Assembly: GCA_011620135.1 (NCBI GenBank)
Contig: WOZS01000011.1
Location: 15,183 to 79,182 of the forward strand
Direction of reading: 5' to 3'
Source of the DNA: Gammaproteobacteria bacterium
Lineage (GTDB): Bacteria; Pseudomonadota; Gammaproteobacteria; WOZS01
Length of the DNA stretch: 64,000 nt
Within the stretch, counting starts at the first letter, position 1; every line of letters begins with the position of its first letter. A program made the position numbers and the translations under genes. This document shows, one piece after another, positions 1 through 64,000 of this stretch. Below the pieces are notes generated by a model that saw only the letters and a program-made list of their open reading frames with translations, did no database searches and was not told the origin of the DNA.

Positions 1-301
1 CACCCGGGCTCTCTGCCTGGATGGCCTTACGTGAGGACCTTACAGCCCCATCGCTCCAGCCTCTGTGCCTGCGTCAATCAGCCGCTCAGCAGTGATCGTC
101 ATACAACCATCCGCCTGGAAACGTCTCCAGGTGTGATCATGGCCGGCCAGCTGTGGTCACGGGGCTTGGTGTGGGCAGAGGTGCTGTGAACCCGCTGCCA
201 GGGTCCATAGCACGGAGGATGGCAAAGATTCCATGAACCGCGCCTTGTTTCGGCAGGGCGGTAGCAGCCCAGGGGCATGGCATGAGCTGCAGCGCCCCGG
301 G

Positions 302-1474
302 TCAATACGATTTGGGCATGCCCAAGGTGTGCTCGCCGATGAAGTTGAGGATCATCTCCCGGTTGATGGGCGCTACCGTGCCGAGGCGTGCTCCGATGAA
401 GCTCGAGAGCATGTCCTGGCTTTCGGTGAACCCATAGCCGCCAAAGCATTGCAGGGCGGCGTTGGAGGCCTTGAGGCTCGCGTCGGCGGCCACCAGCTTG
501 GCCATGTTGCTGGCCTCGCCAGCCCCCATGTCGCCGCGGTCCTGCAGCCAGGCAGCCTTGCGGGTCATCAGGGAGCCGACCTCAATGAGGGCCATGGATT
601 CGGCCAGGGGATGCTGTAGAGCCTGGTAGGTGCCGATGGGCTTGTCGAAGATCACCCGCTGGTTCGCATATTCCACGGCGCGGCGGATCATCCACCGTCC
701 TGAACCGCAGGCCATGGCGGCAGCCATGATGCGTTCCGGATTGAGGCCATCGAACAGCACCCGAACGCCCTTGCCTTCCTTGCCTAGCAGGTTTTCCTTG
801 GGGATACGCACATTGTCGAAATAGACGAAAAACTGCCCTTCCGGATTGAGCAGCATGGTGTCCATGGGTTTGTAGGAGAGCCCCTTGCTGTCGGTGTCCA
901 CGATGAACAGGCTCAGGCCCTCCTTGCGCTGGGTCTGGCCACCCACCTCCTGGTAGCTCTGGGTGCGGGCCACCACCAGCACGTGATGGGCCTGGTTGAT
1001 GCCGCTGATGAAGAGCTTGTTGCCATTGAGGATATAGTCGTCCCCATCGCGCTTGGCCATGGACTCGATCTTGAAGGTATTGGTGCCGGCGTTGGGCTCG
1101 GTGATGGCAAAGCAGAAACGCTTTTCGCCGCTGGCGATGGCAGGCAACAGGCGGCTTTTTTGCTCATCGGTGCCATGGCGAACCAGGGCGGGAATGCTCA
1201 GACCCTGGTTGACCACGAAAAACAGGACCGCCACGCCATGCTCAGCCAGGCGTTCTTGCAGGAGCGACAGCTCGAACATACCAAGCCCCGCGCCGCCGTA
1301 TTCCTCGGGCACGGTGATGCCCAGATAGCCCGCCTTGCCCAGCTCGTCCCACAGCTCGCTGGTGAAGCGTTTGGCCTTGGCGCATTCCAGCCAATAGGCC
1401 CGATCGTACTTCTTGGCGATGCGATCGGCGGTGTCCAGGATGCTCTTTTGTTCTTCGGAAAGCTCGAAATCCAT
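302..1474 (-). CDS. acyl-CoA dehydrogenase family protein
   Basis: 402-aa ORF. Start chosen at MDFELSEEQKSIL (M13), which has an AGGAGA Shine-Dalgarno 5 nt upstream. ACAD-like throughout. Paralogous to the ACAD gene at 60687. Confidence 0.8.
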   Translation of the reverse strand: MDFELSEEQKSILDTADRIAKKYDRAYWLECAKAKRFTSELWDELGKAGYLGITVPEEYGGAGLGMFELSLLQERLAEHGVAVLFFVVNQGLSIPALVRHGTDEQKSRLLPAIASGEKRFCFAITEPNAGTNTFKIESMAKRDGDDYILNGNKLFISGINQAHHVLVVARTQSYQEVGGQTQRKEGLSLFIVDTDSKGLSYKPMDTMLLNPEGQFFVYFDNVRIPKENLLGKEGKGVRVLFDGLNPERIMAAAMACGSGRWMIRRAVEYANQRVIFDKPIGTYQALQHPLAESMALIEVGSLMTRKAAWLQDRGDMGAGEASNMAKLVAADASLKASNAALQCFGGYGFTESQDMLSSFIGARLGTVAPINREMILNFIGEHTLGMPKSY

Positions 1475-1634
1475 GTATTCTCCTGATCTGTGCGCTGGGA
1501 CGTGGCGCATACACGCCTGGGCTTGCCATTGTCGAGAGCGATGGTGTGACTGGTATGCTGGATGGATTCTGGTTCACAGCGCACGCCTCATCCTAAAGAT
1601 AAGCATAAATAAGGACAAATCAAGCCTTGACATC

Positions 1635-2357
1635 ATGCCGAGGAGTCATGGGGGGCGACCAATGACACGCAGGGCAACGCGCCCCCTGGAGCGGCTGCTG
1701 CTGGACGAGGCGCTGCGCTTTCAGTACCGCCTGGCAGGTGCCGTGTGCATGCAGGATTGCTACGGGCCAATCGAGACCGTGGCTGGAGTGGATGTGGGCG
1801 TATCGGGCGAACAGGGCTGGGCGGCGCTGGTGGTCTTGAGCTGGCCCGAGCTTGTCGTGCTGGACCAGGCGGTGGCCACGGATCGGCTGTGCTGGCCCTA
1901 CGTGCCGGGTTTCCTGTCGTTCCGGGAAGCGCCGCTGGTCTTTGCGGCCTATGCCAGCCTGCGCATCCGACCCGATCTCTTGCTTTGCGATGGCCAGGGG
2001 CGCGCCCATCCGCGCCGCTGTGGCATTGCCTGTCACCTGGGCGTGGCCCTGGACCTGCCAGCCATCGGCGTGGGCAAGAGCCTGTTGTGCGGCCATCATG
2101 CGACAGTTCCCCGGGAGCGCGGGAACTGGACCGTCCTCACGCACCGCGGCGAGACGATCGGTGGTGTGTTGCGCACCCGAACGGGTGTGTCGCCTGTGGT
2201 GGTCTCACCAGGGCATCGTATCGGGCTGGAGAGCTGCCTTGCCTGGGTGCTTGGCACGGCCAGGCGCTTTCGGCTGCCAGAACCCATCCGGGCGGCCCAT
2301 CGCCTGGCCTCGTCCCATCCGCCGACGGAAAACCACAGCGGCACCGCTAAAGTCTGA
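1635..2357 (+). CDS. nfi: endonuclease V (deoxyinosine 3' endonuclease)
   Basis: Motifs AGVDV, FLSFREAP, DGQGRAHPRRCGIACHLGV and IGVGKS match the Nfi family. Start is the internal ATG at 1635; 1662 is an alternative. Divergent from the ACAD gene. Confidence 0.8.
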   Translation: MPRSHGGRPMTRRATRPLERLLLDEALRFQYRLAGAVCMQDCYGPIETVAGVDVGVSGEQGWAALVVLSWPELVVLDQAVATDRLCWPYVPGFLSFREAPLVFAAYASLRIRPDLLLCDGQGRAHPRRCGIACHLGVALDLPAIGVGKSLLCGHHATVPRERGNWTVLTHRGETIGGVLRTRTGVSPVVVSPGHRIGLESCLAWVLGTARRFRLPEPIRAAHRLASSHPPTENHSGTAKV

Positions 2358-2359
2358 AC

Positions 2360-2436
2360 TGGGGTGAACGATGGGATTTGAACCCACGACCGCCGGAGCC
2401 ACAATCCGGAGCTCTACCAGCTGAGCTACGTCCACC
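2360..2436 (-). tRNA. tRNA-His (anticodon GTG)
   Basis: The reverse complement reads GGTGGACGTAGCTCAGCTGGTAGAGCTCCGGATTGTGGCTCCGGCGGTCGTGGGTTCAAATCCCATCGTTCACCCCA. It has the extra G-1 paired to C73, the anticodon loop TTGTGGC, the GGTTCAAATCC T-arm and an encoded CCA. It closely resembles E. coli tRNA-His. Confidence 0.85.
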
Positions 2437-2570
2437 ATGAAATGGTCATGATAGCACAGGTTGCATTTTGCCAGGTAAGATGCTGCCGGGAGCGGGGCGT
2501 ATTCGGTTATAATACCAGGCGTTGTGGCGCGGATGGCCATGTTGGTGCCCGCCAATGATAAGGGGGAAGG

Positions 2571-4019
2571 ATGTCGCAGGATCTGCGCGCTGCCAGGCGC
2601 TTGCCGCCGGATGGTTTGCTGGTCGAGATCACCGATTATGTGCTCGACTGTGATGTGAGTACCAGCGTCGAGGCCATGCACACCGCCAGGATGTGTCTCA
2701 TGGACACCCTGGGTTGTGGCCTGCTGGCCTTGTGCTATCCGGCTTGCACCAAGCTGCTGGGTCCTGTGGTGCCGGGAGCCTTCCTTCCGGGGGGTGCCCG
2801 GGTACCTGGCACCGTCTTCGAGCTCGATCCGGTTCATGCCGCCTTCAACATCGGCGCCATGGTGCGCTGGCTGGACTATAACGATACCTGGCTGGCCGCT
2901 GAATGGGGGCATCCCTCCGATAACCTGGGCGGCATCCTGGCGGTGGCTGACTACCTGAGCAGGCGCCGCCTGAGCCGTGGCGAGCCTTCCTTGCTGGTGC
3001 GCGATGTGCTGATGGCCATGATCAAGGCCCACGAGATCCAGGGTGTGCTTGCGCTGCAAAACAGCTTCAATCGAGTCGGTCTCGACCATGTTCTCCTGGT
3101 GCGCATTGCATCCACGGCTGTGGTGACCGCCATGCTGGGCGGCAGCCGCCAGGAAGTCATCAACGCGTTGTCGCTGGCCTTCATCGATGGCGGGGCGCTG
3201 CGCACCTACCGCCATGCCCCCAACACCGGCTCGCGCAAGAGCTGGGCTGCAGGCGATGCCACCAGCCGCGCGGTGCGCCTGGCCTTCATGGCCTTGCAAG
3301 GTGAGATGGGCTATCCCACCTGCCTGAGCACACCTGTCTGGGGATTCCAGGATGTGCTGTTCAAGGGCAACCCCGTGACGCTGGCCCAACCCCTGGGCAC
3401 CTATGTCATGGAAAACGTCTTGTTCAAGATCTCCTTTCCGGCGGAGTTTCATGCCCAGACCGCCGTGGAGGCCGCCTTGACACTGCATCCTGTGGTCCGC
3501 AATCGCCTCGATGAGATCGAGCGTATCGTGATCGAGACCCAGGAAGCCGGCTGCCGGATCATCGACAAGACCGGCCCCCTGGACAACCCTGCCGATCGTG
3601 ACCATTGCATCCAGTATATGGTGGCTATTCCGCTGTTGTTCGGGCGACTTACGGCGGACGACTATGAGGACCATGTGGCCCGGGATCCGCGGATCGATGC
3701 CCTGCGCGACAAGATGGAGGTGGTGGAGAACAAGCAGTTTTCCATCGACTACATGGATCCGCAGAAACGCTCCATCGGCAATGCGGTGCAGGTCTTCTTC
3801 AAGGACGGCACGGCCACAGAAAGGGTCGCGGTGGAGTATCCCATCGGCCATCGCCGCAGGCGCGACGAGGGCGTGCGCCTGTTGGTGGAAAAGTTCCGCG
3901 ACAACATCGGCAAGCGACTTGCCGAGAAGCGCTGCCTTGCCTTAGAGGTGCTGTTCGCCGACCAGCACACCCTTGAGCAGACCACCGTGGATACCCTGAT
4001 GACGTGGCTTGCAGGCTAG
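2571..4019 (+). CDS. prpD: 2-methylcitrate dehydratase (MmgE/PrpD family)
   Basis: 482 aa with very high similarity to E. coli PrpD across the whole length. Shared blocks include [95 protein letters not shown] and VEYPIGH. Confidence 0.85.
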
Positions 4020-4661
4020 ATGACCCGGCACGATACCTCAGGGCACCAAGTGCTGGAGCAGGGCCTTGCTGCTATGGGCCTTGCCCTGGAAGAGCAGGCC
4101 CGTTTTGGGCTGGTGCTGTTTGCAGAAGAATTGCAGCGCTTTGCCGGCAGTTACAGTCTGATCTCCGCGTCATCGCGCCAGGAAGTGGTGCAGCGCCATG
4201 TGCTGGATGCCCTGAGCATCCTGCCGAACCTTCAGGGCAAGACCATCCTCGACCTGGGTTGCGGGCCGGGCCTGCCGGGTCTGCCCCTGGCCATCGCCGA
4301 TGCCAGGCGACACTATGTGCTGTTGGATCGCAGTGAGAAGAAAACCAGGCTGGTGCGCCACATGCTGCGCCGCCTCGCACTGCCTCATGTGCGCTGCGTG
4401 GTTCTGGAGGCCGGGCGCTTCGCGGGGCATCATGACACGGTCGTCACCCGCGCTTTTGGCAACCTGGCCAGCGTGGTTGCGGCCTGCGATCATCTGCTGG
4501 CCCCTGGGGGTCGGCTTGTGTTGATGCAGGGCCAGGCGAGGCAGGAACAGGCGCTGCCCCATTACACATTGGAGCGTCTCGCCGCGCTGCGGGTGCCTGG
4601 CGTGGCAGCGTCCCGGCATGTGGCGCTGTGGCGCAAGGAGGAGAGACCATGGGACGGGTGA
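4020..4661 (+). CDS. rsmG: 16S rRNA (guanine527-N7)-methyltransferase
   Basis: GidB-like, with the SAM-binding motif LDLGCGPGLPGLPLAI. Its start codon abuts the prpD stop (TAGATG). It sits upstream of parA-parB. Confidence 0.85.
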   Translation: MTRHDTSGHQVLEQGLAAMGLALEEQARFGLVLFAEELQRFAGSYSLISASSRQEVVQRHVLDALSILPNLQGKTILDLGCGPGLPGLPLAIADARRHYVLLDRSEKKTRLVRHMLRRLALPHVRCVVLEAGRFAGHHDTVVTRAFGNLASVVAACDHLLAPGGRLVLMQGQARQEQALPHYTLERLAALRVPGVAASRHVALWRKEERPWDG

Positions 4662-5440
4662 TCGCCATTGCCAACCAAAAAGGAGGGGTGGGCAAGACCA
4701 CCACCAGCATCAGTCTGGCAGCGGGCCTTGCCAGGCTGGAGCAGCGCGTGTTGCTGGCAGACCTGGACCCCCAGGGCAACGCCACCACGGGTTCTGGGGT
4801 GGGCAAGCAGGCTATCGGCAACTCCAGCCTGGAGGTGCTCCTGGGTACGGCAAGCATCACAGACGCCCTGTTGCAGGGTCTGCCCGGGGGGTATGACCTG
4901 CTGCCCGGCAATGGCGCGCTCACTGCCGCCGAGGTGGCCCTGCTGGGGGAGGATGGCGGGCAGCTGCGGCTGCGCCAGGCGTTGCAGACCGTGCGTGGCC
5001 GGTATGAGCAGATCATCCTGGACTGCCCGCCGTCGCTCAGTATGCTGACAGTCAACGCCCTGGCAGCTGCCGATGGCGTCCTGGTGCCCATCCAGTGCGA
5101 ATACTATGCCCTGGAAGGGCTCTCGGCGCTGCTGGAGACCGTGGAGCGTATTCGCGGCACACTCAACCCCACGCTCGGCATCGATGGCTTCCTGCGTACC
5201 ATGTTCGATGGCCGCAACTACCTGGCCCGGGATGTCTCGGCTCAGCTTGAGGCCCACTTCGGCGCCCAGGTGCTGGCCACCCTGATCCCCCGCAATGTAC
5301 GTCTTGCCGAGGCCCCCAGCCATGGTCTGCCCATCTTTCAATACGATCCTTTGTCCAGGGGAGCCCTGGCCCATGCTGCCCTGGCTCGCGAGGTCCTGCA
5401 GCGCCAGGGCATTGGTCTGCCCGAGCAGGAGATGGCCTGA
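4649..5440 (+). CDS. parA: chromosome partitioning ATPase ParA/Soj
   Basis: Deviant Walker A motif IANQKGGVGKTTT. Start is the internal ATG at 4649 (MGRVIAIANQKGG), which overlaps the rsmG end by 13 nt. Confidence 0.85.
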   Translation: MGRVIAIANQKGGVGKTTTSISLAAGLARLEQRVLLADLDPQGNATTGSGVGKQAIGNSSLEVLLGTASITDALLQGLPGGYDLLPGNGALTAAEVALLGEDGGQLRLRQALQTVRGRYEQIILDCPPSLSMLTVNALAAADGVLVPIQCEYYALEGLSALLETVERIRGTLNPTLGIDGFLRTMFDGRNYLARDVSAQLEAHFGAQVLATLIPRNVRLAEAPSHGLPIFQYDPLSRGALAHAALAREVLQRQGIGLPEQEMA

Positions 5441-5441
5441 G

Positions 5442-6326
5442 ATGGACAAGCGCCGTGGCCTGGGCCGTGGTCTCGATGCCCTGCTGGGCACAGTCCCATC
5501 GCCTGCAGTCGATGCAGGCGCTGTGCTGCGCCTGCCGCTGGAGGTGGTGCAGCCCAGTCCCATCCAGCCGCGACGCCACATGGACCCCGAGGCCCTGGAG
5601 GAACTGGCTGCTTCCATGCGCAGCCAGGGCGTCCTGCAGCCCATCGTGGTCCGCAGTGCAGCCCAGGGCAATGCCTATGAGATCATCGCTGGTGAGCGGC
5701 GCTGGCGGGCTGCGGCGCTGGCGGGCCTTACCCATATTCCTGCTGTGGTGCGCCAGGTTGACGATGGCGTAGCCCTGGCCGTGGCACTGGTGGAAAACAT
5801 CCAGCGCGCCGCGCTCAATCCCCTGGAAGAAGCCCAGGCCATGGAGAAGCTGCGCAGGCTGTGTGGCATGACCCACGAGGCCATCGCCACGGCTGTGGGG
5901 CGCTCCCGGGCGGCGGTCACCAACCTGTTGCGCCTTCTGGAGCTCGAAGAGCCCGTGCAGGTCCTGTTGCTGGAAGGTGCCCTGGAGATGGGGCATGCCC
6001 GGGCGTTGCTGGCGCTTGCCGGCCCAGCCCAGGTCCAGGCAGCTCGGCAGGTGGTGCAAGGGCGGCTTTCGGTACGCAGGACCGAGGAGCTGGTACGCCA
6101 CCTGCTGCAGGGTGCGGCAGCCAAGGGAGCGGCTACCGAGGTCCACGAAATGCCGGCTTTCATGCAGCAGGCGCAAAGCAGCCTGAGTCAGCGTTTTGGA
6201 TTGCCCGTGGCCATCCAGCAGCGCGGCACAGGTGGTCAGGTGGTGATTCGTTTCCGGGATCGCCAGCAGTTCGAGGGTCTGCTGCAGGGTCTGCTGGAGT
6301 TGGAGGGTAAGCCGGAGCCGGAATGA
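5442..6326 (+). CDS. parB: chromosome partitioning protein ParB/Spo0J
   Basis: MDKRRGLGRGLDALL N-terminus, a GERRWRAA ParB box and an HTH region. The ATG lies 2 nt after the parA stop. Confidence 0.85.
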   Translation: MDKRRGLGRGLDALLGTVPSPAVDAGAVLRLPLEVVQPSPIQPRRHMDPEALEELAASMRSQGVLQPIVVRSAAQGNAYEIIAGERRWRAAALAGLTHIPAVVRQVDDGVALAVALVENIQRAALNPLEEAQAMEKLRRLCGMTHEAIATAVGRSRAAVTNLLRLLELEEPVQVLLLEGALEMGHARALLALAGPAQVQAARQVVQGRLSVRRTEELVRHLLQGAAAKGAATEVHEMPAFMQQAQSSLSQRFGLPVAIQQRGTGGQVVIRFRDRQQFEGLLQGLLELEGKPEPE

Positions 6327-6498
6327 CCGCATCCATGACTCGTGCCAAGTCATGTCATTGGCTCATGGACCTGTGCTCACTTGCACCATTTGGCAAGCCT
6401 GGGTACAGCAAGACCCTTTGTGCATCCATCCTGGGGGGCTTTGCTTGAAGGAATGGTTTTTATCGATGAGGCAGTGCCATGCATGGTAAGGCGAAGGC

Positions 6499-7650
6499 AT
6501 GATCGTTGGTCTGCCTGGCGAGCAACGTGCCGGCGAGCAGCGGGTAGCTCTGTTGCCCGAGACAGCTGCGGACTTGGTCAAGGCCGGCTTCCAGATCCTG
6601 GTGGCCCAGGGCGCTGGATGGGGCGCGCTGGTGGATGATGCCGCCTATGTGCAGGCCGGTGCCGTGGTGACAAGCCGGGAAGACGTGCTGGGGCGCGCCG
6701 CTATCCTGCTGTGGGTGCAGCCCGGGGACGCCGATCTCTCGAGCCTCGAGCGGGGACAGGTGGGCATCGGTTTCCTTGACCCCTTGCGCCAGGCATCCCG
6801 CCTGGCGGCGGCTGCAGCCACAGGAGCCATATGGCTTGCCCTGGAGCTGGTGCCCCGTACCACCAAGGCGCAGTGCGCCGATGCGCTCTCGGCCATGGCC
6901 ACGCTGGCCGGCTACAAGGCGGTGTTGCTGGCCGCCAATCACCTGCCGCGCGTGTTTCCGTTGCTGATGACGGCAGCCGGCACCCTTTTGCCGGCGCGGG
7001 TCTTCGTGCTGGGTGCCGGCGTGGCCGGCCTGCAGGCCATCGCTACCGCCAGGCGTCTGGGGGCCAGGGTATCGGCCTATGATGTGCGTCCCCAGGTGCG
7101 GGAGCAGGTGGCGAGCGTTGGCGGGCGTTTCGTGGAGCTGCCATTGGCTGCTGCAGCCGGTGAGGGTGGCTATGCCAGGGCCATGGATGAGACCTACTAC
7201 CAGCGCCAGCGCGAGCTCCTGGCCGAGGTGCTGCAGGCAAGCGAGGTGGTCATCACCACAGCCCAGGTGCCCGACGGACCAGCCCCCCTGTTGCTGACCC
7301 GCGCCATGATGGAGGCCATGCCCAAGGGATCCGTGGTGGTGGACCTCGCCGCCAACCAGGGTGGCAATTGTGAGGACGTGCAGCCCGACCAGGTGGTCAT
7401 GGTGGGCGCAACCACGCTGATCGGGGCTGGCAACCTGCCCGGCACAGTCCCTGCGCATGCCAGCCAGATGCTGGGGCGCAACATGCAGGCCATCCTTTCT
7501 TTCCTGGCACCCCGAGGCGAGCTGATCATGGATGACGATGTGATCCAGGCCATGGCGGTGACCCGGGATGGCGCGGTGGTGCACCCAGGTGTGACCCAGC
7601 GCCTGCAGGAGGCTTATGGAACCGGCCTGGATCAGGAGGAGCGCCCATGA
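6499..7650 (+). CDS. pntAA: NAD(P) transhydrogenase subunit alpha part 1 (dI, NAD(H)-binding)
   Basis: Alanine-dehydrogenase/PNT domain with a GAGVAGLQA Rossmann motif. Layout is the three-gene split pnt type. Confidence 0.85.
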   Translation: MIVGLPGEQRAGEQRVALLPETAADLVKAGFQILVAQGAGWGALVDDAAYVQAGAVVTSREDVLGRAAILLWVQPGDADLSSLERGQVGIGFLDPLRQASRLAAAAATGAIWLALELVPRTTKAQCADALSAMATLAGYKAVLLAANHLPRVFPLLMTAAGTLLPARVFVLGAGVAGLQAIATARRLGARVSAYDVRPQVREQVASVGGRFVELPLAAAAGEGGYARAMDETYYQRQRELLAEVLQASEVVITTAQVPDGPAPLLLTRAMMEAMPKGSVVVDLAANQGGNCEDVQPDQVVMVGATTLIGAGNLPGTVPAHASQMLGRNMQAILSFLAPRGELIMDDDVIQAMAVTRDGAVVHPGVTQRLQEAYGTGLDQEERP

Positions 7651-7931
7651 GCATCTGGATGGCCTTGCTGACCATCTTCGTCCTGGCCACGCTGCTGGGA
7701 TTCCTGGTCATTGCCAAGGTGCCGCCCAACCTGCACACGCCCCTGATGTCCGGATCGAATGCCATTTCCGGCATCACCATCGTGGGTGCGCTGCTGGCAG
7801 CCGGTGGGGGCAGGGACTGGTTCAGCCAGGCGCTGGGTATCCTGGCGCTCATCATGGCCACGGTCAATGTGGCGGGTGGTTTCCTGGTGACCCACCGTAT
7901 GCTGCGCCTGTTTCGCAAGCCTCGTTCTTGA
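7647..7931 (+). CDS. pntAB: NAD(P) transhydrogenase subunit alpha part 2 (membrane)
   Basis: 94 aa with three predicted TM helices. ATGA overlap with pntAA. Confidence 0.8.
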   Translation: MSIWMALLTIFVLATLLGFLVIAKVPPNLHTPLMSGSNAISGITIVGALLAAGGGRDWFSQALGILALIMATVNVAGGFLVTHRMLRLFRKPRS

Positions 7932-7956
7932 CCAACCAAGGGAATAAAGTCGCCTC

Positions 7957-9330
7957 ATGCAGGATTGGGTCGCACTGGGTTATCTGTTGGGTGGCGTGCT
8001 GTTTGTCTGCGGTCTGATGGGCCTGTCGCAGCCACGCCGGGCTGTGGCCGGCAACGGTCTTGGCGCGCTGGGCATGCTTTTGTGCGTGGTGGTGACCCTG
8101 CTGGATCGGGGTATGGTGCATTGGTGGGGCGTGCTGGGCGGGCTGCTGGTGGGCAGCGCTGCTGGCGCCATCCTGGCCCAAAGGGTAGCCATGACCGCCA
8201 TGCCGCAGATGGTGGGCTTGTTCAATGGCCTGGGGGGCACTGCCTCGGCGCTGGTGGCCTGGGCCGAGCTGCATCAGGCCATGGCCCCCACGCCACTGGC
8301 GTTCCGCTTGGCCGGAGGCCTGTCTGTCCTCATCGGTGCCGTGACGCTCTCGGGCAGCCTGGTAGCTGCCGCCAAGCTGCATGGCCTCGTGGGCGAACGT
8401 CCCTGGCATCTGCCCCAGGAACAGTTGCTCAAGGCGCTGACGTTGGTGGCGGCGTTGGCGCTGGTGGGCGCCTTTCCCTTCCTGGCGGACCCAGCCATGC
8501 TGGTACCACCTCTCATGGTGATGGCATTGCTGCTGGGGGTGCAGATCACGGTGGCCATCGGCGGGGCGGACATGCCTGTCGTGATCGCACTGATGAACGC
8601 CTACTCCGGCCTTGCCGGGGCCGCCGCAGGCTTCATGCTGGCCAACTCGGCGCTGGTGATCGCCGGCGCCCTGGTGGGCACCTCCGGGCTCATCCTGACG
8701 CAGATCATGTGCCGCGCCATGAACCGCTCCATGGGCAATGTCCTGCTGGGAGGTTTTGGCGAACCGCAGGCCCAAGCCGATGCCGATGCGGTCTATGGCG
8801 GGCGCGTCAAGGCCACCTCTGCAGCAGAGATCGCCTTGCTGCTCGATGGGGCGCAGCAGGTCATGGTGGTGCCGGGCTATGGCCTGGCGGTGGCCCAGGC
8901 CCAGTATGCGTTGCGCGACCTGGTGCATTTCCTGGAAGGGCGCGGCGTGCAGGTGAGCTTTGCCATCCATCCCGTGGCAGGCCGCATGCCGGGCCACATG
9001 AACGTGCTGCTGGCGGAGGTGGACATTCCCTACGAGCAGCTGCTGGAACTGGGCCAGGCCAACGCCCAGCTGTCCTTGGTGGATGTGGCCATTGTCATCG
9101 GTGCCAACGATGTGGTCAATCCCAGCGCCAATGACCCATCGAGCCCCATTGCCGGCATGGCCATCGTGGAGGTTTCCCAGGCGCAGCTGGTGGTGGTGAT
9201 CAAGCGCAGCCTCTCGCCCGGCTTTGCGGGCATTCCCAATCCATTGTTTGCCATGGACAATACCCTGATGTTCTTTGCCGATGCCAAGGAAGGCTTGGGT
9301 GCGATCCTTGCAGCCCTCAAGACAGGGTGA
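7957..9330 (+). CDS. pntB: NAD(P) transhydrogenase subunit beta
   Basis: 457 aa. N-terminal polytopic membrane domain plus a C-terminal dIII NADP(H) domain containing GYGLAVAQAQ. Confidence 0.85.
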   Translation: MQDWVALGYLLGGVLFVCGLMGLSQPRRAVAGNGLGALGMLLCVVVTLLDRGMVHWWGVLGGLLVGSAAGAILAQRVAMTAMPQMVGLFNGLGGTASALVAWAELHQAMAPTPLAFRLAGGLSVLIGAVTLSGSLVAAAKLHGLVGERPWHLPQEQLLKALTLVAALALVGAFPFLADPAMLVPPLMVMALLLGVQITVAIGGADMPVVIALMNAYSGLAGAAAGFMLANSALVIAGALVGTSGLILTQIMCRAMNRSMGNVLLGGFGEPQAQADADAVYGGRVKATSAAEIALLLDGAQQVMVVPGYGLAVAQAQYALRDLVHFLEGRGVQVSFAIHPVAGRMPGHMNVLLAEVDIPYEQLLELGQANAQLSLVDVAIVIGANDVVNPSANDPSSPIAGMAIVEVSQAQLVVVIKRSLSPGFAGIPNPLFAMDNTLMFFADAKEGLGAILAALKTG

Positions 9331-10063
9331 GGCGGGCACACAACCTGCCCCGGTAGCCCGCCTGGAAGGGGTGGGTAAGCGCTATGGCCGCTTAGAGGCG
9401 CTGCACGCCGTTGACCTCGCGTTTTTCCCAGGCGAGGTGGTGGGGTTGCTGGGGCCCAATGGGGCAGGTAAGTCCACCATTCTCGGGCTGCTGGCCGGGC
9501 TGCTCATCCCCAGCAGCGGCGCGGTGCAGGTTCTGAGCCGTACGCCTCGCGAGAGCCGCCACGCCTTGGCCCATCTGCCAGAAGGGCTCCATGGCTGGAT
9601 GACGCCGCGCCATCTGCTGCGGCTCATGGGCGGGCTATACCCCAATTTTTCGGCCCAGCGCTACGCCGAGCTGCTGGACTTTCTGCAGGTTCCAGAAAGG
9701 CGCTCGGCGGCCATGTCCAAGGGCCAGCAGGCACGGTTGCGCCTAGCTGTGACGCTGGCGGTGCAAGCCGAGCTCTATCTGCTGGATGAACCGCTGGCCA
9801 ATATCGACCTGCTGGCCCGGGAGACCATCCTGCAGGCGTTGTTTCGCCACCGCAATGGCAGAGCCTGCTACCTGCTGGCCACCCACGAGATTGCCGAGGC
9901 GGGCAGCTACATGGATCGGGTGGTGATGATCCATGGGGGACGTGTCATCCAGGATCATTCGGTTGCCGAATTGATGCAACAGGGGCTGGGTGTGGAGGAG
10001 GCCTACCGGCAGGCCATGGGGGCGGGGCTGGCCGGCCCCGCCTTGCCCCAGCCCATGCCATGA
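9275..10063 (+). CDS. ABC transporter ATP-binding protein
   Basis: Walker A GPNGAGKST, a degenerate signature MSKGQQ and Walker B LYLLDEP. The annotated ATG overlaps the pntB end by 56 nt, so the true start is uncertain. ATGA-coupled to the downstream permease. Confidence 0.65.
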   Translation: MPMPRKAWVRSLQPSRQGEAGTQPAPVARLEGVGKRYGRLEALHAVDLAFFPGEVVGLLGPNGAGKSTILGLLAGLLIPSSGAVQVLSRTPRESRHALAHLPEGLHGWMTPRHLLRLMGGLYPNFSAQRYAELLDFLQVPERRSAAMSKGQQARLRLAVTLAVQAELYLLDEPLANIDLLARETILQALFRHRNGRACYLLATHEIAEAGSYMDRVVMIHGGRVIQDHSVAELMQQGLGVEEAYRQAMGAGLAGPALPQPMP

Positions 10064-11679
10064 GCCTGCCTCTCCAGCGCCTGGGTGTCCTGGGTCGGGG
10101 TCTTCTGGCGGTGCTGCTGTGGCAATGGCAGCAGCAGCGCGGCTGGCCCATGGCATGCCTGGTGGCCCTGGCTGGCGTTGCTGTGGCCAGTGCTGCAGTC
10201 GATGCCACATGGCTTGCGACCGATGCCCTGAGCGGGGCGCTGTGGTTTGTCACGCCATGGCTCTCCTGGATGCTGCTGGCGCTGCTGCTGCAGGGTTGGC
10301 TGCTGGCCTATCGCGGGCCCCGCCTCGACCGTGAGGCCGGATGCACGTTGCTCTTCATGGCTCCTGTGCCGGGGTGGCTTGTGCTGCTGGGCCGGCTTGC
10401 AGGCGGCATCGTGCCGCTTGCTTGCCTTGCGCTGGTCATCCAGGTGGCCGATGGCATGGCGGCTCGCTCCGTTGGTCTGCAGCCGGCCTGGGGGGGCAGT
10501 CTGTGGTGGCTTGCGTGGGGCCTGGTGACGATGCTGGCGCCGGCGCTGGCTTTGCTTGCCGCGTTGGGTGCCTGGGGGATGGCGCAAGGAGGCCGGCACC
10601 ATGCGCGGCAGGTGGTGCTGCTCGTGTTGCTGGTCACCGCTGGGGCGATGATCCGCCTGGTTTTGTCCTGGATCATGGCCGAGCCTGCCCCAGGAGTCGC
10701 CGACGGGCAGGTTGCCAGGCTGGCCTGGTATCTGCGCCGCTGGCCCGGGATGGTGCCACGGGCAGATGCAGGGTCTGGGGTGCCTGCCTTTCCAGGGTTA
10801 CCGCTGTGGCCGGTGGCATGCAGCCTGGCGGCAACCTGCATGCTGCTGGGCATGGCCTGGTGGGGATGGCGCCGGGCCGAGTTCGCAACCCAGCGCAGCA
10901 CTGATGTCATCCAGGAAGACCCGGGTAGCGCCATCGTACGCCACTGGCGGCCGGATGATGGTGGGCGCTGGCGTAGTCCAGCGCTGGCGCTGCTGTGGCT
11001 GCAGGGCCGGCTGTGGCGCCAGGGCGTCATGGCGCTGGGCCTTGTTCTGGCACCCCTGGCGGTGATGGTGGCCCTGTTGCAGGGTTGGCCAGGGCTTGCC
11101 CCCGATATGGTCATGGCCAATGGCCTGTTGCTGGCCATGGTCGGCATGGTGGTGAGTGCGTTGTGGACGGCCGGCTCTGGGTGGCCCATCATGGGGTTGC
11201 CTGGCCTGCCGCCCCAGGGGTTGGCCTGGTGGTTTTCCTGGGGCCTGCTGCTGACGCTGTTCCATGGGGCGTGTGCCTGGGCGGGTTTTTGCCTGGGCGT
11301 GTGGTGGACGTTGCATGGGCTCGGCGTGACCTTCCAGGATCACGTGCTCTGGGTGTTGTTCGGCTATGGCTGCGTGGTGGCGGCCTGGCCGCTTGGTGGC
11401 TCGATGGCCTGTGGGACTGCCATGCTGGGCCATGCCCCCCGCAGGCTGCGTCTATCTGCCGGGGTATTGCTGGCTGCAGCGGGCGCGCTGCTGATTGCCG
11501 CATCCTGGCGGTTGTCCTATCGGCTGATGCCGCCTTGGACCGTGGTGCTGGGCAGAATGGAGTCCCTGGAGTTGCGTTTTGTGTGGCAAGGTCTGCCCCA
11601 GGAACCATTCTGGATCATGCTGGCAGCAGGGCTGCTGGCATGGCCGGGGCGTTGTTGGCTGTTGGATCGCAGGCCATGA
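10060..11679 (+). CDS. large polytopic membrane protein (putative ABC permease component)
   Basis: 539 aa, Trp/Leu/Ala-rich with many predicted TM helices. Translationally coupled (ATGA) to the ATPase upstream and to the next gene. No recognisable family from sequence. Confidence 0.5.
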   Translation: MSLPLQRLGVLGRGLLAVLLWQWQQQRGWPMACLVALAGVAVASAAVDATWLATDALSGALWFVTPWLSWMLLALLLQGWLLAYRGPRLDREAGCTLLFMAPVPGWLVLLGRLAGGIVPLACLALVIQVADGMAARSVGLQPAWGGSLWWLAWGLVTMLAPALALLAALGAWGMAQGGRHHARQVVLLVLLVTAGAMIRLVLSWIMAEPAPGVADGQVARLAWYLRRWPGMVPRADAGSGVPAFPGLPLWPVACSLAATCMLLGMAWWGWRRAEFATQRSTDVIQEDPGSAIVRHWRPDDGGRWRSPALALLWLQGRLWRQGVMALGLVLAPLAVMVALLQGWPGLAPDMVMANGLLLAMVGMVVSALWTAGSGWPIMGLPGLPPQGLAWWFSWGLLLTLFHGACAWAGFCLGVWWTLHGLGVTFQDHVLWVLFGYGCVVAAWPLGGSMACGTAMLGHAPRRLRLSAGVLLAAAGALLIAASWRLSYRLMPPWTVVLGRMESLELRFVWQGLPQEPFWIMLAAGLLAWPGRCWLLDRRP

Positions 11680-12659
11680 TTGCCGGTCTGGGCCTCGTGG
11701 TCAGCGTGCTACTGGGCGGCTTTGTGCTGTGGCAGCGTCTGAGCCTGGGGGCGGCCCTGGTGCCCTGGATCGGGGCATGGGGTTGTTGCGTTGCCGCAAC
11801 AGCCGGGCTGTGGCTGATGCCACAGGAGGATCATGTCGGGCCAGCCGAGATCCGCTGCCTCGAGCCAGGTGCCACGGGGCGGCTGCAGCTCCGCCTGGGG
11901 CATGGCCTGGTGCATCTGGGATCTACCAAGACAGGTCGCAGCCTGGGGCGCTTTGTCGTGGCCAGCGGAGGGGATGAAGCCCTGGGGAACGCCTTGATGC
12001 AGGCGCAGCCGCATTGTGGCGGGGCTCCCTGGGCCGTTCTCAGGACAAGCGGCCCAAGCCGCGGGGGCGGCCTGTGGCACAGTGCCCGGGTAGAGGACCA
12101 GCAGTTCCTGTGGCTGGATGCCCGGGACTCGACCATTCTCGGCGAGATCTTTCTTGGGCTGCCTGGAGCTTCCTGGAACATCCGCATCGACATGGATCGT
12201 GGCCTCATCGAACAGAGCAGCGCGGCCGTGAAACGGCTTGATGTGTCATTGGGCCGCGGCAGATTGATTCTGTTTGCTCCAGCGTCACCCCAGACCGAGC
12301 TTGCCGTCAGGATGGGTCTTGGCGTGGTGGAGGTGCCAGCCAGCAGCTTGGCTCGCCTGGAGCTGCGCGGCGGCTATCTGCAGGTCGCGCTGGCTGCACC
12401 TGTGCCGGGGTTGCTGCAAGCAGCATCAGGCAGCGTCACGCTGGGTGGTCAGCAGGCCATGCCGGTCAGGGTACTGCTGGAAGGTGGTGCCGTGGTGAGC
12501 CAATCGGCACAGCGCCTGACCCGGCGGGGTTCTGCCTGGGTGGGCGGCCCCCCGGAGGCTGCCCGGTTGCGCATCAGACTTGACCGGGGTAAGGTGGAAT
12601 GGCGGCAAGAGGGCGCCCTGGGGTTGGGCGCAGCATCCGGAGTCCCTTCGGCACCATAA
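11676..12659 (+). CDS. hypothetical membrane-anchored protein
   Basis: 327 aa. Two N-terminal hydrophobic segments followed by a soluble, probably periplasmic, domain. It is the internal in-frame part of the 10995..12659 ORF; the ATG overlaps the permease stop (ATGA). Confidence 0.45.
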   Translation: MIAGLGLVVSVLLGGFVLWQRLSLGAALVPWIGAWGCCVAATAGLWLMPQEDHVGPAEIRCLEPGATGRLQLRLGHGLVHLGSTKTGRSLGRFVVASGGDEALGNALMQAQPHCGGAPWAVLRTSGPSRGGGLWHSARVEDQQFLWLDARDSTILGEIFLGLPGASWNIRIDMDRGLIEQSSAAVKRLDVSLGRGRLILFAPASPQTELAVRMGLGVVEVPASSLARLELRGGYLQVALAAPVPGLLQAASGSVTLGGQQAMPVRVLLEGGAVVSQSAQRLTRRGSAWVGGPPEAARLRIRLDRGKVEWRQEGALGLGAASGVPSAP

Positions 12660-12672
12660 GCCAGGCACCAGG

Positions 12673-12710
12673 TCTGATCCGAAGGGCAACATCTGATCCG
12701 GAGGACAACA
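12673..12710 (+). repeat. 19-bp tandem direct repeat spanning the egtB ribosome-binding site
   Basis: TCTGATCCGAAGGGCAACA followed directly by TCTGATCCGGAGGACAACA (17 of 19 identical), 2 nt before the egtB ATG. Confidence 0.6.
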
Positions 12711-12711
12711 G

Positions 12712-13986
12712 ATGGCAGAACACATATCGAGGAGAGCCTCGGAACAGGCCAGCATCTGCCTGCTGGAGCAGTATCAGGCGGTCCGCAGCCGCTCGACGGC
12801 CCTGTGCGAGCCGCTGGCGGTGGAGGACATGGTCATCCAGGCCATGGTCGAGGTGAGTCCGCCCAAGTGGCATCTGGCGCATACCAGTTGGTTCTTCGAG
12901 ACCTTCCTGCTCAAGCCCCATCTGCCTGACTATCGTGTCTTTCATCCCGGTTTTGCCTTTCTGTTCAATTCCTACTATGAGCAGGTGGGCCCCTTCTTCC
13001 CAAGATCACAACGGGGGCTGATCTCCAGGCCCAGCGTGGCCGAGGTGATGGCCTACAGGCACCATGTGGATACGGCCATGGCGCGCCTGCTCACGCAGGC
13101 CGATGCTGCACGGCTTGCCGAACTGCATCCTGTGCTCCTGGTGGGCCTGAACCATGAGCAGCAGCACCAGGAATTGCTGCTGATGGATGTGAAGTACAAC
13201 TTTTTCATCAATCCCTTGCATCCTGTCTATGCCAGGCCGTCACCAGTGGCAGCTTCCGCCGCGCTGCAGCAGGGGCATGCCAGCTATGAGGGTGGCATTT
13301 TCCCCATCGGCAATGATGGTCACGAAAGCTTTGCCTACGACAACGAGGGGCCGCGTCACCAGGTGGTGGTGGAGCCGTTTCGGCTGGCAAAAGGGCTGGT
13401 GACCTGTGGCGAGTACCTCGAGTTCATCGAGGCAGGGGGGTACCGTGACCCGGTCTTGTGGATGTCCGATGGCTGGGCTGCGGTGCAGCGTCACGGTTGG
13501 TGCGCGCCGCTGTACTGGGAACGGTCCGATGAGGGCTGGCAGGTGTTCACGCTCCATGGCATGCGTGCTGTGGACCCCCAGGCCCCCGTGGGTCACCTGA
13601 GCTGGTATGAGGCCGATGCCTATGCCCGCTTCGCAGGCAGCCGCCTGCCCACAGAGGCCGAATGGGAGCTGGCCGCCACGGCAGACAACGCCCGGCAGGA
13701 GCTGACCGAGACCCAGGCAGATCGCCTCGAGCCCCCTGTTGGGGGCATGCGCTTCTTTGGCGCGCTGTGGCAATGGACGGCAAGCCCCTACATGCCCTAT
13801 CCCCGCTATCGGCCGGTGGCCGGCGCGCTTGGTGAGTACAACGGCAAGTTCATGGCCGGCCAGATGGTGTTGCGGGGCTCGGCCTGCATCACGCCCCAGG
13901 GTCATGCCCGGGTGAGCTATCGCAACTTCTTTCCGTTCGAGGCGCGCTGGATGTACGGTGGCGTGCGCCTGGCCTGGGATGACTGA
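12712..13986 (+). CDS. egtB: ergothioneine biosynthesis sulfoxide synthase EgtB-like (DinB_2 + FGE-sulfatase domains)
   Basis: N-terminal DinB/YfiT-like region with His ligands (HLAHTSWFFE, GLNHEQQHQEL). C-terminal FGE-like domain (GALWQWT, RGSACITP). Directly upstream of an EgtD-like methyltransferase. Confidence 0.7.
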   Translation: MAEHISRRASEQASICLLEQYQAVRSRSTALCEPLAVEDMVIQAMVEVSPPKWHLAHTSWFFETFLLKPHLPDYRVFHPGFAFLFNSYYEQVGPFFPRSQRGLISRPSVAEVMAYRHHVDTAMARLLTQADAARLAELHPVLLVGLNHEQQHQELLLMDVKYNFFINPLHPVYARPSPVAASAALQQGHASYEGGIFPIGNDGHESFAYDNEGPRHQVVVEPFRLAKGLVTCGEYLEFIEAGGYRDPVLWMSDGWAAVQRHGWCAPLYWERSDEGWQVFTLHGMRAVDPQAPVGHLSWYEADAYARFAGSRLPTEAEWELAATADNARQELTETQADRLEPPVGGMRFFGALWQWTASPYMPYPRYRPVAGALGEYNGKFMAGQMVLRGSACITPQGHARVSYRNFFPFEARWMYGGVRLAWDD

Positions 13987-14038
13987 ACGCATCAAGCAAG
14001 CAAAGCAATCAAGAACAACTAACAACTAAGGAGCAAGC

Positions 14039-14995
14039 ATGAACATTCCACAAGCGTTCTACGATCTGGCCCAGCAGGAAGACGACTTCCTGGCCGCAGT
14101 CTGGCAGGGATTGGGCAGTACGCCCAAGACCCTGCCGTGTCGCTTTTTCTATGACCAGCGCGGCAGTGCGTTGTTCGATGCCATCTGCGACCTGGATGAG
14201 TACTATCTCACCAGCACCGAGCAAGCCATCCTGCAGGACTGTGCCGCAGACATCGCAAGCCTTGTCGGCCCCACAGGCGTGCTGCTGGAATACGGCAGCG
14301 GCAGCAGCATCAAGACCCGTCTCCTGCTGGATGCACTCTCGCCACGGCTCTACATGCCCATCGACATCTCCAGGGACCACATGCTGGCAGCCTGCGCGGC
14401 TTTGGGTCGGGATTATCCCCATTTGCAGGTGCGCGCGGTATGCGCCGATTATTCCAAACCCTTTGCGCTGCCTGCGGTGGCGTCCTGGGGGCGCACGGTT
14501 GCCTTTTTCCCAGGCTCCAGTATCGGCAATTTTGACCATCGCGAGGCGGTGGCCTTCCTGCGCCAGGTCTGTCGCCAGCTGGGTTCCGGGGATGCCCTTG
14601 TGCTGGGCGTGGACCTGCAGAAGGACCCAGCCATCCTGGAGGCGGCCTACAACGATGCCCAGGGGGTCACTGCTGCGTTCAACCTGAACCTGCTGGCCCG
14701 CATCAACCGCGAGCTTCAGGCGGATTTCGATCTCGACGCCTTCGAGCACCGGGCCTGGTACAACGCTGAGGCAGCAAGGATGGAGATGCATCTTATGAGC
14801 ACCAAGCCCCAGCATGCGACGGTGGCTGGCCGCATGTTTGCCTTCCGACAGGGCGAGACCATTCATACCGAAAACAGCCATAAGTTCAACCACACCCTCA
14901 TCAACCAGCTGGCCTTCCAGGCTGGCTTGCAGGTCCGCATGGTCTGGCGCGACCCCGCTATGCTGTTTGCCGTGTACTGCCTGACCAAGCCCTGA
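14039..14995 (+). CDS. egtD: L-histidine N-alpha-methyltransferase EgtD-like
   Basis: Contains PCRFFYDQRGSALFDAICDLDEYYLTSTEQAIL and LLEYGSGSSIKTRLLL, characteristic of EgtD and its SAM-methyltransferase relatives. Confidence 0.7.
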   Translation: MNIPQAFYDLAQQEDDFLAAVWQGLGSTPKTLPCRFFYDQRGSALFDAICDLDEYYLTSTEQAILQDCAADIASLVGPTGVLLEYGSGSSIKTRLLLDALSPRLYMPIDISRDHMLAACAALGRDYPHLQVRAVCADYSKPFALPAVASWGRTVAFFPGSSIGNFDHREAVAFLRQVCRQLGSGDALVLGVDLQKDPAILEAAYNDAQGVTAAFNLNLLARINRELQADFDLDAFEHRAWYNAEAARMEMHLMSTKPQHATVAGRMFAFRQGETIHTENSHKFNHTLINQLAFQAGLQVRMVWRDPAMLFAVYCLTKP

Positions 14996-15018
14996 GATGA
15001 GCCAGAGGCTGTGATGGC

Positions 15019-15573
15019 TTAGGGGATCTCCGCAGCACGGCTGGTGGTGGCCAGCTGGGCCACATAGTCGGCGTGCTCCTGCTGCATGCGGAGGTAGACA
15101 GTCCGGCTCGCCTGGTGGAGAGCGCCTTGCAATCCCAGTTGTTCATCGGCCATGCGGACGATCAGACTGTTGGGCCAGCAGGGGAAACGCACGGCCATCA
15201 GCTGCTCTGCGGCCTCCTGCGGGCTTGCGCCCTGGAGCACCATGAACAGCAGGGCGGTAGCCGTGGAGCGGGACATGCCGGCATGGCAGTGCACCAGCAC
15301 ATGGCCCTGGTCGTCCAAGGAGGAACCCACCTCGATCAACCGTTCCACATCTTGAGGCGTGGGTGACATGGCCAGGTTCGGATCGACCACATCGAAGAAA
15401 CTGAAGCGATGGCGTTGGGGGATGCGCTCGAGGATGTCGGGCGTTTCGTAGCCTGGGTCCAGCAGGGAGACCACGGTGGTGGTGGCAGGGGTCAAGCGCT
15501 CTGCCAGTTCCGCAAGCCCGCAGATGGCAAGGCGCTGCCACAGGGGCAGCCTGGCTGATGGTATGGTGGACAT
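15019..15573 (-). CDS. protein-tyrosine/dual-specificity phosphatase-like protein
   Basis: Catalytic P-loop HCHAGMSRST (CX5R). Start chosen at MSTIPSARL; the ORF extends to 15633. Confidence 0.6.
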   Translation of the reverse strand: MSTIPSARLPLWQRLAICGLAELAERLTPATTTVVSLLDPGYETPDILERIPQRHRFSFFDVVDPNLAMSPTPQDVERLIEVGSSLDDQGHVLVHCHAGMSRSTATALLFMVLQGASPQEAAEQLMAVRFPCWPNSLIVRMADEQLGLQGALHQASRTVYLRMQQEHADYVAQLATTSRAAEIP

Positions 15574-15717
15574 GCCGCCTATGATACCACCGTTGCAACC
15601 CGTGCATTGCCATACCATTTCGGTATCACGCATGCCTTCGGGTCGTTGTGACAGGGCCAGGGAGCAACGGGAAAAAGAGGATGCATCAGAAAAGCTAAGA
15701 AAAGCACGTGGAACTGG

Positions 15718-15978
15718 TTGCGCTTATTTGGGGCAGGGTGTTTCGGTATGTTGGGCACCTCCCTGGCGCTGGCCGAAGGCTATGTGGACTGGCCGGACGA
15801 CACCAAGGTGATCGATGTGAGCGCCAGTGCGGGCATCATCCATGTGATCGGTCAGGATGAGGACGATGCGCTATATACCCTGGCCATTCCCGAGAGCCTG
15901 GCTCATTCGCTCAAGGTGCAGGCCATGCCCAAGGGGCCCCTGAATCGCCATGAAGGGGTTTTTCGACTGGCCCAGTGA
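15718..15978 (+). CDS. small secreted repeat protein (copy 1, with signal peptide); probably frameshifted
   Basis: N-terminal signal-like segment MRLFGAGCFGMLGTSLALA. Carries the repeat YVDWPDDTKVIDVSASAGIIHVIGQDEDDALYTLAIPE. Confidence 0.4.
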   Translation: MRLFGAGCFGMLGTSLALAEGYVDWPDDTKVIDVSASAGIIHVIGQDEDDALYTLAIPESLAHSLKVQAMPKGPLNRHEGVFRLAQ

Positions 15979-16093
15979 TACCAGGATCATCGGTGCTGCA
16001 GCCGATGAGGGGGTATTGTTCGTGGTGGGCCAGGAAGGCAAAGATGCGCTGTATATCGTGCGCATCACAGAAGATAAAACAGATCACCGCTAG
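15950..16093 (+). pseudogene. second copy of the same ~38-aa repeat in the +1 frame (likely the 3' part of a frameshifted gene)
   Basis: MKGFFDWPSDTRIIGAAADEGVLFVVGQEGKDALYIVRITE is about 50% identical to repeat 1. The frame changes across a GGGGTTTTT run. Confidence 0.35.
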
Positions 16094-16191
16094 CAGGAAC
16101 GCAGGAAGCATCATGTGCCCATCCCATGTCGCGACCGCCATCCTCACCGTTTTGCCTTTAGCGTTTTACCGTGGCGCAGAGCACGTGCGCG

Positions 16192-16713
16192 TCATGCCCT
16201 GACATGGCGGCCCATGGCCGCCAGGATGCCCAGCAGTAGGCGTTCGGGCGGCGGTGGACAGCCGGGAATGAATACATCCACGGGAATCACCTGGTCCACG
16301 CCGCCCAGGCTCGCATAGCTCGTCCCGAACAGCCCGCCGTTGCAGGCACAATCGCCTGCTGCGATCACCAGGCGCGGCTCGGCCATGGCATCCCAGGTGC
16401 GCAGCAAGGCCTCGGCCATGTGTCTCGAGACCGGGCCTGTTACCAGCAGGGCATCGGCATGACGAGGCGAGGCCACGAATCGCACCCCGAAGCGTTCCAG
16501 GTCATGGTAGGGGTTTTCCAGGGCCCCGATCTCCAGCTCGCAGCCATTGCACGAACCGGCGTCCACCTGCCGGATGGCAAGGCTTGCCCTGCACTGGGCA
16601 TCCAGCATGCGCCTGACCGCGATGCCGGCCTGTTCCAGGGCATGGGCATCCAGTTGCGGTGGGGCGTCGGTGCAGGTTGTGTTGCTGAGGATGGTGCGCA
16701 GGATGCGGATCAT
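16192..16713 (-). CDS. NuoB-like small subunit of Ehr/group-4-hydrogenase-like complex
   Basis: Fe-S ligand motifs GSCNGCE, GDCACNGG and PGCPP. This is the last gene of a six-gene complex-I-like cluster. Confidence 0.8.
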   Translation of the reverse strand: MIRILRTILSNTTCTDAPPQLDAHALEQAGIAVRRMLDAQCRASLAIRQVDAGSCNGCELEIGALENPYHDLERFGVRFVASPRHADALLVTGPVSRHMAEALLRTWDAMAEPRLVIAAGDCACNGGLFGTSYASLGGVDQVIPVDVFIPGCPPPPERLLLGILAAMGRHVRA

Positions 16714-16719
16714 GGCTGC

Positions 16720-18258
16720 TCAGAGATCACAGCCACTGTAGGATGCATTGACAGACTTGTTGCATACCGGAAAATCGGCGACAATGTTGCCGCCCACCAG
16801 CACCTCCAGCGCCGGCCAGGCAAACCAGCTTGGGTCCCTGGGAAAGAACCGCGCCACGTTGCCCTGGTCATCCAGGCGCACATGGGTGACGATCTCGCCG
16901 CGAAAGCCCTCCACCACACCCACACCTTCTGCGGCCATACCCGGGGGCCACGGCTCCTGGATGGGCCCTGGCGGGAGGTCATCCAGCAAGGCGTCCAGCA
17001 GCCTGACAGAGGCGCTGATCTCGGCCATGCGCACCTGCAGGCGTGCGGCCACATCGCCGCGTTGCTGCAGGCAGGGCTGGACAGGATGGCGGTCGTAGGG
17101 CGGCTGGGGGCGATCATGGCGCACATCCAATGACAGGCCACTGGCCCGGGCCAGATAGCCGCTCACACCAAGGCCGCGGGCGGCCACGGTGGAAAGCCGG
17201 CCTGTATTGAGCAGCCGATCCTGCAGGGGTGGGTAGTCCGTGAGGATGGGGGCGATATTTTGCCAGCGCTGCAGCATGTCGCGGTGGTTGGCGCGCAACA
17301 GCCTGATGTGCCCTGCATCGAGGTCGACCGCGACACCGCCTGGGGCGATGCAATCCATGAGCAGCCGATGGCCGAAGATGCCGTGCTGGCAACGCAGCCA
17401 TTCTTCCCGGAGCCTGCTGCATTGCATCTTGGCAAAGGCAAAACCCACGTCGCCACAGATGGCGCCCACATCGCCGAGGTGGTTGGCGATACGCTCGCGC
17501 TCGGCCAGGAAGCCGCGCAGCACGACCCCTCGGGCTGTGGGGGCAATGCCCAGGGCGCATTCCAGCGCCAGGGCTGCAGCCCAGCTGTGGGCGACGGTCG
17601 AATCGGCGCTGACGCGACTGGCAAGCGGGAGCAGTGCGGCGGGTTTTCTGCCACAGGCCAGCCATTCGATGCCCTTGTGCACGTAACCCAGGCGTTCCTC
17701 GAGCCCCAGGATGTCTTCGCCTGCCACAGAAAAGCGGAAGTGGCCAGGCTCGATGATGCCGGCATGCACCGGCCCCACGGGAATCTCATAGACACCTTCG
17801 CCACTGAAGGTGGCAAAGGGATAGCGGTCCCGGCCCCGCTCCTGTGGCGTCACAGGGGTGCGCAGGGGTGCTTCGTCGGCCTTCCAGGCGCCATGACGCG
17901 TCCATGGTGGATTGCACTCGCCAAAACGCACCCCCCACAGGTCATGGGCGTGGCGTTGCATCCTGTCTGCCGCCGGATACCAGCGCGCCCAGGAAGGCAG
18001 CCCCATCGTGCCATCAAGAGGCGTGGCGCGCAGCAGGACATACCAGCCATCCCGGGCGAGGCAGGCGTTGACCTCCAGCTTCTCGTCTCGCACATCGGCC
18101 CACAGGCCGGCGAAACGCAGCTGCCGCACGCTGGCTTCTGGAGCCAGCTGTGCCCAGTGTTCCGGGGCCACCGTCACAAGCAGTATCCGATCCTGAAGCA
18201 TCCGCGAAGACGTGCCCCATGCGCTCAGTTCCTGCAGCCAAGCTGGTGAGTTGTTCAT
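16720..18258 (-). CDS. fused NuoC/NuoD-like large subunit (HyfG/HycE-like) lacking the NiFe-binding CxxC
   Basis: 512 aa from the ATG at 18258, ATGA-coupled to the upstream gene. The L1 site reads AICGDVGFAF, whereas real group-4 hydrogenases have RxCGxCxxxH. The C-terminus lacks DPCxxCxxH. Confidence 0.75.
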   Translation of the reverse strand: MNNSPAWLQELSAWGTSSRMLQDRILLVTVAPEHWAQLAPEASVRQLRFAGLWADVRDEKLEVNACLARDGWYVLLRATPLDGTMGLPSWARWYPAADRMQRHAHDLWGVRFGECNPPWTRHGAWKADEAPLRTPVTPQERGRDRYPFATFSGEGVYEIPVGPVHAGIIEPGHFRFSVAGEDILGLEERLGYVHKGIEWLACGRKPAALLPLASRVSADSTVAHSWAAALALECALGIAPTARGVVLRGFLAERERIANHLGDVGAICGDVGFAFAKMQCSRLREEWLRCQHGIFGHRLLMDCIAPGGVAVDLDAGHIRLLRANHRDMLQRWQNIAPILTDYPPLQDRLLNTGRLSTVAARGLGVSGYLARASGLSLDVRHDRPQPPYDRHPVQPCLQQRGDVAARLQVRMAEISASVRLLDALLDDLPPGPIQEPWPPGMAAEGVGVVEGFRGEIVTHVRLDDQGNVARFFPRDPSWFAWPALEVLVGGNIVADFPVCNKSVNASYSGCDL

Positions 18259-19700
18259 GGCAGCGGGATGCTGATCCGGATGGCCGCATTCTGCAGCACA
18301 TGGAGGATGGGTGGCGGCATGAGCAGGCCCAGGATGACCACCAGGCCCAGCTGGAGCCATGAGGGCCACAGGGCGATGGTCTCCTTGGTTTGCATGGTCG
18401 TCGCAGCAGGCGCCTCGCCCAGGACCATGGGCTGAACCTGGCGCAGCAGGGCGGCAAAGGCAATCACCATGCAAAGCGCCAGCGACGCCGCAAGCCAGGG
18501 CTGATGGGCGGCAGCGCTGGTCAGGATGAGCAACTCGCTCACGAAAAGACCAAACGGTGGCAATCCAGCCATGGCGGCGGCTGCAGCCATGAAGGCCCAG
18601 CCCAGACGGGGGTCGAGGTGCAGCAGGCCGCGTATCCGCTCCGTGGAACGGCTGCCCGCTTTCCTGGTGACGGCCCCCACGATGATGAACAACGCCGCCT
18701 TACCCAGGCCATGGCACAAGAGATGCAGCAAGGCGGCGAAGGTGGCAAGCGGTGTACCCAGGCCCAGGGCGAAGGTGGCAATCCCCATGTGCTCGATGGA
18801 GGAATAGCCAAAAAGGCGCTTGATGTCCCGTTGCCGCAGCAACAGCAAGGCGGCCAGCAGTGTGGAGGCGAGGCCGAAGGCCAGCAACAGCATGTTCGGG
18901 ATATCGTGGCTGGCGGAGGTGGCCAGGGCCGCATCAGTGAGCATCTTGATGCGCAGCAGGGCATAGAGCGCCACATTGAGCAGCGTGCCCGAGAGCATGG
19001 CGAGCAGCGGGGCAATGGCCGCCGAATAGGCATCGGGCAGCCATTGGTGTAGCGGCACCAGGCCCGCCTTGGTGCCATAGCCTACCAGACAGAAGACGAA
19101 GGCTATGCCCATCACGGTGGGATCGAGATGGCTGGCTGCCGCATGGAGCGCTGGCCAGTTCATGGCCTGCTGCGGGTCATCCAGGGCTTGGTGGGCGGCA
19201 AAGGCCACCAGCACGGTGCCGAACAGCGCCTGGGCAATGCCCACGCCACATAACACGAAATACTTCCAGGCCGCCTCCACCGCCTGGGGAGTGCGGTTGA
19301 AGGCCACCAGCAGCACGGTGGCCAGCGTGGCTCCTTCCAGCGCCACCCACAGGATGCCGATGTTGCTGCAGGCCAGCGCCAGCTGCATGGTGCACGAAAA
19401 GGCCTGGAACAAGGGATAGAACAGGGCCGCACCACCCTTGCCGGCCGGCTCCAGGAAGTAGGGGCAGGACAGCGCCACGGTGAGGGTGATGAACCCTGTG
19501 GTCAGCAGAAAAGGCTTATTGATGGCATCCAGCATGAGTACTGTGCCGGCATGCGCCGGACCCAGCACAGCCAGGAGGGCGGCGATACAAGCCAGTGCAC
19601 TCGCCCAGAGGTTGATCTGCGCCTGATGCTGGCGATGGAAGGCCAGCAGGATGGCCGCTGCACCCGGGATCAGCACAGCAAGCCACAGGCTCATGGCCAT
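18255..19700 (-). CDS. NuoN/NuoM (HyfF/MrpD)-like antiporter-type membrane subunit
   Basis: 481 aa polytopic. Contains the conserved GLVPLHQWLPDAY motif and a FGYSSIEHMG block typical of complex I N/M subunits. Confidence 0.75.
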   Translation of the reverse strand: MAMSLWLAVLIPGAAAILLAFHRQHQAQINLWASALACIAALLAVLGPAHAGTVLMLDAINKPFLLTTGFITLTVALSCPYFLEPAGKGGAALFYPLFQAFSCTMQLALACSNIGILWVALEGATLATVLLVAFNRTPQAVEAAWKYFVLCGVGIAQALFGTVLVAFAAHQALDDPQQAMNWPALHAAASHLDPTVMGIAFVFCLVGYGTKAGLVPLHQWLPDAYSAAIAPLLAMLSGTLLNVALYALLRIKMLTDAALATSASHDIPNMLLLAFGLASTLLAALLLLRQRDIKRLFGYSSIEHMGIATFALGLGTPLATFAALLHLLCHGLGKAALFIIVGAVTRKAGSRSTERIRGLLHLDPRLGWAFMAAAAAMAGLPPFGLFVSELLILTSAAAHQPWLAASLALCMVIAFAALLRQVQPMVLGEAPAATTMQTKETIALWPSWLQLGLVVILGLLMPPPILHVLQNAAIRISIPLP

Positions 19701-20383
19701 TGTTTCTCCACAACGCCGCTTTCCTCGGTCAAGGCGCTCAGGCGATCCACATCCATGGAGTCGATGTTTTCCCGGATGTGCAGGAAAAAGATGCCAAAGA
19801 GCACCATGGCCAACAGCACATCAAAGGCAATGCCCAGCTCCACCACCAGCGGCATGCCTCCTGTGGCCGCCACGGCAGCGAGAAACAGGCCATTTTCCAT
19901 GGCCATGAACCCCACCACCTGTGCCATGGCCTGGTGGCGCACCACCATCATCAAAAGACCCAGCAGCACCACGGCGAGACTGACCATGATCACGCTGCCA
20001 TGGATAGACGAGGCCATCTGCGCAAGTGGCAGCACCACCCAGTAGCTGAACACCACCAGTGCAGCACCTGAAAAGAGGACGAGTCCCTGGTGGTCGAGCA
20101 CCTCAGCGCTGCGGTGCAACGCGAGGCGGTCCAGCTGCCGGTCCAGCATCCATGGGATGCACAGCCCCTTGAGGGCGAAGGTGAGCAGCGCCGAGACCAG
20201 CAACTCGCCACGGCCATCCACGATGCCGCGCAGCAAGGCCACCAGGGCCACACACATTCCTTGGATGGCACAGGCATAGATGACCGGCACAAGACGCGTC
20301 TGGCTCAGCAGCACGAACGAGGTGAGCAGCACCAAGCCCGCCAGGAAGGCCACGCCCTGCTCGGCAAGCGGCATACTGGTCAT
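19691..20383 (-). CDS. HyfE-like (NuoK-related) membrane subunit
   Basis: 230 aa, hydrophobic. C-terminal NuoK-like helix GFMAMENGLFLAA. Confidence 0.65.
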   Translation of the reverse strand: MTSMPLAEQGVAFLAGLVLLTSFVLLSQTRLVPVIYACAIQGMCVALVALLRGIVDGRGELLVSALLTFALKGLCIPWMLDRQLDRLALHRSAEVLDHQGLVLFSGAALVVFSYWVVLPLAQMASSIHGSVIMVSLAVVLLGLLMMVVRHQAMAQVVGFMAMENGLFLAAVAATGGMPLVVELGIAFDVLLAMVLFGIFFLHIRENIDSMDVDRLSALTEESGVVEKQWP

Positions 20384-21348
20384 GGATTGTGTTCCAGGAT
20401 GACATGGCTGAATAAGCCAAGCACCGCCAGCAGGAAGGCCAGGTTGAGCATGCCCGGGGCGCGAAACAGGCGCATCTTGGGCAGCAGTGCTTCGGTCAGG
20501 GCCAGCACCACGCCCAGGGCTGCCAGTTTGCCCATCAGGCAGAGCAATGCCAGGGCCAGCATGGCTGGGCTGGCATGGTCGGCCAGCCCCCAGGGGGCAA
20601 ACAGATCAGCCAGCAGGATGCCGTAGAACAAAAGTTTCATGTGGCCGCTCCATTCCACCAGCGCCAGGTGGCGGCCGCTCCACTCCAGCACCATGGCCTC
20701 ATGCACCATGGTGAGCTCGAGATGAGTGGTGGTGTTGTCGGCGGGCAGGCGGCCATTTTCCACGCCGGCCACCATCAAAAGGGCCAGCAGTGTGAACAGG
20801 AACGAGGGCCGCAGCATCATTCCGGTATCCAGCAGATGGCCCACCAGGACCGCAAGATTGCTGCTGTGGGCGGTCATGGCGAGACTGAACAGGCCAAGCA
20901 GCAGCGTGGGTTCGGCCAGGGCGCTCAGCATCAGCTCCCGGCTTGCACCCAGTCCCCCGAAGGCCGTGCCCGGGTCCAGGGAGCCGATCATCAAGGCCAC
21001 GCGCGCCAGGGTCAGGAAGCCTGTCAGCACCAGGACATCCGTGACGCTGGCCAGCGGTGTTTGCACGGTGAGCATGGGCAAGGCCGAGGAAGCCAGCAGC
21101 GTGGCGGCGAACATCACATAGGGGGCCATGCGAAACAGCCATGAGGCGGTATGGGGCACCACCGGTTCCTTGGCGAACAGGCGGCGCAGGTTGCGCCATG
21201 GCTGCAGGGGCGAAGGGCCACGGCGGTTCTGCAGCCGGGCACGCAGCATGTCCACCCAGCCATTGAGCAGCGGTGCCGCCAGGGCGAATAGCAGGATCTG
21301 CAGCGGCAGCATGGCCCACTCCAGGGCGTTCACCAGGACATCACCCAC
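20380..21348 (-). CDS. NuoH (HyfC/HycD)-like membrane subunit
   Basis: 322 aa. The N-terminal region RLQNRRGPSPLQPWRNLRRLFAKEPVVP is NuoH-like. Confidence 0.75.
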   Translation of the reverse strand: MGDVLVNALEWAMLPLQILLFALAAPLLNGWVDMLRARLQNRRGPSPLQPWRNLRRLFAKEPVVPHTASWLFRMAPYVMFAATLLASSALPMLTVQTPLASVTDVLVLTGFLTLARVALMIGSLDPGTAFGGLGASRELMLSALAEPTLLLGLFSLAMTAHSSNLAVLVGHLLDTGMMLRPSFLFTLLALLMVAGVENGRLPADNTTTHLELTMVHEAMVLEWSGRHLALVEWSGHMKLLFYGILLADLFAPWGLADHASPAMLALALLCLMGKLAALGVVLALTEALLPKMRLFRAPGMLNLAFLLAVLGLFSHVILEHNP

Positions 21349-23357
21349 AGCAGGACCAGCAATGTGCCCAGTGAAAAACCCAGGTACAGTCGCACCCGTC
21401 CCGACTGTAGACGGGCTGCGTGGCGCGAGAGGGACATGACAAACCGGGCCACCGGGGCATAGAGCAAGTCCCAGGTGCGATCAGCGATCTCCAGATGATA
21501 GCGCCGCCCCTGGGGGCTGCCGAGACGCTCATGGATCGACAGCAATCCGGCAAAGACCTGGCGCAGCGGCATAGCCAGGGCTGCAGGCGTGATCTGCATG
21601 CGTGCCGTGGGCGGCCCCAGTCCGCAGGCCCAGGGCTGGACCCGCCTGAGCGCGGCGCGTTTTCTGGTGTGCAACAGGGCGGCTGTACACAGGGCAATGA
21701 TCATGATCACGGCAAGGACCGCCAGCGGTGCATAGCTGGCCTGGGTTGCCGTCACAGGAGTGATGATCAGTGCCGAGGCCGTCTGCACGGCAGGGTGGTG
21801 CAGCAATGCCACTGTGACCTGGTTCAGCATCATGAGCAGCAGACCGGGAAACAGGCCGGAGAGCACACACAACGCGGCCAGCATACCCTGGGCAAGCAGC
21901 ATGGCGCGCGGCGCTTCCCTGGCGCGCCGCGCCGGGCGGCTGCGGGCCTGGCCCAGGAAGGCGCTGGCAAAGAGCCGCAGCAGGCAGGCCGTGCCCAGGG
22001 CCGTGGTCAGCGCAAGGCAGGCGGCGGCAAGCGGGATGAGGCTGCGCAGGATACCCTGCTCCATCTGCCAGGACTGCAGCGCTGCCTGGAAGAGCAGCCA
22101 CTCCGAGGCAAAGCCATTGAGCGGCGGGATGGCAGCCAGGCCCAGGCAACCCAGCAGGAACAGACCGCCGCTGGCGGGCATGCGTCGCAGCAACCCGCCC
22201 ATGCGCCCCAGGTCGTAGGTGTCGCAGGCCTGTTGGATGGTGCCAGCACCCAGGAACAAGAGCGCCTTGAGCAGGGCGTGGTTGAGCACATGCAGCAGGG
22301 CAGCTCCCAGGGCCATGGCGGCCAGCATGGCATGTCCAGTGGTGCGGTAGAGCAAGGCGAGCCCCAGGGCCATGGTGACAAGCCCCAGATTCTCGATGGA
22401 AGAACAGGCCAGCACCCGCTTGATGTCCTGCTGCACCAGCGCCAGCACCACGCCCAGCACCATGGAAAGGGCTCCTGTGGTGATCATGGTCACGGCAAGC
22501 CCAAGGGCCGATTGCACAGACACCAGGTCGAAGCACAAGCGCACCATGCCGTAGATGGCTATCTTGAGCATCACAGCAGACATCAAGGCCGAGATGTGCG
22601 ATGGGGCCGCTGGATGGGCCAGCGGTAGCCAGACATGCAGTGGGACAAGCCCTGCTTTGGCGGCGAAGGCAAGACAGGCGAGCGCCAGGGCCGCCATGGC
22701 GCTCGCTGAGGCAGGAGCCGCACGCCATTGAGCAAAATCAGGCCCGCCTGCCCCATGCGCCAAAAGGCCAAAGGCCAGCAGCAGGACAAGGGCTCCCATA
22801 TGGGCCACCAGCAGGTAGATCAATCCGGCCTGCCGGCTGGCACTCTCCTCATGGTGTTGGATCACCAGCAGGTACGAGGCAAGCGCCATGCCCTCCCAGC
22901 CCAGCATGAAAGGGAAGGCGTGAGCGGCAAGCAGCACCAGGATCATGCTGGCCACGAAAAAACCCGTGGCCACCCCCGGGCGCCTGAAGCCTGTCTCTAT
23001 ATGGAGCAGGTAGGGTCTGGCATAGAGGGCGATGGTGCTCACAACCGCGCCCAGCGGCAGCAGGAAGACGGCACTCAGTGGATCCAGGATCAGGTGCCAT
23101 GGAATGACGCCAAGGGTCATCACGACGGCATCGCTGGGGCCACCCAGCAGCAACCACAGTCCGGCGGCCAGACTGCACAGCCCGCTTGCCCCCAGGAGTT
23201 GCAGCGCGAGCCGTTCCCAGGAGCGCGGGCCTGCGGCACTCAATCCGGCGGCCATGGCAAGCCCCATGGCCAGCATGGCGAGTCCAAGGGGTGTCATGCC
23301 AAGGTATGCATCATTTTTCAAGGTACCCAGCCAGAATGGCGCTAGCCAGAATAGCAT
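21330..23357 (-). CDS. NuoL (HyfB/HycC/MrpA)-like antiporter-type membrane subunit
   Basis: 675 aa. Motifs WEGMALASYLLV, GLVPLHVWLPLAHPAAPSHISALM and SSIENLG. A likely internal start is at MTPLGLAML. Confidence 0.75.
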   Translation of the reverse strand: MLFWLAPFWLGTLKNDAYLGMTPLGLAMLAMGLAMAAGLSAAGPRSWERLALQLLGASGLCSLAAGLWLLLGGPSDAVVMTLGVIPWHLILDPLSAVFLLPLGAVVSTIALYARPYLLHIETGFRRPGVATGFFVASMILVLLAAHAFPFMLGWEGMALASYLLVIQHHEESASRQAGLIYLLVAHMGALVLLLAFGLLAHGAGGPDFAQWRAAPASASAMAALALACLAFAAKAGLVPLHVWLPLAHPAAPSHISALMSAVMLKIAIYGMVRLCFDLVSVQSALGLAVTMITTGALSMVLGVVLALVQQDIKRVLACSSIENLGLVTMALGLALLYRTTGHAMLAAMALGAALLHVLNHALLKALLFLGAGTIQQACDTYDLGRMGGLLRRMPASGGLFLLGCLGLAAIPPLNGFASEWLLFQAALQSWQMEQGILRSLIPLAAACLALTTALGTACLLRLFASAFLGQARSRPARRAREAPRAMLLAQGMLAALCVLSGLFPGLLLMMLNQVTVALLHHPAVQTASALIITPVTATQASYAPLAVLAVIMIIALCTAALLHTRKRAALRRVQPWACGLGPPTARMQITPAALAMPLRQVFAGLLSIHERLGSPQGRRYHLEIADRTWDLLYAPVARFVMSLSRHAARLQSGRVRLYLGFSLGTLLVLLWVMSW

Positions 23358-23408
23358 ATTCCATGCATAAGGAAGGGTGCTCCAGACAAATGAGGGGTAT
23401 TTTCAGGG

Positions 23409-25223
23409 CTATTTGGTCAGGTTGGTGTTCAATAACAACAAGTCACAGCGCTGGCCGAGCCCCTTGAGCAGTTTGGTGTCGGTTTCCGGTGAGCGGGCGC
23501 CGAGGCAGAGGCTGGACTGGGCAAGACGGGCTGCCTTGCTCGAGGCAAACCGCAGTGTGAGCCGAAAGCCGCTTGCGGCCATGCCCGGATCGTTCAGCGC
23601 CATGGCCACATCGGTGCGCTTGACAACCATGGCCTCGATTGTGCTGGGCGGCTCCGGGGCAAGCAGGACCAATAGTCTGTCTTGCTCAGAATCGTGAAGT
23701 GGCAGATAGCCTGTAATGCTGAGCGTGTCATCTTGTAGCAACATGGTTTCCACCTGGCCGCCAAGGCCATTGCTGAGGGTGCCAGGGTACTGTTCTGGCA
23801 TGCCGGTGAAGACCAATGTCTTGAACGACATGCTGGCAGGTGGCAGGGTGACAAGCCCCAGCGGAGCGATGCGGTGGCTGATCAGCAGGCTTTGAGCATA
23901 GGCGTTGTAGATGCGCAGCCGGAAGGCTTCCTGGATCTCGGCCAGGGCCTGTACGGGGTAGCGAAACAGCAGGCCGCCTGGGTCTCCCGAGGCAAACCGT
24001 GTTGCTCCATCCACAAGTGCTGCGTGTCGCGCCCTGGCCAGGGGCAGGTTGACTGTCCATGAGAACAGGCAGAAGCCCAGCGCCAGCAGCACGGCCAGCA
24101 ATTGCGGGAGTGGCCGTAGTAAAACAATCCGCCAGCGGACACACAGTCCAAGCCAGACCACGGCCCCCAGCAGCGCGCTGTAGAAGGCATAGCGCGGGGA
24201 CAGGGCCTGCTCCAGGCCGAGCGTGCCGCGCCCGGCTGCGGTCATGGCCGCGGTCAGAAGCCCGAAGAGGATGAAGGCGGGGAACGGGGTGCATGGCTCG
24301 CGGGCCCTTGGTGATGAAGGCAGGCATGCCATCAAGCCCAGCGCCAGCACCACCACACCCCATGCCCAGGCTATCCTTTGTTGGCTGAAGATCGCCCCGC
24401 AAAACAGCGCGACGTAGCCCAGGAACTGGCCGGGATGGCGCAACGTGGCCTCAGGGGAGCTGGCTTCCGGCGGCGTGAAGTAGCCTTGGAAAAACCACCA
24501 CCACAACAGCAGGGTGATCAGCGCTCCTGCCATGAAGGTCATGCCTCTGCGGATGTGCAAGACGGTGAGGAGCACGGGCACGAAAAGCCCGTTGGCCTGC
24601 GAGCCCACCGCCAGCGCCGCCAGCAGGTAGGCCGGGATGAGATGGCCCCGGGCCGAGCACAGCAGCGCGGCGAGACCAAGCAGCATCACCTGGTAGTTGG
24701 ACAGCGCCGCCATGGCCCACAGCGCACTCTCCCAGGCGGCGGGCTGGAACAGCAGCAAGGCACAGGGCAGCAGCGCCAGGAGTTTCCTGTTGGCTGAAAA
24801 CATGGGCGGCAGCGCTTTGTAGAGCACCAGCAGCACTGCAGGCAAGGCGGCGTTGCCCAGCAGCGTGAGCCGTTGCAGGTTGACGGCCCCAAAAAGCCCC
24901 CAGTCGGCCAGGGCGACAAGTCTTGTCAGCACGATGCGATGGTTGCTGTTCTGGTGAATCAGCCAGTGGTAGGCCTCATGGAGGTTTTGGGCCTTGGCGA
25001 GGCGCGCCAGCGAGCCCAGGATGGCGCCAAAGTCGTCCATGATGGGGAAGTTGACGCTCAAGTTCAGGATGAAGACGAGATAGGCGGCCATGGGCAAGAG
25101 CAGCGCAGCCCAAAGCATGGCTGACTTGCCGGCCTCGCCTAGCTTTGGATGCCAGATGACCACAGGAATATCGGTATCAGATCTCGCATGGCCTCTTGAC
25201 CCAGCTTGGTGGATAGCGGGCAT
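23409..25223 (-). CDS. polytopic membrane protein, candidate GT-C family glycosyltransferase (arabinofuranosyltransferase-like)
   Basis: 604 aa. About 400 aa with 10 or more predicted TM helices, then a roughly 200-aa soluble C-terminal domain. A DD motif (FPIMDDFG) follows TM1, as in GT-C enzymes. A probable start is at MLWAALLL (25121). Lies 51 nt upstream of the Ehr cluster and downstream of the DPA-like genes. Confidence 0.45.
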   Translation of the reverse strand: MPAIHQAGSRGHARSDTDIPVVIWHPKLGEAGKSAMLWAALLLPMAAYLVFILNLSVNFPIMDDFGAILGSLARLAKAQNLHEAYHWLIHQNSNHRIVLTRLVALADWGLFGAVNLQRLTLLGNAALPAVLLVLYKALPPMFSANRKLLALLPCALLLFQPAAWESALWAMAALSNYQVMLLGLAALLCSARGHLIPAYLLAALAVGSQANGLFVPVLLTVLHIRRGMTFMAGALITLLLWWWFFQGYFTPPEASSPEATLRHPGQFLGYVALFCGAIFSQQRIAWAWGVVVLALGLMACLPSSPRAREPCTPFPAFILFGLLTAAMTAAGRGTLGLEQALSPRYAFYSALLGAVVWLGLCVRWRIVLLRPLPQLLAVLLALGFCLFSWTVNLPLARARHAALVDGATRFASGDPGGLLFRYPVQALAEIQEAFRLRIYNAYAQSLLISHRIAPLGLVTLPPASMSFKTLVFTGMPEQYPGTLSNGLGGQVETMLLQDDTLSITGYLPLHDSEQDRLLVLLAPEPPSTIEAMVVKRTDVAMALNDPGMAASGFRLTLRFASSKAARLAQSSLCLGARSPETDTKLLKGLGQRCDLLLLNTNLTK

Positions 25224-25379
25224 GTCTTGCGGCTCGAGGGCAACAAACCTTGGTCATGGTACCATGCCGGCATGCCGTTTTCCGTGCGTCCGGCCCAGCG
25301 GTCCAGGAAACCGGCCATGCCCTCTGCTGTGGCCGAGCAGTCGTACCTGTTGCCCTGGCCGGAGAGTCGAGGCTCGTGC

Positions 25380-27188
<1,809 letters not shown>

Positions 27189-27239
27189 AAGGATGTATCG
27201 AACAGATTGAAGAAAAGAAAGAAAAGAACATTGAATAGA

Positions 27240-27998
27240 CTACAGACGCAGGCGAATGAACAAAGGTTCCGGGATGGCGCGCACCACCAGCATGATCCAG
27301 CGCCAGAACCACGGGGCATAGACCACCCCGCCCCGGCGGCCGGCCATGGCTTGCGCGATGGCACGACCCACCTGCTCTGGCTGAGCCCACAGCGCATTCT
27401 TGCTGAGGTCTTTTGTCATGGGCGAGTCCACGAAACCGGGCTTGACCGTGACCACCCTGACTCCCTTGGCCTGGAGCTGGTTGCGCAAGCCGGAGAGAAA
27501 GGCCGCAAGACCCGCCTTGGCGGCGCCATAGACATAGTTGGACTGCCGGCCCCGGTCGCCCGCCACAGAGGAGATGCCCACCAGAACGCCATGACCCTGG
27601 CTTGCCATGTGGTTGGCGGCCAGCTGCAGGATCGTGCAGGCACTGAGCAGGTTGGTCTCCAGCGCCTGGCGCAATGCCTTCATGTCGCTCTGGCACCTGG
27701 CCTGGTCGGGCAGGTCGCCATAGGCCAGGATGAGGCCATCGAGGCCGCCCAGGTGTGCGAGGGCGGCATCCAGCATGGCCTGGTGCATGGTCCAATCGCT
27801 GCAATCCATGATGTACGTTCCGGGCTCATGACTGCTGCGCAGCGCAAGGTCGGCTGCCACCAGGGCAAGGCGTTCCTTGTTGCGGGCCACGAGAAAGAAA
27901 CGGGCGTCCTGCTGGGCGAGGATTCTTGCCGTAGCCTCTGCGATGGCCGATGTGGCCCCGACGATCACGATACGCTTCACGCGCTCACCCGGCGCCAC
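27240..27998 (-). CDS. short-chain dehydrogenase/reductase, DprE2-like (decaprenylphospho-2-keto-ribose reductase-like)
   Basis: Rossmann motif GATSAIAEATAR and a YGAAKAGL catalytic Tyr/Lys. About 252 aa like Rv3791. Immediately downstream of a DprE1-like gene. Confidence 0.65.
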   Translation of the reverse strand: MAPGERVKRIVIVGATSAIAEATARILAQQDARFFLVARNKERLALVAADLALRSSHEPGTYIMDCSDWTMHQAMLDAALAHLGGLDGLILAYGDLPDQARCQSDMKALRQALETNLLSACTILQLAANHMASQGHGVLVGISSVAGDRGRQSNYVYGAAKAGLAAFLSGLRNQLQAKGVRVVTVKPGFVDSPMTKDLSKNALWAQPEQVGRAIAQAMAGRRGGVVYAPWFWRWIMLVVRAIPEPLFIRLRL

Positions 27999-29281
27999 AG
28001 GCTCGAGGAGATGGCGGGGTCACGCCGTGCGGCAAGCTCCGCCCATCGGGGGTAGGCGGCCTGGAATTGTTCCTTGGTCATCAGGGCATCCTTGGCGGGA
28101 TAGATGGCCCCGCCTGCTTCATGGATCAGGGTATAGAAGGCGCGCAAGGCGGCGATGGTCTGCGAGCCCTGGTGAGGCACATCCAGGGCCAGCGTTACCC
28201 CGGGCCTGGGGAAAGAGAGCCAACCGGGCGAGGCGCGCTCGCCGAACACCTTGAGCACCGCCAGGAATGAACCCATGCCCTGGGTAGCACAGCGTTCCAG
28301 CAGTTCATGGATGACGAAGGTGGCATGACCATGGGGCAGCACGCACTGCAACTGCAGGAAGCCCCTGGGCCCATAAAGCCGGTTCCAATGGGCTATATGA
28401 TCCAACGGATAGAAAAAACCCTTGTAATGGGCAAGGCGTGTGGTGGGCCGCAGCCGCTTCCAGTGGTAGTAGAGCGCATTGAAGGCGCGGATGCGCCGTG
28501 CCCCCACCGCGGGGAAGGGCAGTTCCCAGGGGATGGCCGCCTGCCAGCGTATGCCGGATGAACCCTTGGCCAGGGGTGGGGCATGATTGGCGCGCCACAG
28601 GATGCCCCGGCCCCTGGAGCGGGCCGGGGCAAGGCAATCCACCCAGGCGACCGTATAGTCGAAATCGCGGTCCGAGGCCGAACTCAGGGCAAAGAACTCC
28701 TCGAGGCTCCCAAAGGGGTGTTCCTCGACCACCATGAAGGGATTGGCCACGCGCAAAAGCTGGATGTCGACCCAGCCGACCCAGCCGGTGAGCCCCAGGC
28801 CGGCCACGGTGGCGCCGAACCAGCCATCCTTTTGCTGTGGCGTGCAGAGCATGGGCCGCCTGTCGGAACGCCACAGCTTGAAGCGCAGCACATGGCAGCC
28901 GAAGGTGCCGGCGGCATGATGGTTTTTGCCATGGACATCGTTGGCGATGGCCCCCCCCACCGTCACGAGCCTGGTGCCCGGTGTCACCGGCAGGAAAAAC
29001 CCTTGCGGCAGGGCAAAATCGATGATCTCCTCCAGCGTGGTGCCCGCCTCGCAGCGCAGCACGCCACTTTTGGCATCGAAGGCCAGCAGCCGGTTGCAGG
29101 GCCTGCCCAGCAGCAGTGTGCCGCTTTCGTTGAGACAGCAGTCCCCATAGCTGCACCCATTGCCCCGGGGCAATGCGCTGCTGTCGTCCGTGCCCAAGGC
29201 GGCCTCATGGTGGAAGGATACCCTCCGTCCTGATTGCTGGTGCACCGGCGGGTAGCGGCCGAACGATGGCAACCTGTTCAT
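27977..29281 (-). CDS. FAD-dependent oxidoreductase, DprE1-like
   Basis: FAD_binding_4 region with GGAIANDVHGKNHH. Start ATG at 29281 (MNRLPSFG) shares one nucleotide with the upstream stop (TGATG). Confidence 0.65.
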   Translation of the reverse strand: MNRLPSFGRYPPVHQQSGRRVSFHHEAALGTDDSSALPRGNGCSYGDCCLNESGTLLLGRPCNRLLAFDAKSGVLRCEAGTTLEEIIDFALPQGFFLPVTPGTRLVTVGGAIANDVHGKNHHAAGTFGCHVLRFKLWRSDRRPMLCTPQQKDGWFGATVAGLGLTGWVGWVDIQLLRVANPFMVVEEHPFGSLEEFFALSSASDRDFDYTVAWVDCLAPARSRGRGILWRANHAPPLAKGSSGIRWQAAIPWELPFPAVGARRIRAFNALYYHWKRLRPTTRLAHYKGFFYPLDHIAHWNRLYGPRGFLQLQCVLPHGHATFVIHELLERCATQGMGSFLAVLKVFGERASPGWLSFPRPGVTLALDVPHQGSQTIAALRAFYTLIHEAGGAIYPAKDALMTKEQFQAAYPRWAELAARRDPAISSSLWRRVSA

Positions 29282-30735
29282 CAGATGGCCAGCCAGAGGA
29301 TCAGCAGCGTGGCGCAGGCAATGAGCTGGCTGGTCCTGTCCTGGATGGCAAAGACCACAGGATCGTCGTGCATCTGGCCGCGATGAGCCAACAGCCACGC
29401 CCGGCTGATCCAGTACAGCAGCAGCGGGCAGAGCAACCACACCAGCGCGGGATGGCTGTACAGAGCCAGGATGTCCGGGCTATCGATGTAGAGCGCCAGG
29501 ACCAGCACGGCCATGTAGCCTGCGGCACAGCCCAGGCTGGGGAGCAACGCGAGGTCGGCCACCGCATAGCCCCGACCCATGAGGCTTTGGCGCCCTTCGG
29601 TCTGCATCACCAGGAGCTCGGTGTAGCGCTTGAGCAGCGCGAGGCTCAGGAACACGAAGATGGAAAAGGCCAGCAACCAGGAAGATACCGCGATGCTTCC
29701 CGCCGCGGCCCCTGCTGCCAGACGGATGGTGTAGAGCCCGGCCAAGACCAGCACATCCAGCAGGACGATGCCTTTCAGGATCCAGGAATAGAGCAGCGTG
29801 GTGGCGTAGTAGCCCAGCAGAACCAGCACGAAAGGCCAGGGCAGGGTCATGAGGCCCAGGAGCACGGCACCAGCGAACAAGGCAGGAATCCACAGCAGCG
29901 CCTCGCGCAGCCCCATGGCCCCGCTGGCCAGCGGCCGCAGGCGTTTCCGCGGATGGTGGCGATCTGCTTCCAGGTCCAGGAGATCGTTGAGCAGATAGGC
30001 ACTGGATGCGGCCATGGACATGGCCAGCATGGCCAGCAGCCCGGAACCGAACAGCTCGCTCCACTGGTGGCCCAGCGTGAAGGGCACCAGCACCAGGACG
30101 TTTTTTACCCACTGGTGCGCCCGCAAGGCCTTGAGGCGGATTTTCCAGCTGGGGGGTGGATCGCGCAGGATGGCGCTTATCTCGGCGATATTCTGGGCGG
30201 CGCGTACCAAAGCAGGCGTCGGATTGATCAGGATGGATTTCCGGGCTGCCTTGAAGATGGGTAGATCCACCATGGCATCGCCCACATAATCGAAGCCCTT
30301 GATACCGAAGCGGCTCGCCAGGGCAGCGGCCTTGTGGAAGCCCTTGAGATTCGCGTCCTGGTCTGTGGCCACCACGGCATCGAACAGGCCGAGATGATCG
30401 GCGATGGCCTGGGCATGGCCGATATGGCTGGCCGTGGCCAGGACCAGCGTGCGTCCCTGGGCTTTCTGCTGGCGCAGCCAATCGAGAAGTTGCTCGTTGT
30501 AGGGGAGGGCCGCAGGATCGATGGCCACGAAGCGGGCAAGCTGGTTTTTGAGGGCCACCCGGCCGCGATGCCCCCAGAGCGGCAGACGCCACAGCTGTCC
30601 TGGGTGCTTCCTGGCCAGCAGGCAGATGGATTCAAAGGTGATATCGCTGCGGATCAGTGTGCCATCCAGGTCCACGCACAGGGGCACGTCCCCCGCAGGA
30701 AAACTGTTCTGCTGCTGTGCCGTTTCACTGGTCAT
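29281..30735 (-). CDS. HAD-family phosphatase fused to UbiA-family polyprenyl-phosphate 5-phosphoribosyltransferase (DPPR-synthase-like)
   Basis: N-terminus has HAD motif I (CVDLDGTLIRSD) and a KGFDYVGDAMVDLPIF motif III region. C-terminus has 8-9 TM helices with NDLLDLEADRHHPRKRLRPLASG, the DPPR-synthase-type UbiA signature. Confidence 0.65.
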   Translation of the reverse strand: MTSETAQQQNSFPAGDVPLCVDLDGTLIRSDITFESICLLARKHPGQLWRLPLWGHRGRVALKNQLARFVAIDPAALPYNEQLLDWLRQQKAQGRTLVLATASHIGHAQAIADHLGLFDAVVATDQDANLKGFHKAAALASRFGIKGFDYVGDAMVDLPIFKAARKSILINPTPALVRAAQNIAEISAILRDPPPSWKIRLKALRAHQWVKNVLVLVPFTLGHQWSELFGSGLLAMLAMSMAASSAYLLNDLLDLEADRHHPRKRLRPLASGAMGLREALLWIPALFAGAVLLGLMTLPWPFVLVLLGYYATTLLYSWILKGIVLLDVLVLAGLYTIRLAAGAAAGSIAVSSWLLAFSIFVFLSLALLKRYTELLVMQTEGRQSLMGRGYAVADLALLPSLGCAAGYMAVLVLALYIDSPDILALYSHPALVWLLCPLLLYWISRAWLLAHRGQMHDDPVVFAIQDRTSQLIACATLLILWLAI

Positions 30736-30738
30736 GAT

Positions 30739-31770
30739 TCACGTCTGTTGTGCACGGCGGTACTGGAAAAGATAGGCAAGGCAACACAGGGCTCCAACGG
30801 CCACGCCAAACCACAAGGTGGCCAGGCGACTCACCAGGGTCACTCCCATGGCCTGCCCGCTGCCCAGGCCAATCGCCCCCAAGAGTAGCACCATGGCCCC
30901 CTCGGCGCCACCCACCCCGCCAGGGATCATGGAGATGGCCCCAGCCAGGAGACCTGCGGCATAGATGCCGACCACAAGCCCAGGCGTGGTGCCCTGGTGG
31001 ACGGCATCTACCAGCAGGTAGAAGCCCCAGCCCTCGGCAGCCCAGGCCACCAGGCCCGTCAGCAGGCCCATACCCAGCAAGGAGGGCGTGACAAGCCGCC
31101 AGGCGCGCAGCACAGCACCGATGGCGGTTTGTGCCAGGCGCACCACCAGGCCCCTGCGGCCCTCCAGACGCTTGCCCAGTGCCGCAAGCCACACCGGCTG
31201 TAGGCTCAAGGCGAACAGCAGGCAGCCAGCGGCGGCACCAAAGAGCAGCATGCCTTGCCCCGCACCCAGGAGAGAAAGGCACAGCAGAGCCAGCAGCAGC
31301 ACGGCCGCCAGGTCACAGAGCCTTTCCATGACCAGAACACCCAAGCTGTCCTCGAGCCGCACGCCGTGGGATAACAGCCACCAGGAGCGCACCGCCTCGC
31401 CGCTCTTGCCGGGCGTGGTGGTGAAGGCATATCCGGCAAGATAGATCAGCAATGAGGTGCCCAGGGTGGGGCGGGAGCCCAGCTGGCCGAGGAACACATG
31501 CCAGCGCACAAAGCGCAGCAGATAATTGAGCACCGAACAGCCCAGGACCCAAACCAGCAGTCTGCCATTCAGGCTGGCCAGTGCGCCGTGCAGGCTGTGT
31601 GCCGCGAGCAGGCCATAGAGTACGATGGCGGCAACAAAGATGACCGCGCTGCTATGGATGGCGCTGCGCAGGACCCGGCCGAAAGGCGGCGTGGTTTGCT
31701 GGTTCATGGCCGCAGCAGCCTGCCGGGGGGCAGGGGCATCATGAGGTTGTCCATGGTTCTGATCATTCAT
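30739..31770 (-). CDS. YbhN/LPG-synthase-TM (UPF0104) family membrane protein, putative flippase-like
   Basis: 343 aa polytopic, Gly/Leu-rich TM helices. ATGA-coupled to smpB upstream. First gene of the DPA-like block. Confidence 0.5.
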
Positions 31771-32249
31771 GCCTGACGCTGCAGCCGGGCTTTCTGGCGC
31801 ATCCAGTCGCGCTCCTTGGTCGCCTGACGCTTGTCGTAGAGCTTTTTCCCCTTGGCGAGACCAAAGGACAGCTTGACGCGTTGCTCGCTATAGTGCAGGT
31901 CCAAAGCCACCAGGGTATAGCCGCGTCGCTCCACCATACCCAGGAGCCGCCTGAGTTCCTTGCGGTGCAGCAGGAGTTTCCTGGTGCGCCGCGGATCGGG
32001 CTCGATGTGCGTCGAGGCGCTGGGCAGCGGGGTGATGAGTCCGCCCAGCAAAAAGGCTTCCCCATGGCGCAATACCACGTAGGCGTCGCGCAACTGGACC
32101 CGGCCAGCCCGGATGGCCTTGACCTCCCAGCCCAGGAGCACGAGACCGGCCTCGAAGCGCTCCTCGATGGAGTAATCATGGAACGCCTTGCGATTGCTGA
32201 TGATGGTTGAGTCGGTCACGGCAGGAGCGCGGTTCCATGCTTTTCTCAA
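31767..32249 (-). CDS. smpB: SsrA-binding protein SmpB
   Basis: Aligns with E. coli SmpB from the N-terminus ([30 protein letters not shown]). Confidence 0.85.
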
Positions 32250-32275
32250 GGGAGAGAATGCAATATACTAGCACA

Positions 32276-32728
32276 ATGCCTGTGATTTGCCAGAGTGAGT
32301 GCCTGGCGGCGGAGCCTGGGGTGGTCTTCGAGATCATCGCCACGGTGGATCGCTATCCTGACTTCGTGCCCTGGTGTACCGGGGCCTGGCAGGAAACCCT
32401 GGCTCCCAATCAGACCCTGGCCACCATCGAGGTAGCAGCCGGACCCTTTCATGAACGGCTGACCACCAGGAACATGCTCGAGTCACCCCGTGCCATTACC
32501 ATGGAACTGGTGAGCGGTCCTTTTCGTCACCTGCATGGCATCTGGCAGTTGGCTCCCTGCGAGGAAGGCACGGTGGTCACCTTGAGGCTTGATTTCACCT
32601 TGCGTAACCGCCTGCTGGCCATGGCGGTCAGTCGCTCCATGGACCGGGTATCCAGCCGTCTGATCGCCGCTTTCCGCCAGCGGGTGGAAGAGGCTGTGGT
32701 GCAAAAAAGCCAGGCGGCAGGCCGCTAG
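32276..32728 (+). CDS. ratA: SRPBCC-family ribosome-association protein RatA/YfjG-like
   Basis: START/Bet-v1-like; YPDFVPWCTGA matches RatA YPQFLPGCTGS. Divergent from smpB as in E. coli. Start chosen at MPVICQ. Confidence 0.7.
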   Translation: MPVICQSECLAAEPGVVFEIIATVDRYPDFVPWCTGAWQETLAPNQTLATIEVAAGPFHERLTTRNMLESPRAITMELVSGPFRHLHGIWQLAPCEEGTVVTLRLDFTLRNRLLAMAVSRSMDRVSSRLIAAFRQRVEEAVVQKSQAAGR

Positions 32729-32735
32729 CGGCGGA

Positions 32736-33041
32736 TCACCCGTTCTGGGGGTCGTGTTCCACCCGAACCATCTGCTCGCCGACGAAGTGTACCACCAGTC
32801 GTTTTTCCTGCCTTTTTTTACCCTGTTTTTCCAGATAATACACATAGCGCCACGTATCACTGTCAAAGGGCGTATTGGCCAGGGGTGGACCCAGCAGATA
32901 GCGCACCTGCTCCTTGGTGAGGCCGGGGCGCAGCTGCATGGTTTTGTCTGGTTCCATGATATTGCCTTGCTGGATGTCCATGCGATAGGCGCAGCCTGCC
33001 AGGAGCGCCAGCAGCGTAGTGAGGATCAAAAGCGTTTTCAT
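32736..33041 (-). CDS. bamE: outer membrane protein assembly factor BamE (SmpA/OmlA lipoprotein)
   Basis: Lipobox MKTLLILTTLLALLAGC followed by a SmpA_OmlA domain. Confidence 0.75.
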   Translation of the reverse strand: MKTLLILTTLLALLAGCAYRMDIQQGNIMEPDKTMQLRPGLTKEQVRYLLGPPLANTPFDSDTWRYVYYLEKQGKKRQEKRLVVHFVGEQMVRVEHDPQNG

Positions 33042-33193
33042 GTGTGTCACAGCCATTTCAAGTTAATATGAAGTCTGATGGAAGACGAGTCCTGGCCGAG
33101 GATGCCGCAAGGGCATTATAACCGCCTCGGGGTATTCTTGCAGTATGGTGCATGGCATGCAGGACTTGCTTGCTTGAAAACCGGAGGATACAC

Positions 33194-33646
33194 ATGGCTC
33201 CTGGAGAATTGCGCCGCGCCGGTCTGAAGGTCACCATCCCTCGCTTGCGCATCCTGGAACTGCTGGAGCACGGCCAGGGGCGGCACATGAGTGCCGAGGA
33301 GGTCTATCATGACCTGCATGCCGGTGGTGAGGACATCGGCCTGGCCACGGTCTATCGGGTGCTGACCCAATTCGAACAGGTCGGGTTGGTCAAAAGGCAT
33401 TATTTTGAAGGCGCCAGCGCGGTCTTCGAGTTGAACCAGGGTCCCCACCATGACCACATGGTATGTATACATTGTGGCCGGGTTGATGAGTTCATGGATG
33501 CCACCATCGAGGAGCAGCAGCGCCAGGTCGCCCAGCGTCTGGGCTATGCGATGACAGGTCACAGCCTGCACATCTATGGCATCTGCACCAACTGCAAAGC
33601 CAAAGACAAAGAAGACATGTCGCCAAAAACACTGGATGACTCCTGA
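33194..33646 (+). CDS. fur: ferric uptake regulator
   Basis: Motifs GLKVTIPRLRILELL, LATVYRVL, HHDHMVCIHCG and CxxC. 150 aa. Confidence 0.85.
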   Translation: MAPGELRRAGLKVTIPRLRILELLEHGQGRHMSAEEVYHDLHAGGEDIGLATVYRVLTQFEQVGLVKRHYFEGASAVFELNQGPHHDHMVCIHCGRVDEFMDATIEEQQRQVAQRLGYAMTGHSLHIYGICTNCKAKDKEDMSPKTLDDS

Positions 33647-34293
33647 AAAAGGGGGTCTGATTCCTGGAACAGCAGTGGCCTGGTCAGCAATCGGCCATGG
33701 CAGCGTATGCCCTGTTCATTGACCTGCAATGTTTCTGTGGCAAGGGCTGCCAGGAGGATGGGGTAGAGGCGCTGTTCTAGTCGCTTGACCCGTTGTTCCA
33801 GGTTGGCCACCTGTTCATGGGGGTGGACCGGTAAACGGGCCTGGGCAATGATGGCCCCTCCATCCACGGTACTGTCCACCACGTGAATGGTGCAGCCATG
33901 TTCGTGCTCGCCTGCCTGAAGAACGCGACGATGGGTATCCAGGCCAGGATAGGCCGGCAGCAATGAAGGATGGGTATTCCAGGTGTGTCCCTGCCCAAAG
34001 GCATCCAGGAATACCTCACCGACGATGCGCATGTAGCCTGCCAGCGCGACCTGTGCCACGCCATGGTCCTGCAGGCAGTCCACCATGGCGGCCTCGTGGC
34101 TTGCGCGGTTCGGATAATTCTGCCGAGGCAGCACCACGGTCTTGATGCTCAGGCGCTGGGCGCGCTTCAGAACAAAGGCCCGCGGCTGGTCGCTCAGCAG
34201 CAGTGCGACATGATAAGGGGCCTGGGGCAGCGTGGCGATGGCCTCGAAGGTGCTGCCGTCGCCAGAGGCCAGCACCGCGATGGGCAGGCTCAA
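33574..34293 (-). CDS. purN: phosphoribosylglycinamide formyltransferase
   Basis: LASGDGSTFEAI and NTHPSLLPAYPGLDTH motifs. Its 3' end overlaps fur convergently by about 72 nt. Confidence 0.8.
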   Translation of the reverse strand: MSLPIAVLASGDGSTFEAIATLPQAPYHVALLLSDQPRAFVLKRAQRLSIKTVVLPRQNYPNRASHEAAMVDCLQDHGVAQVALAGYMRIVGEVFLDAFGQGHTWNTHPSLLPAYPGLDTHRRVLQAGEHEHGCTIHVVDSTVDGGAIIAQARLPVHPHEQVANLEQRVKRLEQRLYPILLAALATETLQVNEQGIRCHGRLLTRPLLFQESDPLFQESSSVFGDMSSLSLALQLVQMP

Positions 34294-35354
34294 CGCAGCA
34301 CGACCCTGGGACTATTGCCCTGGGCGGTGGCGCATTCTGCCACGCCGCCGATCACCCAGCTGGCCACATGCGCTTCCTGGAGCAGCCGCTGGGACTGTTC
34401 CAGGGCGTGGGGCGGAATGATCAGGCACAGGCCAATGCCCAGATTGAATGTCTGCAGCATGGTGGCCTCATCCAGGTTGCCCTGCTGGCGCAGCCACCCA
34501 AAGATATCGGGCAGCGGCCACGAACCCCGGTCGAGATGGATCTGGAGCCCGGGTGGCAATACCCGGGGCAGGTTGTCCATCAGGCCGCCGCCTGTGATGT
34601 GCGCCATGGCATGCACCAGGTCGTTTTGCAAAAGTGGCCAGACAGCAGGCTGATAGAGCCTCGTTGGGGCAAGCAGGATCTCCCGCAGAGGCAGGCCGCC
34701 CACCATGGTGGTGGCCTGCGCGCCGCAGCGCGCCATGATGGCGCGCACCAGGCTGAAGCCGTTGGCGTGTACACCGCTGCTGGCAAGGCCCAGGACCAGG
34801 TCACCTGCTGTGACCCTGGAGCCATCCAGGAGTCGGTCGCGTTCCACCACACCCACGCAAAATCCGGCCAGGTCGAAAAGACCATCGTGGTACATGCCGG
34901 GCAGTTCGGCCGTCTCGCCGCCCACCAGCGCACAGCCGATCGCAGCACAGGCCTCGGCCATGCCCTGCACCAGGGTGGTTGCCTTGTCGGTCTCCAACTG
35001 GCCCATGGCCAGGTAGTCCAGGAAGAACAGGGCTGCGGCGCCATGGCAGAGCACATCGTTGGCGTTCATGGCCACCAGGTCTGTCCCGAGCCCTGCGAGC
35101 TGACCCCACTGCAGGGCCAGCAGCAGCTTGGTGCCCACGCCATCGGTGCCGGCCACCAGCACAGGATCACGATAGCCGCCCAGCCGGATCAGGGCGCCAA
35201 AGCCGCCAACCCCGCCAAGCACCTCGGCGCGTTGCGTGGGGGCGGCGAGCCTTTTGATGCGCTCCACCAGATTGTCGGCGGCGGCTATGTCCACACCGGC
35301 TGCGGCATAGGTGAGCGGGGGGGTGGCGCTGGATTGGTCATGGTCATGGTGCAT
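34290..35354 (-). CDS. purM: phosphoribosylformylglycinamidine cyclo-ligase (AIR synthetase)
   Basis: LTYAAAGVDIAAADNLVERIK N-terminus and the AIRS/AIRS_C fold. Internal ATG start at 35354. Confidence 0.85.
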   Translation of the reverse strand: MHHDHDQSSATPPLTYAAAGVDIAAADNLVERIKRLAAPTQRAEVLGGVGGFGALIRLGGYRDPVLVAGTDGVGTKLLLALQWGQLAGLGTDLVAMNANDVLCHGAAALFFLDYLAMGQLETDKATTLVQGMAEACAAIGCALVGGETAELPGMYHDGLFDLAGFCVGVVERDRLLDGSRVTAGDLVLGLASSGVHANGFSLVRAIMARCGAQATTMVGGLPLREILLAPTRLYQPAVWPLLQNDLVHAMAHITGGGLMDNLPRVLPPGLQIHLDRGSWPLPDIFGWLRQQGNLDEATMLQTFNLGIGLCLIIPPHALEQSQRLLQEAHVASWVIGGVAECATAQGNSPRVVLR

Positions 35355-35400
35355 TAGGTACAATTGTGCCTCAATTGGTGGTTTTTTTCGATGGTGCACC

Positions 35401-36825
35401 ATGGCAGAACCATTGTGGTCCGGACGCCTGGGCCAGGGCATGAGCGAGACTTTACAACGCCTCAGCGTCTCTGTCCCTTACGACCAGCGTCTCTACCGGG
35501 AGGATATCGCCTGTTCCCGGGCCCATTTGCAGGCCCTGGAACGGGCTGGTGTGGTCACCCATCAGGAACGCGAACAGCTCGATGCGGCCCTGGATGCCCT
35601 GCGTCAGGAGATGGATGCCGGCACCTTTTCGTGGGACGAGTCACTTGAGGATGTGCACAGCAACATCGAGCGGGCACTGATCGCCCGCCTGGGGGATGTG
35701 GCCAAGAAACTCCATACGGGACGCTCGCGTAACGACCAGGTGGCCACCGACACGAGGCTGTTCCTTCGTGCCGCCATCGATGAGATCCTGGCCCAGGTGT
35801 ACCGGCTGCGCGCCGTGCTGATCCAGCGCGCCAGGGAAGAGGCCGCCACCGTCTTTCCGGGCTTTACCCACCTGCAATCAGCCCAGCCTGTCACCTTCGG
35901 CCACCACCTGTTGGCCTATGAAGCCATGCTGACCCGGGACTGCGGGCGCCTCAGGGATTGCCGTGCCCGTCTCAACCAGTGCCCATTGGGTGCCGGAGCG
36001 CTGGCTGGTAACACCTATGGCCTCGATCGCCAGCTGACCTCCTCGCTGCTGGGGTTTGCATCCCCCATGGAGAACTCTTTGGATGCCGTGGCCGATCGCG
36101 ACTATATCCTGGAGTTTCTCTCCGCAGCCAGCGTAGTCATGGTCCATCTCTCCCGCCTGGGAGAGGAGGTGGTCTTGTGGATGACCCCTGCCTTTGGTCT
36201 CATCACGCTCCCCGATGAGCTGACCACAGGCTCCAGTATCATGCCTCAGAAGAAAAACCCCGATATGGCCGAACTGGTGCGCGCCAAGAGCGGTCGGGTC
36301 TTTGGTGCACTGGTCACGCTGCTGACCGTGATGAAAGGCCAGCCCTTGGCCTACAACCGTGACAACCAGGAAGACAAAGAACCTTTGTTCGATACCATCG
36401 ATACTTTGCTTTTGGTGTTACCTGCCACACAGGCCATCGCGGCAAGCCTGTGTGTCAACCGAGAGCGTGCCATTGAACTTGCTGCGGCCGGCTTTGCCAC
36501 CGCCACCGATCTGGCTGATCACCTGGTGCGCGGCGGGATGCCGTTTCGTGAGGCCCATGAGCGGGTGGGCGGGCTCGTCCGTGCCTGTCTGGACAAGGGA
36601 TGCACCCTGGAACAGCTCACCTGCCATGATATGGAGCAGGCTCTGGGGATTGTCGATGACCAGATGGCGCACGTGGTCACCCTATCGGGCTCGCTACAGG
36701 CCCGGGACCACCTCGGAGGCACCGCCCCCTCACAGGTGCATGCAGCGGCAGAAAAGGCGGAGCTGCGGCTCCAGCGGGAACGAAACCCGGGCGCAACAGC
36801 ACAGGACACCCCGCCATGTGGGTAA
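35401..36825 (+). CDS. argH: argininosuccinate lyase
   Basis: MAEPLWSGRLG N-terminus and the GRSRNDQVATD fumarate-lyase signature. 474 aa. Confidence 0.85.
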   Translation: MAEPLWSGRLGQGMSETLQRLSVSVPYDQRLYREDIACSRAHLQALERAGVVTHQEREQLDAALDALRQEMDAGTFSWDESLEDVHSNIERALIARLGDVAKKLHTGRSRNDQVATDTRLFLRAAIDEILAQVYRLRAVLIQRAREEAATVFPGFTHLQSAQPVTFGHHLLAYEAMLTRDCGRLRDCRARLNQCPLGAGALAGNTYGLDRQLTSSLLGFASPMENSLDAVADRDYILEFLSAASVVMVHLSRLGEEVVLWMTPAFGLITLPDELTTGSSIMPQKKNPDMAELVRAKSGRVFGALVTLLTVMKGQPLAYNRDNQEDKEPLFDTIDTLLLVLPATQAIAASLCVNRERAIELAAAGFATATDLADHLVRGGMPFREAHERVGGLVRACLDKGCTLEQLTCHDMEQALGIVDDQMAHVVTLSGSLQARDHLGGTAPSQVHAAAEKAELRLQRERNPGATAQDTPPCG

Positions 36826-38177
36826 CAGAAAACAATCTCGCCGCACTGATCGACCTCTACGAACTCACCATGGCCCAGGCTTATCTGCTGGAGGGCATGG
36901 AAGAGCCTGCGGTATTCAGCATGAGTTATCGCAAGCTGCCCCCCAGGCGCAATCTCATGCTTTGTTGTGGCGTGGGGGATGCGGTGGCAGCCCTGCGGGA
37001 GCTGCGCTTTCACGGTGAGGTGCTGGCGTATCTGGAAGGTCTTGGTTGCTTTCAAAAAGCCTTCCTGGACTGGCTGGAGCGCTTTAGGTTTCGGGGCACC
37101 GTCCATGCCATGCTGGATGGCACGCCTGTGTTTCCCAACGAGCCGATCATGGAGGTGGAGGCTTCCCTTCCCGTGGCGCAACTCATCGAAAGCCTGCTGT
37201 TGAACACGGTCCACCTGCAGATGGTGATCGCCAGCAAGGCGGTGCGCATGGTGCTGGCAGCTGGCGGACGCCCGGTGATCGACTTTGGCCTGCGGCGCAC
37301 GCATGGGGTCGATGCGGCCCTGAAGGCCGTCAAGGCCTATGCCATCGCCGGACTCGAAGCCACCAGCAACGTGCTGGGCGGTATGGTCTATGGATTGCCG
37401 GTGACCGGCACCATGGCCCACAGCTACATCCAGGCCCATGACGACGAGGCCCAGGCCTTTGCGGCCTTTGTCTCGCACTATCCAAAAACCACACTGCTGG
37501 TGGATACCTATGATTCCATCCAGGGTGTGCGTCATGTGGTCGACCTGGCTGGGCGGCTGGGACCTGCCTTTGGGGTCAGCGCCATCCGGCTGGACAGCGG
37601 CGATCTGCCCAATCTGGCCCGGCAGGCCCGGGTGGTGCTGGATGAGGCTGGCTTGCACCAGGTGCGCATCATTGTCAGCGGCGGCCTTACCGAACAGAGT
37701 GTGGCGGCCATGGTGGCCGATGAAATCCCCGTGGATGGCTTTGCGGTGGGCACCCACATGGGGGTCTCCGAGGATGCGCCCACGGTGGATCTGGCCTATA
37801 AACTGACCTACTACAGAGGGTCTGGCCGTATGAAAACGGCACCGGGCAAGACGATGTATCCCGGCCGTCACCAGGCTTTTCGGCTTGGGGATGGCGAGCG
37901 CAGCTTCGATACGCTGGCGCTGCGGGATGAGACATTCCAGGGGGAACCCTTGTTGCAGGCCGTGCTGCGGGACGATGTGCTGCTTGCAGCCGAGGCATTC
38001 ACGGTGGCGGCCTGTCGCAGCCGGGCGCAACGTGGGCTTGCCGCCCTGCCAAAAGCCATGCGCGATCTTGCCCCTGCGGCGGAGCCATACCCTGTACAGC
38101 TGAGTCCAGCCCTGTGTGCCTATCGAGATGCCATCCAGCAGGCGCTGGCCCAGGGGTTGCGGCCACCCATGGGCTAG
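36816..38177 (+). CDS. pncB: nicotinate phosphoribosyltransferase
   Basis: NAPRTase family (LYELTMAQAYL, GTMAHSYIQAHDDE). 453 aa. Confidence 0.75.
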   Translation: MWVTENNLAALIDLYELTMAQAYLLEGMEEPAVFSMSYRKLPPRRNLMLCCGVGDAVAALRELRFHGEVLAYLEGLGCFQKAFLDWLERFRFRGTVHAMLDGTPVFPNEPIMEVEASLPVAQLIESLLLNTVHLQMVIASKAVRMVLAAGGRPVIDFGLRRTHGVDAALKAVKAYAIAGLEATSNVLGGMVYGLPVTGTMAHSYIQAHDDEAQAFAAFVSHYPKTTLLVDTYDSIQGVRHVVDLAGRLGPAFGVSAIRLDSGDLPNLARQARVVLDEAGLHQVRIIVSGGLTEQSVAAMVADEIPVDGFAVGTHMGVSEDAPTVDLAYKLTYYRGSGRMKTAPGKTMYPGRHQAFRLGDGERSFDTLALRDETFQGEPLLQAVLRDDVLLAAEAFTVAACRSRAQRGLAALPKAMRDLAPAAEPYPVQLSPALCAYRDAIQQALAQGLRPPMG

Positions 38178-38181
38178 GGGA

Positions 38182-38205
38182 GGGCCGAGCCTACTGGCTC
38201 GGCCC
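38182..38205. terminator. perfect 10-bp stem / 4-nt loop hairpin between convergent pncB and dienelactone hydrolase
   Basis: GGGCCGAGCC-TACT-GGCTCGGCCC, read from sequence; likely a bidirectional intrinsic terminator. Confidence 0.5.
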
Positions 38206-38248
38206 ATGGAGGCGGCCCTGTGCAGTCCTGCTTTGTGGTCTGGCGGGT

Positions 38249-38926
38249 TTATGCCTCGAGGTATTTTCCAAAAAACGCCATGCAGCGCGACCAGGCCTGT
38301 TTCTTGGCCTCGGCATTGAAGACCTCGGGACGCTGTTCGTTCATGAAGCCATGCTTGGCATCATACTCGAAGAACTCATGGGTCTTGCCCGCCTTGTTGA
38401 GTGCTGCATCATAGGACTTGACCATGGCAGGGGTGATCCAGTCGTCGTGCAGGGCAAAATGTCCCTGCAACGGTACTCGCAGGGCGCTCGCGTGCTGTTC
38501 CGCATCAGGAGCGATGCCATAGAAGGTGACCGCTGCGGCCAGTTCCGGGATGCGCACCGCCCCGATGGTGGTGACAGCCCCTCCCATGCAAAAGCCGGTC
38601 AGCCCCACTTTCTTGCCGTTTCGCGCCAGATGTTGGACGGCACCCCGCACGCCGTGGTCCGTGGCGTTGGTGAAATCAAGGGACGACATGGCGGCACCTG
38701 CAGCCCCTGGATCATGGTAGGGTACCACCTTGCCGCCATAGAGATCGGGGGCCAGGCTGTTGTAGCCTGCTGCGGCAAACTGGTCGCACAATCCCTTGAT
38801 CTGATCCTGCAGCCCCCACCATTCCTGGATGACCACGATGCCTGGCGCGTCGGCTTGGGCAGAGGATGCCAGATAACCCTTGGCCTTACTGCCGTCCGGG
38901 CAGGGAAATTCGATGATTTGGCCCAT
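38249..38926 (-). CDS. dienelactone hydrolase family protein
   Basis: DLH fold with the GFCMGG nucleophile elbow. Start chosen at MGQIIEFPCPDG; the ORF extends to 39019. Confidence 0.7.
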   Translation of the reverse strand: MGQIIEFPCPDGSKAKGYLASSAQADAPGIVVIQEWWGLQDQIKGLCDQFAAAGYNSLAPDLYGGKVVPYHDPGAAGAAMSSLDFTNATDHGVRGAVQHLARNGKKVGLTGFCMGGAVTTIGAVRIPELAAAVTFYGIAPDAEQHASALRVPLQGHFALHDDWITPAMVKSYDAALNKAGKTHEFFEYDAKHGFMNEQRPEVFNAEAKKQAWSRCMAFFGKYLEA

Positions 38927-39015
38927 GTTCGTTCCTCCATGTTTCAGTGCCTTGGTAAAGGGCGCGTGAGTCGGTGGCCATGCATTGCAGTCCGTTGGCG
39001 CCTTGTCGAAACGCT

Positions 39016-40251
39016 TCATTGCTGTGGCTGGATACCAGCCTCGCTTGCATCGAGATCATTGAGATAAAGATACTCCCTGGTAATAGGGCAGCGCGTAGTG
39101 GCCGCAAAGCCCAGCTGCACCTGGAAGACCACCAGGTTGTCCCAGCGAAACGAGGCTTCCGAGGCCGTAAGATAAAAACGCCACATGCGGCAGAAGGAAT
39201 CCCCGAAGCGGGCCGCCAGGTTATCCAGATTCCTTTCGAATGAGGCGCGCCAATGCTGGAGGGTCATGGCGTAATGCAGCCGCCAGACTTCCACATCCAG
39301 GATGGCCAGACCAGAGGCCTGCACGGCAACGCTGATCTCAGAGAGGGCGGGGATATAGCCGCCCGGGAAGATATGACGGCGGATCCATGGATTGGTGCCG
39401 CCGGGGGGCGAGCTCCTGCCGATGGTATGCACCAGGGCTACACCATCGGGCTTGAGGAGCTGGGCGATGGTCCTGAAATAGCGTCTATACCAGGGTCTGC
39501 CCACCTGCTCGAACATGCCGATGCTGACTATGGCGTCGTACAAGCCCTGATGGCTGCGGTAGTCCTCGGTCAAGAAACGCACCTGACCTGCAAGGCCAAG
39601 GTTCTGCACCTCGTTTGCGGCATGGCGATTCTGCTCATCGGACACATTGAGTCCTGTGACCTGCGCGCCATGGTGGCGCGCCAGATGGATGGCCATGGCC
39701 CCCCACCCAGAGCCGATGTCCAGCACATGGGCCTGAGGGAACAGGCAGAGCTTGCGGCCAATGTGGAAGGCCTTGGCCTCCTGGGCCTGGTGCAAGGAGA
39801 GTCCGGGTTCTCGAAAATAGGCGCAAGTGTAATGCAGGTCCTCATCCAGAAAGGACTGGAACAATGCAATATCGATGTTGTAGTGGGTGCGGGCCCGGCT
39901 GTAGCTGCGCTGCAGCAGATTGTTCTCGTGGAGCAGCGCATACAGCCAAAGCGACGGAGCAGGCCAGGAAGCCAGGCGGATGCGCAGGCTCATCAGGAGC
40001 CGCAGCACGGTCAGCAGGTCGCCATGTTCAGCTTCCCAGGCTCCCTCGGTATAGAGCTCTCCAATGGTCAGGCTGGGTCGATACACCATGCGCCACAAGG
40101 TCCATTTATTCTTGAGGCGCATGGTGGCGCAAGGTGGACCGTTGCCCATGGTGATGACGGCCCCATGGGGCAGGATGAGCCGCAATGTGCCCTTGGGCAG
40201 GAGGCGATCCACAAGCCTGAGGCGCTTTTTCTGGAGGCATGGCGCTGTCAT
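39016..40251 (-). CDS. cfa: cyclopropane-fatty-acyl-phospholipid synthase
   Basis: CMAS family with the SAM motif VLDIGSGWGAMAI and a C-terminal CFA synthase region. 411 aa. Confidence 0.8.
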   Translation of the reverse strand: MTAPCLQKKRLRLVDRLLPKGTLRLILPHGAVITMGNGPPCATMRLKNKWTLWRMVYRPSLTIGELYTEGAWEAEHGDLLTVLRLLMSLRIRLASWPAPSLWLYALLHENNLLQRSYSRARTHYNIDIALFQSFLDEDLHYTCAYFREPGLSLHQAQEAKAFHIGRKLCLFPQAHVLDIGSGWGAMAIHLARHHGAQVTGLNVSDEQNRHAANEVQNLGLAGQVRFLTEDYRSHQGLYDAIVSIGMFEQVGRPWYRRYFRTIAQLLKPDGVALVHTIGRSSPPGGTNPWIRRHIFPGGYIPALSEISVAVQASGLAILDVEVWRLHYAMTLQHWRASFERNLDNLAARFGDSFCRMWRFYLTASEASFRWDNLVVFQVQLGFAATTRCPITREYLYLNDLDASEAGIQPQQ

Positions 40252-40534
40252 GGCTTCATCATTATAGCCGAGTATGGCGGATCATGGTGGCCTGGTGCAG
40301 GCCGAGGACGTTGCCTGTCGAATCACGGCCAGCGCTGCCGGGGCGACGGGTCTGTGGCTTCTGTCAGCATGGGCGAGATCCCGCGCAACTCCAGGGCAGG
40401 CACCTCGTGGGGCAGCCCTGGGATGTGCTGTGGATGGCCATGCCGTTTGGCGCCCATGCCTCCCGGACGGCAACGGCCTGGGGATATCGCCGATCCGGAG
40501 CAATACCCCGGGATCCGGAAGCCATTTATTGATC

Positions 40535-40702
40535 TCATGCCCTTGCGCAACCTGTCGGCTGGATCTCCTGGGGAAATCGCTGGTGCTCGAAGATTTCCCT
40601 GTAGTGCTTGTCCATCTTGGGCTTGAGTTTTCTGGCCATGCCCTGGACTGCCTCCACCACCATGAGGTGGTCCTGGGTGAGGCCGAGTTGCTGTTGTTCC
40701 AT
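40535..40702 (-). CDS. small hypothetical protein (55 aa)
   Basis: ORF MEQQQLGLTQDHLMVVEAVQGMARKLKPKMDKHYREIFEHQ... Divergent from the YeeE/YedE pair. No recognisable family. Confidence 0.25.
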   Translation of the reverse strand: MEQQQLGLTQDHLMVVEAVQGMARKLKPKMDKHYREIFEHQRFPQEIQPTGCARA

Positions 40703-40838
40703 GGTCGTCGGTCTCCTTGAGATGGCATGGTGCGCTGTCCGGCGGGGGCGCAATGCAATATAAACAATATAGACAAGAGCTGCTATGCTGCATGTGGATC
40801 ATTGCCTGTGCTGCAGAGTCCCTGTGGTTGTGGAGGGG

Positions 40839-41276
40839 ATGAGGATGAATCAGTTCACGCCTGTGGCCGCCTTGTCAGGCGGATTGCTCATCGGTTGCAG
40901 CGCTGTCTTGCTGTTCTGGCTGCTGGGGCGCATTGCGGGGATCAGCGGCATTCTCTTTGGCGCCCTGGAACAAGCAAGGGAAGGTGGCACCTGGCGCCTA
41001 TGGTTTTTGGCGGGGTTGCTGCTGGGTCCCCTGTTGATGCGTGCCGGCCATGTCATCTCTTTTGTCCCCCGTCAAGATTTTCCCCTGTGGGCGCTTGTGG
41101 CTGGTGGGATACTGGTCGGCGCAGGTACCCGCCTGGGGAGTGGCTGTACCAGCGGTCATGGGGTATGCGGCCTGGGATTGCGGTCGCGGCGCTCCCTGGC
41201 GGCCACCATGACATTCATGCTCATGGGCATGCTGACCGTCTATGTGGTCCGTCATGTCGCGGGGGTCTTGCCATGA
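40839..41276 (+). CDS. YeeE/YedE family sulfur-compound transporter component (half-size, DUF395)
   Basis: Membrane protein with the conserved Cys-containing motif GAGTRLGSGCTSGHGVCGL typical of YeeE/YedE/TsuA. Confidence 0.7.
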   Translation: MRMNQFTPVAALSGGLLIGCSAVLLFWLLGRIAGISGILFGALEQAREGGTWRLWFLAGLLLGPLLMRAGHVISFVPRQDFPLWALVAGGILVGAGTRLGSGCTSGHGVCGLGLRSRRSLAATMTFMLMGMLTVYVVRHVAGVLP

Positions 41277-41716
41277 GGCGGGCCCTGGCGGCGTTGAGTT
41301 GCGGCATTCTGTTCGGTGTGGGGCTCACGCTGTCCCAGATGGTGCAACCGGACAAGGTGCTGGCCTTTCTGGATGTTGCCGGCTCTTGGGATCCCAGTCT
41401 GGCGTTGGTCATGGGCGGGGCATTGCTGGTTACGGCTGTGTTCCTGCCGCGCATCAGGGCCAGGGGCCATGCGGTGCTGAATGGCTTTCTGTATCTGTCC
41501 AGCAAGAAAAAAGTGACTGCCCGACTGCTGGCTGGGGCGGGGCTGTTCGGCATCGGCTGGGGGCTATGTGGCTATTGTCCAGGCCCTGCGATCAGCGCCC
41601 TGGTGCTCAATCCCCGCGAGGCGGTCTGGACGCTGGCGGGCATACTTGTGGGTTTTGCCATCGTGCATCTTCTGTTCGAGCGCCCGGACAAGGCCAGGAC
41701 GGCCCCTGGTCTATAG
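41273..41716 (+). CDS. YeeE/YedE family membrane protein (second half, DUF6691-like)
   Basis: ATGA-coupled to the previous gene. Conserved GLCGYCPGPAI motif. Confidence 0.7.
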   Translation: MRRALAALSCGILFGVGLTLSQMVQPDKVLAFLDVAGSWDPSLALVMGGALLVTAVFLPRIRARGHAVLNGFLYLSSKKKVTARLLAGAGLFGIGWGLCGYCPGPAISALVLNPREAVWTLAGILVGFAIVHLLFERPDKARTAPGL

Positions 41717-41841
41717 CACACACCGCTTGACTATTCACTCAATCAAGCCTAATGATTGACTTATAAGAGCAAATGCAGCCGCCAATTATGATGGGGTGCA
41801 AGGCATCCCCATTGATTGCTTATTTAGCAGGAGGCAACATC

Positions 41842-43320
41842 ATGAGTACTGCTCCATCCCATGTCTACCCGCAAGCTGTAACCAGCATCACCAAAGAAGG
41901 CGCCAACCCTTTGCAGCCCTTGCTCGATGCCCAGCGCCAGGCTTTCCTGCAGCAAGGCATCAGCGACTGGCGCACCCGGGTGGCCAACCTGGACAAGCTG
42001 GCCAAGGCCATCTACGACCATCAAGACCAGATCATCAAGGCGGTGATGGCTGATTTCGGGCAACGCTCGCCTCATGAGACAGCCCTGACCGAGGTGCTCT
42101 CCGGGTTGATGGAGATTCGCGGCACCAGGAACAAGATCAAGAAGTGGATGAAACCAAAGAAGGTGCCTGCCAGCTTGCAGGCGCTGCCTGCCACGGGCTA
42201 TGTCCTCTATCAGCCAAAAGGGGTGCTGGGCATCATGGGGGCCTGGAATTATCCGGCCTTCCTGATGTTCTCGCCGTTGATCGGCGCTTTGGCCGCAGGA
42301 AACCATGCCATGCTCAAGCCACCGGATGCCACGCCGCGGACCGGTGAGGTGATCGCCGAGCTGATCGCCAAGACATTCGATCCCACCCTTGTGACCGTGG
42401 TCACCGGGGGGGTTCAGGAAGCCATCGCCTTTTCTGAGTTGCCTTTCGATCACCTGCTCTATACCGGTAATACGAGCATTGGCCGTCAGGTGATGATGGC
42501 TGCGGCCCGGAATCTGACGCCTGTCACCCTGGAGATGGGTGGCAAGTCGCCGGTGATCATCTCGGAAGGTTATCCCATGGAAAAGGCGGTACAGCGCATC
42601 ATGCTGGGCAAGACCGTCAATGCTGGGCAGACCTGCATTGCCCCGGATTATGTCATGGTGCCCAGCGGGCAGGAAGAAAGCTTTGTGGCCGCCTATACAA
42701 AGGCCATTAGCAGGCGCTATCCATCCCTGGTGGGCAATCCCGATATCACCTGGATCATCAACGATCGCCATTTCAAGCGTATCCAGGGACTCATGGAGGA
42801 TGCCGTCCAGAAGGGCGCCAGAATGGTGACCATCAACCCCAGGAATGAGCCCATTCCGCAGGGTGTTCGCCTGATTCCGCCCACGCTGCTCACCGGCGTG
42901 ACCCCGGAGATGGCGGTGATGCAAGAGGAAATCTTTGGTCCGGTGTTGCCTGTGATGAGCTATCGTACCCTTGATGAGGCCATCGCTTTCGTCCAGGCGC
43001 GTCCTCGTCCCCTGGCGTTGTATTGTTTCGATGAGGACAACAGCCGGGCCATGAGGATCATTGCCCAGACCATTTCCGGCGGTGCTGCCGTGAACGATAC
43101 CATGCTGCATGCCGCGCATCCCAATCTGCCGTTTGGGGGTATCGGACCAAGCGGTCTTGGGGCCTATCATGGCTTTGATGGTTTCATGGAGTTCTCCCAC
43201 AAGAAGGGTGTCCTGGTGCAGCGCAGCTGGTTTTCTCCGGCCATGCTCATCAAGGGGCCCTACAACCCCAAGGCGCTGGGCTGGATGCAGCGGGCTGCCA
43301 AGTGGCTCGTGAGGCAATGA
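41842..43320 (+). CDS. NAD(P)-dependent aldehyde dehydrogenase (coniferyl-aldehyde DH-like)
   Basis: Catalytic ELGGKSP-like LEMGGKSP and Cys in GQTCIAPDY. AGGAGG Shine-Dalgarno before the ATG at 41842. Confidence 0.8.
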   Translation: MSTAPSHVYPQAVTSITKEGANPLQPLLDAQRQAFLQQGISDWRTRVANLDKLAKAIYDHQDQIIKAVMADFGQRSPHETALTEVLSGLMEIRGTRNKIKKWMKPKKVPASLQALPATGYVLYQPKGVLGIMGAWNYPAFLMFSPLIGALAAGNHAMLKPPDATPRTGEVIAELIAKTFDPTLVTVVTGGVQEAIAFSELPFDHLLYTGNTSIGRQVMMAAARNLTPVTLEMGGKSPVIISEGYPMEKAVQRIMLGKTVNAGQTCIAPDYVMVPSGQEESFVAAYTKAISRRYPSLVGNPDITWIINDRHFKRIQGLMEDAVQKGARMVTINPRNEPIPQGVRLIPPTLLTGVTPEMAVMQEEIFGPVLPVMSYRTLDEAIAFVQARPRPLALYCFDEDNSRAMRIIAQTISGGAAVNDTMLHAAHPNLPFGGIGPSGLGAYHGFDGFMEFSHKKGVLVQRSWFSPAMLIKGPYNPKALGWMQRAAKWLVRQ

Positions 43321-43375
43321 TCGGCTGCTGTTGCCAGAGGCTGCCCCCGAAGCAAGAGGGCCTCATCACTGCACC

Positions 43376-43415
43376 GTGCCGGGTTTCCCAGTGAGGCCTT
43401 CGGGGAACCCGGCAC
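43376..43415. terminator. 13-bp imperfect hairpin between convergent aldehyde DH and metallopeptidase
   Basis: GTGCCGGGTTTCCC...GGGAACCCGGCAC inverted repeat. No T-tract follows, so assignment as a terminator is tentative. Confidence 0.4.
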
Positions 43416-43530
43416 AGTTCAATTGGGGTAAAGCCCCATCCGGTTGAGGGGCAGGGAGAGGTGGCCCCTATGCCAGAGCTGGACGCAGAGGTGTCCGCCT
43501 GGTGCGCGCGGCCTGGATGACGAGAAACGC

Positions 43531-44610
43531 TCAGGCGGTCTTGCTTTTCACGGCGTCATGGACGAACTGGAGTTTGGCGCGCACCGTGGGCGTCAGGACG
43601 AAGGGATAGGCATCTTCCAGCCCCATGCTGCGATTGAGTGCATTGGTCAGCACACTGAGACTGAGCCATTGATCCATCAGCGCTGCAAAGTCGGCATCGA
43701 GCGTAATGGCCAGAAGACTGGCATCCGGCGTGGTGTCCCCTGGGATCCGCCGCACGATCAAGCCGAAATCCGCGGCGGTTTCCAGGGTGTCGGTCATGTG
43801 CAGGAAGTGGGCCCAGGTTTCCGCCCAGTCTTCCCATGGATGGGAGCTGGCATAGGCGCTGACAAAATGTTCTGGCCAGTCGGCGGCGGGACCCTGCTCA
43901 TAATGACGAGCCAGCGCCTCGCCATAGTCGGCACGCTCATCCCCGAACAATTCCCGGAAAGGCGCTTCCAGCGGTGTCGCCGCGATCAGTCGGTCCCAGT
44001 AATAATGTCCCAGTTCATGTCGGAAATGGCCCAGCAGAGTGCGATAAGTCTCGCCCATTTGTTGACGATGGCGGGTGCGCGCGACCGGGTCGGCTTCCGC
44101 TACGTTAAGAGTGATCAAGCCGTTGTCATGGCCGGTCAACACGGGTTCTTGGCCTGGGAGCGGTTCGGTGAATTCGCTGTCTGGGTCCTTGTCGGCCAGG
44201 AAGTCAAAGGCCAATCCGCGTTCTTCATCGTCCAGCTTGCTGATCAGCGGCAACCCCAGACGCAGGAGGGAATAGAGCGCATGGCGCTTGGCCTGCTCGA
44301 TCTGATGCCAATGCACCAGATTCTGCGGTATGGTCAGATCGGGAATGGTGCGATTCAGTCGGCAGGACATGCAGAGGCCCGGCTCCTCCGTGGCGGGAAT
44401 GAGCCAATTGCAGATGCCGTGTTCAATCTGATTCTGGCACGGTACGTAATGTGCCTCGGCATCCAGGGCCGCCGCATACCCGTTGTCGATGGGTTCCAGT
44501 GCGCTCATCTGCAGCTTGTCGGGGAGAAAGCCGACAGCCCGCCCACAACTGGAGCAGATCGTGTTATTGAAAAACAAGGTATTGCCACAGGCGCAGCGTC
44601 CTACTTTCAT
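43531..44610 (-). CDS. putative zinc-binding metallopeptidase (N-terminal Zn-ribbon, HExxH)
   Basis: CxxC...CxxC ribbon at the N-terminus (CACGN...CSSCG) and the HELGHYYWD zincin motif. Confidence 0.6.
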   Translation of the reverse strand: MKVGRCACGNTLFFNNTICSSCGRAVGFLPDKLQMSALEPIDNGYAAALDAEAHYVPCQNQIEHGICNWLIPATEEPGLCMSCRLNRTIPDLTIPQNLVHWHQIEQAKRHALYSLLRLGLPLISKLDDEERGLAFDFLADKDPDSEFTEPLPGQEPVLTGHDNGLITLNVAEADPVARTRHRQQMGETYRTLLGHFRHELGHYYWDRLIAATPLEAPFRELFGDERADYGEALARHYEQGPAADWPEHFVSAYASSHPWEDWAETWAHFLHMTDTLETAADFGLIVRRIPGDTTPDASLLAITLDADFAALMDQWLSLSVLTNALNRSMGLEDAYPFVLTPTVRAKLQFVHDAVKSKTA

Positions 44611-44959
44611 TGCTAGACCTCTAAGAATTCACGATTTGAAGGTATGTTTGCGAAAACGCTGGAAAATGTCATTCCTGGCATTTTAGCTCACCTCGAGGCA
44701 ACGTGCCCGGGATGGGCCGCACAAGGCAAACAGCGCATATCGGCAGCCTTGTTCCGATGGCGTGCTTGAGGTGACATTGAAGCGCTCCACTTGTGTGAGG
44801 CTGTAGAAAAAAATAAGTTTCTTGTTTTACAAGTTGATCAGGGCCAGTCTTGGTGTCTCGAGGCTCCGGCTGTTGTGTTATGCTATGCCAGCCATTTTGA
44901 GCCAATGTGCCGCTGTTTGCCCCGTGCGCGCAGTGAAACCGAATGGCGCCAGGCCGGCT

Positions 44960-45442
44960 ATGGGATATGGAATGCTGCGATCCTTGATCTTGGTGTGTGT
45001 TCTGCCATGGCCATGGGTGGTTCATGGCGCCATGCGCGATCAGGCCCGGCCTGTGTCTGCGCCCACTGCCTTGCGTGAAGCCTTGCGAGAACAGGCGCTG
45101 GCGTATGTGGGTAGGCCTTATGTCATGGGCGGTTCGGGGCGGCGTGGTTTCGACTGTTCTGGCCTGGTGCAGCATGTTTTTGCAGCCTTTCACATCCATC
45201 TGCCGCGCAGCAGCTCGGAGCAATGGCGTGTTGGTCAGAAGATTCCAAGGATTGCCCTGGAGCCTGGCGATCTCCTCTTTTTTGCCACAGGCCGCAGCAC
45301 AAGGATCAACCACGTCGGTATCTATATCGGGCGTGGTCGCTTCGTCCATGCCGCCAGCAGCAGTCGCAGTGTGCAGGTAGCCTCCTTGAGGGAAAGCTAC
45401 TTCCAGCGCCGCCTCATGGGTGCTCGCCGGTTGCTCGACTGA
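44960..45442 (+). CDS. NlpC/P60 (C40) family peptidase
   Basis: Catalytic FDCSGLVQHVF Cys, HVGIYIG His and a signal peptide. Start at MGYGMLRSLIL. Confidence 0.7.
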   Translation: MGYGMLRSLILVCVLPWPWVVHGAMRDQARPVSAPTALREALREQALAYVGRPYVMGGSGRRGFDCSGLVQHVFAAFHIHLPRSSSEQWRVGQKIPRIALEPGDLLFFATGRSTRINHVGIYIGRGRFVHAASSSRSVQVASLRESYFQRRLMGARRLLD

Positions 45443-45503
45443 TTGACCCACATGACATGGTCGGGGGACATGGTGTTTGCCCTCCGACCATGGATGCCCT
45501 GAG

Positions 45504-47663
45504 TCAGGGAGCGGGATGGTTGCCGAGATCATCGGATGCAGGCACGGCATCCTCCTGATTGAGACTTTGGTTCTTGTGCCGCTCATCCTCAGGCGGAGTG
45601 TCCTGAGCTGACGCCTGATGTTGTCCGCCGCCATTGCCTTGTGCCTCATGGGGCTGATCCTGGGTGGCTGCATCAGGCTCCGCTCCGGCAGACTGATCCG
45701 TCTGCTCTGTATGGGTCGGACGTCTGGAGCGGGGGCGCGCCCGGCGGCGCCGATTGTTTTTGCTGCGGCGCTTGGGTTCGTTGAGGCCGTCCTCAGTGCC
45801 TTCCCGGGCAAGGCTGGAAGGTTGTTCTTCAGTGAGCAAAGCAGAGGAGCTTTCCAGTGCGGCGCACTCATCTCCCGTCTCCTGTTGCTCGAATCGCGCG
45901 GCAGAAGCCAGCCCCTCCTCTCCCGGGGCTGGAAACCCCTGGGATCCCGATGGGCTTTCAGCGAACAAGCGATGCCAGATCCGGCTTAGAATGCCCTCAC
46001 CAGCCTGACGCTGTGTCTCTGTGGCTGTACTGGCGACTGCGGGGGGCTTCTCAGCAGGATTGGGGCGCCTTCCGGAAAACACAACCGGTTTTTGCGGCAC
46101 AAGGCTCTTGGTGAGTTGCTCCTCGAGAAGAGAGGTCTCACCCCGATTGGTGGATGGGAGCAGCAGATCCTGGCTGAAGGTTGTCTGGACATGGTCGGTA
46201 TTGATCTTCATCTGGTACCCTGGGGTTTCCAGGCCAGCATCGGGAATGATAATAACCTGGCTTTCATGCAGCTGTTCCAGCATGGCCATGCTTTGGCGAT
46301 GCTCATTGAGCAAATAGGTGGCTGTGGCCACAGGCAGGCGCAGCACCAACTGGCAGCCCCGGTGCAAGGCGACCTGTTCGTGCATCAGCCGCAGCATGGC
46401 GATGGCGAAGGATTCGAGCCCCCGTACCCGGCCCTGGCCGCCACAACGCGGACAGACCACCTGGCTGTGTTCCAGCAGCGATGTGCGCAGGCGCTGACGG
46501 GACATTTCCAGCAAGCCAAAGCGGGACATATGGCCTACCTGAATGCGCGCACGATCATCCTGCACCGCATCACGCAGGCGTTTTTCCACAGCACGCTGGT
46601 GCTGGCTCTGGCTCATGTCGATGAAGTCGATGACGATCAGCCCACCAAGATCCCGCAGCCGCAGTTGCCGTGCCACCTCGTCGGCGGCCTCCAGGTTGGT
46701 CTGGTAGGCGGTCTGTTCGATATCAGGCCCCTTGGTGGCTCGGGCCGAGTTGACATCGATGGCGGTCAGGGCTTCCGTATGATCGATGACCACAGCGCCA
46801 CCCGATGGCAGGCGCAGTTCCCGCTCGAAAGCCTGCTGAATCTGGGTTTCCAGATGGAAGCGTCCAAAGAGGGGGATCGGGTCGATGTAGCGTTTGATTT
46901 TCTCCAGGTTGTGGGGCATGACATGGCCGACGAACTCTAGAGACTGTTGATACGTGGCCTCATCGTCAATCAGGATCTCCTCCACATCCTTGGTGAAATA
47001 ATCCCGCAAGGCGCGAATAATGAGGCTGCTTTCCTGGTAGATGAGGCATGGGGCTGCACGGGAGCGGGAGGCTTCCTCGATGGCTTGCCAGAGATTGAGC
47101 AGATAATCGAGATCCCAGCGCAACTCCTCGATGGTGCGGCCCGCACCGGCGGTTCGTATGATGAGCCCCATGCCTTCTGGCATCTCCAAGTCCTTGAGGC
47201 TGGCCCGCAATTCCTCTCGTTCTTCGCCCTCCACCCGATTCGAAATGCCGCCTGCCCTTGGATTGTTGGGCATCAATACCAGATAGCGCCCCGGAAGACT
47301 GATGAAGGTGGTGAGCGAGGCACCCTTGGTGCCACGTTGCTCCTTGTCTACCTGGACCAGAAACTCCTGGCCTTCCCGGGCTACCTGGTGTGCCGTAAGG
47401 CGGCCATTGCTGGTTTCCACGTCGTTGGTGTACAGCCCCCGGGCTATTTCCTTTATGGGTAGAAAGCCATGACGATCAGCCCCGTAATCCACAAAAACAG
47501 CATTGAGACTGGGCTCCACCCGGCTGACCCGGGCCTTGTAGATGTTGCCTTTTTTCTGTTCCTTGCTGATGGCCTCGATATCGAGGTCATAGAGGGTGTC
47601 GCCATCCACGACGGCGACCCGGACTTCCTCGCGCTGCATGGCATTGATCAAGATTCGTTTCAT
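45504..47663 (-). CDS. rne: ribonuclease E
   Basis: The N-terminal half aligns with the E. coli RNase E catalytic domain (MKRILINAMQREEVRVAVVDGDTLYDLDIE...). The Arg/acidic-rich C-terminal scaffold is short; total length is 719 aa. Confidence 0.85.
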   Translation of the reverse strand: MKRILINAMQREEVRVAVVDGDTLYDLDIEAISKEQKKGNIYKARVSRVEPSLNAVFVDYGADRHGFLPIKEIARGLYTNDVETSNGRLTAHQVAREGQEFLVQVDKEQRGTKGASLTTFISLPGRYLVLMPNNPRAGGISNRVEGEEREELRASLKDLEMPEGMGLIIRTAGAGRTIEELRWDLDYLLNLWQAIEEASRSRAAPCLIYQESSLIIRALRDYFTKDVEEILIDDEATYQQSLEFVGHVMPHNLEKIKRYIDPIPLFGRFHLETQIQQAFERELRLPSGGAVVIDHTEALTAIDVNSARATKGPDIEQTAYQTNLEAADEVARQLRLRDLGGLIVIDFIDMSQSQHQRAVEKRLRDAVQDDRARIQVGHMSRFGLLEMSRQRLRTSLLEHSQVVCPRCGGQGRVRGLESFAIAMLRLMHEQVALHRGCQLVLRLPVATATYLLNEHRQSMAMLEQLHESQVIIIPDAGLETPGYQMKINTDHVQTTFSQDLLLPSTNRGETSLLEEQLTKSLVPQKPVVFSGRRPNPAEKPPAVASTATETQRQAGEGILSRIWHRLFAESPSGSQGFPAPGEEGLASAARFEQQETGDECAALESSSALLTEEQPSSLAREGTEDGLNEPKRRSKNNRRRRARPRSRRPTHTEQTDQSAGAEPDAATQDQPHEAQGNGGGQHQASAQDTPPEDERHKNQSLNQEDAVPASDDLGNHPAP

Positions 47664-48212
47664 GAAATCGTATCCTTTGAAAGAAAAAGGGATGAGCTTG
47701 TTCCATGTCGCGCTCCGTGCGTTGCGTCAGCCCTGCTCTGAAAAGCCACGGCTGCATTGGCTGGTCATGGGCAGATCCTGGTGCCTGGCAAGACCCTGCC
47801 TGAAAGGGGGTTGTCTCCTGGCCATGCCAGAAGACGAGCAGTTGTTTCATGGAGAGCCATGATAAGGCCAGGGGCCATACCCCTGCGCGGAAACATGGTG
47901 TGATGCGGTTCATGCGTCGCACAGTATTGTTATGACCCGAGGCACGCCTTCCCCATTTTCAGAACTGCTAGAGGCTTTCAAGCTATAGTGGCCACGTATC
48001 TGCTGGCTTGTCTGCGGTACCCATGATAGGGAGCCGACATGAACTGTTATAACAGGCTTGATTCCTGTCATCAACGGGTTGCCCCGCAACCTGCCGGTCA
48101 GGCTACAGGTGAGGGGTGACAATGTGCGGCACCCTCTGGGAGCGTTGCTTCCCGCTGTGGTACAGATGATAATAAAGCTTTTTCTGGATAATCGAAAGCA
48201 GGGGAAACCAAT
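47664..48212. promoter_or_regulatory. about 550-bp lower-GC divergent region: rne 5' leader and rpmB promoter
   Basis: Long non-coding stretch upstream of rne on the minus strand. rne genes typically carry long structured autoregulatory 5' UTRs. An rpmB promoter is presumably also here. Confidence 0.35.
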
Positions 48213-48482
48213 ATGTCCAAGATATGCGCCTTGACCGGTCGGCGACCGCGTACCGGAAACAATGTATCCCATTCCAACCGCAGGACCAAAAGGAGGTTTT
48301 TGCCCAATCTCCAGAACAAGCGTCTGTGGTCCGAGGAAGAAGGGCGTTTTGTACGCATGCGGATATCCACCGCCGGAATGCGGTTGGTCAATCGGCATGG
48401 TCTCGATGAGGCGATGCGCCGTTCTGGCATCAAGAAAGGAAGCAAGCCCCAGGCAGCAGCCACATCAATACTACAGGCCTGA
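48213..48482 (+). CDS. rpmB: 50S ribosomal protein L28
   Basis: MSKICALTGRRPRTGNNVSHSNRRTKRRFLPNL matches L28. Confidence 0.85.
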   Translation: MSKICALTGRRPRTGNNVSHSNRRTKRRFLPNLQNKRLWSEEEGRFVRMRISTAGMRLVNRHGLDEAMRRSGIKKGSKPQAAATSILQA

Positions 48483-48548
48483 GCCTTCGGGCTCAGGGCA
48501 CGACTCAGCCTTGGCAATGGTTTCCATGGTCATTGAGGGAGAACAATC

Positions 48549-48704
48549 ATGCGCGATAAAATCAAATTGGTGTCCTCGGCGGGAACAGGTCATTTTTATA
48601 CAACCACGAAAAACAAGCGCAACAGCACCGAAAAGCTGGAATTGCGCAAATTCGACCCTGTGGTGCGCCGGCATGTAACCTATCGGGAGGCCAAGATCAA
48701 GTAA
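48549..48704 (+). CDS. rpmG: 50S ribosomal protein L33
   Basis: Translated by hand as [51 protein letters not shown] (51 aa, below the ORF-track cutoff). Near-identical to E. coli L33. Confidence 0.85.
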
Positions 48705-48729
48705 ATTCATGCCCTGCTGTTTGGGAAGA

Positions 48730-49950
48730 TCAGCCCATTCCTGATCCAGCCTGCACACCCGATGCCCTGGGTGTGGGGATCATCGTGTAAGGGCTGCAGG
48801 CCATATAGATCCTGTCATACAGGTGAGCGGCGCGTTCCGGCTGATCCAGCGCCTGATATAAATGGGCCAACGCAAGGCGCGCCGTGTCTGGTTCAAGTAT
48901 TTCTGATTCAAGCTGATCGTCCGGCAGCAACTGACGAGCCTGCTGGGGATTGCCTTCCTCCAGGGCCAGGCTGGCCCGCGCCAATCTGACTATGGCATGG
49001 GATGCCCATGCTCCGTGGGCCAGATTGTCGATCAAGGCAATGCGCTCGCTGATGGGCAGATGATGTGCAAAGGCAATCTGCAAGAAGATGTCCGGGAATG
49101 CTTGCGCTGCCTTTTGCTGCCGCAGCAAGCGGCGCAATAGGCTGGTTGCCTCCCTGGTTTCTCCGCAGGCCAGCAGGGCAAGGGCATAGTGGGCCTGCAG
49201 GATGGGGTTCTTGGACCATGTCGAGCGCAGCTGGGCCCACAGCTGCCGGACAGCCGCCAGCTCCCTTTTGGCCGCCAACTGCTGCAAAGCCTCCTGGAAG
49301 ACCGGGACCAGATGTCTTGCCATGTCCTTTGCCGAAAGGACGGCCGTATTTTGCAGTCGGCCGATCTCCTGGGCTGCGGCGATTATGTCACCGAGCTTCT
49401 CGTGGGCCAGGCTGCGCAGCAAGGTGGCCATGGGATCAGAGAGCGGGGTCCGCTCCAGGGTGGCCAGGCACTGTTGTGGTTGCCCGGTGAGTAACATGGT
49501 CTGAGCTTCCAGCAGTCTCAGGAGGCGCTCCCAGTCCACGGGTTTGATGGCGCCGGGAAGAGGATCGCTTGCAGCAGGTGCTCTCGCTGAGCTCGCAGCA
49601 AAGGGGGGACTGCCCAGCGGGTGGGGTAGCAGCAAGCGTTCCGCAGTGCGCCAATTACCCTCGGTGAGCTGTTGCACGCCCAGGCTCACCCTGCGCAGTT
49701 GGCGGCGATGGGCACGGCGTTGCCGCCATGTGGCCAGCCATGTGAGGCAGTGGCGCACCAGGCTCAGACAGGCTGCAACAGCCAAGAAGGCAAATATGGC
49801 CAGTATGAGCATGAGCACCAGGGTCACCAGGGACATCTCTATCTGCCAGTTGTCGTACAGCAGGATGAGCCTGCTTTGATGTTCCGTCAACAGGATGCCC
49901 AATGCGGAGCTGATGATCAGCAGAAGCAGCGCGAACAGGCCGGTTCTCAT
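48730..49950 (-). CDS. hemY: HemY-like protein (heme biosynthesis-associated TPR membrane protein)
   Basis: Two N-terminal TM helices plus a TPR-like region. Positioned after hemX as in the hemCDXY cluster. Confidence 0.7.
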   Translation of the reverse strand: MRTGLFALLLLIISSALGILLTEHQSRLILLYDNWQIEMSLVTLVLMLILAIFAFLAVAACLSLVRHCLTWLATWRQRRAHRRQLRRVSLGVQQLTEGNWRTAERLLLPHPLGSPPFAASSARAPAASDPLPGAIKPVDWERLLRLLEAQTMLLTGQPQQCLATLERTPLSDPMATLLRSLAHEKLGDIIAAAQEIGRLQNTAVLSAKDMARHLVPVFQEALQQLAAKRELAAVRQLWAQLRSTWSKNPILQAHYALALLACGETREATSLLRRLLRQQKAAQAFPDIFLQIAFAHHLPISERIALIDNLAHGAWASHAIVRLARASLALEEGNPQQARQLLPDDQLESEILEPDTARLALAHLYQALDQPERAAHLYDRIYMACSPYTMIPTPRASGVQAGSGMG

Positions 49951-51143
49951 TGGCTTTCCCCCTGCAGGCGTTCCATGGGGTGTTCAGGTGGGGAGGTCGT
50001 CCCGCTCCCTTGTTCCTGGAGGATATGCAAGAACCTTTCGAGAGGGCCATGAAGATCGGGCAACGTTGGCTCGAGGATCACGGTTTGCAGGGCAGCAATG
50101 TCCTGAAGTGCCTGTTGTACAGGGTGGCTTGTGGTATCCAGGGCCATGAGCAATGTCTGGCATTGAGCCAACTCTCCGACAAACAGGTGCTGATCACCGC
50201 GGGTGGCAGCCGAGGCCGCCAGTTGCAGGTGAAGGGCCAGACGCTCCCGGAGGTAGGGTTGTGCAGGCAGGGAGGTGCTGTCCAGCCGGGAGACAATGAC
50301 GGCGCGTTGCCATAATTCGGCGAGCTTGCGGCGCAGTATTTCCCAGCTCAGGCCGTTGTCTGGAGAAGGTTCTTGAGGTGAAGCTGGTTCGTGGTCAACG
50401 CCATGCAGCGTGCTTGCCTTCAATGGCCAGTTGTGGGCCTGTTGTGCCATCGCTGAAAGCCGCAGGGCAATGCCTGATGCATCAACCAGGGGCACTGCCT
50501 CCAATGCTGCCTTGTCCTGGGCGATGGTCTGGCGAACCGGCAGCCATCGCGGATCGCCAATGGCTGCCAACTGCGCATCAGCAAGGTCCAGGAGATGGAT
50601 GACCTGTTCGATATCCTGGGTCAGCACCAGTGTGACCTGGGCATTGCGCAACAGAAAGCCCACTTCCAGTAATCTCTGGCCATTGATGACCTCAGCGGTC
50701 GACGGCGCCGCGCCCTGTCGGGCAAGGCGGGCTGCCAGGCTCTTGTATTGGGCCTCCATGTTCTTGAGTTCCTCGCGAAGCTGATGGACCGTCTTGTCCA
50801 GAGGGCGTTGACGGTTTTGCAAGCTGGTCAGCTGGTTGTTGACCTGTTTGGAGAGGTGGTTGAACCGTGAGGCAAGGGATTTCTGTTGCTCGGCGGTTTG
50901 GTCGAGTGTTGCTTCCAGGCGGGGAAGGGCGCCGAGACGGTCTTGCAGCGATTGCTGTTGCTGCTGCATGATGTTCATGCGCCACCACAGCCATGCTCCA
51001 CCACCCATTGCCACCAGGGCAATCAGCAGCGCCCCGATGCTCAGGGAGAGGATCATGGCAAATCTGCCTCCAGGGGTTTTTGGACCGCTACCGACCTGTT
51101 TGCCCGAGGCATGCTCTGGGCGATCATCTGTATGTGGATTCAT
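49947..51143 (-). CDS. hemX: HemX-like membrane protein
   Basis: N-terminal TM helix and a long coiled-coil Gln-rich region. hemCDXY context. Confidence 0.65.
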   Translation of the reverse strand: MNPHTDDRPEHASGKQVGSGPKTPGGRFAMILSLSIGALLIALVAMGGGAWLWWRMNIMQQQQQSLQDRLGALPRLEATLDQTAEQQKSLASRFNHLSKQVNNQLTSLQNRQRPLDKTVHQLREELKNMEAQYKSLAARLARQGAAPSTAEVINGQRLLEVGFLLRNAQVTLVLTQDIEQVIHLLDLADAQLAAIGDPRWLPVRQTIAQDKAALEAVPLVDASGIALRLSAMAQQAHNWPLKASTLHGVDHEPASPQEPSPDNGLSWEILRRKLAELWQRAVIVSRLDSTSLPAQPYLRERLALHLQLAASAATRGDQHLFVGELAQCQTLLMALDTTSHPVQQALQDIAALQTVILEPTLPDLHGPLERFLHILQEQGSGTTSPPEHPMERLQGESQ

Positions 51144-51231
51144 TGGTCAACCCTTTGGACTATTCCTGGACATGAGGTGTGCAGGTTAGTAATGGCAGAA
51201 AAATCTCCTGGTGCTACCCGGCTGTGGCTGT

Positions 51232-52026
51232 TCATGATTTTTTGCTTTTCTTGCCCGGATCGCCAGTTTTGTTTTGCAGCCACCATGAACGCATGGCTTC
51301 GAGCATGGACCCCGGCATGGGGTCCTGGGCAATGATCATGGGGCCTCGATAATTGAGTCTTCTGGCATGGTCTGCCGTATTCTTGCTGAGCACGAGGAAA
51401 GGAAGCCGCAGCAGTCTGCCCCGCAGTTTTTTTGACGGCATGAGGTGCAGGAGGTTATCAAAAATCTCAGGACTTGTGGCCGTCACCAGATGCAGCGGCT
51501 TGTCGTCCCAGATGGCGCTGATCTCCTCTGGAGATACCGTGGGGCAGCGTCGTTCGTAGACCTCCAGATAGGACACCCTGGCGCCACGCCTGGCAAGCTC
51601 ATCACCCAGCAAGGGGCGGCCACCTTTGCCCCGAACGATGATGACCCGCTGGTTGCTGACATGCTCCTGGTCAAGCTGGGGCAATAACAAGACACCCTCG
51701 GTGCGCATCTGGGGGTCTGTGATAATCTGCTGAAAGCCTGCCGCCTGCAGGCACGTGGAGGTAGCAGCACCGATGGCGATCAGGGTATGGGGCATCGAGG
51801 ACAGGAGACCGGGCAGGCTGATGGCCAGGTAATTGACTGCGTTGGGACTGCAGAAAATCATGATATCCGCCCCGGCCACCTCTTCTTTCAGTTGGGAGAG
51901 TGGCACTGAAGTGGCCAGCGGCACGATTTTCATGGCAGGAAACAGGACGACCTCGCCACCTTCTCGCTCGATGGCAGAGGCCAGGACATCCCTTTGCCCA
52001 GATGGCCCTACCGGTTTGGTGATCAT
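51232..52026 (-). CDS. hemD: uroporphyrinogen-III synthase
   Basis: HEM4 fold. Start chosen at MITKPVG by alignment to the E. coli HemD N-terminus. Confidence 0.7.
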   Translation of the reverse strand: MITKPVGPSGQRDVLASAIEREGGEVVLFPAMKIVPLATSVPLSQLKEEVAGADIMIFCSPNAVNYLAISLPGLLSSMPHTLIAIGAATSTCLQAAGFQQIITDPQMRTEGVLLLPQLDQEHVSNQRVIIVRGKGGRPLLGDELARRGARVSYLEVYERRCPTVSPEEISAIWDDKPLHLVTATSPEIFDNLLHLMPSKKLRGRLLRLPFLVLSKNTADHARRLNYRGPMIIAQDPMPGSMLEAMRSWWLQNKTGDPGKKSKKS

Positions 52027-52069
52027 GATGCGGGCCCCTTGCAGAGGGTGCTCCGGGGAGAAGTGATCC

Positions 52070-53044
52070 TCAGGTGAGTTGATGACTGCCATGGAGTACC
52101 TGCGCTGCGCCGGCGCGCAAGAAATCCTCGGCCAGGTCATCCCCCAGGGCAATGGCCTGGCTTGCCGGGCCAGAACGGCTCAGGCGAATGCTTTTTCCCC
52201 CATCCGGGGTGGCGACCCAGCCATGCAGCTCCAGCGCCTGACCTGTGAGCGTGGTTGAGCAAAGCGCATAGGCAGCCAAAGCCGAACGGCAATCAGCACC
52301 CAACCGCGCGGCAAAGGTTCTTTCCGCGGTGGTGCGCTGTCGTGCCTCAGGTTCATCAAGCAATTTGAGGAGCTGGAGCATCGGCTCATCATCGCTGCGG
52401 CACTGCAGGGCAAGCACGCCTTGGCACGGTGCCGGCAGCCATTGCATCACCTCGAGAAAGTGCATGTTGTCTATGGTGAGATTGATGTTGGCGGGACCCA
52501 GACGCTGCAACCCTGCGGCAGCAAGGACGATGGCATCGCACGAACCCTCGAACAGCCTGCGCAGTCTCGTGCCCACATTGCCTCGCAATGGCATGACGCA
52601 CAGGTCCGGCCTGGCGGCGAGCAGCTGCGCCCGGCGACGCAGGCTGTTGGTGCCGATCACGGCTGCATGAGGGAGTTGGCTCAGGGAAAACCCTTCTTTG
52701 GAGATCAGCACATCACGAGGATCTTCTGGATCGTGGACGGCGGCTATGGTCAGACCAGCCGTTTCCGTAAACGGCACATCCTTGAGCGAATGCACCGCCA
52801 GGCGACAATGTCCGCTCAGCAGGGATTCTTCGATCTCCTTGAGAAAAAGGCCCTTCCCGGTTATGTTGGGATCTTCTTTGGGCCCTATATGGTCGCCCTG
52901 GGTTTGCATAGGCTGAATGTGCACGTCGAGCTGTGGGGCGGCCCGCTGCAGTTGGTGCTGGACGATGCTGGCCTGCCGCATGGCCAGGGGGCTGGCTCGT
53001 GTGGCAAGAAGCACGGGTTGCGCTGTATCTGCCTGATGCTTCAA
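52070..53044 (-). CDS. hemC: hydroxymethylbilane synthase (porphobilinogen deaminase)
   Basis: ATRASPLAMRQA, GGKGLFLKE and SLRRRAQL motifs match HemC. Confidence 0.85.
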   Translation of the reverse strand: MKHQADTAQPVLLATRASPLAMRQASIVQHQLQRAAPQLDVHIQPMQTQGDHIGPKEDPNITGKGLFLKEIEESLLSGHCRLAVHSLKDVPFTETAGLTIAAVHDPEDPRDVLISKEGFSLSQLPHAAVIGTNSLRRRAQLLAARPDLCVMPLRGNVGTRLRRLFEGSCDAIVLAAAGLQRLGPANINLTIDNMHFLEVMQWLPAPCQGVLALQCRSDDEPMLQLLKLLDEPEARQRTTAERTFAARLGADCRSALAAYALCSTTLTGQALELHGWVATPDGGKSIRLSRSGPASQAIALGDDLAEDFLRAGAAQVLHGSHQLT

Positions 53045-53691
53045 GGGTGTGGTTGTGCGTGCTTTGCCTGGCTGCGCTGCAGCAGGTCATCCATGACCTG
53101 AAAAAAGCGCTCTTCATTGCCTACCATGGAGGGGCTGGTGATGTAGCGCTCAGCCACAAGAAAAGTGGGGACGCCATCGATGCCCAGGCGTTCAGCGGTT
53201 TGAGTGGCTTCCTGCAGTTTGATGTTGACGCCAAAGGAATGGAAGGTGCTGTCGAATGCCTGCCCTTCAAAGCCCTGGCCAATGAAAAACGCACGCAGTT
53301 TGGCTTCATTTTCCAAGCGATTGCCCTGCTGATGGATGGCCTGAAACATGGCCTGGTGAAAGTCTTCGGTGGCGCCAAGAGCCTGGGCGGTGTAATAAGC
53401 CCGGGCATGCAGTGCCCACAACCCGCCAAAGGCAGCAGGCATGCGCTCGAAGAGGATCTGGTCCTGATGCGCCTTGCGCCATGCAGCCAGGCTCGTTTCA
53501 AGCTCATAGCAATGCGGGCAGCCATACCAGAAAAACTCTATCACATGGACCTTGCCCGGGCTTGGCGGGGGCGCGTTGGCGAGGGTGCGATAGGAAACCC
53601 CTTCCTGTGCGATGGCACTTGTGGCGCAGCACAAGGCCATCATGCATAGCAGGCTTGCCTGCAAGGTGCGACGCAGGATCGATGCAATCAT
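53041..53691 (-). CDS. dsbA: thiol:disulfide interchange protein DsbA
   Basis: Signal peptide and the FFWYGCPHCYELE active site (CPHC). Confidence 0.8.
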   Translation of the reverse strand: MIASILRRTLQASLLCMMALCCATSAIAQEGVSYRTLANAPPPSPGKVHVIEFFWYGCPHCYELETSLAAWRKAHQDQILFERMPAAFGGLWALHARAYYTAQALGATEDFHQAMFQAIHQQGNRLENEAKLRAFFIGQGFEGQAFDSTFHSFGVNIKLQEATQTAERLGIDGVPTFLVAERYITSPSMVGNEERFFQVMDDLLQRSQAKHAQPHP

Positions 53692-54371
53692 TGCAGATCA
53701 GCTGGACGAAGGGCTTGCAACCCTTGTACATAGGATGACACAGCCTCGATGTCCTGATCGGTAAGAGCTTTGGCAACGCCAGCCATGATCTTGGCCTGGG
53801 CTGTCCCCGATCGGCTGCCATCACGATAAGCGCGCAATTGCAATGCGATATAGGGAGTATTCTGCCCAGCCAACCGCGGGAAGGCGGCTGGCGCATTGCC
53901 GGATCCATCGGGCCCATGGCATCCTGCGCAGGCCGGCGTGCCCGTCTGGGTCTTGCCAGCCCGATACAATGACCTGCCCTGATCGACCTGGGCGGGATTG
54001 GCTAGGGCCGACTTAGCCGGCAGGCCGGCAAAATAATTGGCGATCTGGATCATATCCTCTGGGGTCAGGGGAGCTACATTGCCAGCCATGATCGGATTGG
54101 CGCGCTGACCGGTCTTGTAGTCCTGCAGTTGCTGTTGCAGGTACTTGGCATGCTGCCCGGCGAGATTGGGCCAGATGGGGTTGATGCTGTTGCCGTCCGG
54201 GCCGTGGCAGGCAGCGCAGACGGCAGCCTTGGCAGGAGGTGTGTTATTGCCGTGTTGGGCAGGTGTTACCGGTTGGGCGAGGGCGAGATCACCAAAGAGA
54301 GCCAGGCCCAAAACCACCAAAGGCCACCTGCCCAGATACTGCTGGTACCTATTCCATCTATTCCATAACAT
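53688..54371 (-). CDS. cytochrome c4 (diheme)
   Basis: Two CxxCH motifs (CAACHG, CAGCHG) in two about 90-aa repeats, plus a signal peptide. The ORF extends to 54398. Confidence 0.8.
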   Translation of the reverse strand: MLWNRWNRYQQYLGRWPLVVLGLALFGDLALAQPVTPAQHGNNTPPAKAAVCAACHGPDGNSINPIWPNLAGQHAKYLQQQLQDYKTGQRANPIMAGNVAPLTPEDMIQIANYFAGLPAKSALANPAQVDQGRSLYRAGKTQTGTPACAGCHGPDGSGNAPAAFPRLAGQNTPYIALQLRAYRDGSRSGTAQAKIMAGVAKALTDQDIEAVSSYVQGLQALRPADLQ

Positions 54372-54607
54372 GGATAACCATCCTATCACGATCATCAAGC
54401 TCTCTCACCAAGCTAAGCCCATGGTACCGCACCTGGATGCACAGACGACATCCAGACTGACAGCACATGGCCTCTCAATCCGCAGATGGGCTCGCGCCTT
54501 CTCCAGGATATCGTCCAACCGCAAAGCATGAGCACTATACTGCAAACCCAGGCTTATTGTACAATGGCCAGCCTGGTTGGGAGCATGGCAAGGGGCGTCA
54601 TGGGTGT

Positions 54608-55600
54608 ATGCTGCGCGTATCGAATTTAAGTAAAAATTATGGATCACGGCTTGCGGTGGCCGGGCTTTCCTTTGCGGTGGGTCGGGGTGAGGTATTGGGG
54701 TTGCTTGGGCCGAACGGTGCTGGCAAATCAACCACCATGAAGATCATCGCTGGCTTTCTGGCCCCTTCTGCAGGTACCGTGCATGTGGGCGACGTGGACA
54801 TGAGCCGCCAGCCGATCATTGCCAAGCGCCAGATCGGCTATCTGGCCGAGGGCGCGCCCGCCTACCAGGAGATGACGACCCTGGGGTTCTTGCGTTTTGT
54901 CGCCGCGGCACGAGGACTGAAAGGAGCGCACATCGACCGGGCCGTTAGGCGCATGGTGGAACTCATCCACTTGGAACAGGTGATTCATCAGACCATCGAG
55001 ACCCTGTCGAAGGGATTCCGGCGTCGGGTTGGGCTGGCCCAGGCGCTCCTGCATGATGCGCCCATCCTGATTCTCGACGAACCAACCGATGGTCTTGATC
55101 CCAATCAGAAGTACGAGGTGCGTTCACTAATCCGAGACATGGCTGCGGACAAGGCCATTGTCCTCTCCACCCATCTTCTGGAAGAGGTGGATGCCCTGTG
55201 TACCCGTGCCCTGGTGGTGGCTGCAGGAAGAATCGTTGCCGATGGTACGCCGCTGGCCCTGAGGGCCCGTTCGCGCTGGCACAATGCGGTGACCATGATT
55301 GTCGAAGGGGAGGCCGCGGAAACCCTGCGTCCGCACCTGAATGCCCAGTTTGGGGATCAGAGAGTGGAGATACAACCCACCAGCCTCGAGGTGACAGCCA
55401 CGCCTGTCCCGGCAATGGCCATCACGGTGTTCGCCGCTCCCGACGAGCTTGGCAAAGGGTTGTCGCCGCAGCATGTGGCCGAGGCGCTGCAATCCATGGG
55501 GCGCAACCAAGGCTGGCGTACCCTGGGTCTGTACGTGGATCCCGGGCGGCTGGATGATGTGTTTCGTGATCTCACCATCCGGGCTCAGGAGCGTACATGA
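54608..55600 (+). CDS. ABC transporter ATP-binding protein (GldA-like)
   Basis: Start at MLRVSNLSKNYG. Walker A GPNGAGKST, signature LSKGFRRR and Walker B ILILDEP. Confidence 0.8.
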   Translation: MLRVSNLSKNYGSRLAVAGLSFAVGRGEVLGLLGPNGAGKSTTMKIIAGFLAPSAGTVHVGDVDMSRQPIIAKRQIGYLAEGAPAYQEMTTLGFLRFVAAARGLKGAHIDRAVRRMVELIHLEQVIHQTIETLSKGFRRRVGLAQALLHDAPILILDEPTDGLDPNQKYEVRSLIRDMAADKAIVLSTHLLEEVDALCTRALVVAAGRIVADGTPLALRARSRWHNAVTMIVEGEAAETLRPHLNAQFGDQRVEIQPTSLEVTATPVPAMAITVFAAPDELGKGLSPQHVAEALQSMGRNQGWRTLGLYVDPGRLDDVFRDLTIRAQERT

Positions 55601-55639
55601 TGGTCAACATGATCTGCAGCAGGTAGCAGCAGGTAATTG

Positions 55640-56390
55640 GGAGGGATTGATGCGCATCGCACCTGTGGCTCTCATAGCCAAGCGAGAGCTGATAAGCTAC
55701 TTCACTACGCCCATCGCTTATGTTTTCCTGACGATTTTTCTGGCTCTGAATGGCGTGTTTGGCTTTTATCTCGGCAATTTCATCGCTCGTGACCAGGCCG
55801 ATCTGGATGCCTTTTTTCAGTTTCACCCCTGGCTCTACCTGGTGCTGATCCCTGCTTTGAGCATGCGATTGTGGGCAGAGGAGCGTCGCAGTGGCAGTCT
55901 GGAGCTGCTGTTGACGCTGCCTGTATCAACGGCTGAATGTGTGCTGGGCAAGTTTCTGGCCGCCTGGTCCTTTACCCTGCTCGCCTTGGCGGGAACACTG
56001 CCAATGTGGGTGACGGTCAATTATCTGGGGCAACCCGATAACGGAGCCATTGCGGCGGCCTATGTCGGCAGTTTTCTGTTGGCCGGTGCCATTCTGGCGG
56101 TGGGCTGTTGCCTTTCGGCGGTCACCAAGAATCAGGTGGTTGCCTTCATCGCCACGGCAGTGGTCTGTCTCGCCGTGATGCTGCTGGGCTTTCATGTGGT
56201 CATCGACACCATTGAAGGCATGCTGCCCAGCATGCTGGTGGATGTCATCACGACACAGAGCTTTTTCATGCATTTCAATAGCATCAGGCGGGGCGTGGTG
56301 TCGGGTCCTGATTTGCTGTTTTTCCTGACCACGATCGTCTTTTGGCTCTATGCCAATGTGGTCGTCATAGAATACAAGAAATCTGATTAA
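55640..56390 (+). CDS. ABC-2 family permease (GldF-like)
   Basis: 250 aa with six TM helices. GAGGGA Shine-Dalgarno before the ATG. Confidence 0.75.
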
Positions 56391-56429
56391 TACATATTGA
56401 TTTAATTCATACGAAAGGATGCATGGTAC

Positions 56430-58382
56430 ATGAAACGCACCCTGTTTTCTGGTATGGCTGTCATCCTGGTGGCGATTTGTCTGGCAGCCATCAATGTGGC
56501 AGGCAAGGAGGTGCTGCGGGATTGGCGCCTGGATATGACTGAATCCAAGCTCTATACCCTGTCATCCGGCACCGAGGCCATCTTGCGAGGTCTGGATGAA
56601 CCGGTGACATTGCGTCTGTTTTATTCCAAGAGCCTGGAAGCCCAGGTCCCGGGTTTGCAGGCATTTGCTGATCGAGTCGTGGATCTCCTGCAGGAATACA
56701 AGCGCCAGGCTCCTCACAAGATACGCTTGCTGATCCTGGACCCAAAACCCTATACCGAGGTGGAAGACCAGGCGGTATCCTACGGCTTGAGTGGAGTGCC
56801 TCTGGGAGATGGCACGCGCTTTTATTTTGGTTTGGTGGCCAGCAACACTACGGATGGCCAGGAGATCATCCCCTTCGTGCAGCCCGAGCGGGAAGCGCTG
56901 CTGGAATATGATATCAGTCGCATGATTGATGGCCTATCAAGGAAAAAGAAAACGAAGGTTGGTCTTCTGACCACGCTGCCCATGGCAGGGGGCATGCAGG
57001 GGATGCAGGGGATGATGAATCCGGCGGCGGCTCGTCCCTGGCTCATCTATGAGCAGCTGCTGTCCGCCTTCGATGTGCAATCCATTGAACCCACTGCTGA
57101 AACCATCGATCCAACCATCGACACCTTGGTCTTGGTGCAGCCCGAGCAACTGAAGCCAGCGATGCTCTATGCCCTGGATCAGTTTGTGCTGCGGGGCGGG
57201 CGCCTGCTTGCCTTCATCGATCCTTTTTCCGAGCTGTCCAGGAGACCGTCCCAGCTCGATGCCTTGTCACCATTGTTGCGAGCCTGGGGGGTCCAGATTC
57301 CCAAGGACAAGATAGCCGGGGATCTGGATGCCGCCGTACGGACACAGGCCCTTGTGGAAGGGCGATACGAGGTCATGCCCAATCCGACGCAGCTGGAGTT
57401 GACTGGCAGCATGCTGAATCGCCACGACCCCATCACCGGCCGTATCGAGAATGTCATGGTAGCCAGCGCTGGCTTCATCGAAGCCGCCCCAGGGGCTTCC
57501 ACCACCATGACACCATTGCTGCGGACCAGTCCGCGTGGAGCTGCCCTGGATGCCAGCATGCTTGGCCCCATGAATAACCCAGGTGACTTGCTGCAGCAAT
57601 ACCAGGGTCAGGCAAAACGTCGCCTGACCCTGGCTGCACGGGTACATGGTCCGATCAAGACCGCCTTTCCCGATGGCCCCCCTGCATCCAGTGAGAAGCA
57701 GGCGGAGCATGTTTCCGGTCGGGAAATGCCTGGAGCCCCCAGTTCGTCAGGGGATGGTGCCGGGGCCGACCCAGCCAAACCGCCGGCTTCGGGGAAACAG
57801 ACAACGACAGGCCACCTCGAGATGGTGCTGATCGCCGATTCTGATCTGCTGCGCAATGAACTCTGGGTACAGGTGCAATCCTTTTTTGGGCAGGACCTGA
57901 TCAGTCAGTCAGCCGCCAATGGCCCTCTGGTGCTCAATGCCATGGAAAATCTGAGTGGCAGCTCCAACCTGATCGGTCTGCGCAGTCGCGGCCAGTCCCG
58001 CAGACCTTTCGAACGGGTGCATCATCTGGAGAACGAGGCCAGGAGTCAGGTTTCCCAGCAGATCGCTCTCCTGCAAAAAGAACTTCAGGAAACAGAAAAG
58101 CAGCTCAACGCCTTGCAATCCGGTGGCCAGGAAGGTTCATTGGTGCTCAATGAGGCGCAGCGCACGGAGCTCGAGCGTTTCCGTAAGCGCCAGGTGGCCA
58201 TACGCCGGGAACTGCGTGAGACGCAGCGCCTCCTGCGGGCCAGGGTGGAGCGGTTGGAAGCAACCCTGAAGGCCATCAACATCCTTGGTGGACCAGCGGT
58301 GGTTGGGGTGATGGGCCTGGTTGTCGCTTTGTCCAGACGCCGCCGTTCCAGGCAGTTCATGAACAAGGGGTCTGCCCCATGA
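56430..58382 (+). CDS. GldG-like ABC-transporter auxiliary protein
   Basis: 650 aa with an N-terminal TM helix, a large periplasmic region, a C-terminal coiled-coil and a TM anchor. Has the same architecture as GldG. Confidence 0.65.
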   Translation: MKRTLFSGMAVILVAICLAAINVAGKEVLRDWRLDMTESKLYTLSSGTEAILRGLDEPVTLRLFYSKSLEAQVPGLQAFADRVVDLLQEYKRQAPHKIRLLILDPKPYTEVEDQAVSYGLSGVPLGDGTRFYFGLVASNTTDGQEIIPFVQPEREALLEYDISRMIDGLSRKKKTKVGLLTTLPMAGGMQGMQGMMNPAAARPWLIYEQLLSAFDVQSIEPTAETIDPTIDTLVLVQPEQLKPAMLYALDQFVLRGGRLLAFIDPFSELSRRPSQLDALSPLLRAWGVQIPKDKIAGDLDAAVRTQALVEGRYEVMPNPTQLELTGSMLNRHDPITGRIENVMVASAGFIEAAPGASTTMTPLLRTSPRGAALDASMLGPMNNPGDLLQQYQGQAKRRLTLAARVHGPIKTAFPDGPPASSEKQAEHVSGREMPGAPSSSGDGAGADPAKPPASGKQTTTGHLEMVLIADSDLLRNELWVQVQSFFGQDLISQSAANGPLVLNAMENLSGSSNLIGLRSRGQSRRPFERVHHLENEARSQVSQQIALLQKELQETEKQLNALQSGGQEGSLVLNEAQRTELERFRKRQVAIRRELRETQRLLRARVERLEATLKAINILGGPAVVGVMGLVVALSRRRRSRQFMNKGSAP

Positions 58383-59485
58383 GGCGCGGCAATCTCTACA
58401 TTCTGGCGGCCATTGCCGTGATCTCCGTGCTGTTGGCCTGGTATGTAGGCAGGACGCCCCAGGAAACCATTCAGCAAAGCGGTCAGCCTGTGCTTCCTGA
58501 TTTTCTGAAGACCTTCTCGAAGGCGCGCCGTATCGTATTGCGCAGCCATGAAGGCATCGTGACCCTGGTCGCCAGGGAAGAGGGTCATTCCTGGCAGGTA
58601 CAGGAGCGCTTCGGTTATGCCGCCGATCTGGGCAAACTGAGGGCCCTGCGTGATGGCTGGGCGGCTCTTGAGGTGATCGAGCCAAAGACATCCCGGCCGG
58701 AACATTTCAATGATCTCGACCTGACCGATCTCGCGGACCCCCAATCCAAAGCATTGCAAGTGCAGCTCATGGATGAACAGGGGGCAACCCTCATGGATTG
58801 GCTTGTGGGCAAGCACCGTTTTATTCCAGGTGGCGGGGAACAGCAGGATTATTATGTGCGCCGCACCCAGGAGCATGCCACATGGCTGGTGCGCGGTGCT
58901 CTCCCTTTGGAGACGAAGCCTGAGCAATGGCTCGACCCCCAGGTCGTGGATATCGCTGCGGATCGTGTCCTGGCTGTTCATCTCATGAATGCCGGACTGA
59001 CGGTCAAGCCGCGGGATGCTGTCTCCGTGGAGGTGGCGGGGCTTGCTGCGGGAGAGGAGGTCATCTCGCAATATACATTCAGCAATCTTGTGGAGACCTT
59101 GCGGACTATTCAACTCAATGATGTGTTGCCCGCCAAGGAGATACCGTCTGATCCAATACCATTGGCTCGCTTTCAGTTGGATACCAAGGATGGGTTACGC
59201 ATCGATTATCGCCTTGTGTCGCATGGAGAAAAGAAATACATGGTGCTCAGGGCTGAGGTGATCGAACAGCAGGTCCCGCCAGCAACGCCCCCAGCCACAG
59301 CACCGGACAAGGCAGGGAGTGGCCAGCAGCATGAGGTACAGGGCTTGTCCGTGGGAGAGCAGGCAAAGGCTCTCAATACCCGCTGGGAACCATGGGCATT
59401 TGAGCTAAGATCCTATGATGCCACCAAGTTGTTGCGGGAACGCAAGGACATGGTACGCAAGGCACAGCAACAACCCAGGAGGTAG
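58379..59485 (+). CDS. DUF4340-like protein
   Basis: N-terminal TM helix followed by a periplasmic domain. This is the usual partner of GldG-like genes. ATGA overlap with the preceding gene. Confidence 0.55.
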   Translation: MRRGNLYILAAIAVISVLLAWYVGRTPQETIQQSGQPVLPDFLKTFSKARRIVLRSHEGIVTLVAREEGHSWQVQERFGYAADLGKLRALRDGWAALEVIEPKTSRPEHFNDLDLTDLADPQSKALQVQLMDEQGATLMDWLVGKHRFIPGGGEQQDYYVRRTQEHATWLVRGALPLETKPEQWLDPQVVDIAADRVLAVHLMNAGLTVKPRDAVSVEVAGLAAGEEVISQYTFSNLVETLRTIQLNDVLPAKEIPSDPIPLARFQLDTKDGLRIDYRLVSHGEKKYMVLRAEVIEQQVPPATPPATAPDKAGSGQQHEVQGLSVGEQAKALNTRWEPWAFELRSYDATKLLRERKDMVRKAQQQPRR

Positions 59486-59486
59486 C

Positions 59487-60662
59487 GTGGATATCGATTT
59501 TACCAAGGAAGAGTTGGCCTTTCGGGATGAGGTGCGCCAGTGGTTGGCGGACAATGTGCCTCCCGAGATTCGCAAAAAGACCAGCTATACCATTCCACTT
59601 ACCAAGGAAGAACAGCAGGGCTGGGAGCGCATCCTGGGCAGGAAGGGCTGGCTGGCGTCTCATTGGCCCAAGGAATATGGGGGACCAGGCTGGAGTGCCA
59701 CGCAGCGCTATCTGTACGATGTGGAGCGGGCTTTTGCGGGAGCTCCTTTGCCAAGCCCATTCGGGGTTTCCATGGTGGGTCCGGTCATCATGGCCTACGG
59801 CACCACGGAGCAGAAGCAGCGCTATCTGCCAAAGATCGCGGCTGGTGAGGAATTCTGGTGCCAGGGTTATTCCGAGCCCGATGCAGGGTCCGACCTTGCC
59901 TCATTGAAAACCTCAGCACAGCGCGAGGGTGATGACTATGTGATCAATGGCAGCAAGATCTGGACAACCCAAGCCCATTGGGCCGATCGCATGTTCTGCC
60001 TGGTCCGTACCAGTCAGGAGGCCAAAAAGCAACGCGGCATCTCATTCCTGCTTCTGGACATGAAAAGCCCGGGCGTGACCATACGTCCCATCGTCACCAT
60101 CGACGGCCATCATCACTTGAATCAGGTTTTTTTCGACAATGTGCGCGTTCCTGTGGAAAACCTGGTCGGTGAGGAAGGAGACGGATGGACTGTTGCCAAG
60201 CATCTGCTCCAGTTCGAGCGTACCACCATCGCCGGCGTGGCAGATTCCAAGAAGGCCATCAACAATCTGAAGGAGCTGGCCCAGGAAGAGAGGGATGGCG
60301 GCGTGATCATGGGAGACCTCCCGGATGTGCGGCGCAGGCTTGCGGAACTGGAGATCGATCTCCTGGCTCTGGAGTACAGCAATTTTCGAACCCTCGATGC
60401 CGTGGCGCGGGGCGAGTCGCCGGGGCCCGAGTCCTCCTTGCTGAAGATCAAGGGGACAGAGCTGCAGCAGGCCCTCTCCCAGCTGCGTCTCGAGATGGGG
60501 GCCAATCGTTCCATGCCCTGGCTGACTGACCAGACCCTGGCGCCGCCTGCCTTTCGGCATGCCGCCACACCTTATTTCTTTCTACGGGCTGCCACCATAT
60601 ATGGCGGCAGCAATGAAATACAGAAGAACGTCATTGCCAAGATGTTGCTGGGACTGGGCTAG
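59487..60662 (+). CDS. acyl-CoA dehydrogenase
   Basis: GTG start after AGGAGG (VDIDFTKEELAFRDEV). ACAD N, middle and C domains. Confidence 0.8.
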   Translation: MDIDFTKEELAFRDEVRQWLADNVPPEIRKKTSYTIPLTKEEQQGWERILGRKGWLASHWPKEYGGPGWSATQRYLYDVERAFAGAPLPSPFGVSMVGPVIMAYGTTEQKQRYLPKIAAGEEFWCQGYSEPDAGSDLASLKTSAQREGDDYVINGSKIWTTQAHWADRMFCLVRTSQEAKKQRGISFLLLDMKSPGVTIRPIVTIDGHHHLNQVFFDNVRVPVENLVGEEGDGWTVAKHLLQFERTTIAGVADSKKAINNLKELAQEERDGGVIMGDLPDVRRRLAELEIDLLALEYSNFRTLDAVARGESPGPESSLLKIKGTELQQALSQLRLEMGANRSMPWLTDQTLAPPAFRHAATPYFFLRAATIYGGSNEIQKNVIAKMLLGLG

Positions 60663-60686
60663 CCAACCAACTGAAACGGAGGTCAT

Positions 60687-61823
60687 GTGGATTTTTCATT
60701 GAGCGAGGAACAGCGGTTGCTCCAGGAGAGCATTGACCGTTTCATCGAAAAGGATTACACGTTCACCAAGCGTCAGCAGCGCCTGGCCACCGAGATGCTG
60801 TATGACAGCGCCATCTGGCAGCAAATGGCCGAATTCGGATGGTTGGGTCTTCCTTTCAGTGAGACTGTGGGCGGGATTGGCGGCAGCCTGGTTGATGCGG
60901 TCTTGCTGGCCCAGGGCCTGGGCAAGGGGTTGGTGATAGAACCTTATCTTGCCGTGCTTTTGGCTGGCCGGATCATGGAAAGATTGCTTGGAGAGGCAGC
61001 CTCTGCTTGGCTGGAAGGGGTGATCGAGGGCAGCAAGGTGCCGGCGCTGGCCTATGCCGAACCGGGGAGCCGCTTCGCGCCATGCTGGACGGCAACCAGT
61101 GCCCGTCCTGTTCAGGGTGGTTATACCTTGAGCGGACAAAAATTGCTCGCCCTTGGGGCGCCGGTTGCAGAAGAGCTGCTTGTCACAGCTCGTTTGCAAG
61201 GAGAACCCGGTGACGTGCAGGGTATCGGTTTGTTTGCTGTTCCTGCACAATCCAGGGGCTTGCAGATGCTTGCTTATCGCATGATGCACGGTACTCCTGG
61301 CGCCGACCTGCTTCTTGAGGATGTGGTGGTACCCAAGGAGGCCTGCCTTGCCGAAGACGTCGGGAGAGCCTTGCTGACTGTTGTGGATGAGGCGACCGTG
61401 GTCGTCTGTGGGGATGCCCTTGGCAGCATGGAGGCGACTTTCTGGAAAACACTGGACTATGTAAAAACCCGCAAGCAGTTCGGTGTACCCATCGGTTCCT
61501 TTCAGGTTTTGCAACATACCCTGGTCGACATGTTCATGGAGGTGGAGCAGAGCCGCTCCATTACCTACATGGCAGCCATGCAGGCGGCAGGAGAAGATCC
61601 CATTGCAGCGGCGCGGGCTGCCTCGGCTGCCAAGGCGTATGTCAGCAGGGCTGCCACATTGGTGGGGCAAAAGGCAGTGCAGCTCCATGGCGGCATGGGC
61701 ATGACAGAAGAGTTGGATATCGGGCATTATTTTCGGCGCCTGACCATGTTAAGCTCCCTGTTCGGGGATCGGGACTATCATGTGCGTCGCTTTGGCGGTT
61801 TGCAGACCACTGCAATGGATTGA
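60687..61823 (+). CDS. acyl-CoA dehydrogenase
   Basis: GTG start (VDFSLSEEQRLLQ). Paralog of the ACAD gene at 302..1474. Confidence 0.8.
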   Translation: MDFSLSEEQRLLQESIDRFIEKDYTFTKRQQRLATEMLYDSAIWQQMAEFGWLGLPFSETVGGIGGSLVDAVLLAQGLGKGLVIEPYLAVLLAGRIMERLLGEAASAWLEGVIEGSKVPALAYAEPGSRFAPCWTATSARPVQGGYTLSGQKLLALGAPVAEELLVTARLQGEPGDVQGIGLFAVPAQSRGLQMLAYRMMHGTPGADLLLEDVVVPKEACLAEDVGRALLTVVDEATVVVCGDALGSMEATFWKTLDYVKTRKQFGVPIGSFQVLQHTLVDMFMEVEQSRSITYMAAMQAAGEDPIAAARAASAAKAYVSRAATLVGQKAVQLHGGMGMTEELDIGHYFRRLTMLSSLFGDRDYHVRRFGGLQTTAMD

Positions 61824-61997
61824 TTTTTGGGCCTGCAAGGCGCCCGCCGCCCCAGGCTGCTGATTGTGAGAAAGGGCAGATCGTTGACCTCCACTCTATG
61901 ATGAGAGTGGATGAGAGGGGACGGAAGACGCATAATATTTTCCAACCATACGAAAGCTGAGGGCATGGGGGTTTGACAATGGATCTCCCCGGCAAGG

Positions 61998-62549
61998 GTG
62001 AGGACAGGGAGGTGGCTGGTGCACAGGTGGTTTGGGAGATATGGCGGCCATGTTGGATCGCATGGCTTGACCTGCCGCAGGGGTCGGCACCTGCTCGGGC
62101 TGGCCATGGTGCTGATGGTGGGCATGAACCAGCTTGCCATGGGGCAGGATACGGGCACACCCCCGATCGGCTTGCCGCCACCCCCGGAAGCGCCGCAACC
62201 GTCCCCCCCGCCGGTCCAGCCGCCCTATATCGTCCCACCTTTTTATGGAGGCATCAGTGCTGCGCTGTATGCATATGTAGACGCCGGGTATCTGGACCCA
62301 GGCATGGAACTGGGCATTCAACTGATGCGTGCCGAGCCTCAGGGCGCCATTGCTGTGGCCTGCACGGAAGCCTGGGTCGATGCCATCCCGCAATGGGTCT
62401 TGGTGCGTGCTGGTGATACATGGATGTGTGCACAGGCGGAGCGCTACACGCACTATGTGATCGTGCTGCGCGGCCTGGACGAACGCCGCTATACGGATGT
62501 CTATTTCAAAATGTGCGTCCCCCAGCGCGGTGGCGATTGGGCGTGCTGA
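61998..62549 (+). CDS. hypothetical proline-rich secreted protein
   Basis: Possible Tat/Sec-like leader CRRGRHLLGLAMVLMVGMNQLAMG followed by a PPIGLPPPPEAPQPSPPPVQPPYIVPP stretch. The true start (GTG or TTG) is unclear. Confidence 0.35.
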   Translation: MRTGRWLVHRWFGRYGGHVGSHGLTCRRGRHLLGLAMVLMVGMNQLAMGQDTGTPPIGLPPPPEAPQPSPPPVQPPYIVPPFYGGISAALYAYVDAGYLDPGMELGIQLMRAEPQGAIAVACTEAWVDAIPQWVLVRAGDTWMCAQAERYTHYVIVLRGLDERRYTDVYFKMCVPQRGGDWAC

Positions 62550-62550
62550 A

Positions 62551-63105
62551 ATGGGGATGGCTGTTATGCAAGCCGCTGTCACCCATTGCGCCGTAACCCA
62601 GCAATTTCTGGTACGGCCGGCGCAGGGGCTGGCCGGCGTGGGGTGGCAAGTCTTCGGTAGCCTTGTGATCGGCTGGATGGTCTTGTTGGCTTTTGTTGCC
62701 CTGTGTTTGGGGGCCTGGCCCATGTTGCCTTTTTGTGGCCTCGAGATTCTGGTTGTGGCCTGGGCGTGGCGGTTTTTCTGGAAAAGCAGCAGGTATCGTG
62801 AAACGTTGACCGTGGAGAATGAAACGGTAGTGGCGCAGCGCTGGCGCAAGAACAAGGCTCCAAGCGAAAGCCTCCGCTTGCCCAAGGCTTGGGCGCATGT
62901 CCGCGTCGAATGGTCCTCCCGGGGCAGGGATTCAAGGCCAGCAGAACCAAAAGTGCTGCTGCAGGCCATGGGCAAGCGCTTCGAGATGGGTTGCTGCCTG
63001 GGTGGTGAACAACGCTTGGCCCTGGCAAGGCAAGTGGAACATTGGCTAGCCCTGGTGCAAAGTGAGGCAGCGCAAATTGAATACTCGAATACTCGGGATA
63101 ACTGA
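62551..63105 (+). CDS. DUF2244-like integral membrane protein
   Basis: Two TM helices. This family is commonly found upstream of cytochrome oxidase genes. Start ambiguous among three nearby ATGs. Confidence 0.45.
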   Translation: MGMAVMQAAVTHCAVTQQFLVRPAQGLAGVGWQVFGSLVIGWMVLLAFVALCLGAWPMLPFCGLEILVVAWAWRFFWKSSRYRETLTVENETVVAQRWRKNKAPSESLRLPKAWAHVRVEWSSRGRDSRPAEPKVLLQAMGKRFEMGCCLGGEQRLALARQVEHWLALVQSEAAQIEYSNTRDN

Positions 63106-63168
63106 AGCATGCATGGAGAGCCCTCGCTGGCTTGTAAAAAGCCAGGCTGGGTGTATCATCTAATATGA

Positions 63169-63957
63169 TTGGGTGCAAGGTGGATTGAGATGCAACTTAA
63201 TATGCCACAGGGCGTCACGAAGCTCAGCCATGAGATTTATGGCATCCATATGATGATGTTCTACATCTGTGTCGTCATTGGCATTGGTGTCTTTGGTGCC
63301 ATGATCTATGCCATGATCCGCTTTCGTAAATCCAAGGGGGCTGTGGCAGCACAGTTTCATGAAAACACCACACTCGAGATCCTCTGGACCGTCATCCCAT
63401 TCATGATCCTGATTGCCGCTGTCATTCCAGCCGCAGCTACCCTGATCCACGTGGAAGATCGCACGCCTGGCGCGCTTATGGTGCAAATCACTGGTTACCA
63501 GTGGAAGTGGCAATACAAGTACCTGGGCACGGACGTGGCCTTTTTCAGCACGCTGGATCGCGAGACCAACAAGGCCAGACGGAAAGGCTCGGGGATCGAC
63601 CCGAGAACTGTTCCCCATTATCTCCTCAATGTGGACAAACCCTTGGTCATTCCTGCCCAGCGCAAGGTGCGTTTTGCCATTACTTCCAATGATGTCTCCC
63701 ATTCATGGTGGATGCCTGATTTTGGCATCAAGAAGGACGCCATAACGGGCTATATCAATGATTCCTGGGTTCAGGTTGATAAGCCCGGGGTGTATCGGGG
63801 GCAGTGCGCCGAGTTGTGTGGCCGCGACCATGCCTACATGCCCATCGTGGTGGTGGCACTGCCGCCCGAGGACTTTGATCGTTGGATGGAGCATGCCAAA
63901 TCCAATCCAGCGCAGTACCCTGCTCTTTCCATGGCAGGAGAGCATTGGCCTTTGTGA
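63169..63957 (+). CDS. coxB: cytochrome c oxidase subunit II
   Basis: Two TM helices and the Cu_A site H...CAELCGRDHAYM. Confidence 0.8.
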   Translation: MGARWIEMQLNMPQGVTKLSHEIYGIHMMMFYICVVIGIGVFGAMIYAMIRFRKSKGAVAAQFHENTTLEILWTVIPFMILIAAVIPAAATLIHVEDRTPGALMVQITGYQWKWQYKYLGTDVAFFSTLDRETNKARRKGSGIDPRTVPHYLLNVDKPLVIPAQRKVRFAITSNDVSHSWWMPDFGIKKDAITGYINDSWVQVDKPGVYRGQCAELCGRDHAYMPIVVVALPPEDFDRWMEHAKSNPAQYPALSMAGEHWPL

Positions 63958-64000
63958 TTCTTGTGATGCTGATCGCTCATTGATGGGCGGGTGGGGGTAG

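Follow-up and report, generated by a model that had tools for sequence, protein, structure and literature searches.

Do two small neighbouring reading frames, each encoding one copy of the same repeat, represent two genes or the pieces of one? The question is raised by a locus within a 64,000-nucleotide stretch of DNA, which we call the window. Two open reading frames (ORFs) follow each other on its plus strand, one in frame 1 (15718 to 15978; 86 amino acids from a TTG) and one in frame 2 (15950 to 16093; 47 amino acids from an ATG). An earlier note read them as a single secreted protein with two repeats of about 38 amino acids, interrupted by a frameshift in a run of G and T, and named sequencing error, pseudogene formation, slipped-strand phase variation and programmed frameshifting as possible reasons. 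Both ORFs are indeed present in different frames, and the likeness of their repeats (approximately 38–40 amino acids) withstands a statistical test: 18 of 40 residues (45%) are identical in an ungapped BLASTP alignment, with 70% positives and an E-value of 1E-13. Repeat 1 (YVDWPDDTKVIDVSASAGIIHVIGQDEDDALYTLAIPE; 15781 to 15894) is in frame 1 and is followed by the inter-repeat linker SLAHSLKVQAMPKGPL (15895 to 15942), whose final codons are still read correctly in that frame. The frame-2 segment (15944 to 16093, plus strand) comprises a conserved IAMKG motif, repeat 2 (FFDWPSDTRIIGAAADEGVLFVVGQEGKDALYIVRITE; 15959 to 16072) and a tail, DKTDHR, with a stop codon at 16091 to 16093. The G/T run itself, GGGGTTTTT, occupies 15955 to 15963 and encodes Gly-Phe-Phe. 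A promoter and terminator consensus scan of positions 15500 to 16300 returned no sites.

A search of 5.8 billion proteins with the fused sequence returned six clusters. Four of these (P0001–P0004), all from other metagenomes, are complete proteins of 133–135 amino acids that are 78–80% identical to the fused query over 98–100% of its length. Each is encoded by a single ORF and has the same layout: a hydrophobic leader of approximately 30 amino acids, repeat 1, a linker of approximately 20 amino acids, repeat 2, and a tail of the form DKxDHR. Of the two remaining clusters, P0005 (76 amino acids) is the window's own truncated ORF, read from the ATG at 15748, and P0006 (109 amino acids) is a version of the family truncated in a different way. 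Syntenic intact copies were found on contigs L003–L008, L089 and L091; on the 1.9-kb contig L090, the synteny covers the immediate flanking genes only. The gene order in the intact loci is that of the window, namely egtB, egtD, a phosphatase gene (minus strand), the small gene (plus strand) and a hydrogenase operon (minus strand). When the mature region is read as one frame, dN/dS is 0.06–0.19, whether intact copies are compared with one another or with the repaired window copy. The intact single-ORF homologues, taken with the low dN/dS values, indicate that the ancestral state of the locus is one protein-coding gene under purifying selection, and the proposal that a frameshift divided a single gene, encoding a leader and two repeats, is borne out. 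Among the orthologous loci compared, no relative has two separate ORFs divided at the window's position; the only other disrupted copy carries a different insertion (see below).

Where was the frame broken? A one-base deletion in the G/T run does formally join the two frames, as the earlier note had pointed out, but the run is not the site of the break. In the DNA alignment, the window and its closest counterpart (L001) read CCCCTGAATCGCC where the nearest relative (L002) reads CCCCTG-ATCGCC. The context is thus CCCCTG-A-ATCGCC, with AA in place of a single A, the extra base being 15943 or 15944 (plus strand), and CTG ATC becomes CTG AAT C. The window and L001 carry the extra A; L002, L003, L007, L089, L090 and L091 lack it. 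It lies 11–12 nucleotides upstream of the run. The invariant I/V-A-M-K-G that precedes repeat 2 is already in frame 2 in the window. In all seven aligned sequences the run forms nine in-frame columns (GGGGTTTTT, GGGTTTTTT or GGGCTTTTT). The sole variation among them is a synonymous one, in the third base of the Gly codon (GGG, GGT or GGC), which is followed by TTT TTC. The homologues without the extra base, together with an IAMKG motif that is back in frame 2 before the run begins, place the lesion upstream of it, and the alignment identifies the real lesion as the one extra A at 15943/15944. Reading on in frame 1 gives 11 wrong residues (NRHEGVFRLAQ) and ends at a premature TGA (15976 to 15978). 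An indel that is not a multiple of three and a premature stop, as expected of a frameshift pseudogene, are both found here. The extra A also creates a TGA (15941 to 15943) in the downstream frame. The point at which two frames can formally be fused may thus differ from the true lesion, which was located solely by comparison with orthologues.

Is the extra A real? If it were a sequencing or assembly error, the true genome would have one A and the gene would be intact except for an odd start. The window apparently comes from a metagenome assembly of low depth (approximately 7x overall), and a one-base indel is a well-known kind of artefact. The run SRR10568503, from which L001 was independently assembled by Logan, belongs to a set of three Illumina HiSeq libraries made from soil contaminated with crude oil at Wietze (PMC7242671); the authors of that study assembled with metaSPAdes and reported an average metagenome depth of approximately 7x (PMC7242671). 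L001 equals the window at 1660 of 1661 positions, the lone mismatch (15532) lying outside the gene, and it has the same extra A. Since a different assembler gives the same sequence, an assembler artefact is ruled out; a consensus built on a rare variant could still explain the agreement, as the reads behind L001 are probably part of those behind the window. Two further points tell against an error, namely that indel errors are rare in Illumina HiSeq data and that the A-to-AA site is no homopolymer.

The second relative, L002 (run SRR28876213), comes from an unrelated sample of the same species and is 98.15% identical to the window over 7 kb. It lacks the extra A and has a frameshift of its own in the same gene, a one-nucleotide C insertion (CC to CCC) after window position 15980, 37 nucleotides downstream of the window's lesion. 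Over the 7 kb the two sequences differ by a 3-nucleotide in-frame indel in egtB, a 10-nucleotide indel past the phosphatase stop codon and the two one-nucleotide indels. The latter are the only indels within genes whose length is not a multiple of three; both are in the small gene, one per lineage. The six flanking genes are intact in the window and in L002, free of internal stops, with pN/pS values of 0.09–0.69. Within the small gene, the nonsynonymous and synonymous differences between the two copies amount to 6.5 (Nd) and 1.5 (Sd), from only eight substitutions, and the changes in L002 strike residues that all intact copies share (Y to C, D to G and D to G). These changes are a hint of relaxed constraint after disruption. 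Because separate lesions are confined to one gene, lie at non-homopolymer sites and occur in Illumina data, we regard them as probably real decay, and a sequencing or assembly error as an improbable source of the window's frameshift.

The extent first given to the gene also needs revision, as the gene begins earlier than had been claimed. Frame 1 offers no start codon (ATG, GTG or TTG) before the TTG at 15718, and the residues TWNW, encoded upstream of this codon, align with the leaders of the homologues. A remnant of the probable ancestral start is found in a third frame (frame 0; 15681 to 15695, plus strand), where ATG CAT CAG AAA AGC (MHQKS) is followed directly by TAA. The remnant runs into a 10-nucleotide near-tandem duplication, TCAGAAAAGC|TAAGAAAAGC (15686 to 15705, plus strand; 9 of 10 positions identical), which is present in the window, L001 and L002; only 10 adjacent 10-mer repeats of this kind occur in the 64 kb. 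Its second copy (15696 to 15705) causes a +1 shift of frame and gives rise to the TAA stop (15696 to 15698). When the second copy is removed, the ATG at 15681 comes into frame and yields a 30-residue leader, MHQKSTWNWLRLFGAGCFGMLGTSLALAEG. This repaired leader has the same length as those of all four intact homologues, aligns with them ungapped with 11–17 identities in 30 residues, and, against three of the four, outscores the other repairs in global alignment. A one-nucleotide deletion in the A-run, also considered as the repair, has been superseded, since the 10-nucleotide model is free of gaps and scores better against those three of four homologues.

We therefore propose, with moderate confidence, that the duplication would be the N-terminal lesion. 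Other possible events are a change of ATG to ATC at 15685 or a one-nucleotide insertion of T; one DNA alignment pairs the homologues' ATG with the ATC at 15685 and so does not follow the duplication model. Under any of these, the window, L001 and L002 have no canonical start codon in frame where the ancestral one lay, and since the 5′ lesion is common to the three, it is older than their split. What remains of the leader, TWNWLRLFGAGCFGMLGTSLALA (15706 to 15774, plus strand), is in frame 1 and offers two possible replacement starts, the TTG at 15718 and the ATG at 15748. The TTG could supply a workable 20-amino-acid leader, MRLFGAGCFGMLGTSLALA, so the 5′ lesion alone may not have been inactivating. 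The three segments of the gene now lie in three different frames.

The pair of one-nucleotide insertions brings to mind the contingency loci of Neisseria, Haemophilus and Campylobacter, which switch by slipped-strand mispairing. Such loci have long homopolymer or short tandem repeat tracts, typically of seven or more units, whose length varies between isolates. Our locus is similar in that the gene presumably encodes a surface or exported protein and that its on and off frames differ between populations; the two independent insertions fall within 40 nucleotides of each other in two populations, and the G4T5 run is near. In contrast to these loci, the run is constant in length in seven sequences, and the indels are instead in runs of one or two nucleotides (A to AA, CC to CCC), which are too short for efficient slippage. 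There is no tandem simple-sequence repeat at the locus, and the longest runs are G4 and T5. Slippage at GGGGTTTTT as the cause of the frame break is thus not supported, the lesion being the A-to-AA change upstream of it, and we consider a phase-variable gene extremely improbable.

Could the ribosome instead repair the message by shifting frame? A +1 slip anywhere in 15944 to 15975 restores the frame of repeat 2. In particular, the tRNA-Phe could slip from UUU to UUC at GUU UUU CGA, where U-UUU-C permits perfect re-pairing and CGA is a rare codon (3.2 per 1000 codons). The rescued product would read ...NRHEGVF-DWPSDTR... with both repeats, and its trans-frame peptide would be HEGVFDWPSDTR. This arrangement is reminiscent of prfB (release factor 2), where overlapping frames can likewise be joined by +1 at a U UUU C re-pairing site followed by a slow codon. 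At sites of the prfB type, which are preserved from species to species, a Shine-Dalgarno-like stimulator lies upstream and the shift takes place at an in-frame stop. The window's shift, however, is absent from all homologues, from the intact ones as well as from the 98%-identical L002, and reading the sequence by eye revealed no stimulator resembling a Shine-Dalgarno motif ahead of the run. Moreover, the product would have NRHEGV in place of the invariant IAMKGF, and slippage could not make up for the lost ancestral start. With the run invariant and in frame, programmed frameshifting at GGGGTTTTT is not supported either; any slippage at U-UUU-CGA would be incidental and low-level, and a frameshift that rescues the fused protein seems to us highly unlikely.

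A further reading is that the gene has undergone a functional fission, so that ORF1 (leader and repeat 1) and ORF2 (repeat 2) are two working genes whose products perhaps form a heterodimer. Both repeats are still open in the window copy, with their invariant residues undamaged. ORF2 starts with an ATG and overlaps ORF1 in the manner of coupled genes, and the Logan gene calls for L001 contain an ORF starting at the ATG at 15950. Against these points, all homologues have the Met of IAMKG at this ATG, as a conserved residue inside the protein rather than a start, and no Shine-Dalgarno motif was seen before it when the sequence was read by eye. The exact 47-amino-acid product is not on record as a called gene in the contig collection. 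The ORF2 product would have no leader while its partner would be exported, the stop codon of ORF1 is 26 nucleotides beyond the ATG, which is poor for re-initiation, and the split is not common to the nearest relative. Two functional genes are therefore very unlikely.

These findings suggest that the locus is probably a true frameshift pseudogene, or failing that an inactivated allele, of a gene for an exported protein of approximately 135 residues. Of the explanations offered by the earlier note, it is this one that the intact syntenic orthologues, the one-nucleotide insertion and the premature stop bear out; sequencing error is unlikely given the Illumina data, the non-homopolymer site, the agreeing Logan assembly and 7 kb that are otherwise free of frame breaks. 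We envisage the following course. An older 5′ lesion, shared with the nearest relative and most likely the 10-nucleotide tandem duplication at 15696 to 15705, would have removed the in-frame canonical start. Later, in the window's population, a single A would have been inserted in the linker. Translation would now exit repeat 1, read the 11 wrong residues and halt at the TGA at 15976 to 15978, and repeat 2 would be stranded in another frame behind an internal Met codon, with neither a ribosome-binding site nor a leader. That the protein was exported, that the lesions abolished its function, and what exactly happened at the N-terminus are points that we infer; the truncated one-repeat product could retain some activity.

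The locus has much in common with ordinary bacterial frameshift pseudogenes: intact syntenic orthologues, a one-nucleotide insertion with a premature stop 11 codons on, further damage at the 5′ end, separate disruption of the gene in a sister population and a slight sign of weakened constraint. It differs from them in nothing essential, except that the parent family here is unannotated and the copy is young. Its youth is indicated by the few differences from the intact consensus and by a dN/dS against intact homologues that is still low. It is tempting to hypothesize that loss of the gene was recurrent and favoured in two populations, or that leaky +1 slippage keeps a trace of the full-length protein, although we think either unlikely. 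If true, the gene would have worked from the TTG at 15718 until recently and then been knocked out twice, by one-nucleotide insertions 37 nucleotides apart; losing an orphan exported beta-repeat protein would have been favoured, e.g., because it was the target of phage, predators or competitors. On the preferred reading the locus is an ordinary decaying gene. The two "hypothetical proteins" should accordingly be annotated as one pseudogene (15681 to 16093), and neither slippery nor phase-variable behaviour should be ascribed to the G/T run.

What kind of protein has been lost? The repeat is not a recognized domain, as the earlier note had stated, and HMM and structure searches gave no significant curated match. 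A search of Pfam returned only a sub-threshold match to HTH_10, NCBIfam returned no match, and the best hit among PDB sequences (E = 0.07) was not significant. A profile (HMM) search of 1.84 billion representative proteins recovered the family itself and one other protein, P0016. We rejected P0016 as a homologue; its E-value of 9E-5 is inflated, since only a short GYLDW..EKII motif matches and is counted six times. P0016 has 549 amino acids in six nearly identical repeats of approximately 90 amino acids, each with SGYLDWDSGEKIIVV, similar to the stretch with which our own repeat opens, GYVDWPDDTKVIDV. Scans with the family alignment found no relative in the genome collection and none in the JGI metagenomes, and a cluster look-up returned the uninformative annotation "hypothetical protein" only. 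The best match to EgtD in the genome collection is 56% identical, so the clade is absent from that collection. With a handful of clusters among billions of proteins, the family is a very narrow, lineage-restricted orphan.

In the AlphaFold model of P0003, computed from a four-sequence input, each repeat is predicted to fold as a three-stranded beta meander. The overall pLDDT is 59.5; most of the repeats score 70–84 (76–84 by 10-residue block in repeat 1), and the leader and linker score less than 50. A Foldseek search with this model against PDB and BFVD gave nothing at E ≤ 0.001, and cyanovirin-N chains were among the best PDB matches. Cyanovirin-N also has approximately 100 mature residues, two sequence-similar beta-rich repeats and a leader. 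It gives no significant match in sequence or structure (Foldseek E of at least 0.019, TM 0.21–0.31), and with a model of moderate confidence the resemblance is one of outline only. Beyond annotation, the importance of the locus is small; the unrecognized two-repeat beta architecture could be a minor curiosity for structural genomics.

The leaders, inspected by eye, have a basic n-region, a hydrophobic core and an A-x-A motif (e.g., MNMRLWRRWLVRFVAGCLCMLGASVALA|DG in a homologue), and the predicted signal-peptidase site in the window, ALA|EG, follows position 15774. These features suggest that the protein would be exported via a Sec-type signal. A lipobox-like tripeptide with Cys also occurs in the leaders (VAGC, VAGC, LGSC and LGGC in P0001–P0004, GAGC in the window), and the A-x-A site follows 11–13 residues after this Cys. 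Members of the family might accordingly be lipoproteins and not substrates of signal peptidase I.

Next to the small gene, in divergent orientation, lies a DSP/PTP-like phosphatase gene (15019 to 15633, minus strand) with the CX5R motif HCHAGMSRS; its match to Pfam DSPc is below threshold (27.4 bits; cut-off 33.5). The two genes adjoin divergently in every recovered locus, and a functional link between them is possible on the strength of this arrangement, the one hint at function that the gene context gives. In L002, gene callers pick a 184-amino-acid form of the phosphatase. Right after the phosphatase stop, L002 has 10 extra bases (approximately 4262–4271) relative to window 15018/15019 (GTGATGGCGCTGTGATGGCT vs GTGATGGCT), which look like a further short tandem duplication of about the same length as that suggested for 15696 to 15705.

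Immediately upstream is an ergothioneine pair, EgtB-like and EgtD (12697 to 14995, plus strand), which is conserved in all related loci that reach upstream of the phosphatase. The EgtB-like protein has DinB_2 and FGE-sulfatase domains, as seen in the syntenic loci, and EgtD has a Methyltransf_33 domain (E = 2.8E-111). On the other side, an operon resembling those of group-4 membrane-bound [NiFe] hydrogenases or formate hydrogenlyases extends from 16192 to approximately 28000 (minus strand), as judged by its domain content (an Oxidored_q6 small subunit, a Complex1_49kDa/NiFeSe large subunit, Proton_antipo_M and NADHdh). The large subunit has 584 amino acids in the ORF list vs 511–512 in relatives, probably because an upstream TTG was taken as its start. 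Rfam and ARAGORN found a single RNA gene in the window, a tRNA-His with a GTG anticodon (2360 to 2435, minus strand), and no rRNA gene. In L089, two additional ORFs (146 and 112 amino acids, no Pfam domain; 4374–5255) lie between egtD and the phosphatase gene, and two PF04185 phosphoesterase genes (547 and 976 amino acids; 6862–11439) lie between the small gene and the hydrogenase operon.

Follow-up and report, generated by a model that had tools for sequence, protein, structure and literature searches.

The operon described here almost certainly encodes a functional complex that is a divergent gammaproteobacterial representative of the Ehr family, of the Hyq type with six structural genes (HyqB/C/E/F/G/I), a minimal complex-I-like machine. 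It lies in a 64-kb stretch of DNA, called the window below. Four membrane subunits with conserved proton-channel residues are joined to a two-protein peripheral arm that, judging from the sequence, would hold a single N2-type [4Fe-4S] cluster beside a former Ni-Fe pocket. An ORF check of the window finds six tightly packed, co-directional ORFs on the minus strand (16192-23357), in the order HyfB/NuoL-like, HycD/NuoH-like, HyfE-like, HyfF/NuoN-like, fused NuoC/D-like large subunit, and NuoB-like small subunit. These match exactly the genes, order, and coordinates given in an earlier note on this DNA. The features are as follows.

21330-23357, minus strand: ehrA/hyqB, NuoL/HyfB-like antiporter-type membrane subunit (PF00361, E 2e-50; NCBIfam HyfB NF005086)
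20380-21348, minus strand: ehrB/hyqC, NuoH/HycD-like membrane subunit (PF00146, E 2e-31)
19691-20383, minus strand: ehrC/hyqE, HyfE-like small membrane subunit (NCBIfam NF008556, E 8e-22)
18255-19700, minus strand: ehrD/hyqF, HyfF/NuoM/N-like antiporter-type membrane subunit (PF00361, E 3e-48; HyfF models)
16720-18258, minus strand: ehrL/hyqG, fused NuoC/NuoD-like large subunit, 512 aa (PF00346, E 4e-37; weak PF00329)
16192-16713, minus strand: ehrS/hyqI, NuoB/HycG-like small subunit, 173 aa (PF01058, E 2e-32)
17587-17616, minus strand: L1-equivalent position, RVSADSTVAH, EhrL residues 215-224 (alignments versus HycE RVCGICGFAH)
16723-16764, minus strand: L2-equivalent position, CNKSVNASYSGCDL, EhrL C terminus (HycE counterpart IIGSLDPCYSCTDR plus a 32-aa extension)
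17434-17463, minus strand: AICGDVGFAF, four-helix-bundle segment, EhrL residues 266-275 (aligned with HycE GLACHFTGFD and NuoCD STFIQDVGAM)

All six frames are intact. The earlier note described ATGA coupling of several genes, and the junction sequences bear this out at ehrB/ehrC and at ehrD/ehrL (ehrL start codon ATG 18258); a further ATGA overlap is possible at ehrC/ehrD with a start at 19694. The ehrB start is probably GTG 21333, in which case a GTGA overlap with the ehrA stop is possible, and the gap between ehrL and ehrS is 6 nt. The longest ORF for ehrA has 675 aa. Its true start may be TTG 23321 or ATG 23297, and the alignment of one relative (L170) with ehrA begins at window position 23312.

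What has become of the hydrogenase site in the large subunit? The four Ni-Fe ligand cysteines are replaced by Ser, Ser, Ser, and Gly in EhrL, and three independent alignments agree on this. L1 reads RVSADSTVAH versus RVCGICGFAH in HycE, and L2 reads NASYSGCDL versus DPCYSCTDR. Realignment with HycE and NuoCD leaves no intact CxxC pair, and EhrL stops at the end of NuoD, without the protease-cleaved C-terminal extension. The claim that all four Ni-Fe cysteines are absent therefore holds at the true L1 and L2, but AICGDVGFAF, taken in the earlier note for the counterpart of RxCGxCxxxH, aligns with HycE GLACHFTGFD instead. It was rejected as the L1 metal site, being a helix segment whose Cys268 occurs in only 47 of 78 relatives.

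The replacements are shared across the family. Among 78 six-gene relatives, the L1 region has Ser217 in 73, Gly218 in all (the window has Ala), Asp219 in all, and Ser/Thr220 in 76, while the L2 region has Ser506 in 75 and Gly509 in all. Cysteines nearby are far less constant: Cys499 is present in only 48/78, position 505 is Cys in 27/78, and at position 510 Cys does not rank in the top five residues of the 78. All 120 of the closest homologues end in DFPVCNKSVN[GA]SYSGxDL, and among the 150 most similar representatives of 50% clusters, about 100 lack the cysteines. This pattern of conservation indicates that the Cys-less state is a family trait under purifying selection, not a local accident.

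The best solved relative of EhrL is HycE (7z0s_E; E 6e-46), to which it is 28-32% identical. Foldseek with the AlphaFold2 model (pTM 0.84) likewise finds HycE first (TM 0.82), followed by fused NuoCD chains, though pLDDT falls below 50 at residues 135-193 and 489-512, making the model unreliable exactly at the pocket. The nearest hydrogenases with true cysteines are 35-40% identical. The family-wide switches relative to them are only the four cysteines, the gained Asp219 (90%), and Pro476, and more than 50 other conserved positions are common to both groups; no group-specific changes building a new substrate tunnel were seen in this comparison. Asp219 and Gly509 of the predicted pocket lining are invariant in the family, with Ser217, Ser/Thr220, and Ser506 near-invariant, and the hydrogenase "canopy" residues Glu170, His165/173, and Arg453 are kept. 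The pocket thus appears remodelled, not decayed.

The small subunit retains its cluster cysteines, as the earlier note had stated. The [4Fe-4S] ligands C55 and C58 (nt 16540-16551), C122 (16348-16350), and C152 (16258-16260) align with those of HycG, HyfI, and NuoB, and the four are invariant in 64-65 of 65 relatives. EhrS is also the only subunit to pass a model, scoring 134 bits against the NuoB subfamily NF005012 (cut-off 116). Scores for the NCBIfam HyfB, HyfE, HyfF, and NuoD models stay below their equivalog cut-offs: EhrA is slightly short of HyfB NF005086 (654.8 bits versus 667), EhrC reaches 78 of 136 bits for NF008556 (hydrogenase 4 membrane subunit) and has no Pfam match, and EhrD reaches at most 489.8 of 543 bits with the HyfF models.

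The membrane arm is likewise conserved. EhrA E155, K234, and K364 are invariant in 58/58 relatives, with Gln at the TM12 position, as in HyfB and HycC; EhrB, 35% identical to HycD, has E146, D204, E211, and E222 invariant in 45/45; and EhrD E122, K211, N242, and E389 reproduce the HyfF pattern, invariant in 66/66. In A, D, and B the Glu/Lys signatures match the Hyf/Hyc pattern exactly, so the proton-pumping residues are retained. Compared with an 89%-identical relative, B, C, D, L, and S give dN/dS values of 0.07-0.18 (0.07 for ehrC versus relative L087), which marks the genes as functional.

Accessory genes are another matter. By tblastn with E. coli proteins, the 64-kb window has no homologue of hyfA/hycB, hyfH/hycF/nuoI, hypA-E, or hycI, and no frame in it contains a CxxCxxCxxxC motif; the absence of HyfA/HyfH-type subunits is thus borne out, and the hyp maturation genes, which the earlier note proposed to look for elsewhere in the genome, are absent from the window. 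Nor is a ferredoxin, flavodoxin, or other redox partner conserved beside the module in related loci. All of this supports the reading of the operon as an "Ehr" module, complexes defined by a complex-I-like make-up without Ni-Fe ligands (PMC6349859, PMC10284858, PMC12342949, PMC7894505), a concept credited in citing papers to Coppi and to Marreiros et al. 2013. The further labels "function unknown" and "not a true hydrogenase" reflect the majority view, but the matter is not settled, because the authors of the hyq studies attribute H2 uptake and evolution in vivo to the hyq operon of Azorhizobium caulinodans.

How uniform is the family? Across 80 genome loci from Alpha-, Beta-, and Gammaproteobacteria, Nitrospirae, and Mariprofundus, the order A-B-C-D-L-S holds almost without exception. 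The survey distinguishes at least three Ehr architectures: Cys-less with a ferredoxin-like subunit, Cys-less without one (the window type), and a rare Cys-containing form without one. A sister Cys-less subtype (29 loci) carries a gene for a 2x[4Fe-4S] subunit between L and S, which suggests that the Cys-less pocket still takes electrons. The subtypes with or without a ferredoxin-like subunit are a new lead. A rough neighbour-joining tree does not separate one Cys-loss event from several.

The reading preferred here, tentatively, is a minimal redox module that translocates ions, can run in either direction, and has a single Fe-S cluster and a pocket lined by Asp and Ser. That it works as a reversible ion-translocating oxidoreductase, and not as a Ni-Fe hydrogenase, is put forward with a little more reserve, and we infer the mechanism, including donor, acceptor, direction, and ion moved. 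A soluble low-potential carrier (ferredoxin or flavodoxin) would dock on the face left bare by the missing NuoI/HyfH and trade electrons with the single cluster, which in turn would trade them with a substrate in the Asp/Ser pocket, a membrane quinone being the most plausible. The resulting change in pocket protonation would be passed through EhrB to the two antiporter-like subunits. Running forward, the complex would help to build the ion gradient; running backward, it would use that gradient to make low-potential reductant. The quinone would need another binding mode than in complex I because the head-group residues are absent: Ala218 (Gly across the family) stands opposite the NuoD quinone Tyr in the alignment, and Ile169 opposite the His of the beta1-beta2 loop. 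Geobacter Ehr subunits are found in the proteome (PMC7894505), Nitrospira Ehr is not induced by H2 (PMC12342949), and the physiology is compatible with a gradient-linked reductant device.

Could the arm have stopped turning over substrate altogether? The module might be an Mrp-like H+/Na+ transporter, redox-gated or redox-independent, in which the cluster and the Asp/Ser pocket serve as sensor, gate, or purely structural element; its role would be pH/ion homeostasis and energizing secondary transporters encoded nearby, for example SulP carriers of bicarbonate or sulfate. This is unlikely but the strongest of the alternatives. The membrane arm is fully conserved, the single cluster has no input wire, and there are no recognisable substrate ligands. 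Of the 48 loci whose flanks are long enough, 9 carry a SulP gene at most 3 kb upstream, and 2 further loci carry one downstream, with two different SulP subfamilies represented; in one locus (L041), the SulP stop is 7 nt before ehrA. CsoSCA-like carbonic-anhydrase homologues adjoin the module in L041, L096, and L112, and a beta-CA adjoins the A. caldus hyf island (PMC3826726). A probable Methylocystis homologue is up 16-23-fold at pH 5 with no H2 detected, and this acid induction and the SulP adjacency fit an ion-homeostasis role at least as well as the redox module. Against a pure transporter, the four cluster cysteines and the Glu/His/Arg canopy are conserved beyond usual structural need, and the sister subtype with its extra 2x[4Fe-4S] subunit argues for real electron flow. 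Mrp antiporters, moreover, work without a NuoB/NuoCD arm, so an antiporter needs none. The SulP association is missing from most loci and from the window, which contains no SulP, carbonic-anhydrase-like, or RuBisCO homologue. The repeated adjacency to SulP, carbonic-anhydrase-like genes, and RuBisCO in autotrophs is nonetheless a new lead.

Rather less probable is a genuine non-canonical hydrogenase, a cytoplasm-facing H2:quinone oxidoreductase that would use a site other than the four-Cys Ni-Fe centre, oxidizing H2 at moderate O2 and evolving it at <1 uM O2. This idea comes from hyqRBCEFGI of Azorhizobium caulinodans, a claimed "endo-hydrogenase" known from deletion and reporter genetics (Ng et al. 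2009, PMC2650096; Sprecher et al. 2012, PMC3357923), to whose hyqBCEFGI the window architecture is orthologous. The genetics are in its favor: the operon is NifA-dependent and its deletion slows diazotrophic growth (PMC2650096, PMC3357923), and about 80% of microaerobic H2 evolution is attributed to hyq, with H2 output persisting in a nifK mutant (PMC3357923). The preferred model, of ferredoxin:quinone type, explains these H2 data only indirectly. The retained canopy residues Glu170 and Arg453 also fit a hydrogenase. However, the support is in vivo only, and even the hyq authors describe their catalytic site as speculative, rating a Ni,Fe centre "uncertain, if not unlikely" (PMC2650096, PMC3357923). 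Across the 78 relatives, no cysteine at or near the site is conserved family-wide, and of three HyqG cysteines called conserved, the window keeps two, the third being Ala505. There is no C-terminal maturation peptide, and the window has no hyp or hycI. Judged by the structures of complex I and FHL, a module with a single cluster and a single pocket would have no obvious space for both H2 and quinone sites. The lack of H2 induction in Nitrospira and of H2 from Methylocystis also speaks against it.

It is very improbable that the operon encodes the membrane and hydrogenase-like portion of a formate-oxidising complex (FDH-Ehr or formate-hydrogenlyase-like) that would receive its electrons from an FDH encoded elsewhere. 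Among characterised systems, E. coli Hyc and Hyf are nearest in sequence, the Methylocystis homologue is induced together with formate dehydrogenases, an FDH-Ehr complex was proposed for Margulisbacteria and Saganbacteria (PMC6349859), and Ehr subunits of Geobacter reach higher levels on formate (PMC7894505). Yet the window has no homologue of FdhF, NuoE, NuoF, or NuoG, and only 1 of about 160 related loci has one within 8-10 kb; the HycB/HyfA or HycF/HyfH connector to wire an FDH to the small subunit is missing, and H2 from formate is impossible without Ni-Fe. Finally, a decaying remnant of a group-4 hydrogenase operon, or an alignment or sequencing artefact, might be suggested by the low identity to HycE and the sub-cut-off model scores, but it can be dismissed, being already refuted by the conservation across relatives: the six intact frames are translationally coupled with low dN/dS, the substitutions are invariant in hundreds of species, and the three alignments concur on the ligand positions.

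How does the preferred redox module compare with named systems? The match to A. caulinodans Hyq is close: six structural genes in matching order without HyfA, HyfD, or HyfH, a fused NuoC/D large subunit of ~504-512 aa without CxxC motifs ending in ...CNKS.N.SYSGxDL, and small-subunit Cys 55/58/122/152. Orthologues are reported in Rhizobium, Bradyrhizobium, and Azospirillum (PMC2650096, PMC3357923), and Sprecher et al. name R. leguminosarum bv. viciae as a carrier (PMC3357923). On pRL11 of R. johnstonii 3841 (R. leguminosarum bv. viciae), an HTH regulator is accompanied by six genes in window order; the large subunit (504 aa; Cys 259/491/497) is 41.7% identical to the window protein, and the small subunit has Cys 55/58/122/152. 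The window differs in having no hyqR-type HTH regulator gene upstream and no nif context, in Ala505 at the third "conserved" cysteine, and in Ala for Gly218. Alphaproteobacterial Hyq proteins are only ~40-45% identical to it, and its host is a deep-branching gammaproteobacterium whose TypA is at most 70% identical to that of any named species.

Ehr complexes such as Geobacter sulfurreducens GSU0739-45, with EhrA, C, L, and S named (PMC7894505), by description share group-4-hydrogenase-like large and small subunits without Ni-Fe ligands, and NuoL-, NuoH-, and HyfE-like membrane subunits. The name "Ehr" covers several architectures, the window being Cys-less without a ferredoxin-like subunit. 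E. coli Hyf (HyfA-J) and Hyc-FHL (HycB-G; 7Z0S) give the best sequence and fold match for every subunit, with an identical channel-residue pattern in the HyfB/HyfF/HycD-like subunits and the beta1-beta2 loop motif EPGHFR in common, but the window lacks their Ni-Fe cysteines, C-terminal maturation peptide, HyfA/HycB, HyfD, HyfH/HycF, HyfJ/HycH, HycI, and FdhF. The nearest true-Cys group-4 hydrogenases are probably the group 4f/"Ehf" clade, to which Ehr is close (PMC10284858). They share the INKSF...Y..xD C-terminal context, the IIEPGHFRF loop, and the same membrane genes, whereas they keep CCCC, lack Asp219, and in 17 of 19 cases encode a 2x[4Fe-4S] subunit between L and S, which the window does not.

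Complex I/NDH-1 has a homologous core, N2-type cluster ligands, antiporter-like subunits with a Glu/Lys chain, and a similar fused NuoCD fold (TM 0.72-0.79 versus E. coli and A. aeolicus chains). The window lacks NuoA, E, F, G, and I and the quinone-binding Tyr and His, and NuoJ and NuoK were also not found (tblastn, E. coli queries); its loop and canopy residues are hydrogenase-like. NDH-1MS (CupA) and DAB (DabAB) each link a proton-channel protein of PF00361 to the handling of inorganic carbon, and a minority of Ehr/Hyq loci adjoin SulP, CsoSCA-like, hexapeptide-repeat (possibly gamma-CA-like), or RuBisCO/CbbQO genes, a parallel that is a lead, not a classification. Overall, the window operon adds a new, divergent member to a named and very widespread family (Ehr/Hyq) with disputed chemistry.

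The module consists of six consecutive open reading frames on the minus strand, which encode four membrane subunits followed by a large and a small subunit.

Genes of the module
21330-23357, minus strand: gene A (ehrA/hyqB), membrane subunit; PF00361, closest NCBIfam model HyfB at 654.8 bits against a cut-off of 667
20380-21348, minus strand: gene B (ehrB/hyqC), membrane subunit; PF00146, NuoH/HycD family
19691-20383, minus strand: gene C (ehrC/hyqE), membrane subunit; HyfE model only, E 8e-22, at 78.1 bits against a cut-off of 136
18255-19700, minus strand: gene D (ehrD/hyqF), membrane subunit; PF00361, closest model HyfF at 489.8 bits against a cut-off of 543
16720-18258, minus strand: gene L (ehrL/hyqG), large subunit; PF00346 with a weak N-terminal PF00329, that is, a fused NuoC/NuoD
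16192-16713, minus strand: gene S (ehrS/hyqI), small subunit; PF01058, NuoB family

The B/C and D/L junctions are ATGA overlaps, A/B could overlap as GTGA and C/D as ATGA given a second in-frame start, and 6 nt separate L from S. These tight junctions, together with the reading frames and their Pfam and NCBIfam assignments, mean that the gene list, order, coordinates, and coupling read from the bare sequence in an earlier note are correct. The HyfB, HyfE, and HyfF scores all fall under the curated NCBIfam cut-offs, so the status of E. coli Hyf equivalog is not reached. Scanning for promoters (sigma-70 only) and terminators did no better than on shuffled sequence, and no sigma-54-like element was seen by eye in the 51-nt spacer upstream of ehrA. 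Comparison with a metagenomic relative of 89% identity gives dN/dS values of 0.07-0.18 for B, C, D, L, and S; the module genes are under purifying selection.

Does the large subunit retain the means to hold nickel and iron? In true group-4 hydrogenases, the two motifs L1 and L2 bear the four cysteine ligands. Their positions were mapped by phmmer to E. coli HycE (7z0s_E, E 6e-46), by MAFFT with HycE, HyfG, and NuoCD, and in a 120-sequence alignment, and all three independent alignments agree. L1 of HycE, RVCGICGFAH, lies opposite window residues 215-224, RVSADSTVAH, and L2, DPCYSCTDR, opposite the C-terminal NASYSGCDL, which is followed by the stop codon. Thus, Ser, Ser, Ser, and Gly stand where a hydrogenase has its four Ni-Fe cysteines. 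This bears out the earlier view that the large subunit lacks Ni-Fe ligands and that the module belongs to the Ehr (energy-converting hydrogenase-related) type and is probably not a true hydrogenase, an interpretation that was essentially right although the motif cited for it was wrong. AICGDVGFAF, which had been taken for the equivalent of RxCGxCxxxH, occupies residues 266-275, aligns with GLACHFTGFD in the four-helix bundle of HycE, and is unrelated to the metal site. In the MAFFT alignment, the subunit ends where NuoD ends, with no counterpart to the 32-residue extension removed from HycE by HycI. For L folded alone, the AlphaFold2 model (pTM 0.84) has HycE as its best structural match (TM 0.82), with fused NuoCD chains in second place; it is unreliable at the pocket-forming residues 135-193 and 489-512.

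What has taken the place of the ligands is strongly conserved among relatives of the six-gene subtype.

Conserved positions in 78 six-gene large subunits (window numbering)
Position 217: Ser in 73 of 78
Position 218: Gly in 78 of 78; Ala in the window
Position 219: Asp in 78 of 78
Position 220: Ser or Thr in 76 of 78
Position 506: Ser in 75 of 78
Position 509: Gly in 78 of 78

A diagnostic signature, R-x-S-G-D-S/T ... S-Y-S/A-G-x-D-L, emerges from the comparison, and the closest 120 homologues of the large subunit all terminate in DFPVCNKSVN[GA]SYSGxDL. The pocket is remodeled, not lost. A replacement metal site built from other conserved cysteines was considered and rejected, none being kept across the 78 large subunits. 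Ala218 (codon 17605-17607) is a peculiarity of the window: this position, between the two former N-terminal Ni-Fe cysteines, is also Gly in 92 of 99 cysteine-less representatives. In the alignments, the quinone ligands of complex I are missing as well, with the NuoD Tyr (R-x-D/E-Y) opposite Ala218 and the His of the beta1-beta2 loop opposite Ile169.

The remaining subunits look intact. As the earlier note held, the NuoB-like small subunit keeps its cluster cysteines; C55, C58, C122, and C152 align with the ligands of HycG, HyfI, and NuoB, and all four ligands of this proximal [4Fe-4S] cluster are invariant in 64-65 of 65 relatives. Invariant channel residues follow the Hyf/Hyc pattern in A (E155, K234, K364, and a Gln at the TM12 position), D (E122, K211, N242, and E389), and B (E146, D204, E211, and E222). 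Potential partners are another matter. With E. coli queries, tblastn found no match in the 64-kb window to HypA-E, HycI, HycH, HycB/HyfA, HycF/HyfH/NuoI, or HyfJ, and the CxxCxxCxxxC ferredoxin motif occurs in none of the window's reading frames, in keeping with the earlier observation that genes of the hyfA/hyfH type are missing. Homologues of NuoA, NuoE, NuoF, NuoG, NuoI, NuoJ, and NuoK were likewise not found there by tblastn; according to Sprecher et al., HyfE replaces part of NuoJ/K (PMC3357923).

How typical is this arrangement? A scan of one genome per species returned at least 600 matches, none of those listed having a large subunit more than 53% identical to that of the window, and an exact database look-up of the latter found no identical record. 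PLSDB adds 64 plasmid or chromid records with the module (19 predicted to be conjugative), and Ehr/Hyq modules are among the most widespread uncharacterized relatives of complex I. The 80 genome loci inspected span Gamma-, Beta-, and Alphaproteobacteria, Nitrospirae, and Mariprofundus, and essentially all that are long enough have the order A-B-C-D-L-S. The module often sits on plasmids, chromids, or islands and is evidently mobile; on plasmid 2 of Ca. Methylocalor cossyra (locus L173), transposases lie on its flanks, and an additional 103-aa reading frame separates D from L.

Exhaustive HMMER searching among representatives of 50%-identity clusters yielded 5559 relatives. Among the best 150, which were classified, about 100 are cysteine-less, typically with S-[STEN]-S-G at the four ligand positions, and 20 have all four cysteines in the same context (INKSF-ELCYAC) at 35-40% identity. 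The latter are true group-4 enzymes; published work places Ehr beside group 4f (PMC10284858). The two groups have more than 50 conserved positions in common, including the proton-relay Glu170, His165/173, and Arg453, and the only family-wide switches between them are the four cysteines, the gained Asp219, and Pro476. A rough neighbor-joining tree (no support values) does not separate single from multiple loss of the cysteines. One cysteine-containing relative carries an additional 114-aa 2x[4Fe-4S] gene between L and S, and ligand type and ferredoxin-like gene were surveyed together in a set that includes another 80 loci, these from metagenomes.

Ligand type and ferredoxin-like gene
Cysteine-type large subunit (19 loci): ferredoxin-like gene present in 17, absent in 2
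Cysteine-less large subunit (116 loci): ferredoxin-like gene present in 29, absent in 87

Strict coupling between loss of the Ni-Fe cysteines and loss of the NuoI/HyfH-like gene is refuted because 29 cysteine-less loci keep the ferredoxin-like gene and two cysteine-containing loci do without it, though a strong trend remains. The former, with the 2x[4Fe-4S] gene between L and S, are L104, L105, L110, L114, and 25 further metagenomic loci; the latter, a rare type, are L109 and L141. Given these two further architectures, the name Ehr therefore covers at least three different assemblies. That of the window, both cysteine-less and ferredoxin-less, is the most reduced.

What does such a module do? 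The physiological evidence comes from Azorhizobium caulinodans, in which the Ludwig laboratory found hyq to be NifA dependent and its deletion to slow diazotrophic growth only (PMC2650096, PMC3357923). In a delta-hupSL background below 1 uM O2, about 80% of a large H2 evolution requires hyq, even without NifK (PMC3357923). Several points nevertheless speak against a hydrogenase. (i) The pocket and its surroundings hold no conserved cysteine, and the maturation peptide is absent. (ii) The window contains no hyp genes. [quoted passage not shown] (iv) A Methylocystis "group 4f [NiFe]-hydrogenase" was induced 16-23-fold at pH 5, with H2 undetected (bioRxiv 10.1101/2025.08.29.672306). Its published motifs, PLHQIPVGP...ANGExVVRL...AARVS, match cysteine-less Hyq-type alphaproteobacterial sequences (loci L058 and L172); this enzyme is unlikely to be a Ni-Fe hydrogenase, in line with the undetected H2. 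(v) By analogy with complex I and FHL, one cluster and one pocket would leave no room for an H2 site plus a quinone site. A reversible ion-translocating module is therefore favored, with modest confidence.

How might it work? By the same analogy, the pocket would have space for one substrate and the opposite face for one partner. A soluble low-potential carrier could dock at the vacant place of NuoI, with electrons passing between this carrier and the substrate of the Asp/Ser pocket. Quinone would be the most plausible substrate, though the Tyr and His ligands of complex I are missing. The nif-linked growth defect could then be explained as a problem of reductant supply, and the module would suit lithoautotrophs in need of reverse electron flow.

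The main rival to this reversible redox module is an Mrp-like ion transporter, redox-gated or redox-independent, that serves pH and ion homeostasis. Some genes that recur near the module hint at ion or carbon handling. Among the 48 loci with enough flank, nine have a SulP transporter gene within 3 kb upstream, and two more have one downstream; we estimate that roughly 1% of 3-kb flanks would contain a SulP gene by chance, and the lineages concerned (Methylococcales, Thiobacillus/Rhodocyclaceae, Muproteobacteria, and unassigned metagenomic contigs) are not independent. The SulP neighbors fall into two subfamilies that share only about 22% identity, and all SulP-linked loci are cysteine-less and ferredoxin-less. 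In the Thiobacillus locus L041, the SulP gene ends 7 nt before ehrA. Beside SulP in L041, L096, and L112 lies a gene for a 352-377-aa protein that matches the CsoSCA catalytic domain (PF20686, E 1.6e-5), and RuBisCO with CbbQ/CbbO adjoins the module in Thiomonas L070 and Thiobacillus L077. A hexapeptide-repeat protein, possibly gamma-carbonic-anhydrase-like, also occurs among the same-strand neighbors in autotrophs and methanotrophs.

Same-strand flanks with SulP, CsoSCA-like, hexapeptide-repeat, or RuBisCO-CbbQO genes
L041: 2453-4576 and 12157-13215
L096: 10486-13584
L112: 10766-13837
L008, L014, L016, L019, and L023: upstream flanks
L070: 6374-10902
L077: 3857-4417 and 13361-18700

A genomic island of A. 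caldus carries hyfBCEFG beside a beta-carbonic anhydrase (PMC3826726). Among the publications searched, none was found to report a SulP-module link, and a paper on inorganic carbon in A. ferrooxidans does not mention hyf or hydrogenase genes beside SulP. The neighboring genes suggest a link to inorganic-carbon or pH handling, and the SulP association fits either an ion pump that energizes transport or a role in CO2/HCO3-/pH balance; the window itself is an exception, as SulP, CsoSCA-like, hexapeptide-repeat (gamma-CA-like), and RuBisCO queries had no match in it. That the six-gene subtype is the energizing partner of SulP/carbonic-anhydrase inorganic-carbon uptake in autotrophs and methanotrophs is a doubtful proposition.

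Less probable still is hydrogen chemistry. From NifA control, the diazotrophic growth defect, and hyq-dependent H2 evolution, the Ludwig laboratory infers that Hyq is a bidirectional H2:ubiquinone oxidoreductase; the H2 claims rest on mutant physiology (PMC3357923), and the authors themselves regard the catalytic site as speculative and a Ni,Fe centre as "uncertain, if not unlikely" (PMC2650096, PMC3357923). For the large subunit truly to activate or produce H2, it would have to do so at the Asp219/Ser pocket beside a single [4Fe-4S] cluster, without cysteine-ligated Ni-Fe and possibly with a cofactor of an unrecognized kind, and we consider this very unlikely. If true, such a site would represent a new O2-compatible class of hydrogenase, shared by hundreds of aerobic proteobacteria and by Nitrospira. 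A complex of Ehr with formate dehydrogenase is disfavored for this clade because FdhF/NuoEFG homologues are absent from the window and occur in only 1 of about 160 loci.

In the window, the module has egtB/egtD, a dual-specificity phosphatase, a 604-aa membrane protein, and typA as its neighbors; this set is not a conserved feature of other loci, and the downstream genes are common to the closest relatives only.

Other features of the window
10001-12000: unusual composition (GC 0.68, GC skew 0.16, AT skew -0.38), coinciding with a 539-aa reading frame that has no family hit, lies downstream of an ABC-transporter ATPase gene, and probably encodes a very hydrophobic permease
12712-14995, plus strand: EgtB-like (DinB_2 + FGE-sulfatase) beside EgtD-like (histidine-specific methyltransferase), an ergothioneine biosynthesis pair, found next to the module in the closest relatives only
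15688-16090, plus strand: match to a 135-136-aa secreted protein, split over two frames by a frameshift or sequencing error
23409-25223, minus strand: 604-aa polytopic membrane protein without a family hit, 51 nt upstream of ehrA
27240-31770, minus strand, beyond typA: a run of SDR, FAD-binding oxidase, UbiA-prenyltransferase/HAD fusion, and LPG_synthase_TM genes

In the close relatives L087, L088, and L170, the secreted protein consists of two repeats of about 45 aa and is encoded between ehrS and the phosphatase gene. The 604-aa protein was considered as a seventh subunit and rejected; in the 82%-identical relative L170, about 2.3 kb and several other genes separate its homologue from the module. 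Together with the run beyond typA, it resembles what we take to be a polyprenyl-phosphate sugar pathway of the DprE1/DprE2/UbiA type with a large membrane glycosyltransferase.

Why does the family matter? Its members are routinely misannotated as "hydrogenase 4," "formate hydrogenlyase," or "NADH-quinone oxidoreductase subunit C" and are sometimes scored as H2 metabolism in genome-based ecology, the Methylocystis enzyme (motif AARVS) being one example. Their function bears on the supply of low-potential reductant and the management of pH and inorganic carbon in aerobic lithoautotrophs and diazotrophs, as well as on the evolution of complex I from hydrogenases. The window copy holds nothing categorically new; what makes it interesting is the contested chemistry of its family, to which the comparison adds a correct ligand map, the diagnostic signature, a scheme of subtypes with or without a ferredoxin-like subunit, and leads from context (SulP, carbonic-anhydrase-like genes, and RuBisCO).

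How, finally, does the module compare with known systems? In the DAB and NDH-1MS CO2-uptake complexes, a carbonic-anhydrase-like partner, DabA or CupA, accompanies the PF00361 subunit; CsoSCA-like or SulP genes adjoin the module in some relatives only. Ehr is defined by homologues of the group-4 large and small subunits without the Ni-Fe cysteines (PMC6349859, PMC10284858, PMC12342949), and the window encodes both, along with the NuoL/Mrp-like, NuoH-like, and HyfE-like membrane subunits (genes A-D) that Ehr loci encode together. Ehr is known from Geobacter sulfurreducens (GSU0739-45), where EhrA, C, L, and S are seen in proteomes (PMC7894505), from Margulisbacteria and relatives (PMC6349859), and from ammonia-oxidizing archaea (PMC10432482); a review uses the name hyq (PMC4758237). 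The A. caulinodans operon hyqRBCEFGI comprises a regulator and the same six genes, with HyqG lacking both CxxC motifs and HyqI carrying Cys-55, -58, and -152 (PMC2650096, PMC3357923). The window has the same B-C-E-F-G-I order without hyfA, hyfD, or hyfH, and the same cysteine pattern, a third small-subunit cysteine included. It differs at HyqG Cys-258, -491, and -497, reported as completely conserved: C268 and C499 are present, but the third is Ala505, and across the subtype these positions are not conserved (Cys in 47, 48, and 27 of 78 six-gene relatives). It also differs in lacking hyqR, which in Hyq lies directly upstream: the whole window has no homologue of the conserved 85-100-aa HTH gene. 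Strict tblastn places a small HTH regulator near the module in 8 of 86 loci, and clustering does so in 16-19. The host, too, is distant, a gammaproteobacterium in which TypA shares no more than 70% identity with the TypA of any named species. The Hyq authors name R. leguminosarum bv. viciae (now R. johnstonii) as the bearer of an orthologous operon, and on pRL11 of R. johnstonii 3841 an HTH regulator is followed by six genes in the order of the window. There, the small subunit has Cys 55/58/122/152, and the 504-aa large subunit, with RTSGDSTVAY ... CNKSFNCSYSGHDL and Cys 259/491/497, is 41.7% identical to that of the window. The match to this operon at such identity thus makes the window module a divergent Hyq-type member, a new representative of the named Ehr/Hyq kind and not a novel system.

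Follow-up and report, generated by a model that had tools for sequence, protein, structure and literature searches.

In an uncultured gammaproteobacterium, known solely as a metagenome-assembled genome, four genes on the minus strand at positions 27240-31770 of the window (the whole 64-kb stretch of DNA analyzed here) form a tightly packed operon that most likely makes a lipid-linked arabinofuranose donor, with a membrane enzyme to use this donor encoded nearby. We consider it probable that these genes together specify a "three-component" system for D-arabinofuranosylation in the periplasm, in which a synthase makes the lipid donor, a flippase translocates it and a GT-C transferase uses it. 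On the cytoplasmic face, a UbiA domain would move 5-phosphoribose from PRPP onto polyprenyl phosphate, presumably undecaprenyl-P, and a HAD domain fused to it would strip the 5-phosphate to leave polyprenyl-P-ribofuranose. A DprE1-like flavoenzyme would then oxidize C2 to give a 2-keto sugar, which a DprE2-like SDR would reduce to polyprenyl-P-D-arabinofuranose. The product would be flipped to the periplasmic leaflet by a YbhN/PplT-family protein, and the GT-C encoded after typA would finally transfer the arabinofuranose (Araf) onto an envelope glycan or protein.

Operon structure

The four genes are co-directional, as a preliminary description of this DNA had claimed, and overlapping or tightly packed, and the families proposed there were borne out by profile HMMs. 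The first (30739-31770, minus strand) encodes a polytopic membrane protein of 343 aa belonging to the YbhN/PplT family (PF03706, TIGR00374), a candidate flippase. It is followed by a 484-aa fusion of a HAD phosphatase and a UbiA phosphoribosyltransferase (29281-30735, minus strand; PF12710 and PF01040; NF006088/PRK08238), a 434-aa DprE1-like FAD-dependent oxidase (27977-29281, minus strand; PF01565) and a DprE2-like SDR (27240-27998 or 27240-27980, minus strand, the GTG at 27980 being the likely start; PF00106). The motifs quoted earlier for the fusion (NDLLDLEADRHHPRKRLRP) and for the oxidase (GGAIANDVHGKNHH) were both found, while the start of the oxidase, previously given as 29284, was corrected to 29281. 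A spacer of 3 nt separates ybhN from the fusion gene, which in turn overlaps the oxidase gene by 1 nt (TGATG). The last junction is a GTGA overlap, or one of 22 nt when the upstream GTG is taken as the SDR start.

Distribution of the cassette

The trio of fusion, FAD oxidase and SDR genes recurs in 52 out of 80 genome loci, spread over many phyla. The notion that the pathway has been characterized in only a few cases outside actinobacteria had to be revised, as it is less exotic than that: besides the fusion in Citrobacter youngae (PMC11127046) and the rhizobial noeCHOP genes (PMC5080398), the cassette itself is very widespread. The system is thus not rare but of a widespread type first characterized in 2024, and its donor-synthesis chemistry is already established and no surprise to specialists. 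One variant setting occurs in Burkholderia stagnalis, where the same cassette lies beside isonitrile synthase genes and is accompanied by an extra SDR and FAD oxidoreductase.

The predicted donor synthase

The fusion protein scored 614 bits against NF006088/PRK08238 (cutoff 351), its own NCBIfam model, and the family comprises more than 7,900 homologues. A search of a phage collection with the protein returned one weak partial match. The HAD half spans approximately residues 15-175 (PF12710 at 3.6e-9) and the UbiA half approximately residues 195-484. Invariant among 12 homologues are the DxD motif V21-D22-L23-D24-G25 in the former, corresponding to D18 of C. youngae ORF15, and N250, D251, D254, D258, R370 and E373 in the latter, making up an NDxxDxxxD loop and an R..E loop. 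D22/D24 and these six residues are colinear, at an offset of 3-4, with the mutated ORF15 residues D18, N247, D248, D251, D255, R366 and E369. ORF15 has the same HAD::UbiA architecture and was biochemically characterized in 2024 in "three-component" pentofuranose glycosylation systems (Kelly et al., PNAS 2024, PMC11127046).

A UbiA domain grouping with menaquinone or ubiquinone prenyltransferases had been named beforehand as the outcome that would count against the proposed pathway. It grouped instead with phosphoribosyltransferases: in a PDB search with the UbiA half, the sole matches at E<=0.001 were to the Mycobacterium tuberculosis DPPRS (8j8j/8j8k, 2.3e-25), and no other prenyltransferase chain appeared at this threshold. 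Among the NCBIfam models, three for DPPRS scored 107-137 bits and any other prenyltransferase model at most 52 bits; an identity as a menaquinone, ubiquinone or heme-O prenyltransferase was rejected on these scores. The fusion is accordingly predicted, from its sequence, to combine a HAD-type 5-phosphoribose phosphatase with a polyprenyl-phosphate 5-phosphoribosyltransferase.

The oxidase, the reductase and the predicted sugar

In PDB searches, residues 35-423 of the oxidase matched DprE1 at 8e-62, the next family following at 3.7e-5, and the SDR matched DprE2 (21gq_C) at 9.3e-30, the next match following at 6.8e-19. Both proteins are hence closer to DprE1 and DprE2 than to generic oxidoreductases, so that the second outcome set in advance as refuting the pathway was likewise absent. 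The SDR also scored 299 bits against NF005489/PRK07102 (cutoff 267). The equivalent of Lys418, the essential catalytic lysine of DprE1, is retained in the oxidase, where YPAKD aligns with YTAKD of 21gq_A, and the position of DprE1 Cys387 is occupied by Ala. From these similarities, the oxidase would act on C2 of polyprenyl-P-ribofuranose, and the SDR would set the arabino configuration when reducing the 2-keto intermediate.

The scores against the NCBIfam equivalog models lie under the cutoffs for DPPRS (137 bits, cutoff 207), DprE1 (NF053785; 302 bits, cutoff 500) and DprE2 (186 bits, cutoff 250), and the three proteins are therefore to be read as homologues rather than orthologue-grade equivalogs, whose exact product is not guaranteed. 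This leaves room for a product other than D-arabinofuranose, e.g. another pentofuranose, a stable keto-sugar, or a lipid-linked pentose destined for a small-molecule (natural-product) pathway. Kelly et al. report other epimerases that give Xylf (PMC11127046), and the isonitrile synthase genes and additional oxidoreductases at the B. stagnalis locus point in the same direction. We nevertheless regard such a product as quite improbable: among solved structures, it is DprE1 and DprE2 that the pair resembles most, well ahead of anything else and with the lysine in place, the window contains no natural-product genes, and every sequenced producer of Araf glycans examined by Kelly et al. had DprE1/E2 homologues in its candidate modification system (PMC11127046). 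D-arabinofuranose is retained below as the predicted sugar.

The candidate flippase

The YbhN protein matches PF03706 (LPG_synthase_TM) over its full length (positions 6-302 of 302, 2.7e-40, 139 bits, cutoff 33) and the flippase-like domain TIGR00374 at 78 bits (cutoff 43), while a PDB sequence search gave no match to any solved chain. It is the sole non-enzymatic membrane protein of the operon, and is of the YbhN/PplT type rather than a MATE or SMR/GtrA flippase; no GtrA-like ORF was found in the 64-kb window.

A YbhN homologue adjoins the cassette in 21 of the 80 loci, i.e. about a quarter, and almost only where DprE1/E2 occur. Culturable bacteria with a YbhN-type cassette among these loci are Xanthomonas albilineans (L057), Mesorhizobium shonense or M. 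captivum (L063, L070), Pseudomonas folii (L049) and Schauerella fraxinea (L043), the last of which has a member of the GT-C family as well. The 46 loci with full flanks divide into 14 with YbhN only, 15 with a GtrA-like protein only, two with both and 15 with neither (Fisher p=0.023); YbhN was present in 16 of the 35 with both the FAD and SDR genes, as opposed to none of the other 11 (p=0.008), both p-values being optimistic, as the 80 loci do not constitute phylogenetically independent samples. One locus (L056) holds an in-frame YbhN::HAD::UbiA open reading frame. By this genomic association, the YbhN/PplT protein is likely to represent a third flippase type for the cassette.

To date, discussion of the YbhN/PplT family has cast its members as phospholipid translocases (bioRxiv 10.1101/2022.03.11.483950), and the free-standing ones have no assigned polyprenyl substrate. 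The protein may accordingly be a general phospholipid translocase or have some other membrane role, leaving the donor to be flipped by an unlinked transporter or by the GT-C itself, a possibility raised for TfpW in a preprint; the 15 full-flank loci with neither type of protein nearby would fit this. We find this reading possible but rather doubtful, as the ybhN stop lies only 3 nt before the fusion start, and the synteny with the cassette is recurrent, confined among the full-flank loci to cassettes with DprE1/E2, shared with a GtrA-type protein in just two of them, and taken as far as gene fusion in L056. A role in flipping the arabinofuranose donor remains our preferred assignment for this protein.

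Genomic neighborhood and the candidate transferase

The unit reaches beyond 27240-31770. The stop of the upstream housekeeping gene smpB (SsrA-binding protein; 31767-32249, minus strand; PF01668 at 2.7e-53, NF003843 at 197 bits) overlaps the ybhN ATG (ATGA, 31767-31770), an arrangement also seen in the relatives L004 and L006. At the other end, 51 nt after the SDR gene, lies the housekeeping gene for the translational GTPase TypA/BipA (25380-27188, minus strand; TIGR01394 at 869 bits, cutoff 757), and another 156 nt separate typA from the GT-C gene. Sequence neighbors of this TypA, at about 70% identity, come from Ca. Macondimonas, Sulfurivermis, Acidiferrobacter and Competibacteraceae, and the taxonomic placement was drawn from these alone. 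A scan for promoters and terminators gave nothing above shuffled expectation, and no convincing terminator between the SDR gene, typA and the GT-C gene. The gene typA is in the same place in L004, L006 and L001, and the order smpB-cassette-typA-GT-C is common to all three relatives whose contigs extend to the GT-C gene; in L004 and L006 the order is present in full, while the L001 contig begins inside typA and carries a strain-specific 2.1-kb insertion between typA and the GT-C gene.

The neighbors of the cassette in the window are smpB, typA, and hyf-like, pur, argH, hem and RNase E/G genes, with no OPS/EPS locus among them, and genes of an acceptor pathway (O-antigen, EPS, pilin) were not found within the 64 kb. 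Rfam and tRNA scans of the window yielded only a distant tRNA-His. A recent horizontal insertion of the cassette was considered and rejected, as the GC content in 2-kb windows was 0.64 both in the cassette and toward typA, and 0.58 beyond smpB, with no obvious step at the borders. The position between smpB and typA, outside any polysaccharide cluster, is an atypical and locally unusual context.

The pathway had been called complete, but the transferase had been overlooked. Our candidate is a 604-aa polytopic glycosyltransferase with a GT-C fold and a C-terminal beta-rich periplasmic domain, encoded at 23409-25223 on the minus strand; translation may in fact begin at Met36 (25118). Among solved structures, the nearest fold is that of AftB, a DPA-using arabinofuranosyltransferase, as judged from an AF2 model for which a 59-sequence alignment was used, replacing a mediocre 10-sequence model (pLDDT 67). 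The family to which the protein belongs is a large one, for which neither Pfam nor NCBIfam has a model; it makes up about 5,600 of 1.84 billion representatives, which are clusters at 50% identity. When all 59 collected members were scanned against Pfam, a single weak GT87 match and no meaningful EpsG match were obtained, and a PDB sequence search with the family profile likewise gave nothing meaningful. An Asp after TM1 is invariant. In a bare comparison of residue lists, the family's conserved D63/D64, H95/R96 and R344/Y345 are reminiscent of the essential residues D31, E34, H106 and R349 of ORF12 (GT136). On the strength of the modeled fold, we propose the protein as a candidate arabinofuranosyltransferase.

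Its pairing with the cassette deserves some caution. Within its own lineage the linkage rests on close relatives only, and typA separates the two. The cassette could make a lipid-linked pentose donor for a transferase encoded elsewhere in the genome, with the 604-aa protein being unrelated; the intervening typA and the 156-nt gap, the insertion at that very spot in L001, and the fact that most cassettes in other genomes are without this GT-C family (a pair being found in 5 of the 80 loci) all speak for this. Still, for a family this rare, the occurrence of members no more than 10 kb from the fusion gene in those five loci, in one of which (L043) the gene directly adjoins that for YbhN, argues for a connection, as do the structural match to a DPA-using enzyme and the finding of no other GT-C candidate in the 64-kb window. 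We therefore judge an unrelated GT-C to be unlikely, and favor the 604-aa protein as the partner of the donor operon.

Comparison with known systems

The closest parallel is offered by ORF15-ORF14-ORF12 of C. youngae O1/O2. Here too, one polypeptide serves as donor synthase, joining a HAD phosphoribose phosphatase at its N-terminus to a UbiA-type PPPRS at its C-terminus, the GT-C transferase has a C-terminal beta-rich domain, and Araf variants employ DprE1/E2-type epimerization. A UbiA PPPRS, a HAD phosphatase and a nearby GT-C are all found in the window, while the operon encodes no MATE or SMR/GtrA flippase and does not lie in a polysaccharide locus. In their place are a YbhN/PplT-type flippase candidate, a GT-C from a family lacking a Pfam or NCBIfam model, and genes situated between smpB and typA instead of in an O-antigen/EPS cluster.

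The mycobacterial DPA pathway (Rv3806c, Rv3807c, DprE1, DprE2, Rv3789 and Aft/Emb) has a homologous synthase, oxidase and reductase, and supplies in AftB the nearest GT-C fold. It differs in its PAP2-type phosphatase Rv3807c, as opposed to a fused HAD domain, in the GtrA-like Rv3789, which has no homologue in the window, in a decaprenyl rather than a presumably undecaprenyl carrier, and in having Cys387 of DprE1 where the window oxidase has Ala, in addition to the scores under all equivalog cutoffs. The TfpW pilin system of Pseudomonas aeruginosa PA7/Pa5196 and the rhizobial noeCHOP, the latter required for D-arabinosylation of Nod factors (PMC5080398), share a proteobacterial DPPRS/DprE1/DprE2 logic, a lipid-linked D-Araf donor and a membrane transferase. 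In P. aeruginosa and Rhizobium sp. IRBG74 (candidate NoeN), however, the phosphatase is a separate protein, and the acceptors are pilin and lipo-chitooligosaccharide, with the genes located beside pilin or nod genes, neither of which is found in the window. Lastly, the full-length PF03706 match links the YbhN protein to the MprF flippase domain and the PplT family, from which it differs in being free-standing and coupled to a polyprenyl-phosphate sugar pathway, not to aminoacyl-phospholipid or cardiolipin synthesis.

Implications

We tentatively suggest, with somewhat more reserve than for the system as a whole, that free-standing members of this YbhN/PplT clade act as flippases for polyprenyl-phosphate arabinofuranose, a third class besides MATE and SMR/GtrA, and that the 604-aa protein founds an unclassified family of non-actinobacterial arabinofuranosyltransferases. 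If so, a free-standing PplT protein would gain its first concrete substrate, one that is testable for the poorly understood YbhN/PplT family, and a protein resembling the MprF flippase would export lipid-linked D-Araf donors across many Gram-negative lineages, extending the three-component model of 2024. A large GT-C family without a model would become a set of candidate pentofuranosyltransferases, which would help surface-glycan annotation and glycoengineering. In the organism itself, some component of the envelope would then be predicted to carry Araf, with the genes responsible lying in a neighborhood of core housekeeping genes and not in a variable O-antigen island.

Organization of the gene block

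The four genes of the preliminary description, at 27240-31770 on the minus strand, were confirmed from the sequence together with matches to Pfam and NCBIfam profile models, by which all four proteins were assigned to families. These are a YbhN-like protein of 343 aa (30739-31770; PF03706 LPG_synthase_TM, 2.7e-40; TIGR00374, flippase-like domain), a HAD::UbiA fusion of 484 aa (29281-30735; PF12710 HAD and PF01040 UbiA; NCBIfam NF006088/PRK08238, 614 bits with a cutoff of 351), an FAD oxidase of 434 aa (27977-29281; PF01565) and an SDR of 246 or 252 aa (27240-27980 or 27240-27998; PF00106; NF005489/PRK07102, 299 bits with a cutoff of 267). A 3-nt spacer separates ybhN from the fusion gene, while the next two junctions are a TGATG with a 1-nt overlap and a GTGA overlap, respectively. 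The block is wider than first delimited: the ATG of ybhN is overlapped by the stop codon of smpB, typA follows the SDR gene after 51 nt, and a gene for a 604-aa membrane protein (23409-25223, minus strand), here called GT-C, lies 156 nt beyond typA. A pattern scan of the block found no convincing terminators or promoters. The smpB gene (31767-32249, minus) is divergent from a ratA-like (Polyketide_cyc) gene (32207-32728, plus); taken as the longest ORFs, the two share about 40 nt at their 5' ends, and the real starts are probably internal to these.

The organism was correctly taken to be a proteobacterium: the nearest named relatives of its TypA (about 70% identity) are Ca. Macondimonas, Sulfurivermis, Acidiferrobacter, Competibacteraceae and Thioalkalivibrio, which makes it an uncultured gammaproteobacterium. 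The remainder of the 64-kb window is of a housekeeping nature (pur, argH, hem and RNase E/G genes, and genes for hyf-like subunits of a hydrogenase or antiporter), and no other glycan genes were found in it. The hyf/Mrp-like genes, which encode membrane and hydrogenase-type subunits (16192-23357, minus), come immediately downstream of GT-C and resemble those of a formate-hydrogenlyase or group-4 hydrogenase-like complex; the equivalent genes in the close relative L001 have the Pfam domains Proton_antipo_M, NADHdh, Complex1_49kDa/NiFeSe_Hases and Oxidored_q6. The only RNA gene identified by Rfam/ARAGORN in the window is tRNA-His(GTG) (2360-2435, minus), and no tmRNA gene was found near smpB.

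Identity of the proposed donor enzymes

Among all PDB sequences, the C-terminal half of the fusion matched only the decaprenyl-phosphate phosphoribosyltransferase (DPPRS) of M. tuberculosis (8j8j, 2.3e-25), with no other prenyltransferase chain at E<=0.001. Likewise, the three NCBIfam DPPRS models scored 107-137 bits with the UbiA half, versus at most 52 bits for heme-O, GGGP, UbiA and other prenyltransferase models. The oxidase matched DprE1 across nearly its full length (8e-62; next family 3.7e-5), and its YPAKD aligns with the DprE1 motif YTAKD, thereby retaining Lys418, an essential residue of DprE1. For the SDR, the best match was DprE2 (9.3e-30; next SDR 6.8e-19). Thus, neither a grouping of the UbiA domain with quinone prenyltransferases nor a closer affinity of the two oxidoreductases to generic enzymes was seen, and the proposed pathway, every biochemical step of which we infer, is supported. 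The scores of all three proteins are lower than the equivalog cutoffs that NCBIfam sets for the mycobacterial enzymes; judged by sequence, they are clear homologs of these but not orthologue-grade. The oxidase has Ala at the position of the benzothiazinone-reactive Cys387 of M. tuberculosis DprE1, and is therefore predicted to be insensitive to covalent BTZ-type inhibitors.

Precedents and distribution

The fusion has exactly the domain architecture of ORF15 of Citrobacter youngae O1, characterized by Kelly, Whitfield and colleagues (PNAS 2024, PMC11127046), in which a HAD phosphoribose phosphatase at the N-terminus is joined to a UbiA-type polyprenyl-phosphate phosphoribosyltransferase at the C-terminus. 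In that study, farnesyl-P-ribofuranose was made from PRPP in vitro, and "three-component systems" were defined as comprising a donor synthase, a flippase of the MATE or SMR type and a transferase of the GT-C type that founds GT136, with DprE1/E2 homologs wherever the glycan of the system bears Araf (PMC11127046). The residues mutated in ORF15 (D18, N247, D248, D251, D255, R366 and E369; PMC11127046) correspond to D22, N250, D251, D254, D258, R370 and E373 of the fusion, with a shift of 3-4 positions throughout, and all of these are invariant in an alignment of 12 sequences. Further proteobacterial precedents are pilin arabinosylation via TfpW in P. aeruginosa and Nod-factor arabinosylation via rhizobial noeCHOP (PMC5080398). 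Because of these three systems the donor chemistry is already established, and the earlier statement that only a few cases have been characterized outside actinobacteria was an understatement.

At least 7,930 homologs of the fusion were found in the database, 102 plasmids carry it, and identity is about 50% to homologs in e.g. Burkholderia, Acidithiobacillus, Aquabacterium, Acidobacteriota and Verrucomicrobia. In a sample of 80 loci from many phyla, homologs of the oxidase and SDR lay beside the fusion in 52, nearly always directly downstream. Adjoining clusters carry genes for GtrA-like proteins, Wzt and sugar-nucleotide enzymes as well as WecA-like and GT2 genes, a content to be expected of glycan loci. 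On a Burkholderia stagnalis plasmid (NZ_CP156687.1; L087, 1-15243), the fusion-FAD-SDR cassette is accompanied by GtrA, an additional SDR and an FAD oxidoreductase and adjoins isonitrile synthase family genes, a hint that the role of some cassettes may lie in natural-product glycosylation instead of in envelope glycans.

The flippase candidate

YbhN homologs flank the cassette in 21 of the 80 loci. Among 46 loci with full flanks, 14 had YbhN only, 15 GtrA-like only, two both and 15 neither (Fisher p=0.023), and YbhN occurred only where FAD and SDR genes were both present (16/35 versus 0/11; p=0.008); as the loci are not phylogenetically independent, both p-values are optimistic. In an uncultured proteobacterium (contig CAVUMJ010000353.1; L056, 1638-4070), a YbhN/PplT domain and HAD::UbiA share one stop-free frame of 811 codons, a putative Rosetta-stone fusion. 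No GtrA-like ORF was found in the 64-kb window. A YbhN/PplT protein replacing a GtrA-type flippase by non-orthologous displacement fits these data. The PplT family has been treated as phospholipid translocases, with fusions to glycosyltransferase and dehalogenase-like domains, in a preprint that assigns no polyprenyl substrate (bioRxiv 10.1101/2022.03.11.483950).

The candidate GT-C transferase

The 604-aa protein has no Pfam or NCBIfam match and only eight close homologs; an exhaustive profile search matched its transmembrane region to 5,642 cluster representatives (50% identity). No Pfam domains, bar one weak GT87 match, were found among the tested family members; the family is covered by no Pfam or NCBIfam model and has no sequence-detectable PDB relative. 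The AlphaFold2 model (59-sequence alignment) reached pLDDT 89 and pTM 0.77. P60, D63, H95, R332 and Y345 are invariant family-wide, and N58, D64, Q91, R96 and R344 nearly so, with D63/D64 located just after TM1, the position of GT-C catalytic acids. The C-terminal domain (about 465-600) is beta-rich and recalls, by resemblance only, the carbohydrate-binding modules of ORF12, the C. youngae GT-C, and of Emb proteins.

The order smpB-ybhN-fusion-FAD-SDR-typA-GT-C is retained in the relatives L004 and L006. L001 opens with the C-terminus of typA, followed by a 2.1-kb insert with small ORFs (201-2311) and then GT-C; this and a HARE-HTH gene after GT-C (4176-4985) are strain-level insertions. Likewise, L004 (5510-7105) and L005 encode, between bamE and ratA, a 531-aa protein that has no Pfam domain and is missing from the window. 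Outside the close relatives, five unrelated loci have matches to the family profile no more than 10 kb from the fusion gene; they come from Paraburkholderia (L009, L011), Caballeronia (L014), Schauerella (L043, directly downstream of a YbhN gene) and Spongiibacteraceae (L044). In addition, a polysaccharide cluster of the ABC-transporter type ends with a distant family member, P0130. Since the family is rare, chance would hardly account for this enrichment, though the pairing is seen in only a minority of cassettes. When the window is compared with its relatives, GT-C shows the greatest divergence (74-78% identity, versus 80-86% for YbhN, 83-93% for the enzymes and 93-95% for SmpB and TypA), a pattern that would suit a surface-facing determinant of specificity.

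This locus adds another case to a known and widespread type of system. What sets it apart locally is that its flippase candidate is of the YbhN type, that its probable arabinofuranosyltransferase belongs to an unclassified GT-C family, and that it is set in a housekeeping operon.

Follow-up and report, generated by a model that had tools for sequence, protein, structure and literature searches.

The prediction that one gene of the 64-kb stretch of DNA analysed here (the window) encodes a bifunctional polyprenyl-P-ribofuranose synthase, with an N-terminal HAD phosphatase and a C-terminal UbiA-fold phosphoribosyltransferase (PRTase) in a single chain, is supported by domain content, conserved motifs and gene order. 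The fused architecture is conserved and common in bacteria, and the family is already curated. For the locus as a whole, the likely explanation is that this synthase acts ahead of a DprE1/E2-like epimerisation and, more tentatively, of a flippase and a GT-C transfer step (Table 1). This gene and its many homologues, annotated only as 'UbiA family prenyltransferase' or, wrongly, as '4-hydroxybenzoate polyprenyltransferase/phosphoserine phosphatase', can be interpreted as encoding bifunctional polyprenyl-P-ribofuranose synthases, and the locus with its DprE1/E2 neighbours predicts D-arabinofuranose on some envelope glycan of an uncultured-type bacterium. The fusion as such settles nothing new, one of its kind having been characterised in 2024; what goes beyond the literature is limited to two points, the repeated occurrence together with an MprF-flippase-like protein and a GT-C-like family that is unclassified, both being testable leads on the flipping and transfer of lipid-linked pentofuranoses.

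Table 1. Genes and domains of the predicted pentofuranose locus in the window
Feature	Coordinates	Strand	Basis
HAD-UbiA fusion gene, 484 aa	29281..30735	-	Intact ORF, ATG start
HAD-IB phosphatase domain, N-terminal, cytoplasmic, aa 1-190; predicted polyprenyl-P-ribose-5-phosphate 5′-phosphatase ('PRP' domain)	30166..30735	-	Pfam, motifs, Foldseek, ORF15 D18A analogy
UbiA-fold membrane domain, C-terminal, aa 191-484 plus stop; predicted PRPP:polyprenyl-phosphate 5-phosphoribosyltransferase (PPPRS)	29281..30165	-	phmmer, Foldseek, motifs, NCBIfam
DprE1-like FAD-dependent oxidase, 434 aa; predicted polyprenyl-P-ribose 2′-oxidase	27977..29281	-	NCBIfam, PDB, gene order
DprE2-like short-chain dehydrogenase; predicted 2′-keto reductase giving polyprenyl-P-arabinofuranose	27240..27998	-	NCBIfam, PDB, gene order
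MprF-flippase-like (PplT / LPG_synthase_TM) membrane protein; candidate flippase for lipid-linked pentose	30739..31770	-	PF03706, TIGR00374, position
Candidate GT-C glycosyltransferase with C-terminal beta-rich domain; predicted periplasmic arabinofuranosyltransferase	23409..25118	-	Foldseek, neighbourhood

Coupled DprE1- and DprE2-like genes and the predicted sugar

Judging from homology and conserved motifs, the UbiA-fold domain would put ribose phosphate from PRPP on polyprenyl-P, presumably undecaprenyl-P in this Gram-negative-type organism, and the HAD domain, tethered directly where the first membrane helix begins on the cytoplasmic side and using D22 as nucleophile, would then strip the 5′-phosphate to leave polyprenyl-P-beta-D-ribofuranose. 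Homology and gene order suggest that the DprE1-like oxidase and the DprE2-like reductase subsequently invert C2′, yielding polyprenyl-P-D-arabinofuranose. More tentatively, the adjacent MprF-flippase-like protein might carry this donor to the periplasmic leaflet, where the GT-C-like protein encoded beyond typA might add arabinofuranose to some envelope glycan or protein.

The fusion gene is translationally coupled to the DprE1- and DprE2-like genes through overlapping stop and start codons, the DprE1-like start overlapping the fusion stop (TGATG). For the DprE1-like gene the ATG at 29281 was taken as the start, a longer ORF start giving 487 aa being unlikely. Of 72 species loci, 50 have a DprE1-like gene immediately after the fusion gene, and 47 show the complete fusion-DprE1-DprE2 arrangement, with the DprE2-like gene also downstream. 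Given this coupling and the recurrence of the arrangement, the likely product is therefore undecaprenyl-P-D-arabinofuranose. The PRTase domain (137 bits versus a cut-off of 207), the DprE1-like protein (best NCBIfam match DprE1 NF053785, 302 versus 500) and the DprE2-like protein (PRK07102, 299 bits; DprE2 NF053786, 186 versus 250) all score below the mycobacterial equivalog cut-offs, so they are relatives, not strict orthologues, and the sugar is a prediction. Scans of positions 23000-33200 for promoters and terminators gave background level only, and the one feature detected by an Rfam and tRNA scan was a tRNA-His distant from the locus.

The scores of the DprE1- and DprE2-like proteins would also allow a different end product, namely another lipid-linked pentose, with ribofuranose used directly or another epimer formed, and the FAD oxidase/SDR pair having no role in C2′ epimerisation. 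Such a product would fit with the absence of the DprE1/E2 pair from 14 of 53 full-length homologous loci (about a quarter), with the different oxidoreductases or epimerases found in other loci, e.g. that of Rhizobium CCGE531, and with the production of Xylf by way of an SDR epimerase in C. youngae O2 (PMC11127046). We nevertheless regard it as unlikely, because the homology of the window pair is specific to DprE1 and DprE2, whose genes occur together, and stands far above that to other solved proteins: in the PDB the DprE1-like protein matched DprE1 at E 8e-62 and the next family at 3.6e-5, while the DprE2-like protein matched best DprE2 (21gq_C) at 9e-30 and the next SDR at 7e-19. The equivalent of the catalytic Lys418 of DprE1 is conserved as well, the Cys387 position being Ala, and DprE1/E2 homologues occur specifically in Araf-containing glycan systems (Kelly et al. 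2024, PMC11127046).

Phosphatase and phosphoribosyltransferase domains of the fusion protein

The sequence-only reading had placed a HAD motif I (DLDGTL) N-terminal to a UbiA TM domain in one polypeptide, and had proposed Pfam mapping and structure prediction as checks. The domain order is confirmed: DLDGTL occupies aa 22-27, and Pfam assigns HAD (PF12710, with PF00702 also matching) to aa 62-161 and UbiA (PF01040) to aa 227-458. The AlphaFold2 model of the whole protein is confident (pLDDT 92.2, pTM 0.87), and by Foldseek its N-domain resembles HAD-IB/phosphoserine (SerB) phosphatases while its membrane part resembles Rv3806c. The HAD catalytic Asp pair, on which the claim had been made to depend, is present as D22 and D24 of motif I, and in an alignment of 121 homologues at ~50% identity these two residues, T101 of motif II, K135 of motif III and D157 of motif IV (G152-x-xxx-D157) are all 100% conserved; position 153, within motif IV, is D in the window protein and N in the family consensus.

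A published precedent exists in C. youngae O1, whose ORF15, likewise a HAD and UbiA-fold fusion, makes polyprenyl-P-ribofuranose from PRPP and requires its HAD Asp to take off the 5′-phosphate (Kelly et al., PNAS 2024, PMC11127046). Membranes containing ORF15 converted PRPP and farnesyl-P to farnesyl-P-Ribf, and its functional residues comprise D18, N247/D248/D251/D255 and R366/E369; Ala substitutions in the N247/D248/D251/D255 motif abolished the activity in vitro and abolished or severely reduced it in vivo (PMC11127046). The window protein has the same domain order, HAD phosphatase followed by UbiA-fold PRTase, and equal residue spacing, D22 corresponding to D18, N250 D251 D254 D258 to N247 D248 D251 D255, and R370 E373 to R366 E369. 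Its tie to ORF15 (AWU66546.1) runs through this published motif spacing and through the homologue of Rhizobium sp. CCGE531 (NZ_CP032687.1), a locus listed as an ORF15 homologue by Kelly et al. (2024, PMC11127046), which scores 609 bits to NF006088 and shares 36% identity with the window protein over aa 17-484. By analogy with ORF15, where it has been demonstrated (PMC11127046), the PRTase and 5′-phosphatase steps would thus both reside in one protein, as the sequence-only reading had put forward, and its further suggestion that the HAD domain is a non-orthologous replacement of the mycobacterial phosphatase Rv3807c gains support from the same precedent. What did not hold was the implied novelty, the idea having been published (PMC11127046) and the family curated (NF006088).

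The membrane domain could act as proposed while the HAD domain was regulatory, structural or directed at another phospho-substrate, the dephosphorylation being left to a housekeeping phosphatase. Dephosphorylation can indeed be bypassed in part: the D18A variant of ORF15 retains a small amount of farnesyl-P-Ribf in vitro and some side-chain formation in vivo (PMC11127046), and deletion of noeN, a putative phosphatase gene, in Rhizobium sp. IRBG74 reduced Nod-factor arabinosylation without abolishing it. Against this, D18A shifts the ORF15 product mainly to the 5-phosphate form (PMC11127046), none of the four HAD catalytic motifs varies in the 121-sequence alignment, and the HAD domain is kept in 82 of 82 homologous loci examined, so that we hold such a division of labour to be improbable, somewhat more so than a different end sugar.

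For the membrane domain, the closest solved relative is M. tuberculosis Rv3806c (PDB 8J8J), with which it aligns over its full length (phmmer E 2.3e-25, aa 192-478 versus 8-293). Its NDxxDxxxD and RxxE motifs are kept as N250-D251-x-x-D254-x-x-x-D258-R259 and R370-x-x-E373, and N250, D251, D254, D258, R259, K369, R370 and E373 are invariant in the 121-sequence alignment. DPPR synthase models (NF008976-8) scored 107-137 bits, the best (136.9, cut-off 207) staying short of the equivalog level, and the window PRTase is a homologue, not an orthologue, of the Rv3806c DPPR synthase equivalog. That equivalog is a single-domain protein of about 300 aa, and the window protein has an additional HAD domain of 190 aa. 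The source annotation '4-hydroxybenzoate polyprenyltransferase/phosphoserine phosphatase' would make the protein an aromatic prenyltransferase with a fused phosphoserine phosphatase, a reading that agrees with the JGI names on homologues, the general UbiA Pfam match and the SerB-like HAD fold. The 4-hydroxybenzoate prenyltransferase model TIGR01474, however, gave 21.1 bits versus a cut-off of 275, the Foldseek top match of the membrane part is 8j8j_A (TM 0.83 normalised to the target, 29% identity) rather than the aromatic prenyltransferases (about 0.7, 17%), and the operon partners are DprE1/E2-like. On these model scores and nearest structures we rejected this very improbable reading.

Artificial joining of two genes during assembly or annotation, for which no supporting point was found and whose probability we put at next to nothing, was rejected because ORF inspection showed one unbroken frame without internal interruption, the curated model NF006088 (PRK08238) matched end to end (614.3 bits, cut-off 351; profile positions 5-480 of 482), and thousands of homologues across many phyla, complete genomes included, share the architecture; the frameshift or missed stop raised in the sequence-only reading falls with it. 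At E ≤ 1e-5 the homologues numbered 7,930; of the 120 that were listed, almost every one combines PF12710 and PF01040 at a length of 473-514 aa; the closest GTDB species match has only 51% identity.

Candidate flippase and candidate glycosyltransferase

The gene upstream of the fusion encodes a stand-alone member of the PplT/MprF flippase domain family (PF03706, E 2.7e-40; TIGR00374, 'flippase-like domain'), ends 3 nt ahead of the fusion start and has its own start overlapping the smpB stop. In 10 of 72 species loci, from alpha-, beta- and gammaproteobacteria, a PplT-like homologue immediately precedes the fusion gene; no PplT-HAD-UbiA triple fusion occurs in these 10, the genes being separate and adjacent or overlapping. 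Several loci of Stenotrophomonas, Xanthomonas albilineans and Mesorhizobium show a PplT-like gene in this upstream position. A sequence search of the PDB with the PplT-like protein returned no match. PF03706 proteins have been discussed as phospholipid translocators (Hauser et al. bioRxiv 2022, 10.1101/2022.03.11.483950), and our literature search found no description of them acting with polyprenyl-P-pentoses; the putative role as flippase for the lipid-linked pentose would be one without experimental precedent for polyprenyl-P-sugars. Of 53 homologous loci, 26 contain GtrA-like genes, and tblastn with the GtrA and SMR proteins of three homologous loci detected no transporter of these types in the 64-kb window.

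The candidate GT-C gene lies beyond typA, which separates it from the operon, and its product was counted as 569 aa from M36 of a 604-aa ORF. It had no Pfam or NCBIfam match. Its AlphaFold2 model (pLDDT 88.8) gave weak Foldseek matches (E 2.6e-3, TM about 0.3), all of which, at probability ≥0.95, were GT-C enzymes (ArnT, STT3, AftD). The family has 1,720 members in the representative library, with P25, D28(D29) just after TM1, H60, R297 and R309-Y310 invariant, and occurs directly beside fusion-DprE1-DprE2 operons in seven other species. A profile-seeded word search for further relatives added almost nothing, and the neighbourhoods of two distant members were uninformative (one short contig, one unrelated context).

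What may be new here is a PplT-like transporter candidate, not of the MATE/SMR type reported, and a transferase family with a GT-C-like fold and no Pfam model. A bolder reading, which we offer as possible but doubtful, would make the PF03706 protein, here and in at least 10 other proteobacterial species, the flippase for undecaprenyl-P-arabinofuranose and a third class beside MATE and SMR/GtrA, and the 570-aa protein the founder of an uncatalogued family of GT-C arabinofuranosyltransferases that carry a glycan-binding module at the C-terminus; with the operon wired into the core genome and overlapping smpB, a conserved envelope component, not a variable O-antigen, would then be decorated constitutively.

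Comparison with known pentofuranose systems

The pentofuranose glycosylation system described by Kelly et al. has three components, a polyprenyl phosphoribose synthase, a MATE- or SMR/GtrA-type transporter and a GT-C glycosyltransferase (PMC11127046); the window holds the first, and the PF03706 gene takes the adjacent position in place of a transporter of either type. The ORF15 system makes side chains of Ribf (in O1) or Xylf (in O2), and the O-antigen cluster in which it sits also encodes a MATE transporter and a GT-C of family GT136, whereas in the window the partners are DprE1/E2-like, MprF-flippase-like and unclassified GT-C-like, and the genes are located between smpB and typA, both of them housekeeping genes. 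Kelly et al. (2024, PMC11127046) also mention a phage system; a search of a phage collection returned one partial PRTase match only and did not recover it with this query.

The predicted chemistry is that of the mycobacterial decaprenyl-P-arabinose pathway (Rv3806c, Rv3807c, DprE1, DprE2, Rv3789), in which PRPP gives polyprenyl-P-ribose-5-P, followed by dephosphorylation, 2′-oxidation and reduction to polyprenyl-P-Araf, and the PRTase, DprE1 and DprE2 of the window are clear homologues of the mycobacterial proteins. They differ in the scores under the equivalog cut-offs of all three and in the Ala at the DprE1 Cys387 position; the candidate flippase is from another family, the lipid is decaprenyl in mycobacteria and presumably undecaprenyl here, and the phosphatase is the separate, unrelated Rv3807c there and would be the fused HAD domain here. 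Among Gram-negative bacteria, rhizobial noeCHOP (with noeN) in Nod-factor arabinosylation and the pilin D-Araf system of P. aeruginosa PA7/Pa5196 use DprE1/DprE2/PRTase homologues to form a lipid-linked D-Araf donor, as predicted here; their acceptors are the Nod factor and pilin, respectively, and their phosphatase is described as a separate protein (noeN in rhizobia; for P. aeruginosa, see PMC11127046), whereas the predicted one of the window is fused.

The fusion protein and its catalytic motifs

The fusion gene encodes 484 aa in a single uninterrupted frame, and Pfam mapping placed a HAD domain (PF12710, aa 62–161) ahead of a UbiA domain (PF01040, aa 227–458), with DLDGTL at aa 22–27, confirming the sequence-only reading that one polypeptide carries a HAD motif N-terminal to a UbiA domain. 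NCBIfam NF006088 (PRK08238) matched the whole protein at 614 bits (cut-off 351) over profile positions 5–480 of 482. A word-indexed search with a threshold of E ≤1e-5 yielded 7,930 homologues; the best 120, among them proteins of Burkholderia, Acidithiobacillus, Rubrivivax, Acidobacteriota, Verrucomicrobia and others, were almost all 473–514 aa long with PF12710 plus PF01040. GTDB species genomes contributed further homologues from Xanthomonas, Stenotrophomonas, Pseudomonas, Mesorhizobium, Nitrospira and Bacteroidota, and a further 102 plasmid records matched, 36 of these from Rhizobium. The possibility that the fusion is an artefact was thus ruled out by the intact frame, the end-to-end NF006088 match and the same architecture in homologues; the protein belongs to a family already curated, widespread and biochemically characterised.

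Alignment with the 120 best homologues, most of them ∼50% identical, showed 100% conservation of both members of the HAD catalytic Asp pair of motif I (D22 and D24), of T101 (motif II), of K135 (motif III) and of D157 in motif IV (G152-x-x-x-x-D157). Residue 153 (codon 30277–30279) is Asp in the fusion protein and its closest relatives (G-D-xxx-D) versus Asn in 98% of the family (G-N-xxx-D). The C-terminal 290 residues aligned over their whole length with Rv3806c of M. tuberculosis (PDB 8J8J, E 2.3e-25), and the phosphoribosyltransferase (PRTase) motifs N250-D251-xx-D254-xxx-D258-R259 and K369-R370-xx-E373 are present. An AlphaFold2 model from a 61-sequence alignment was confident (pLDDT 92.2, pTM 0.87); in Foldseek searches against PDB, its membrane part matched 8J8J best (target TM 0.83, 29% identity), ahead of archaeal and aromatic UbiA enzymes (TM ∼0.7, 17% identity), while its N-domain matched HAD-IB proteins as well as phosphoserine phosphatases.

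The smpB–typA neighbourhood and its conservation

The relevant genes all lie on the minus strand and are closely packed. The smpB stop and the start of the flippase-like gene overlap (ATGA, 31767–31770), as they also do in two relatives (L005 and L006), so that a housekeeping gene for trans-translation and the predicted arabinose-donor operon apparently share a transcript. Only 3 nt separate the flippase-like stop from the fusion start, and the fusion and DprE1-like genes overlap at stop and start (TGATG). The smpB ... typA arrangement is retained in the close relatives (88–92% identity). The translational GTPase gene typA/bipA stands between the DprE2-like and candidate GT-C genes, an order kept in the 92%-identical L005.

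Features of the locus in transcription order, followed by other features of the window
Feature	Coordinates	Strand	Remark
smpB	31767..32249	-	first in transcription order
PF03706 / TIGR00374 'flippase-like' membrane protein	30739..31770	-	
fusion gene	29281..30735	-	
DprE1-like FAD oxidase, 434 aa	27977..29281	-	true start ATG at 29281
DprE2-like SDR	27240..27998	-	
typA	25380..27188	-	
604-aa polytopic membrane protein without Pfam hit	23409..25223	-	probable start M36 at 25118
Proton_antipo_M, NADHdh, Complex1 49/30-kDa genes	16720-23357	-	directly downstream of GT-C-like gene
EgtB-like (FGE-sulfatase + DinB_2) beside EgtD-like (Methyltransf_33) gene	12712-14995	+	
539-aa polytopic membrane ORF, Trp/Leu-rich, without Pfam hit	10060-11679	+	GC 0.68, AT skew -0.38

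The Complex1-type run looks like a hydrogenase-4/formate hydrogenlyase or Mrp-like membrane complex, the Egt-like pair suggests ergothioneine biosynthesis, and the 539-aa ORF occupies the highest-GC stretch of the window, with a strong AT skew.

Sequence comparison shows the next two enzymes to be specifically similar to DprE1 and DprE2: in a search of PDB sequences the oxidase matched DprE1 at 8e-62 (next family only 3.6e-5) and the reductase matched DprE2 at 9e-30 (next SDR 7e-19). Their scores fell below the NCBIfam equivalog cut-offs (302 versus 500 and 186 versus 250, respectively); the catalytic Lys418 position is kept in the oxidase. At aa 365 the oxidase has Ala in the position of M. 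tuberculosis DprE1 Cys387, the residue modified covalently by benzothiazinones, and natural insensitivity to these compounds is therefore predicted.

Among 82 homologous loci, DprE1- and DprE2-like genes directly follow the fusion gene in 47 of the 72 with sufficient downstream flank, and a PF03706-type gene directly precedes it in 10 of the 72 with sufficient upstream flank, including Aquabacterium, Stenotrophomonas, Xanthomonas albilineans, Mesorhizobium, Pseudomonadales and Burkholderiales; in all ten the two genes are separate, yet adjacent or overlapping. Of 53 full-length loci, 26 have GtrA-like genes.

The candidate transferase

The representative library contains 1,720 relatives of the 23409..25118 product; none of the 51 tested carried a Pfam domain, and no Pfam or NCBIfam model was found for the family. 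P25, D28 (with D29) just past the first membrane helix, H60, R297 and R309-Y310 are invariant. In a good model (pLDDT 88.8), TM1 is followed by a small helical region, then by a membrane body of many helices and, at the C-terminus, by a beta-rich domain; all Foldseek matches at probability ≥0.95 were GT-C proteins (ArnT, yeast and human STT3, AftD), though weak (best E 2.6e-3, TM ∼0.3). In the family profile the beta-rich domain (∼23409–23900) matches residues 189–289 of 8c4d_A, a cell-wall N-acetylmuramoyl-L-alanine amidase (E 1.2e-4), which suggests a glycan-binding module.

By the same profile, the family adjoins fusion–DprE1–DprE2 operons in Variovorax, Duganella, Luteibacter, an Oxalobacteraceae strain, Methylococcaceae and two other proteobacterial MAGs. 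Acidithiobacillus ferrivorans and Burkholderia vietnamiensis share the order fusion, DprE1, DprE2, (GtrA) and a large membrane protein without a Pfam hit; in B. vietnamiensis a 508-aa protein (L003, 13909–15435) weakly matches NCBIfam AftB over its N-terminal 80 residues (E 3.6e-10), AftB being the mycobacterial terminal beta-(1->2)-arabinofuranosyltransferase.

Predicted pathway and comparison with known systems

The locus most likely specifies a route to undecaprenyl-P-arabinofuranose (undP-Araf), in which the PRTase domain would join PRPP and undecaprenyl-P into undP-Rib-5-P, the HAD domain would dephosphorylate this to undP-Ribf, and the DprE1- and DprE2-like enzymes would oxidise it to a 2'-keto intermediate and reduce that to undP-Araf, a donor that would then be flipped and transferred to an acceptor. 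Homology and a homologue's published biochemistry strongly indicate the first two steps, epimerisation is predicted from specific homology and conserved gene order, and flipping and transfer are what we infer.

That homologue, Citrobacter youngae O1 ORF15, was studied by Kelly, Duong, Nothof, Lowary and Whitfield (PNAS 2024, PMC11127046): it combines an N-terminal HAD 'phosphoribose phosphatase' domain with a C-terminal Rv3806c-like PRTase and makes farnesyl-P-ribofuranose from PRPP and farnesyl-P. Its D18A variant gave mainly the 5-phosphate product, with a little dephosphorylated lipid still detected, while Ala substitution within the N247/D248/D251/D255 motif abolished activity in vitro and abolished or severely reduced it in vivo (PMC11127046). 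The fusion protein keeps the same residue spacing (D22; N250, D251, D254, D258; R370, E373). Homology, this spacing and the ORF15 biochemistry bear out the proposal that both steps reside in one protein; the observation is confirmed and its mechanistic reading supported, including a phosphatase distinct from mycobacterial Rv3807c, the separate, unrelated enzyme that Kelly et al. explicitly contrast with ORF15 (PMC11127046).

DprE1/E2 homologues are reported in Araf-adding systems, and a scheme with three components, a synthase, a MATE or SMR transporter and a GT-C, is described; MATE and SMR are the only transporter types named in that survey (PMC11127046). In the window and ten other species the membrane protein adjoining the fusion gene instead belongs to the MprF-flippase/PplT family, so far treated as a phospholipid translocator (10.1101/2022.03.11.483950), and no GtrA or SMR gene was found within the 64-kb window. 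The operon, which overlaps smpB, is part of the core genome and does not belong to a polysaccharide cluster. This siting, the PplT-family pairing and the GT-C-like family are possibly new, as leads rather than findings.

Kelly et al. list Rhizobium sp. CCGE531 plasmid NZ_CP032687.1 as an ORF15-homologue locus (PMC11127046); its protein is 36% identical to the fusion protein over aa 17–484 and scores 609 bits against NF006088. The same fusion gene lies on symbiotic or large plasmids in L089 (Rhizobium sp. CCGE531 pRCCGE531b) and L090 (S. fredii NGR234 pNGR234a), where the partners, an NAD(P)-dependent oxidoreductase, a 658-aa hypothetical membrane protein, a GMC oxidoreductase, an SMR transporter and an NAD-dependent epimerase, imply a different pentose product. 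Earlier Gram-negative cases of this pathway, the noeCHOP/noeN genes of rhizobia and the pilin Araf genes of P. aeruginosa, have a separate phosphatase in place of the fused HAD domain here. The candidate transferase recalls C. youngae ORF12 (GT136; D31, H106, R349-Y350) in layout and in its D / H / R-Y pattern, a resemblance and not a test, and its putative glycan-binding module can be likened to the C-terminal CBM of ORF12.
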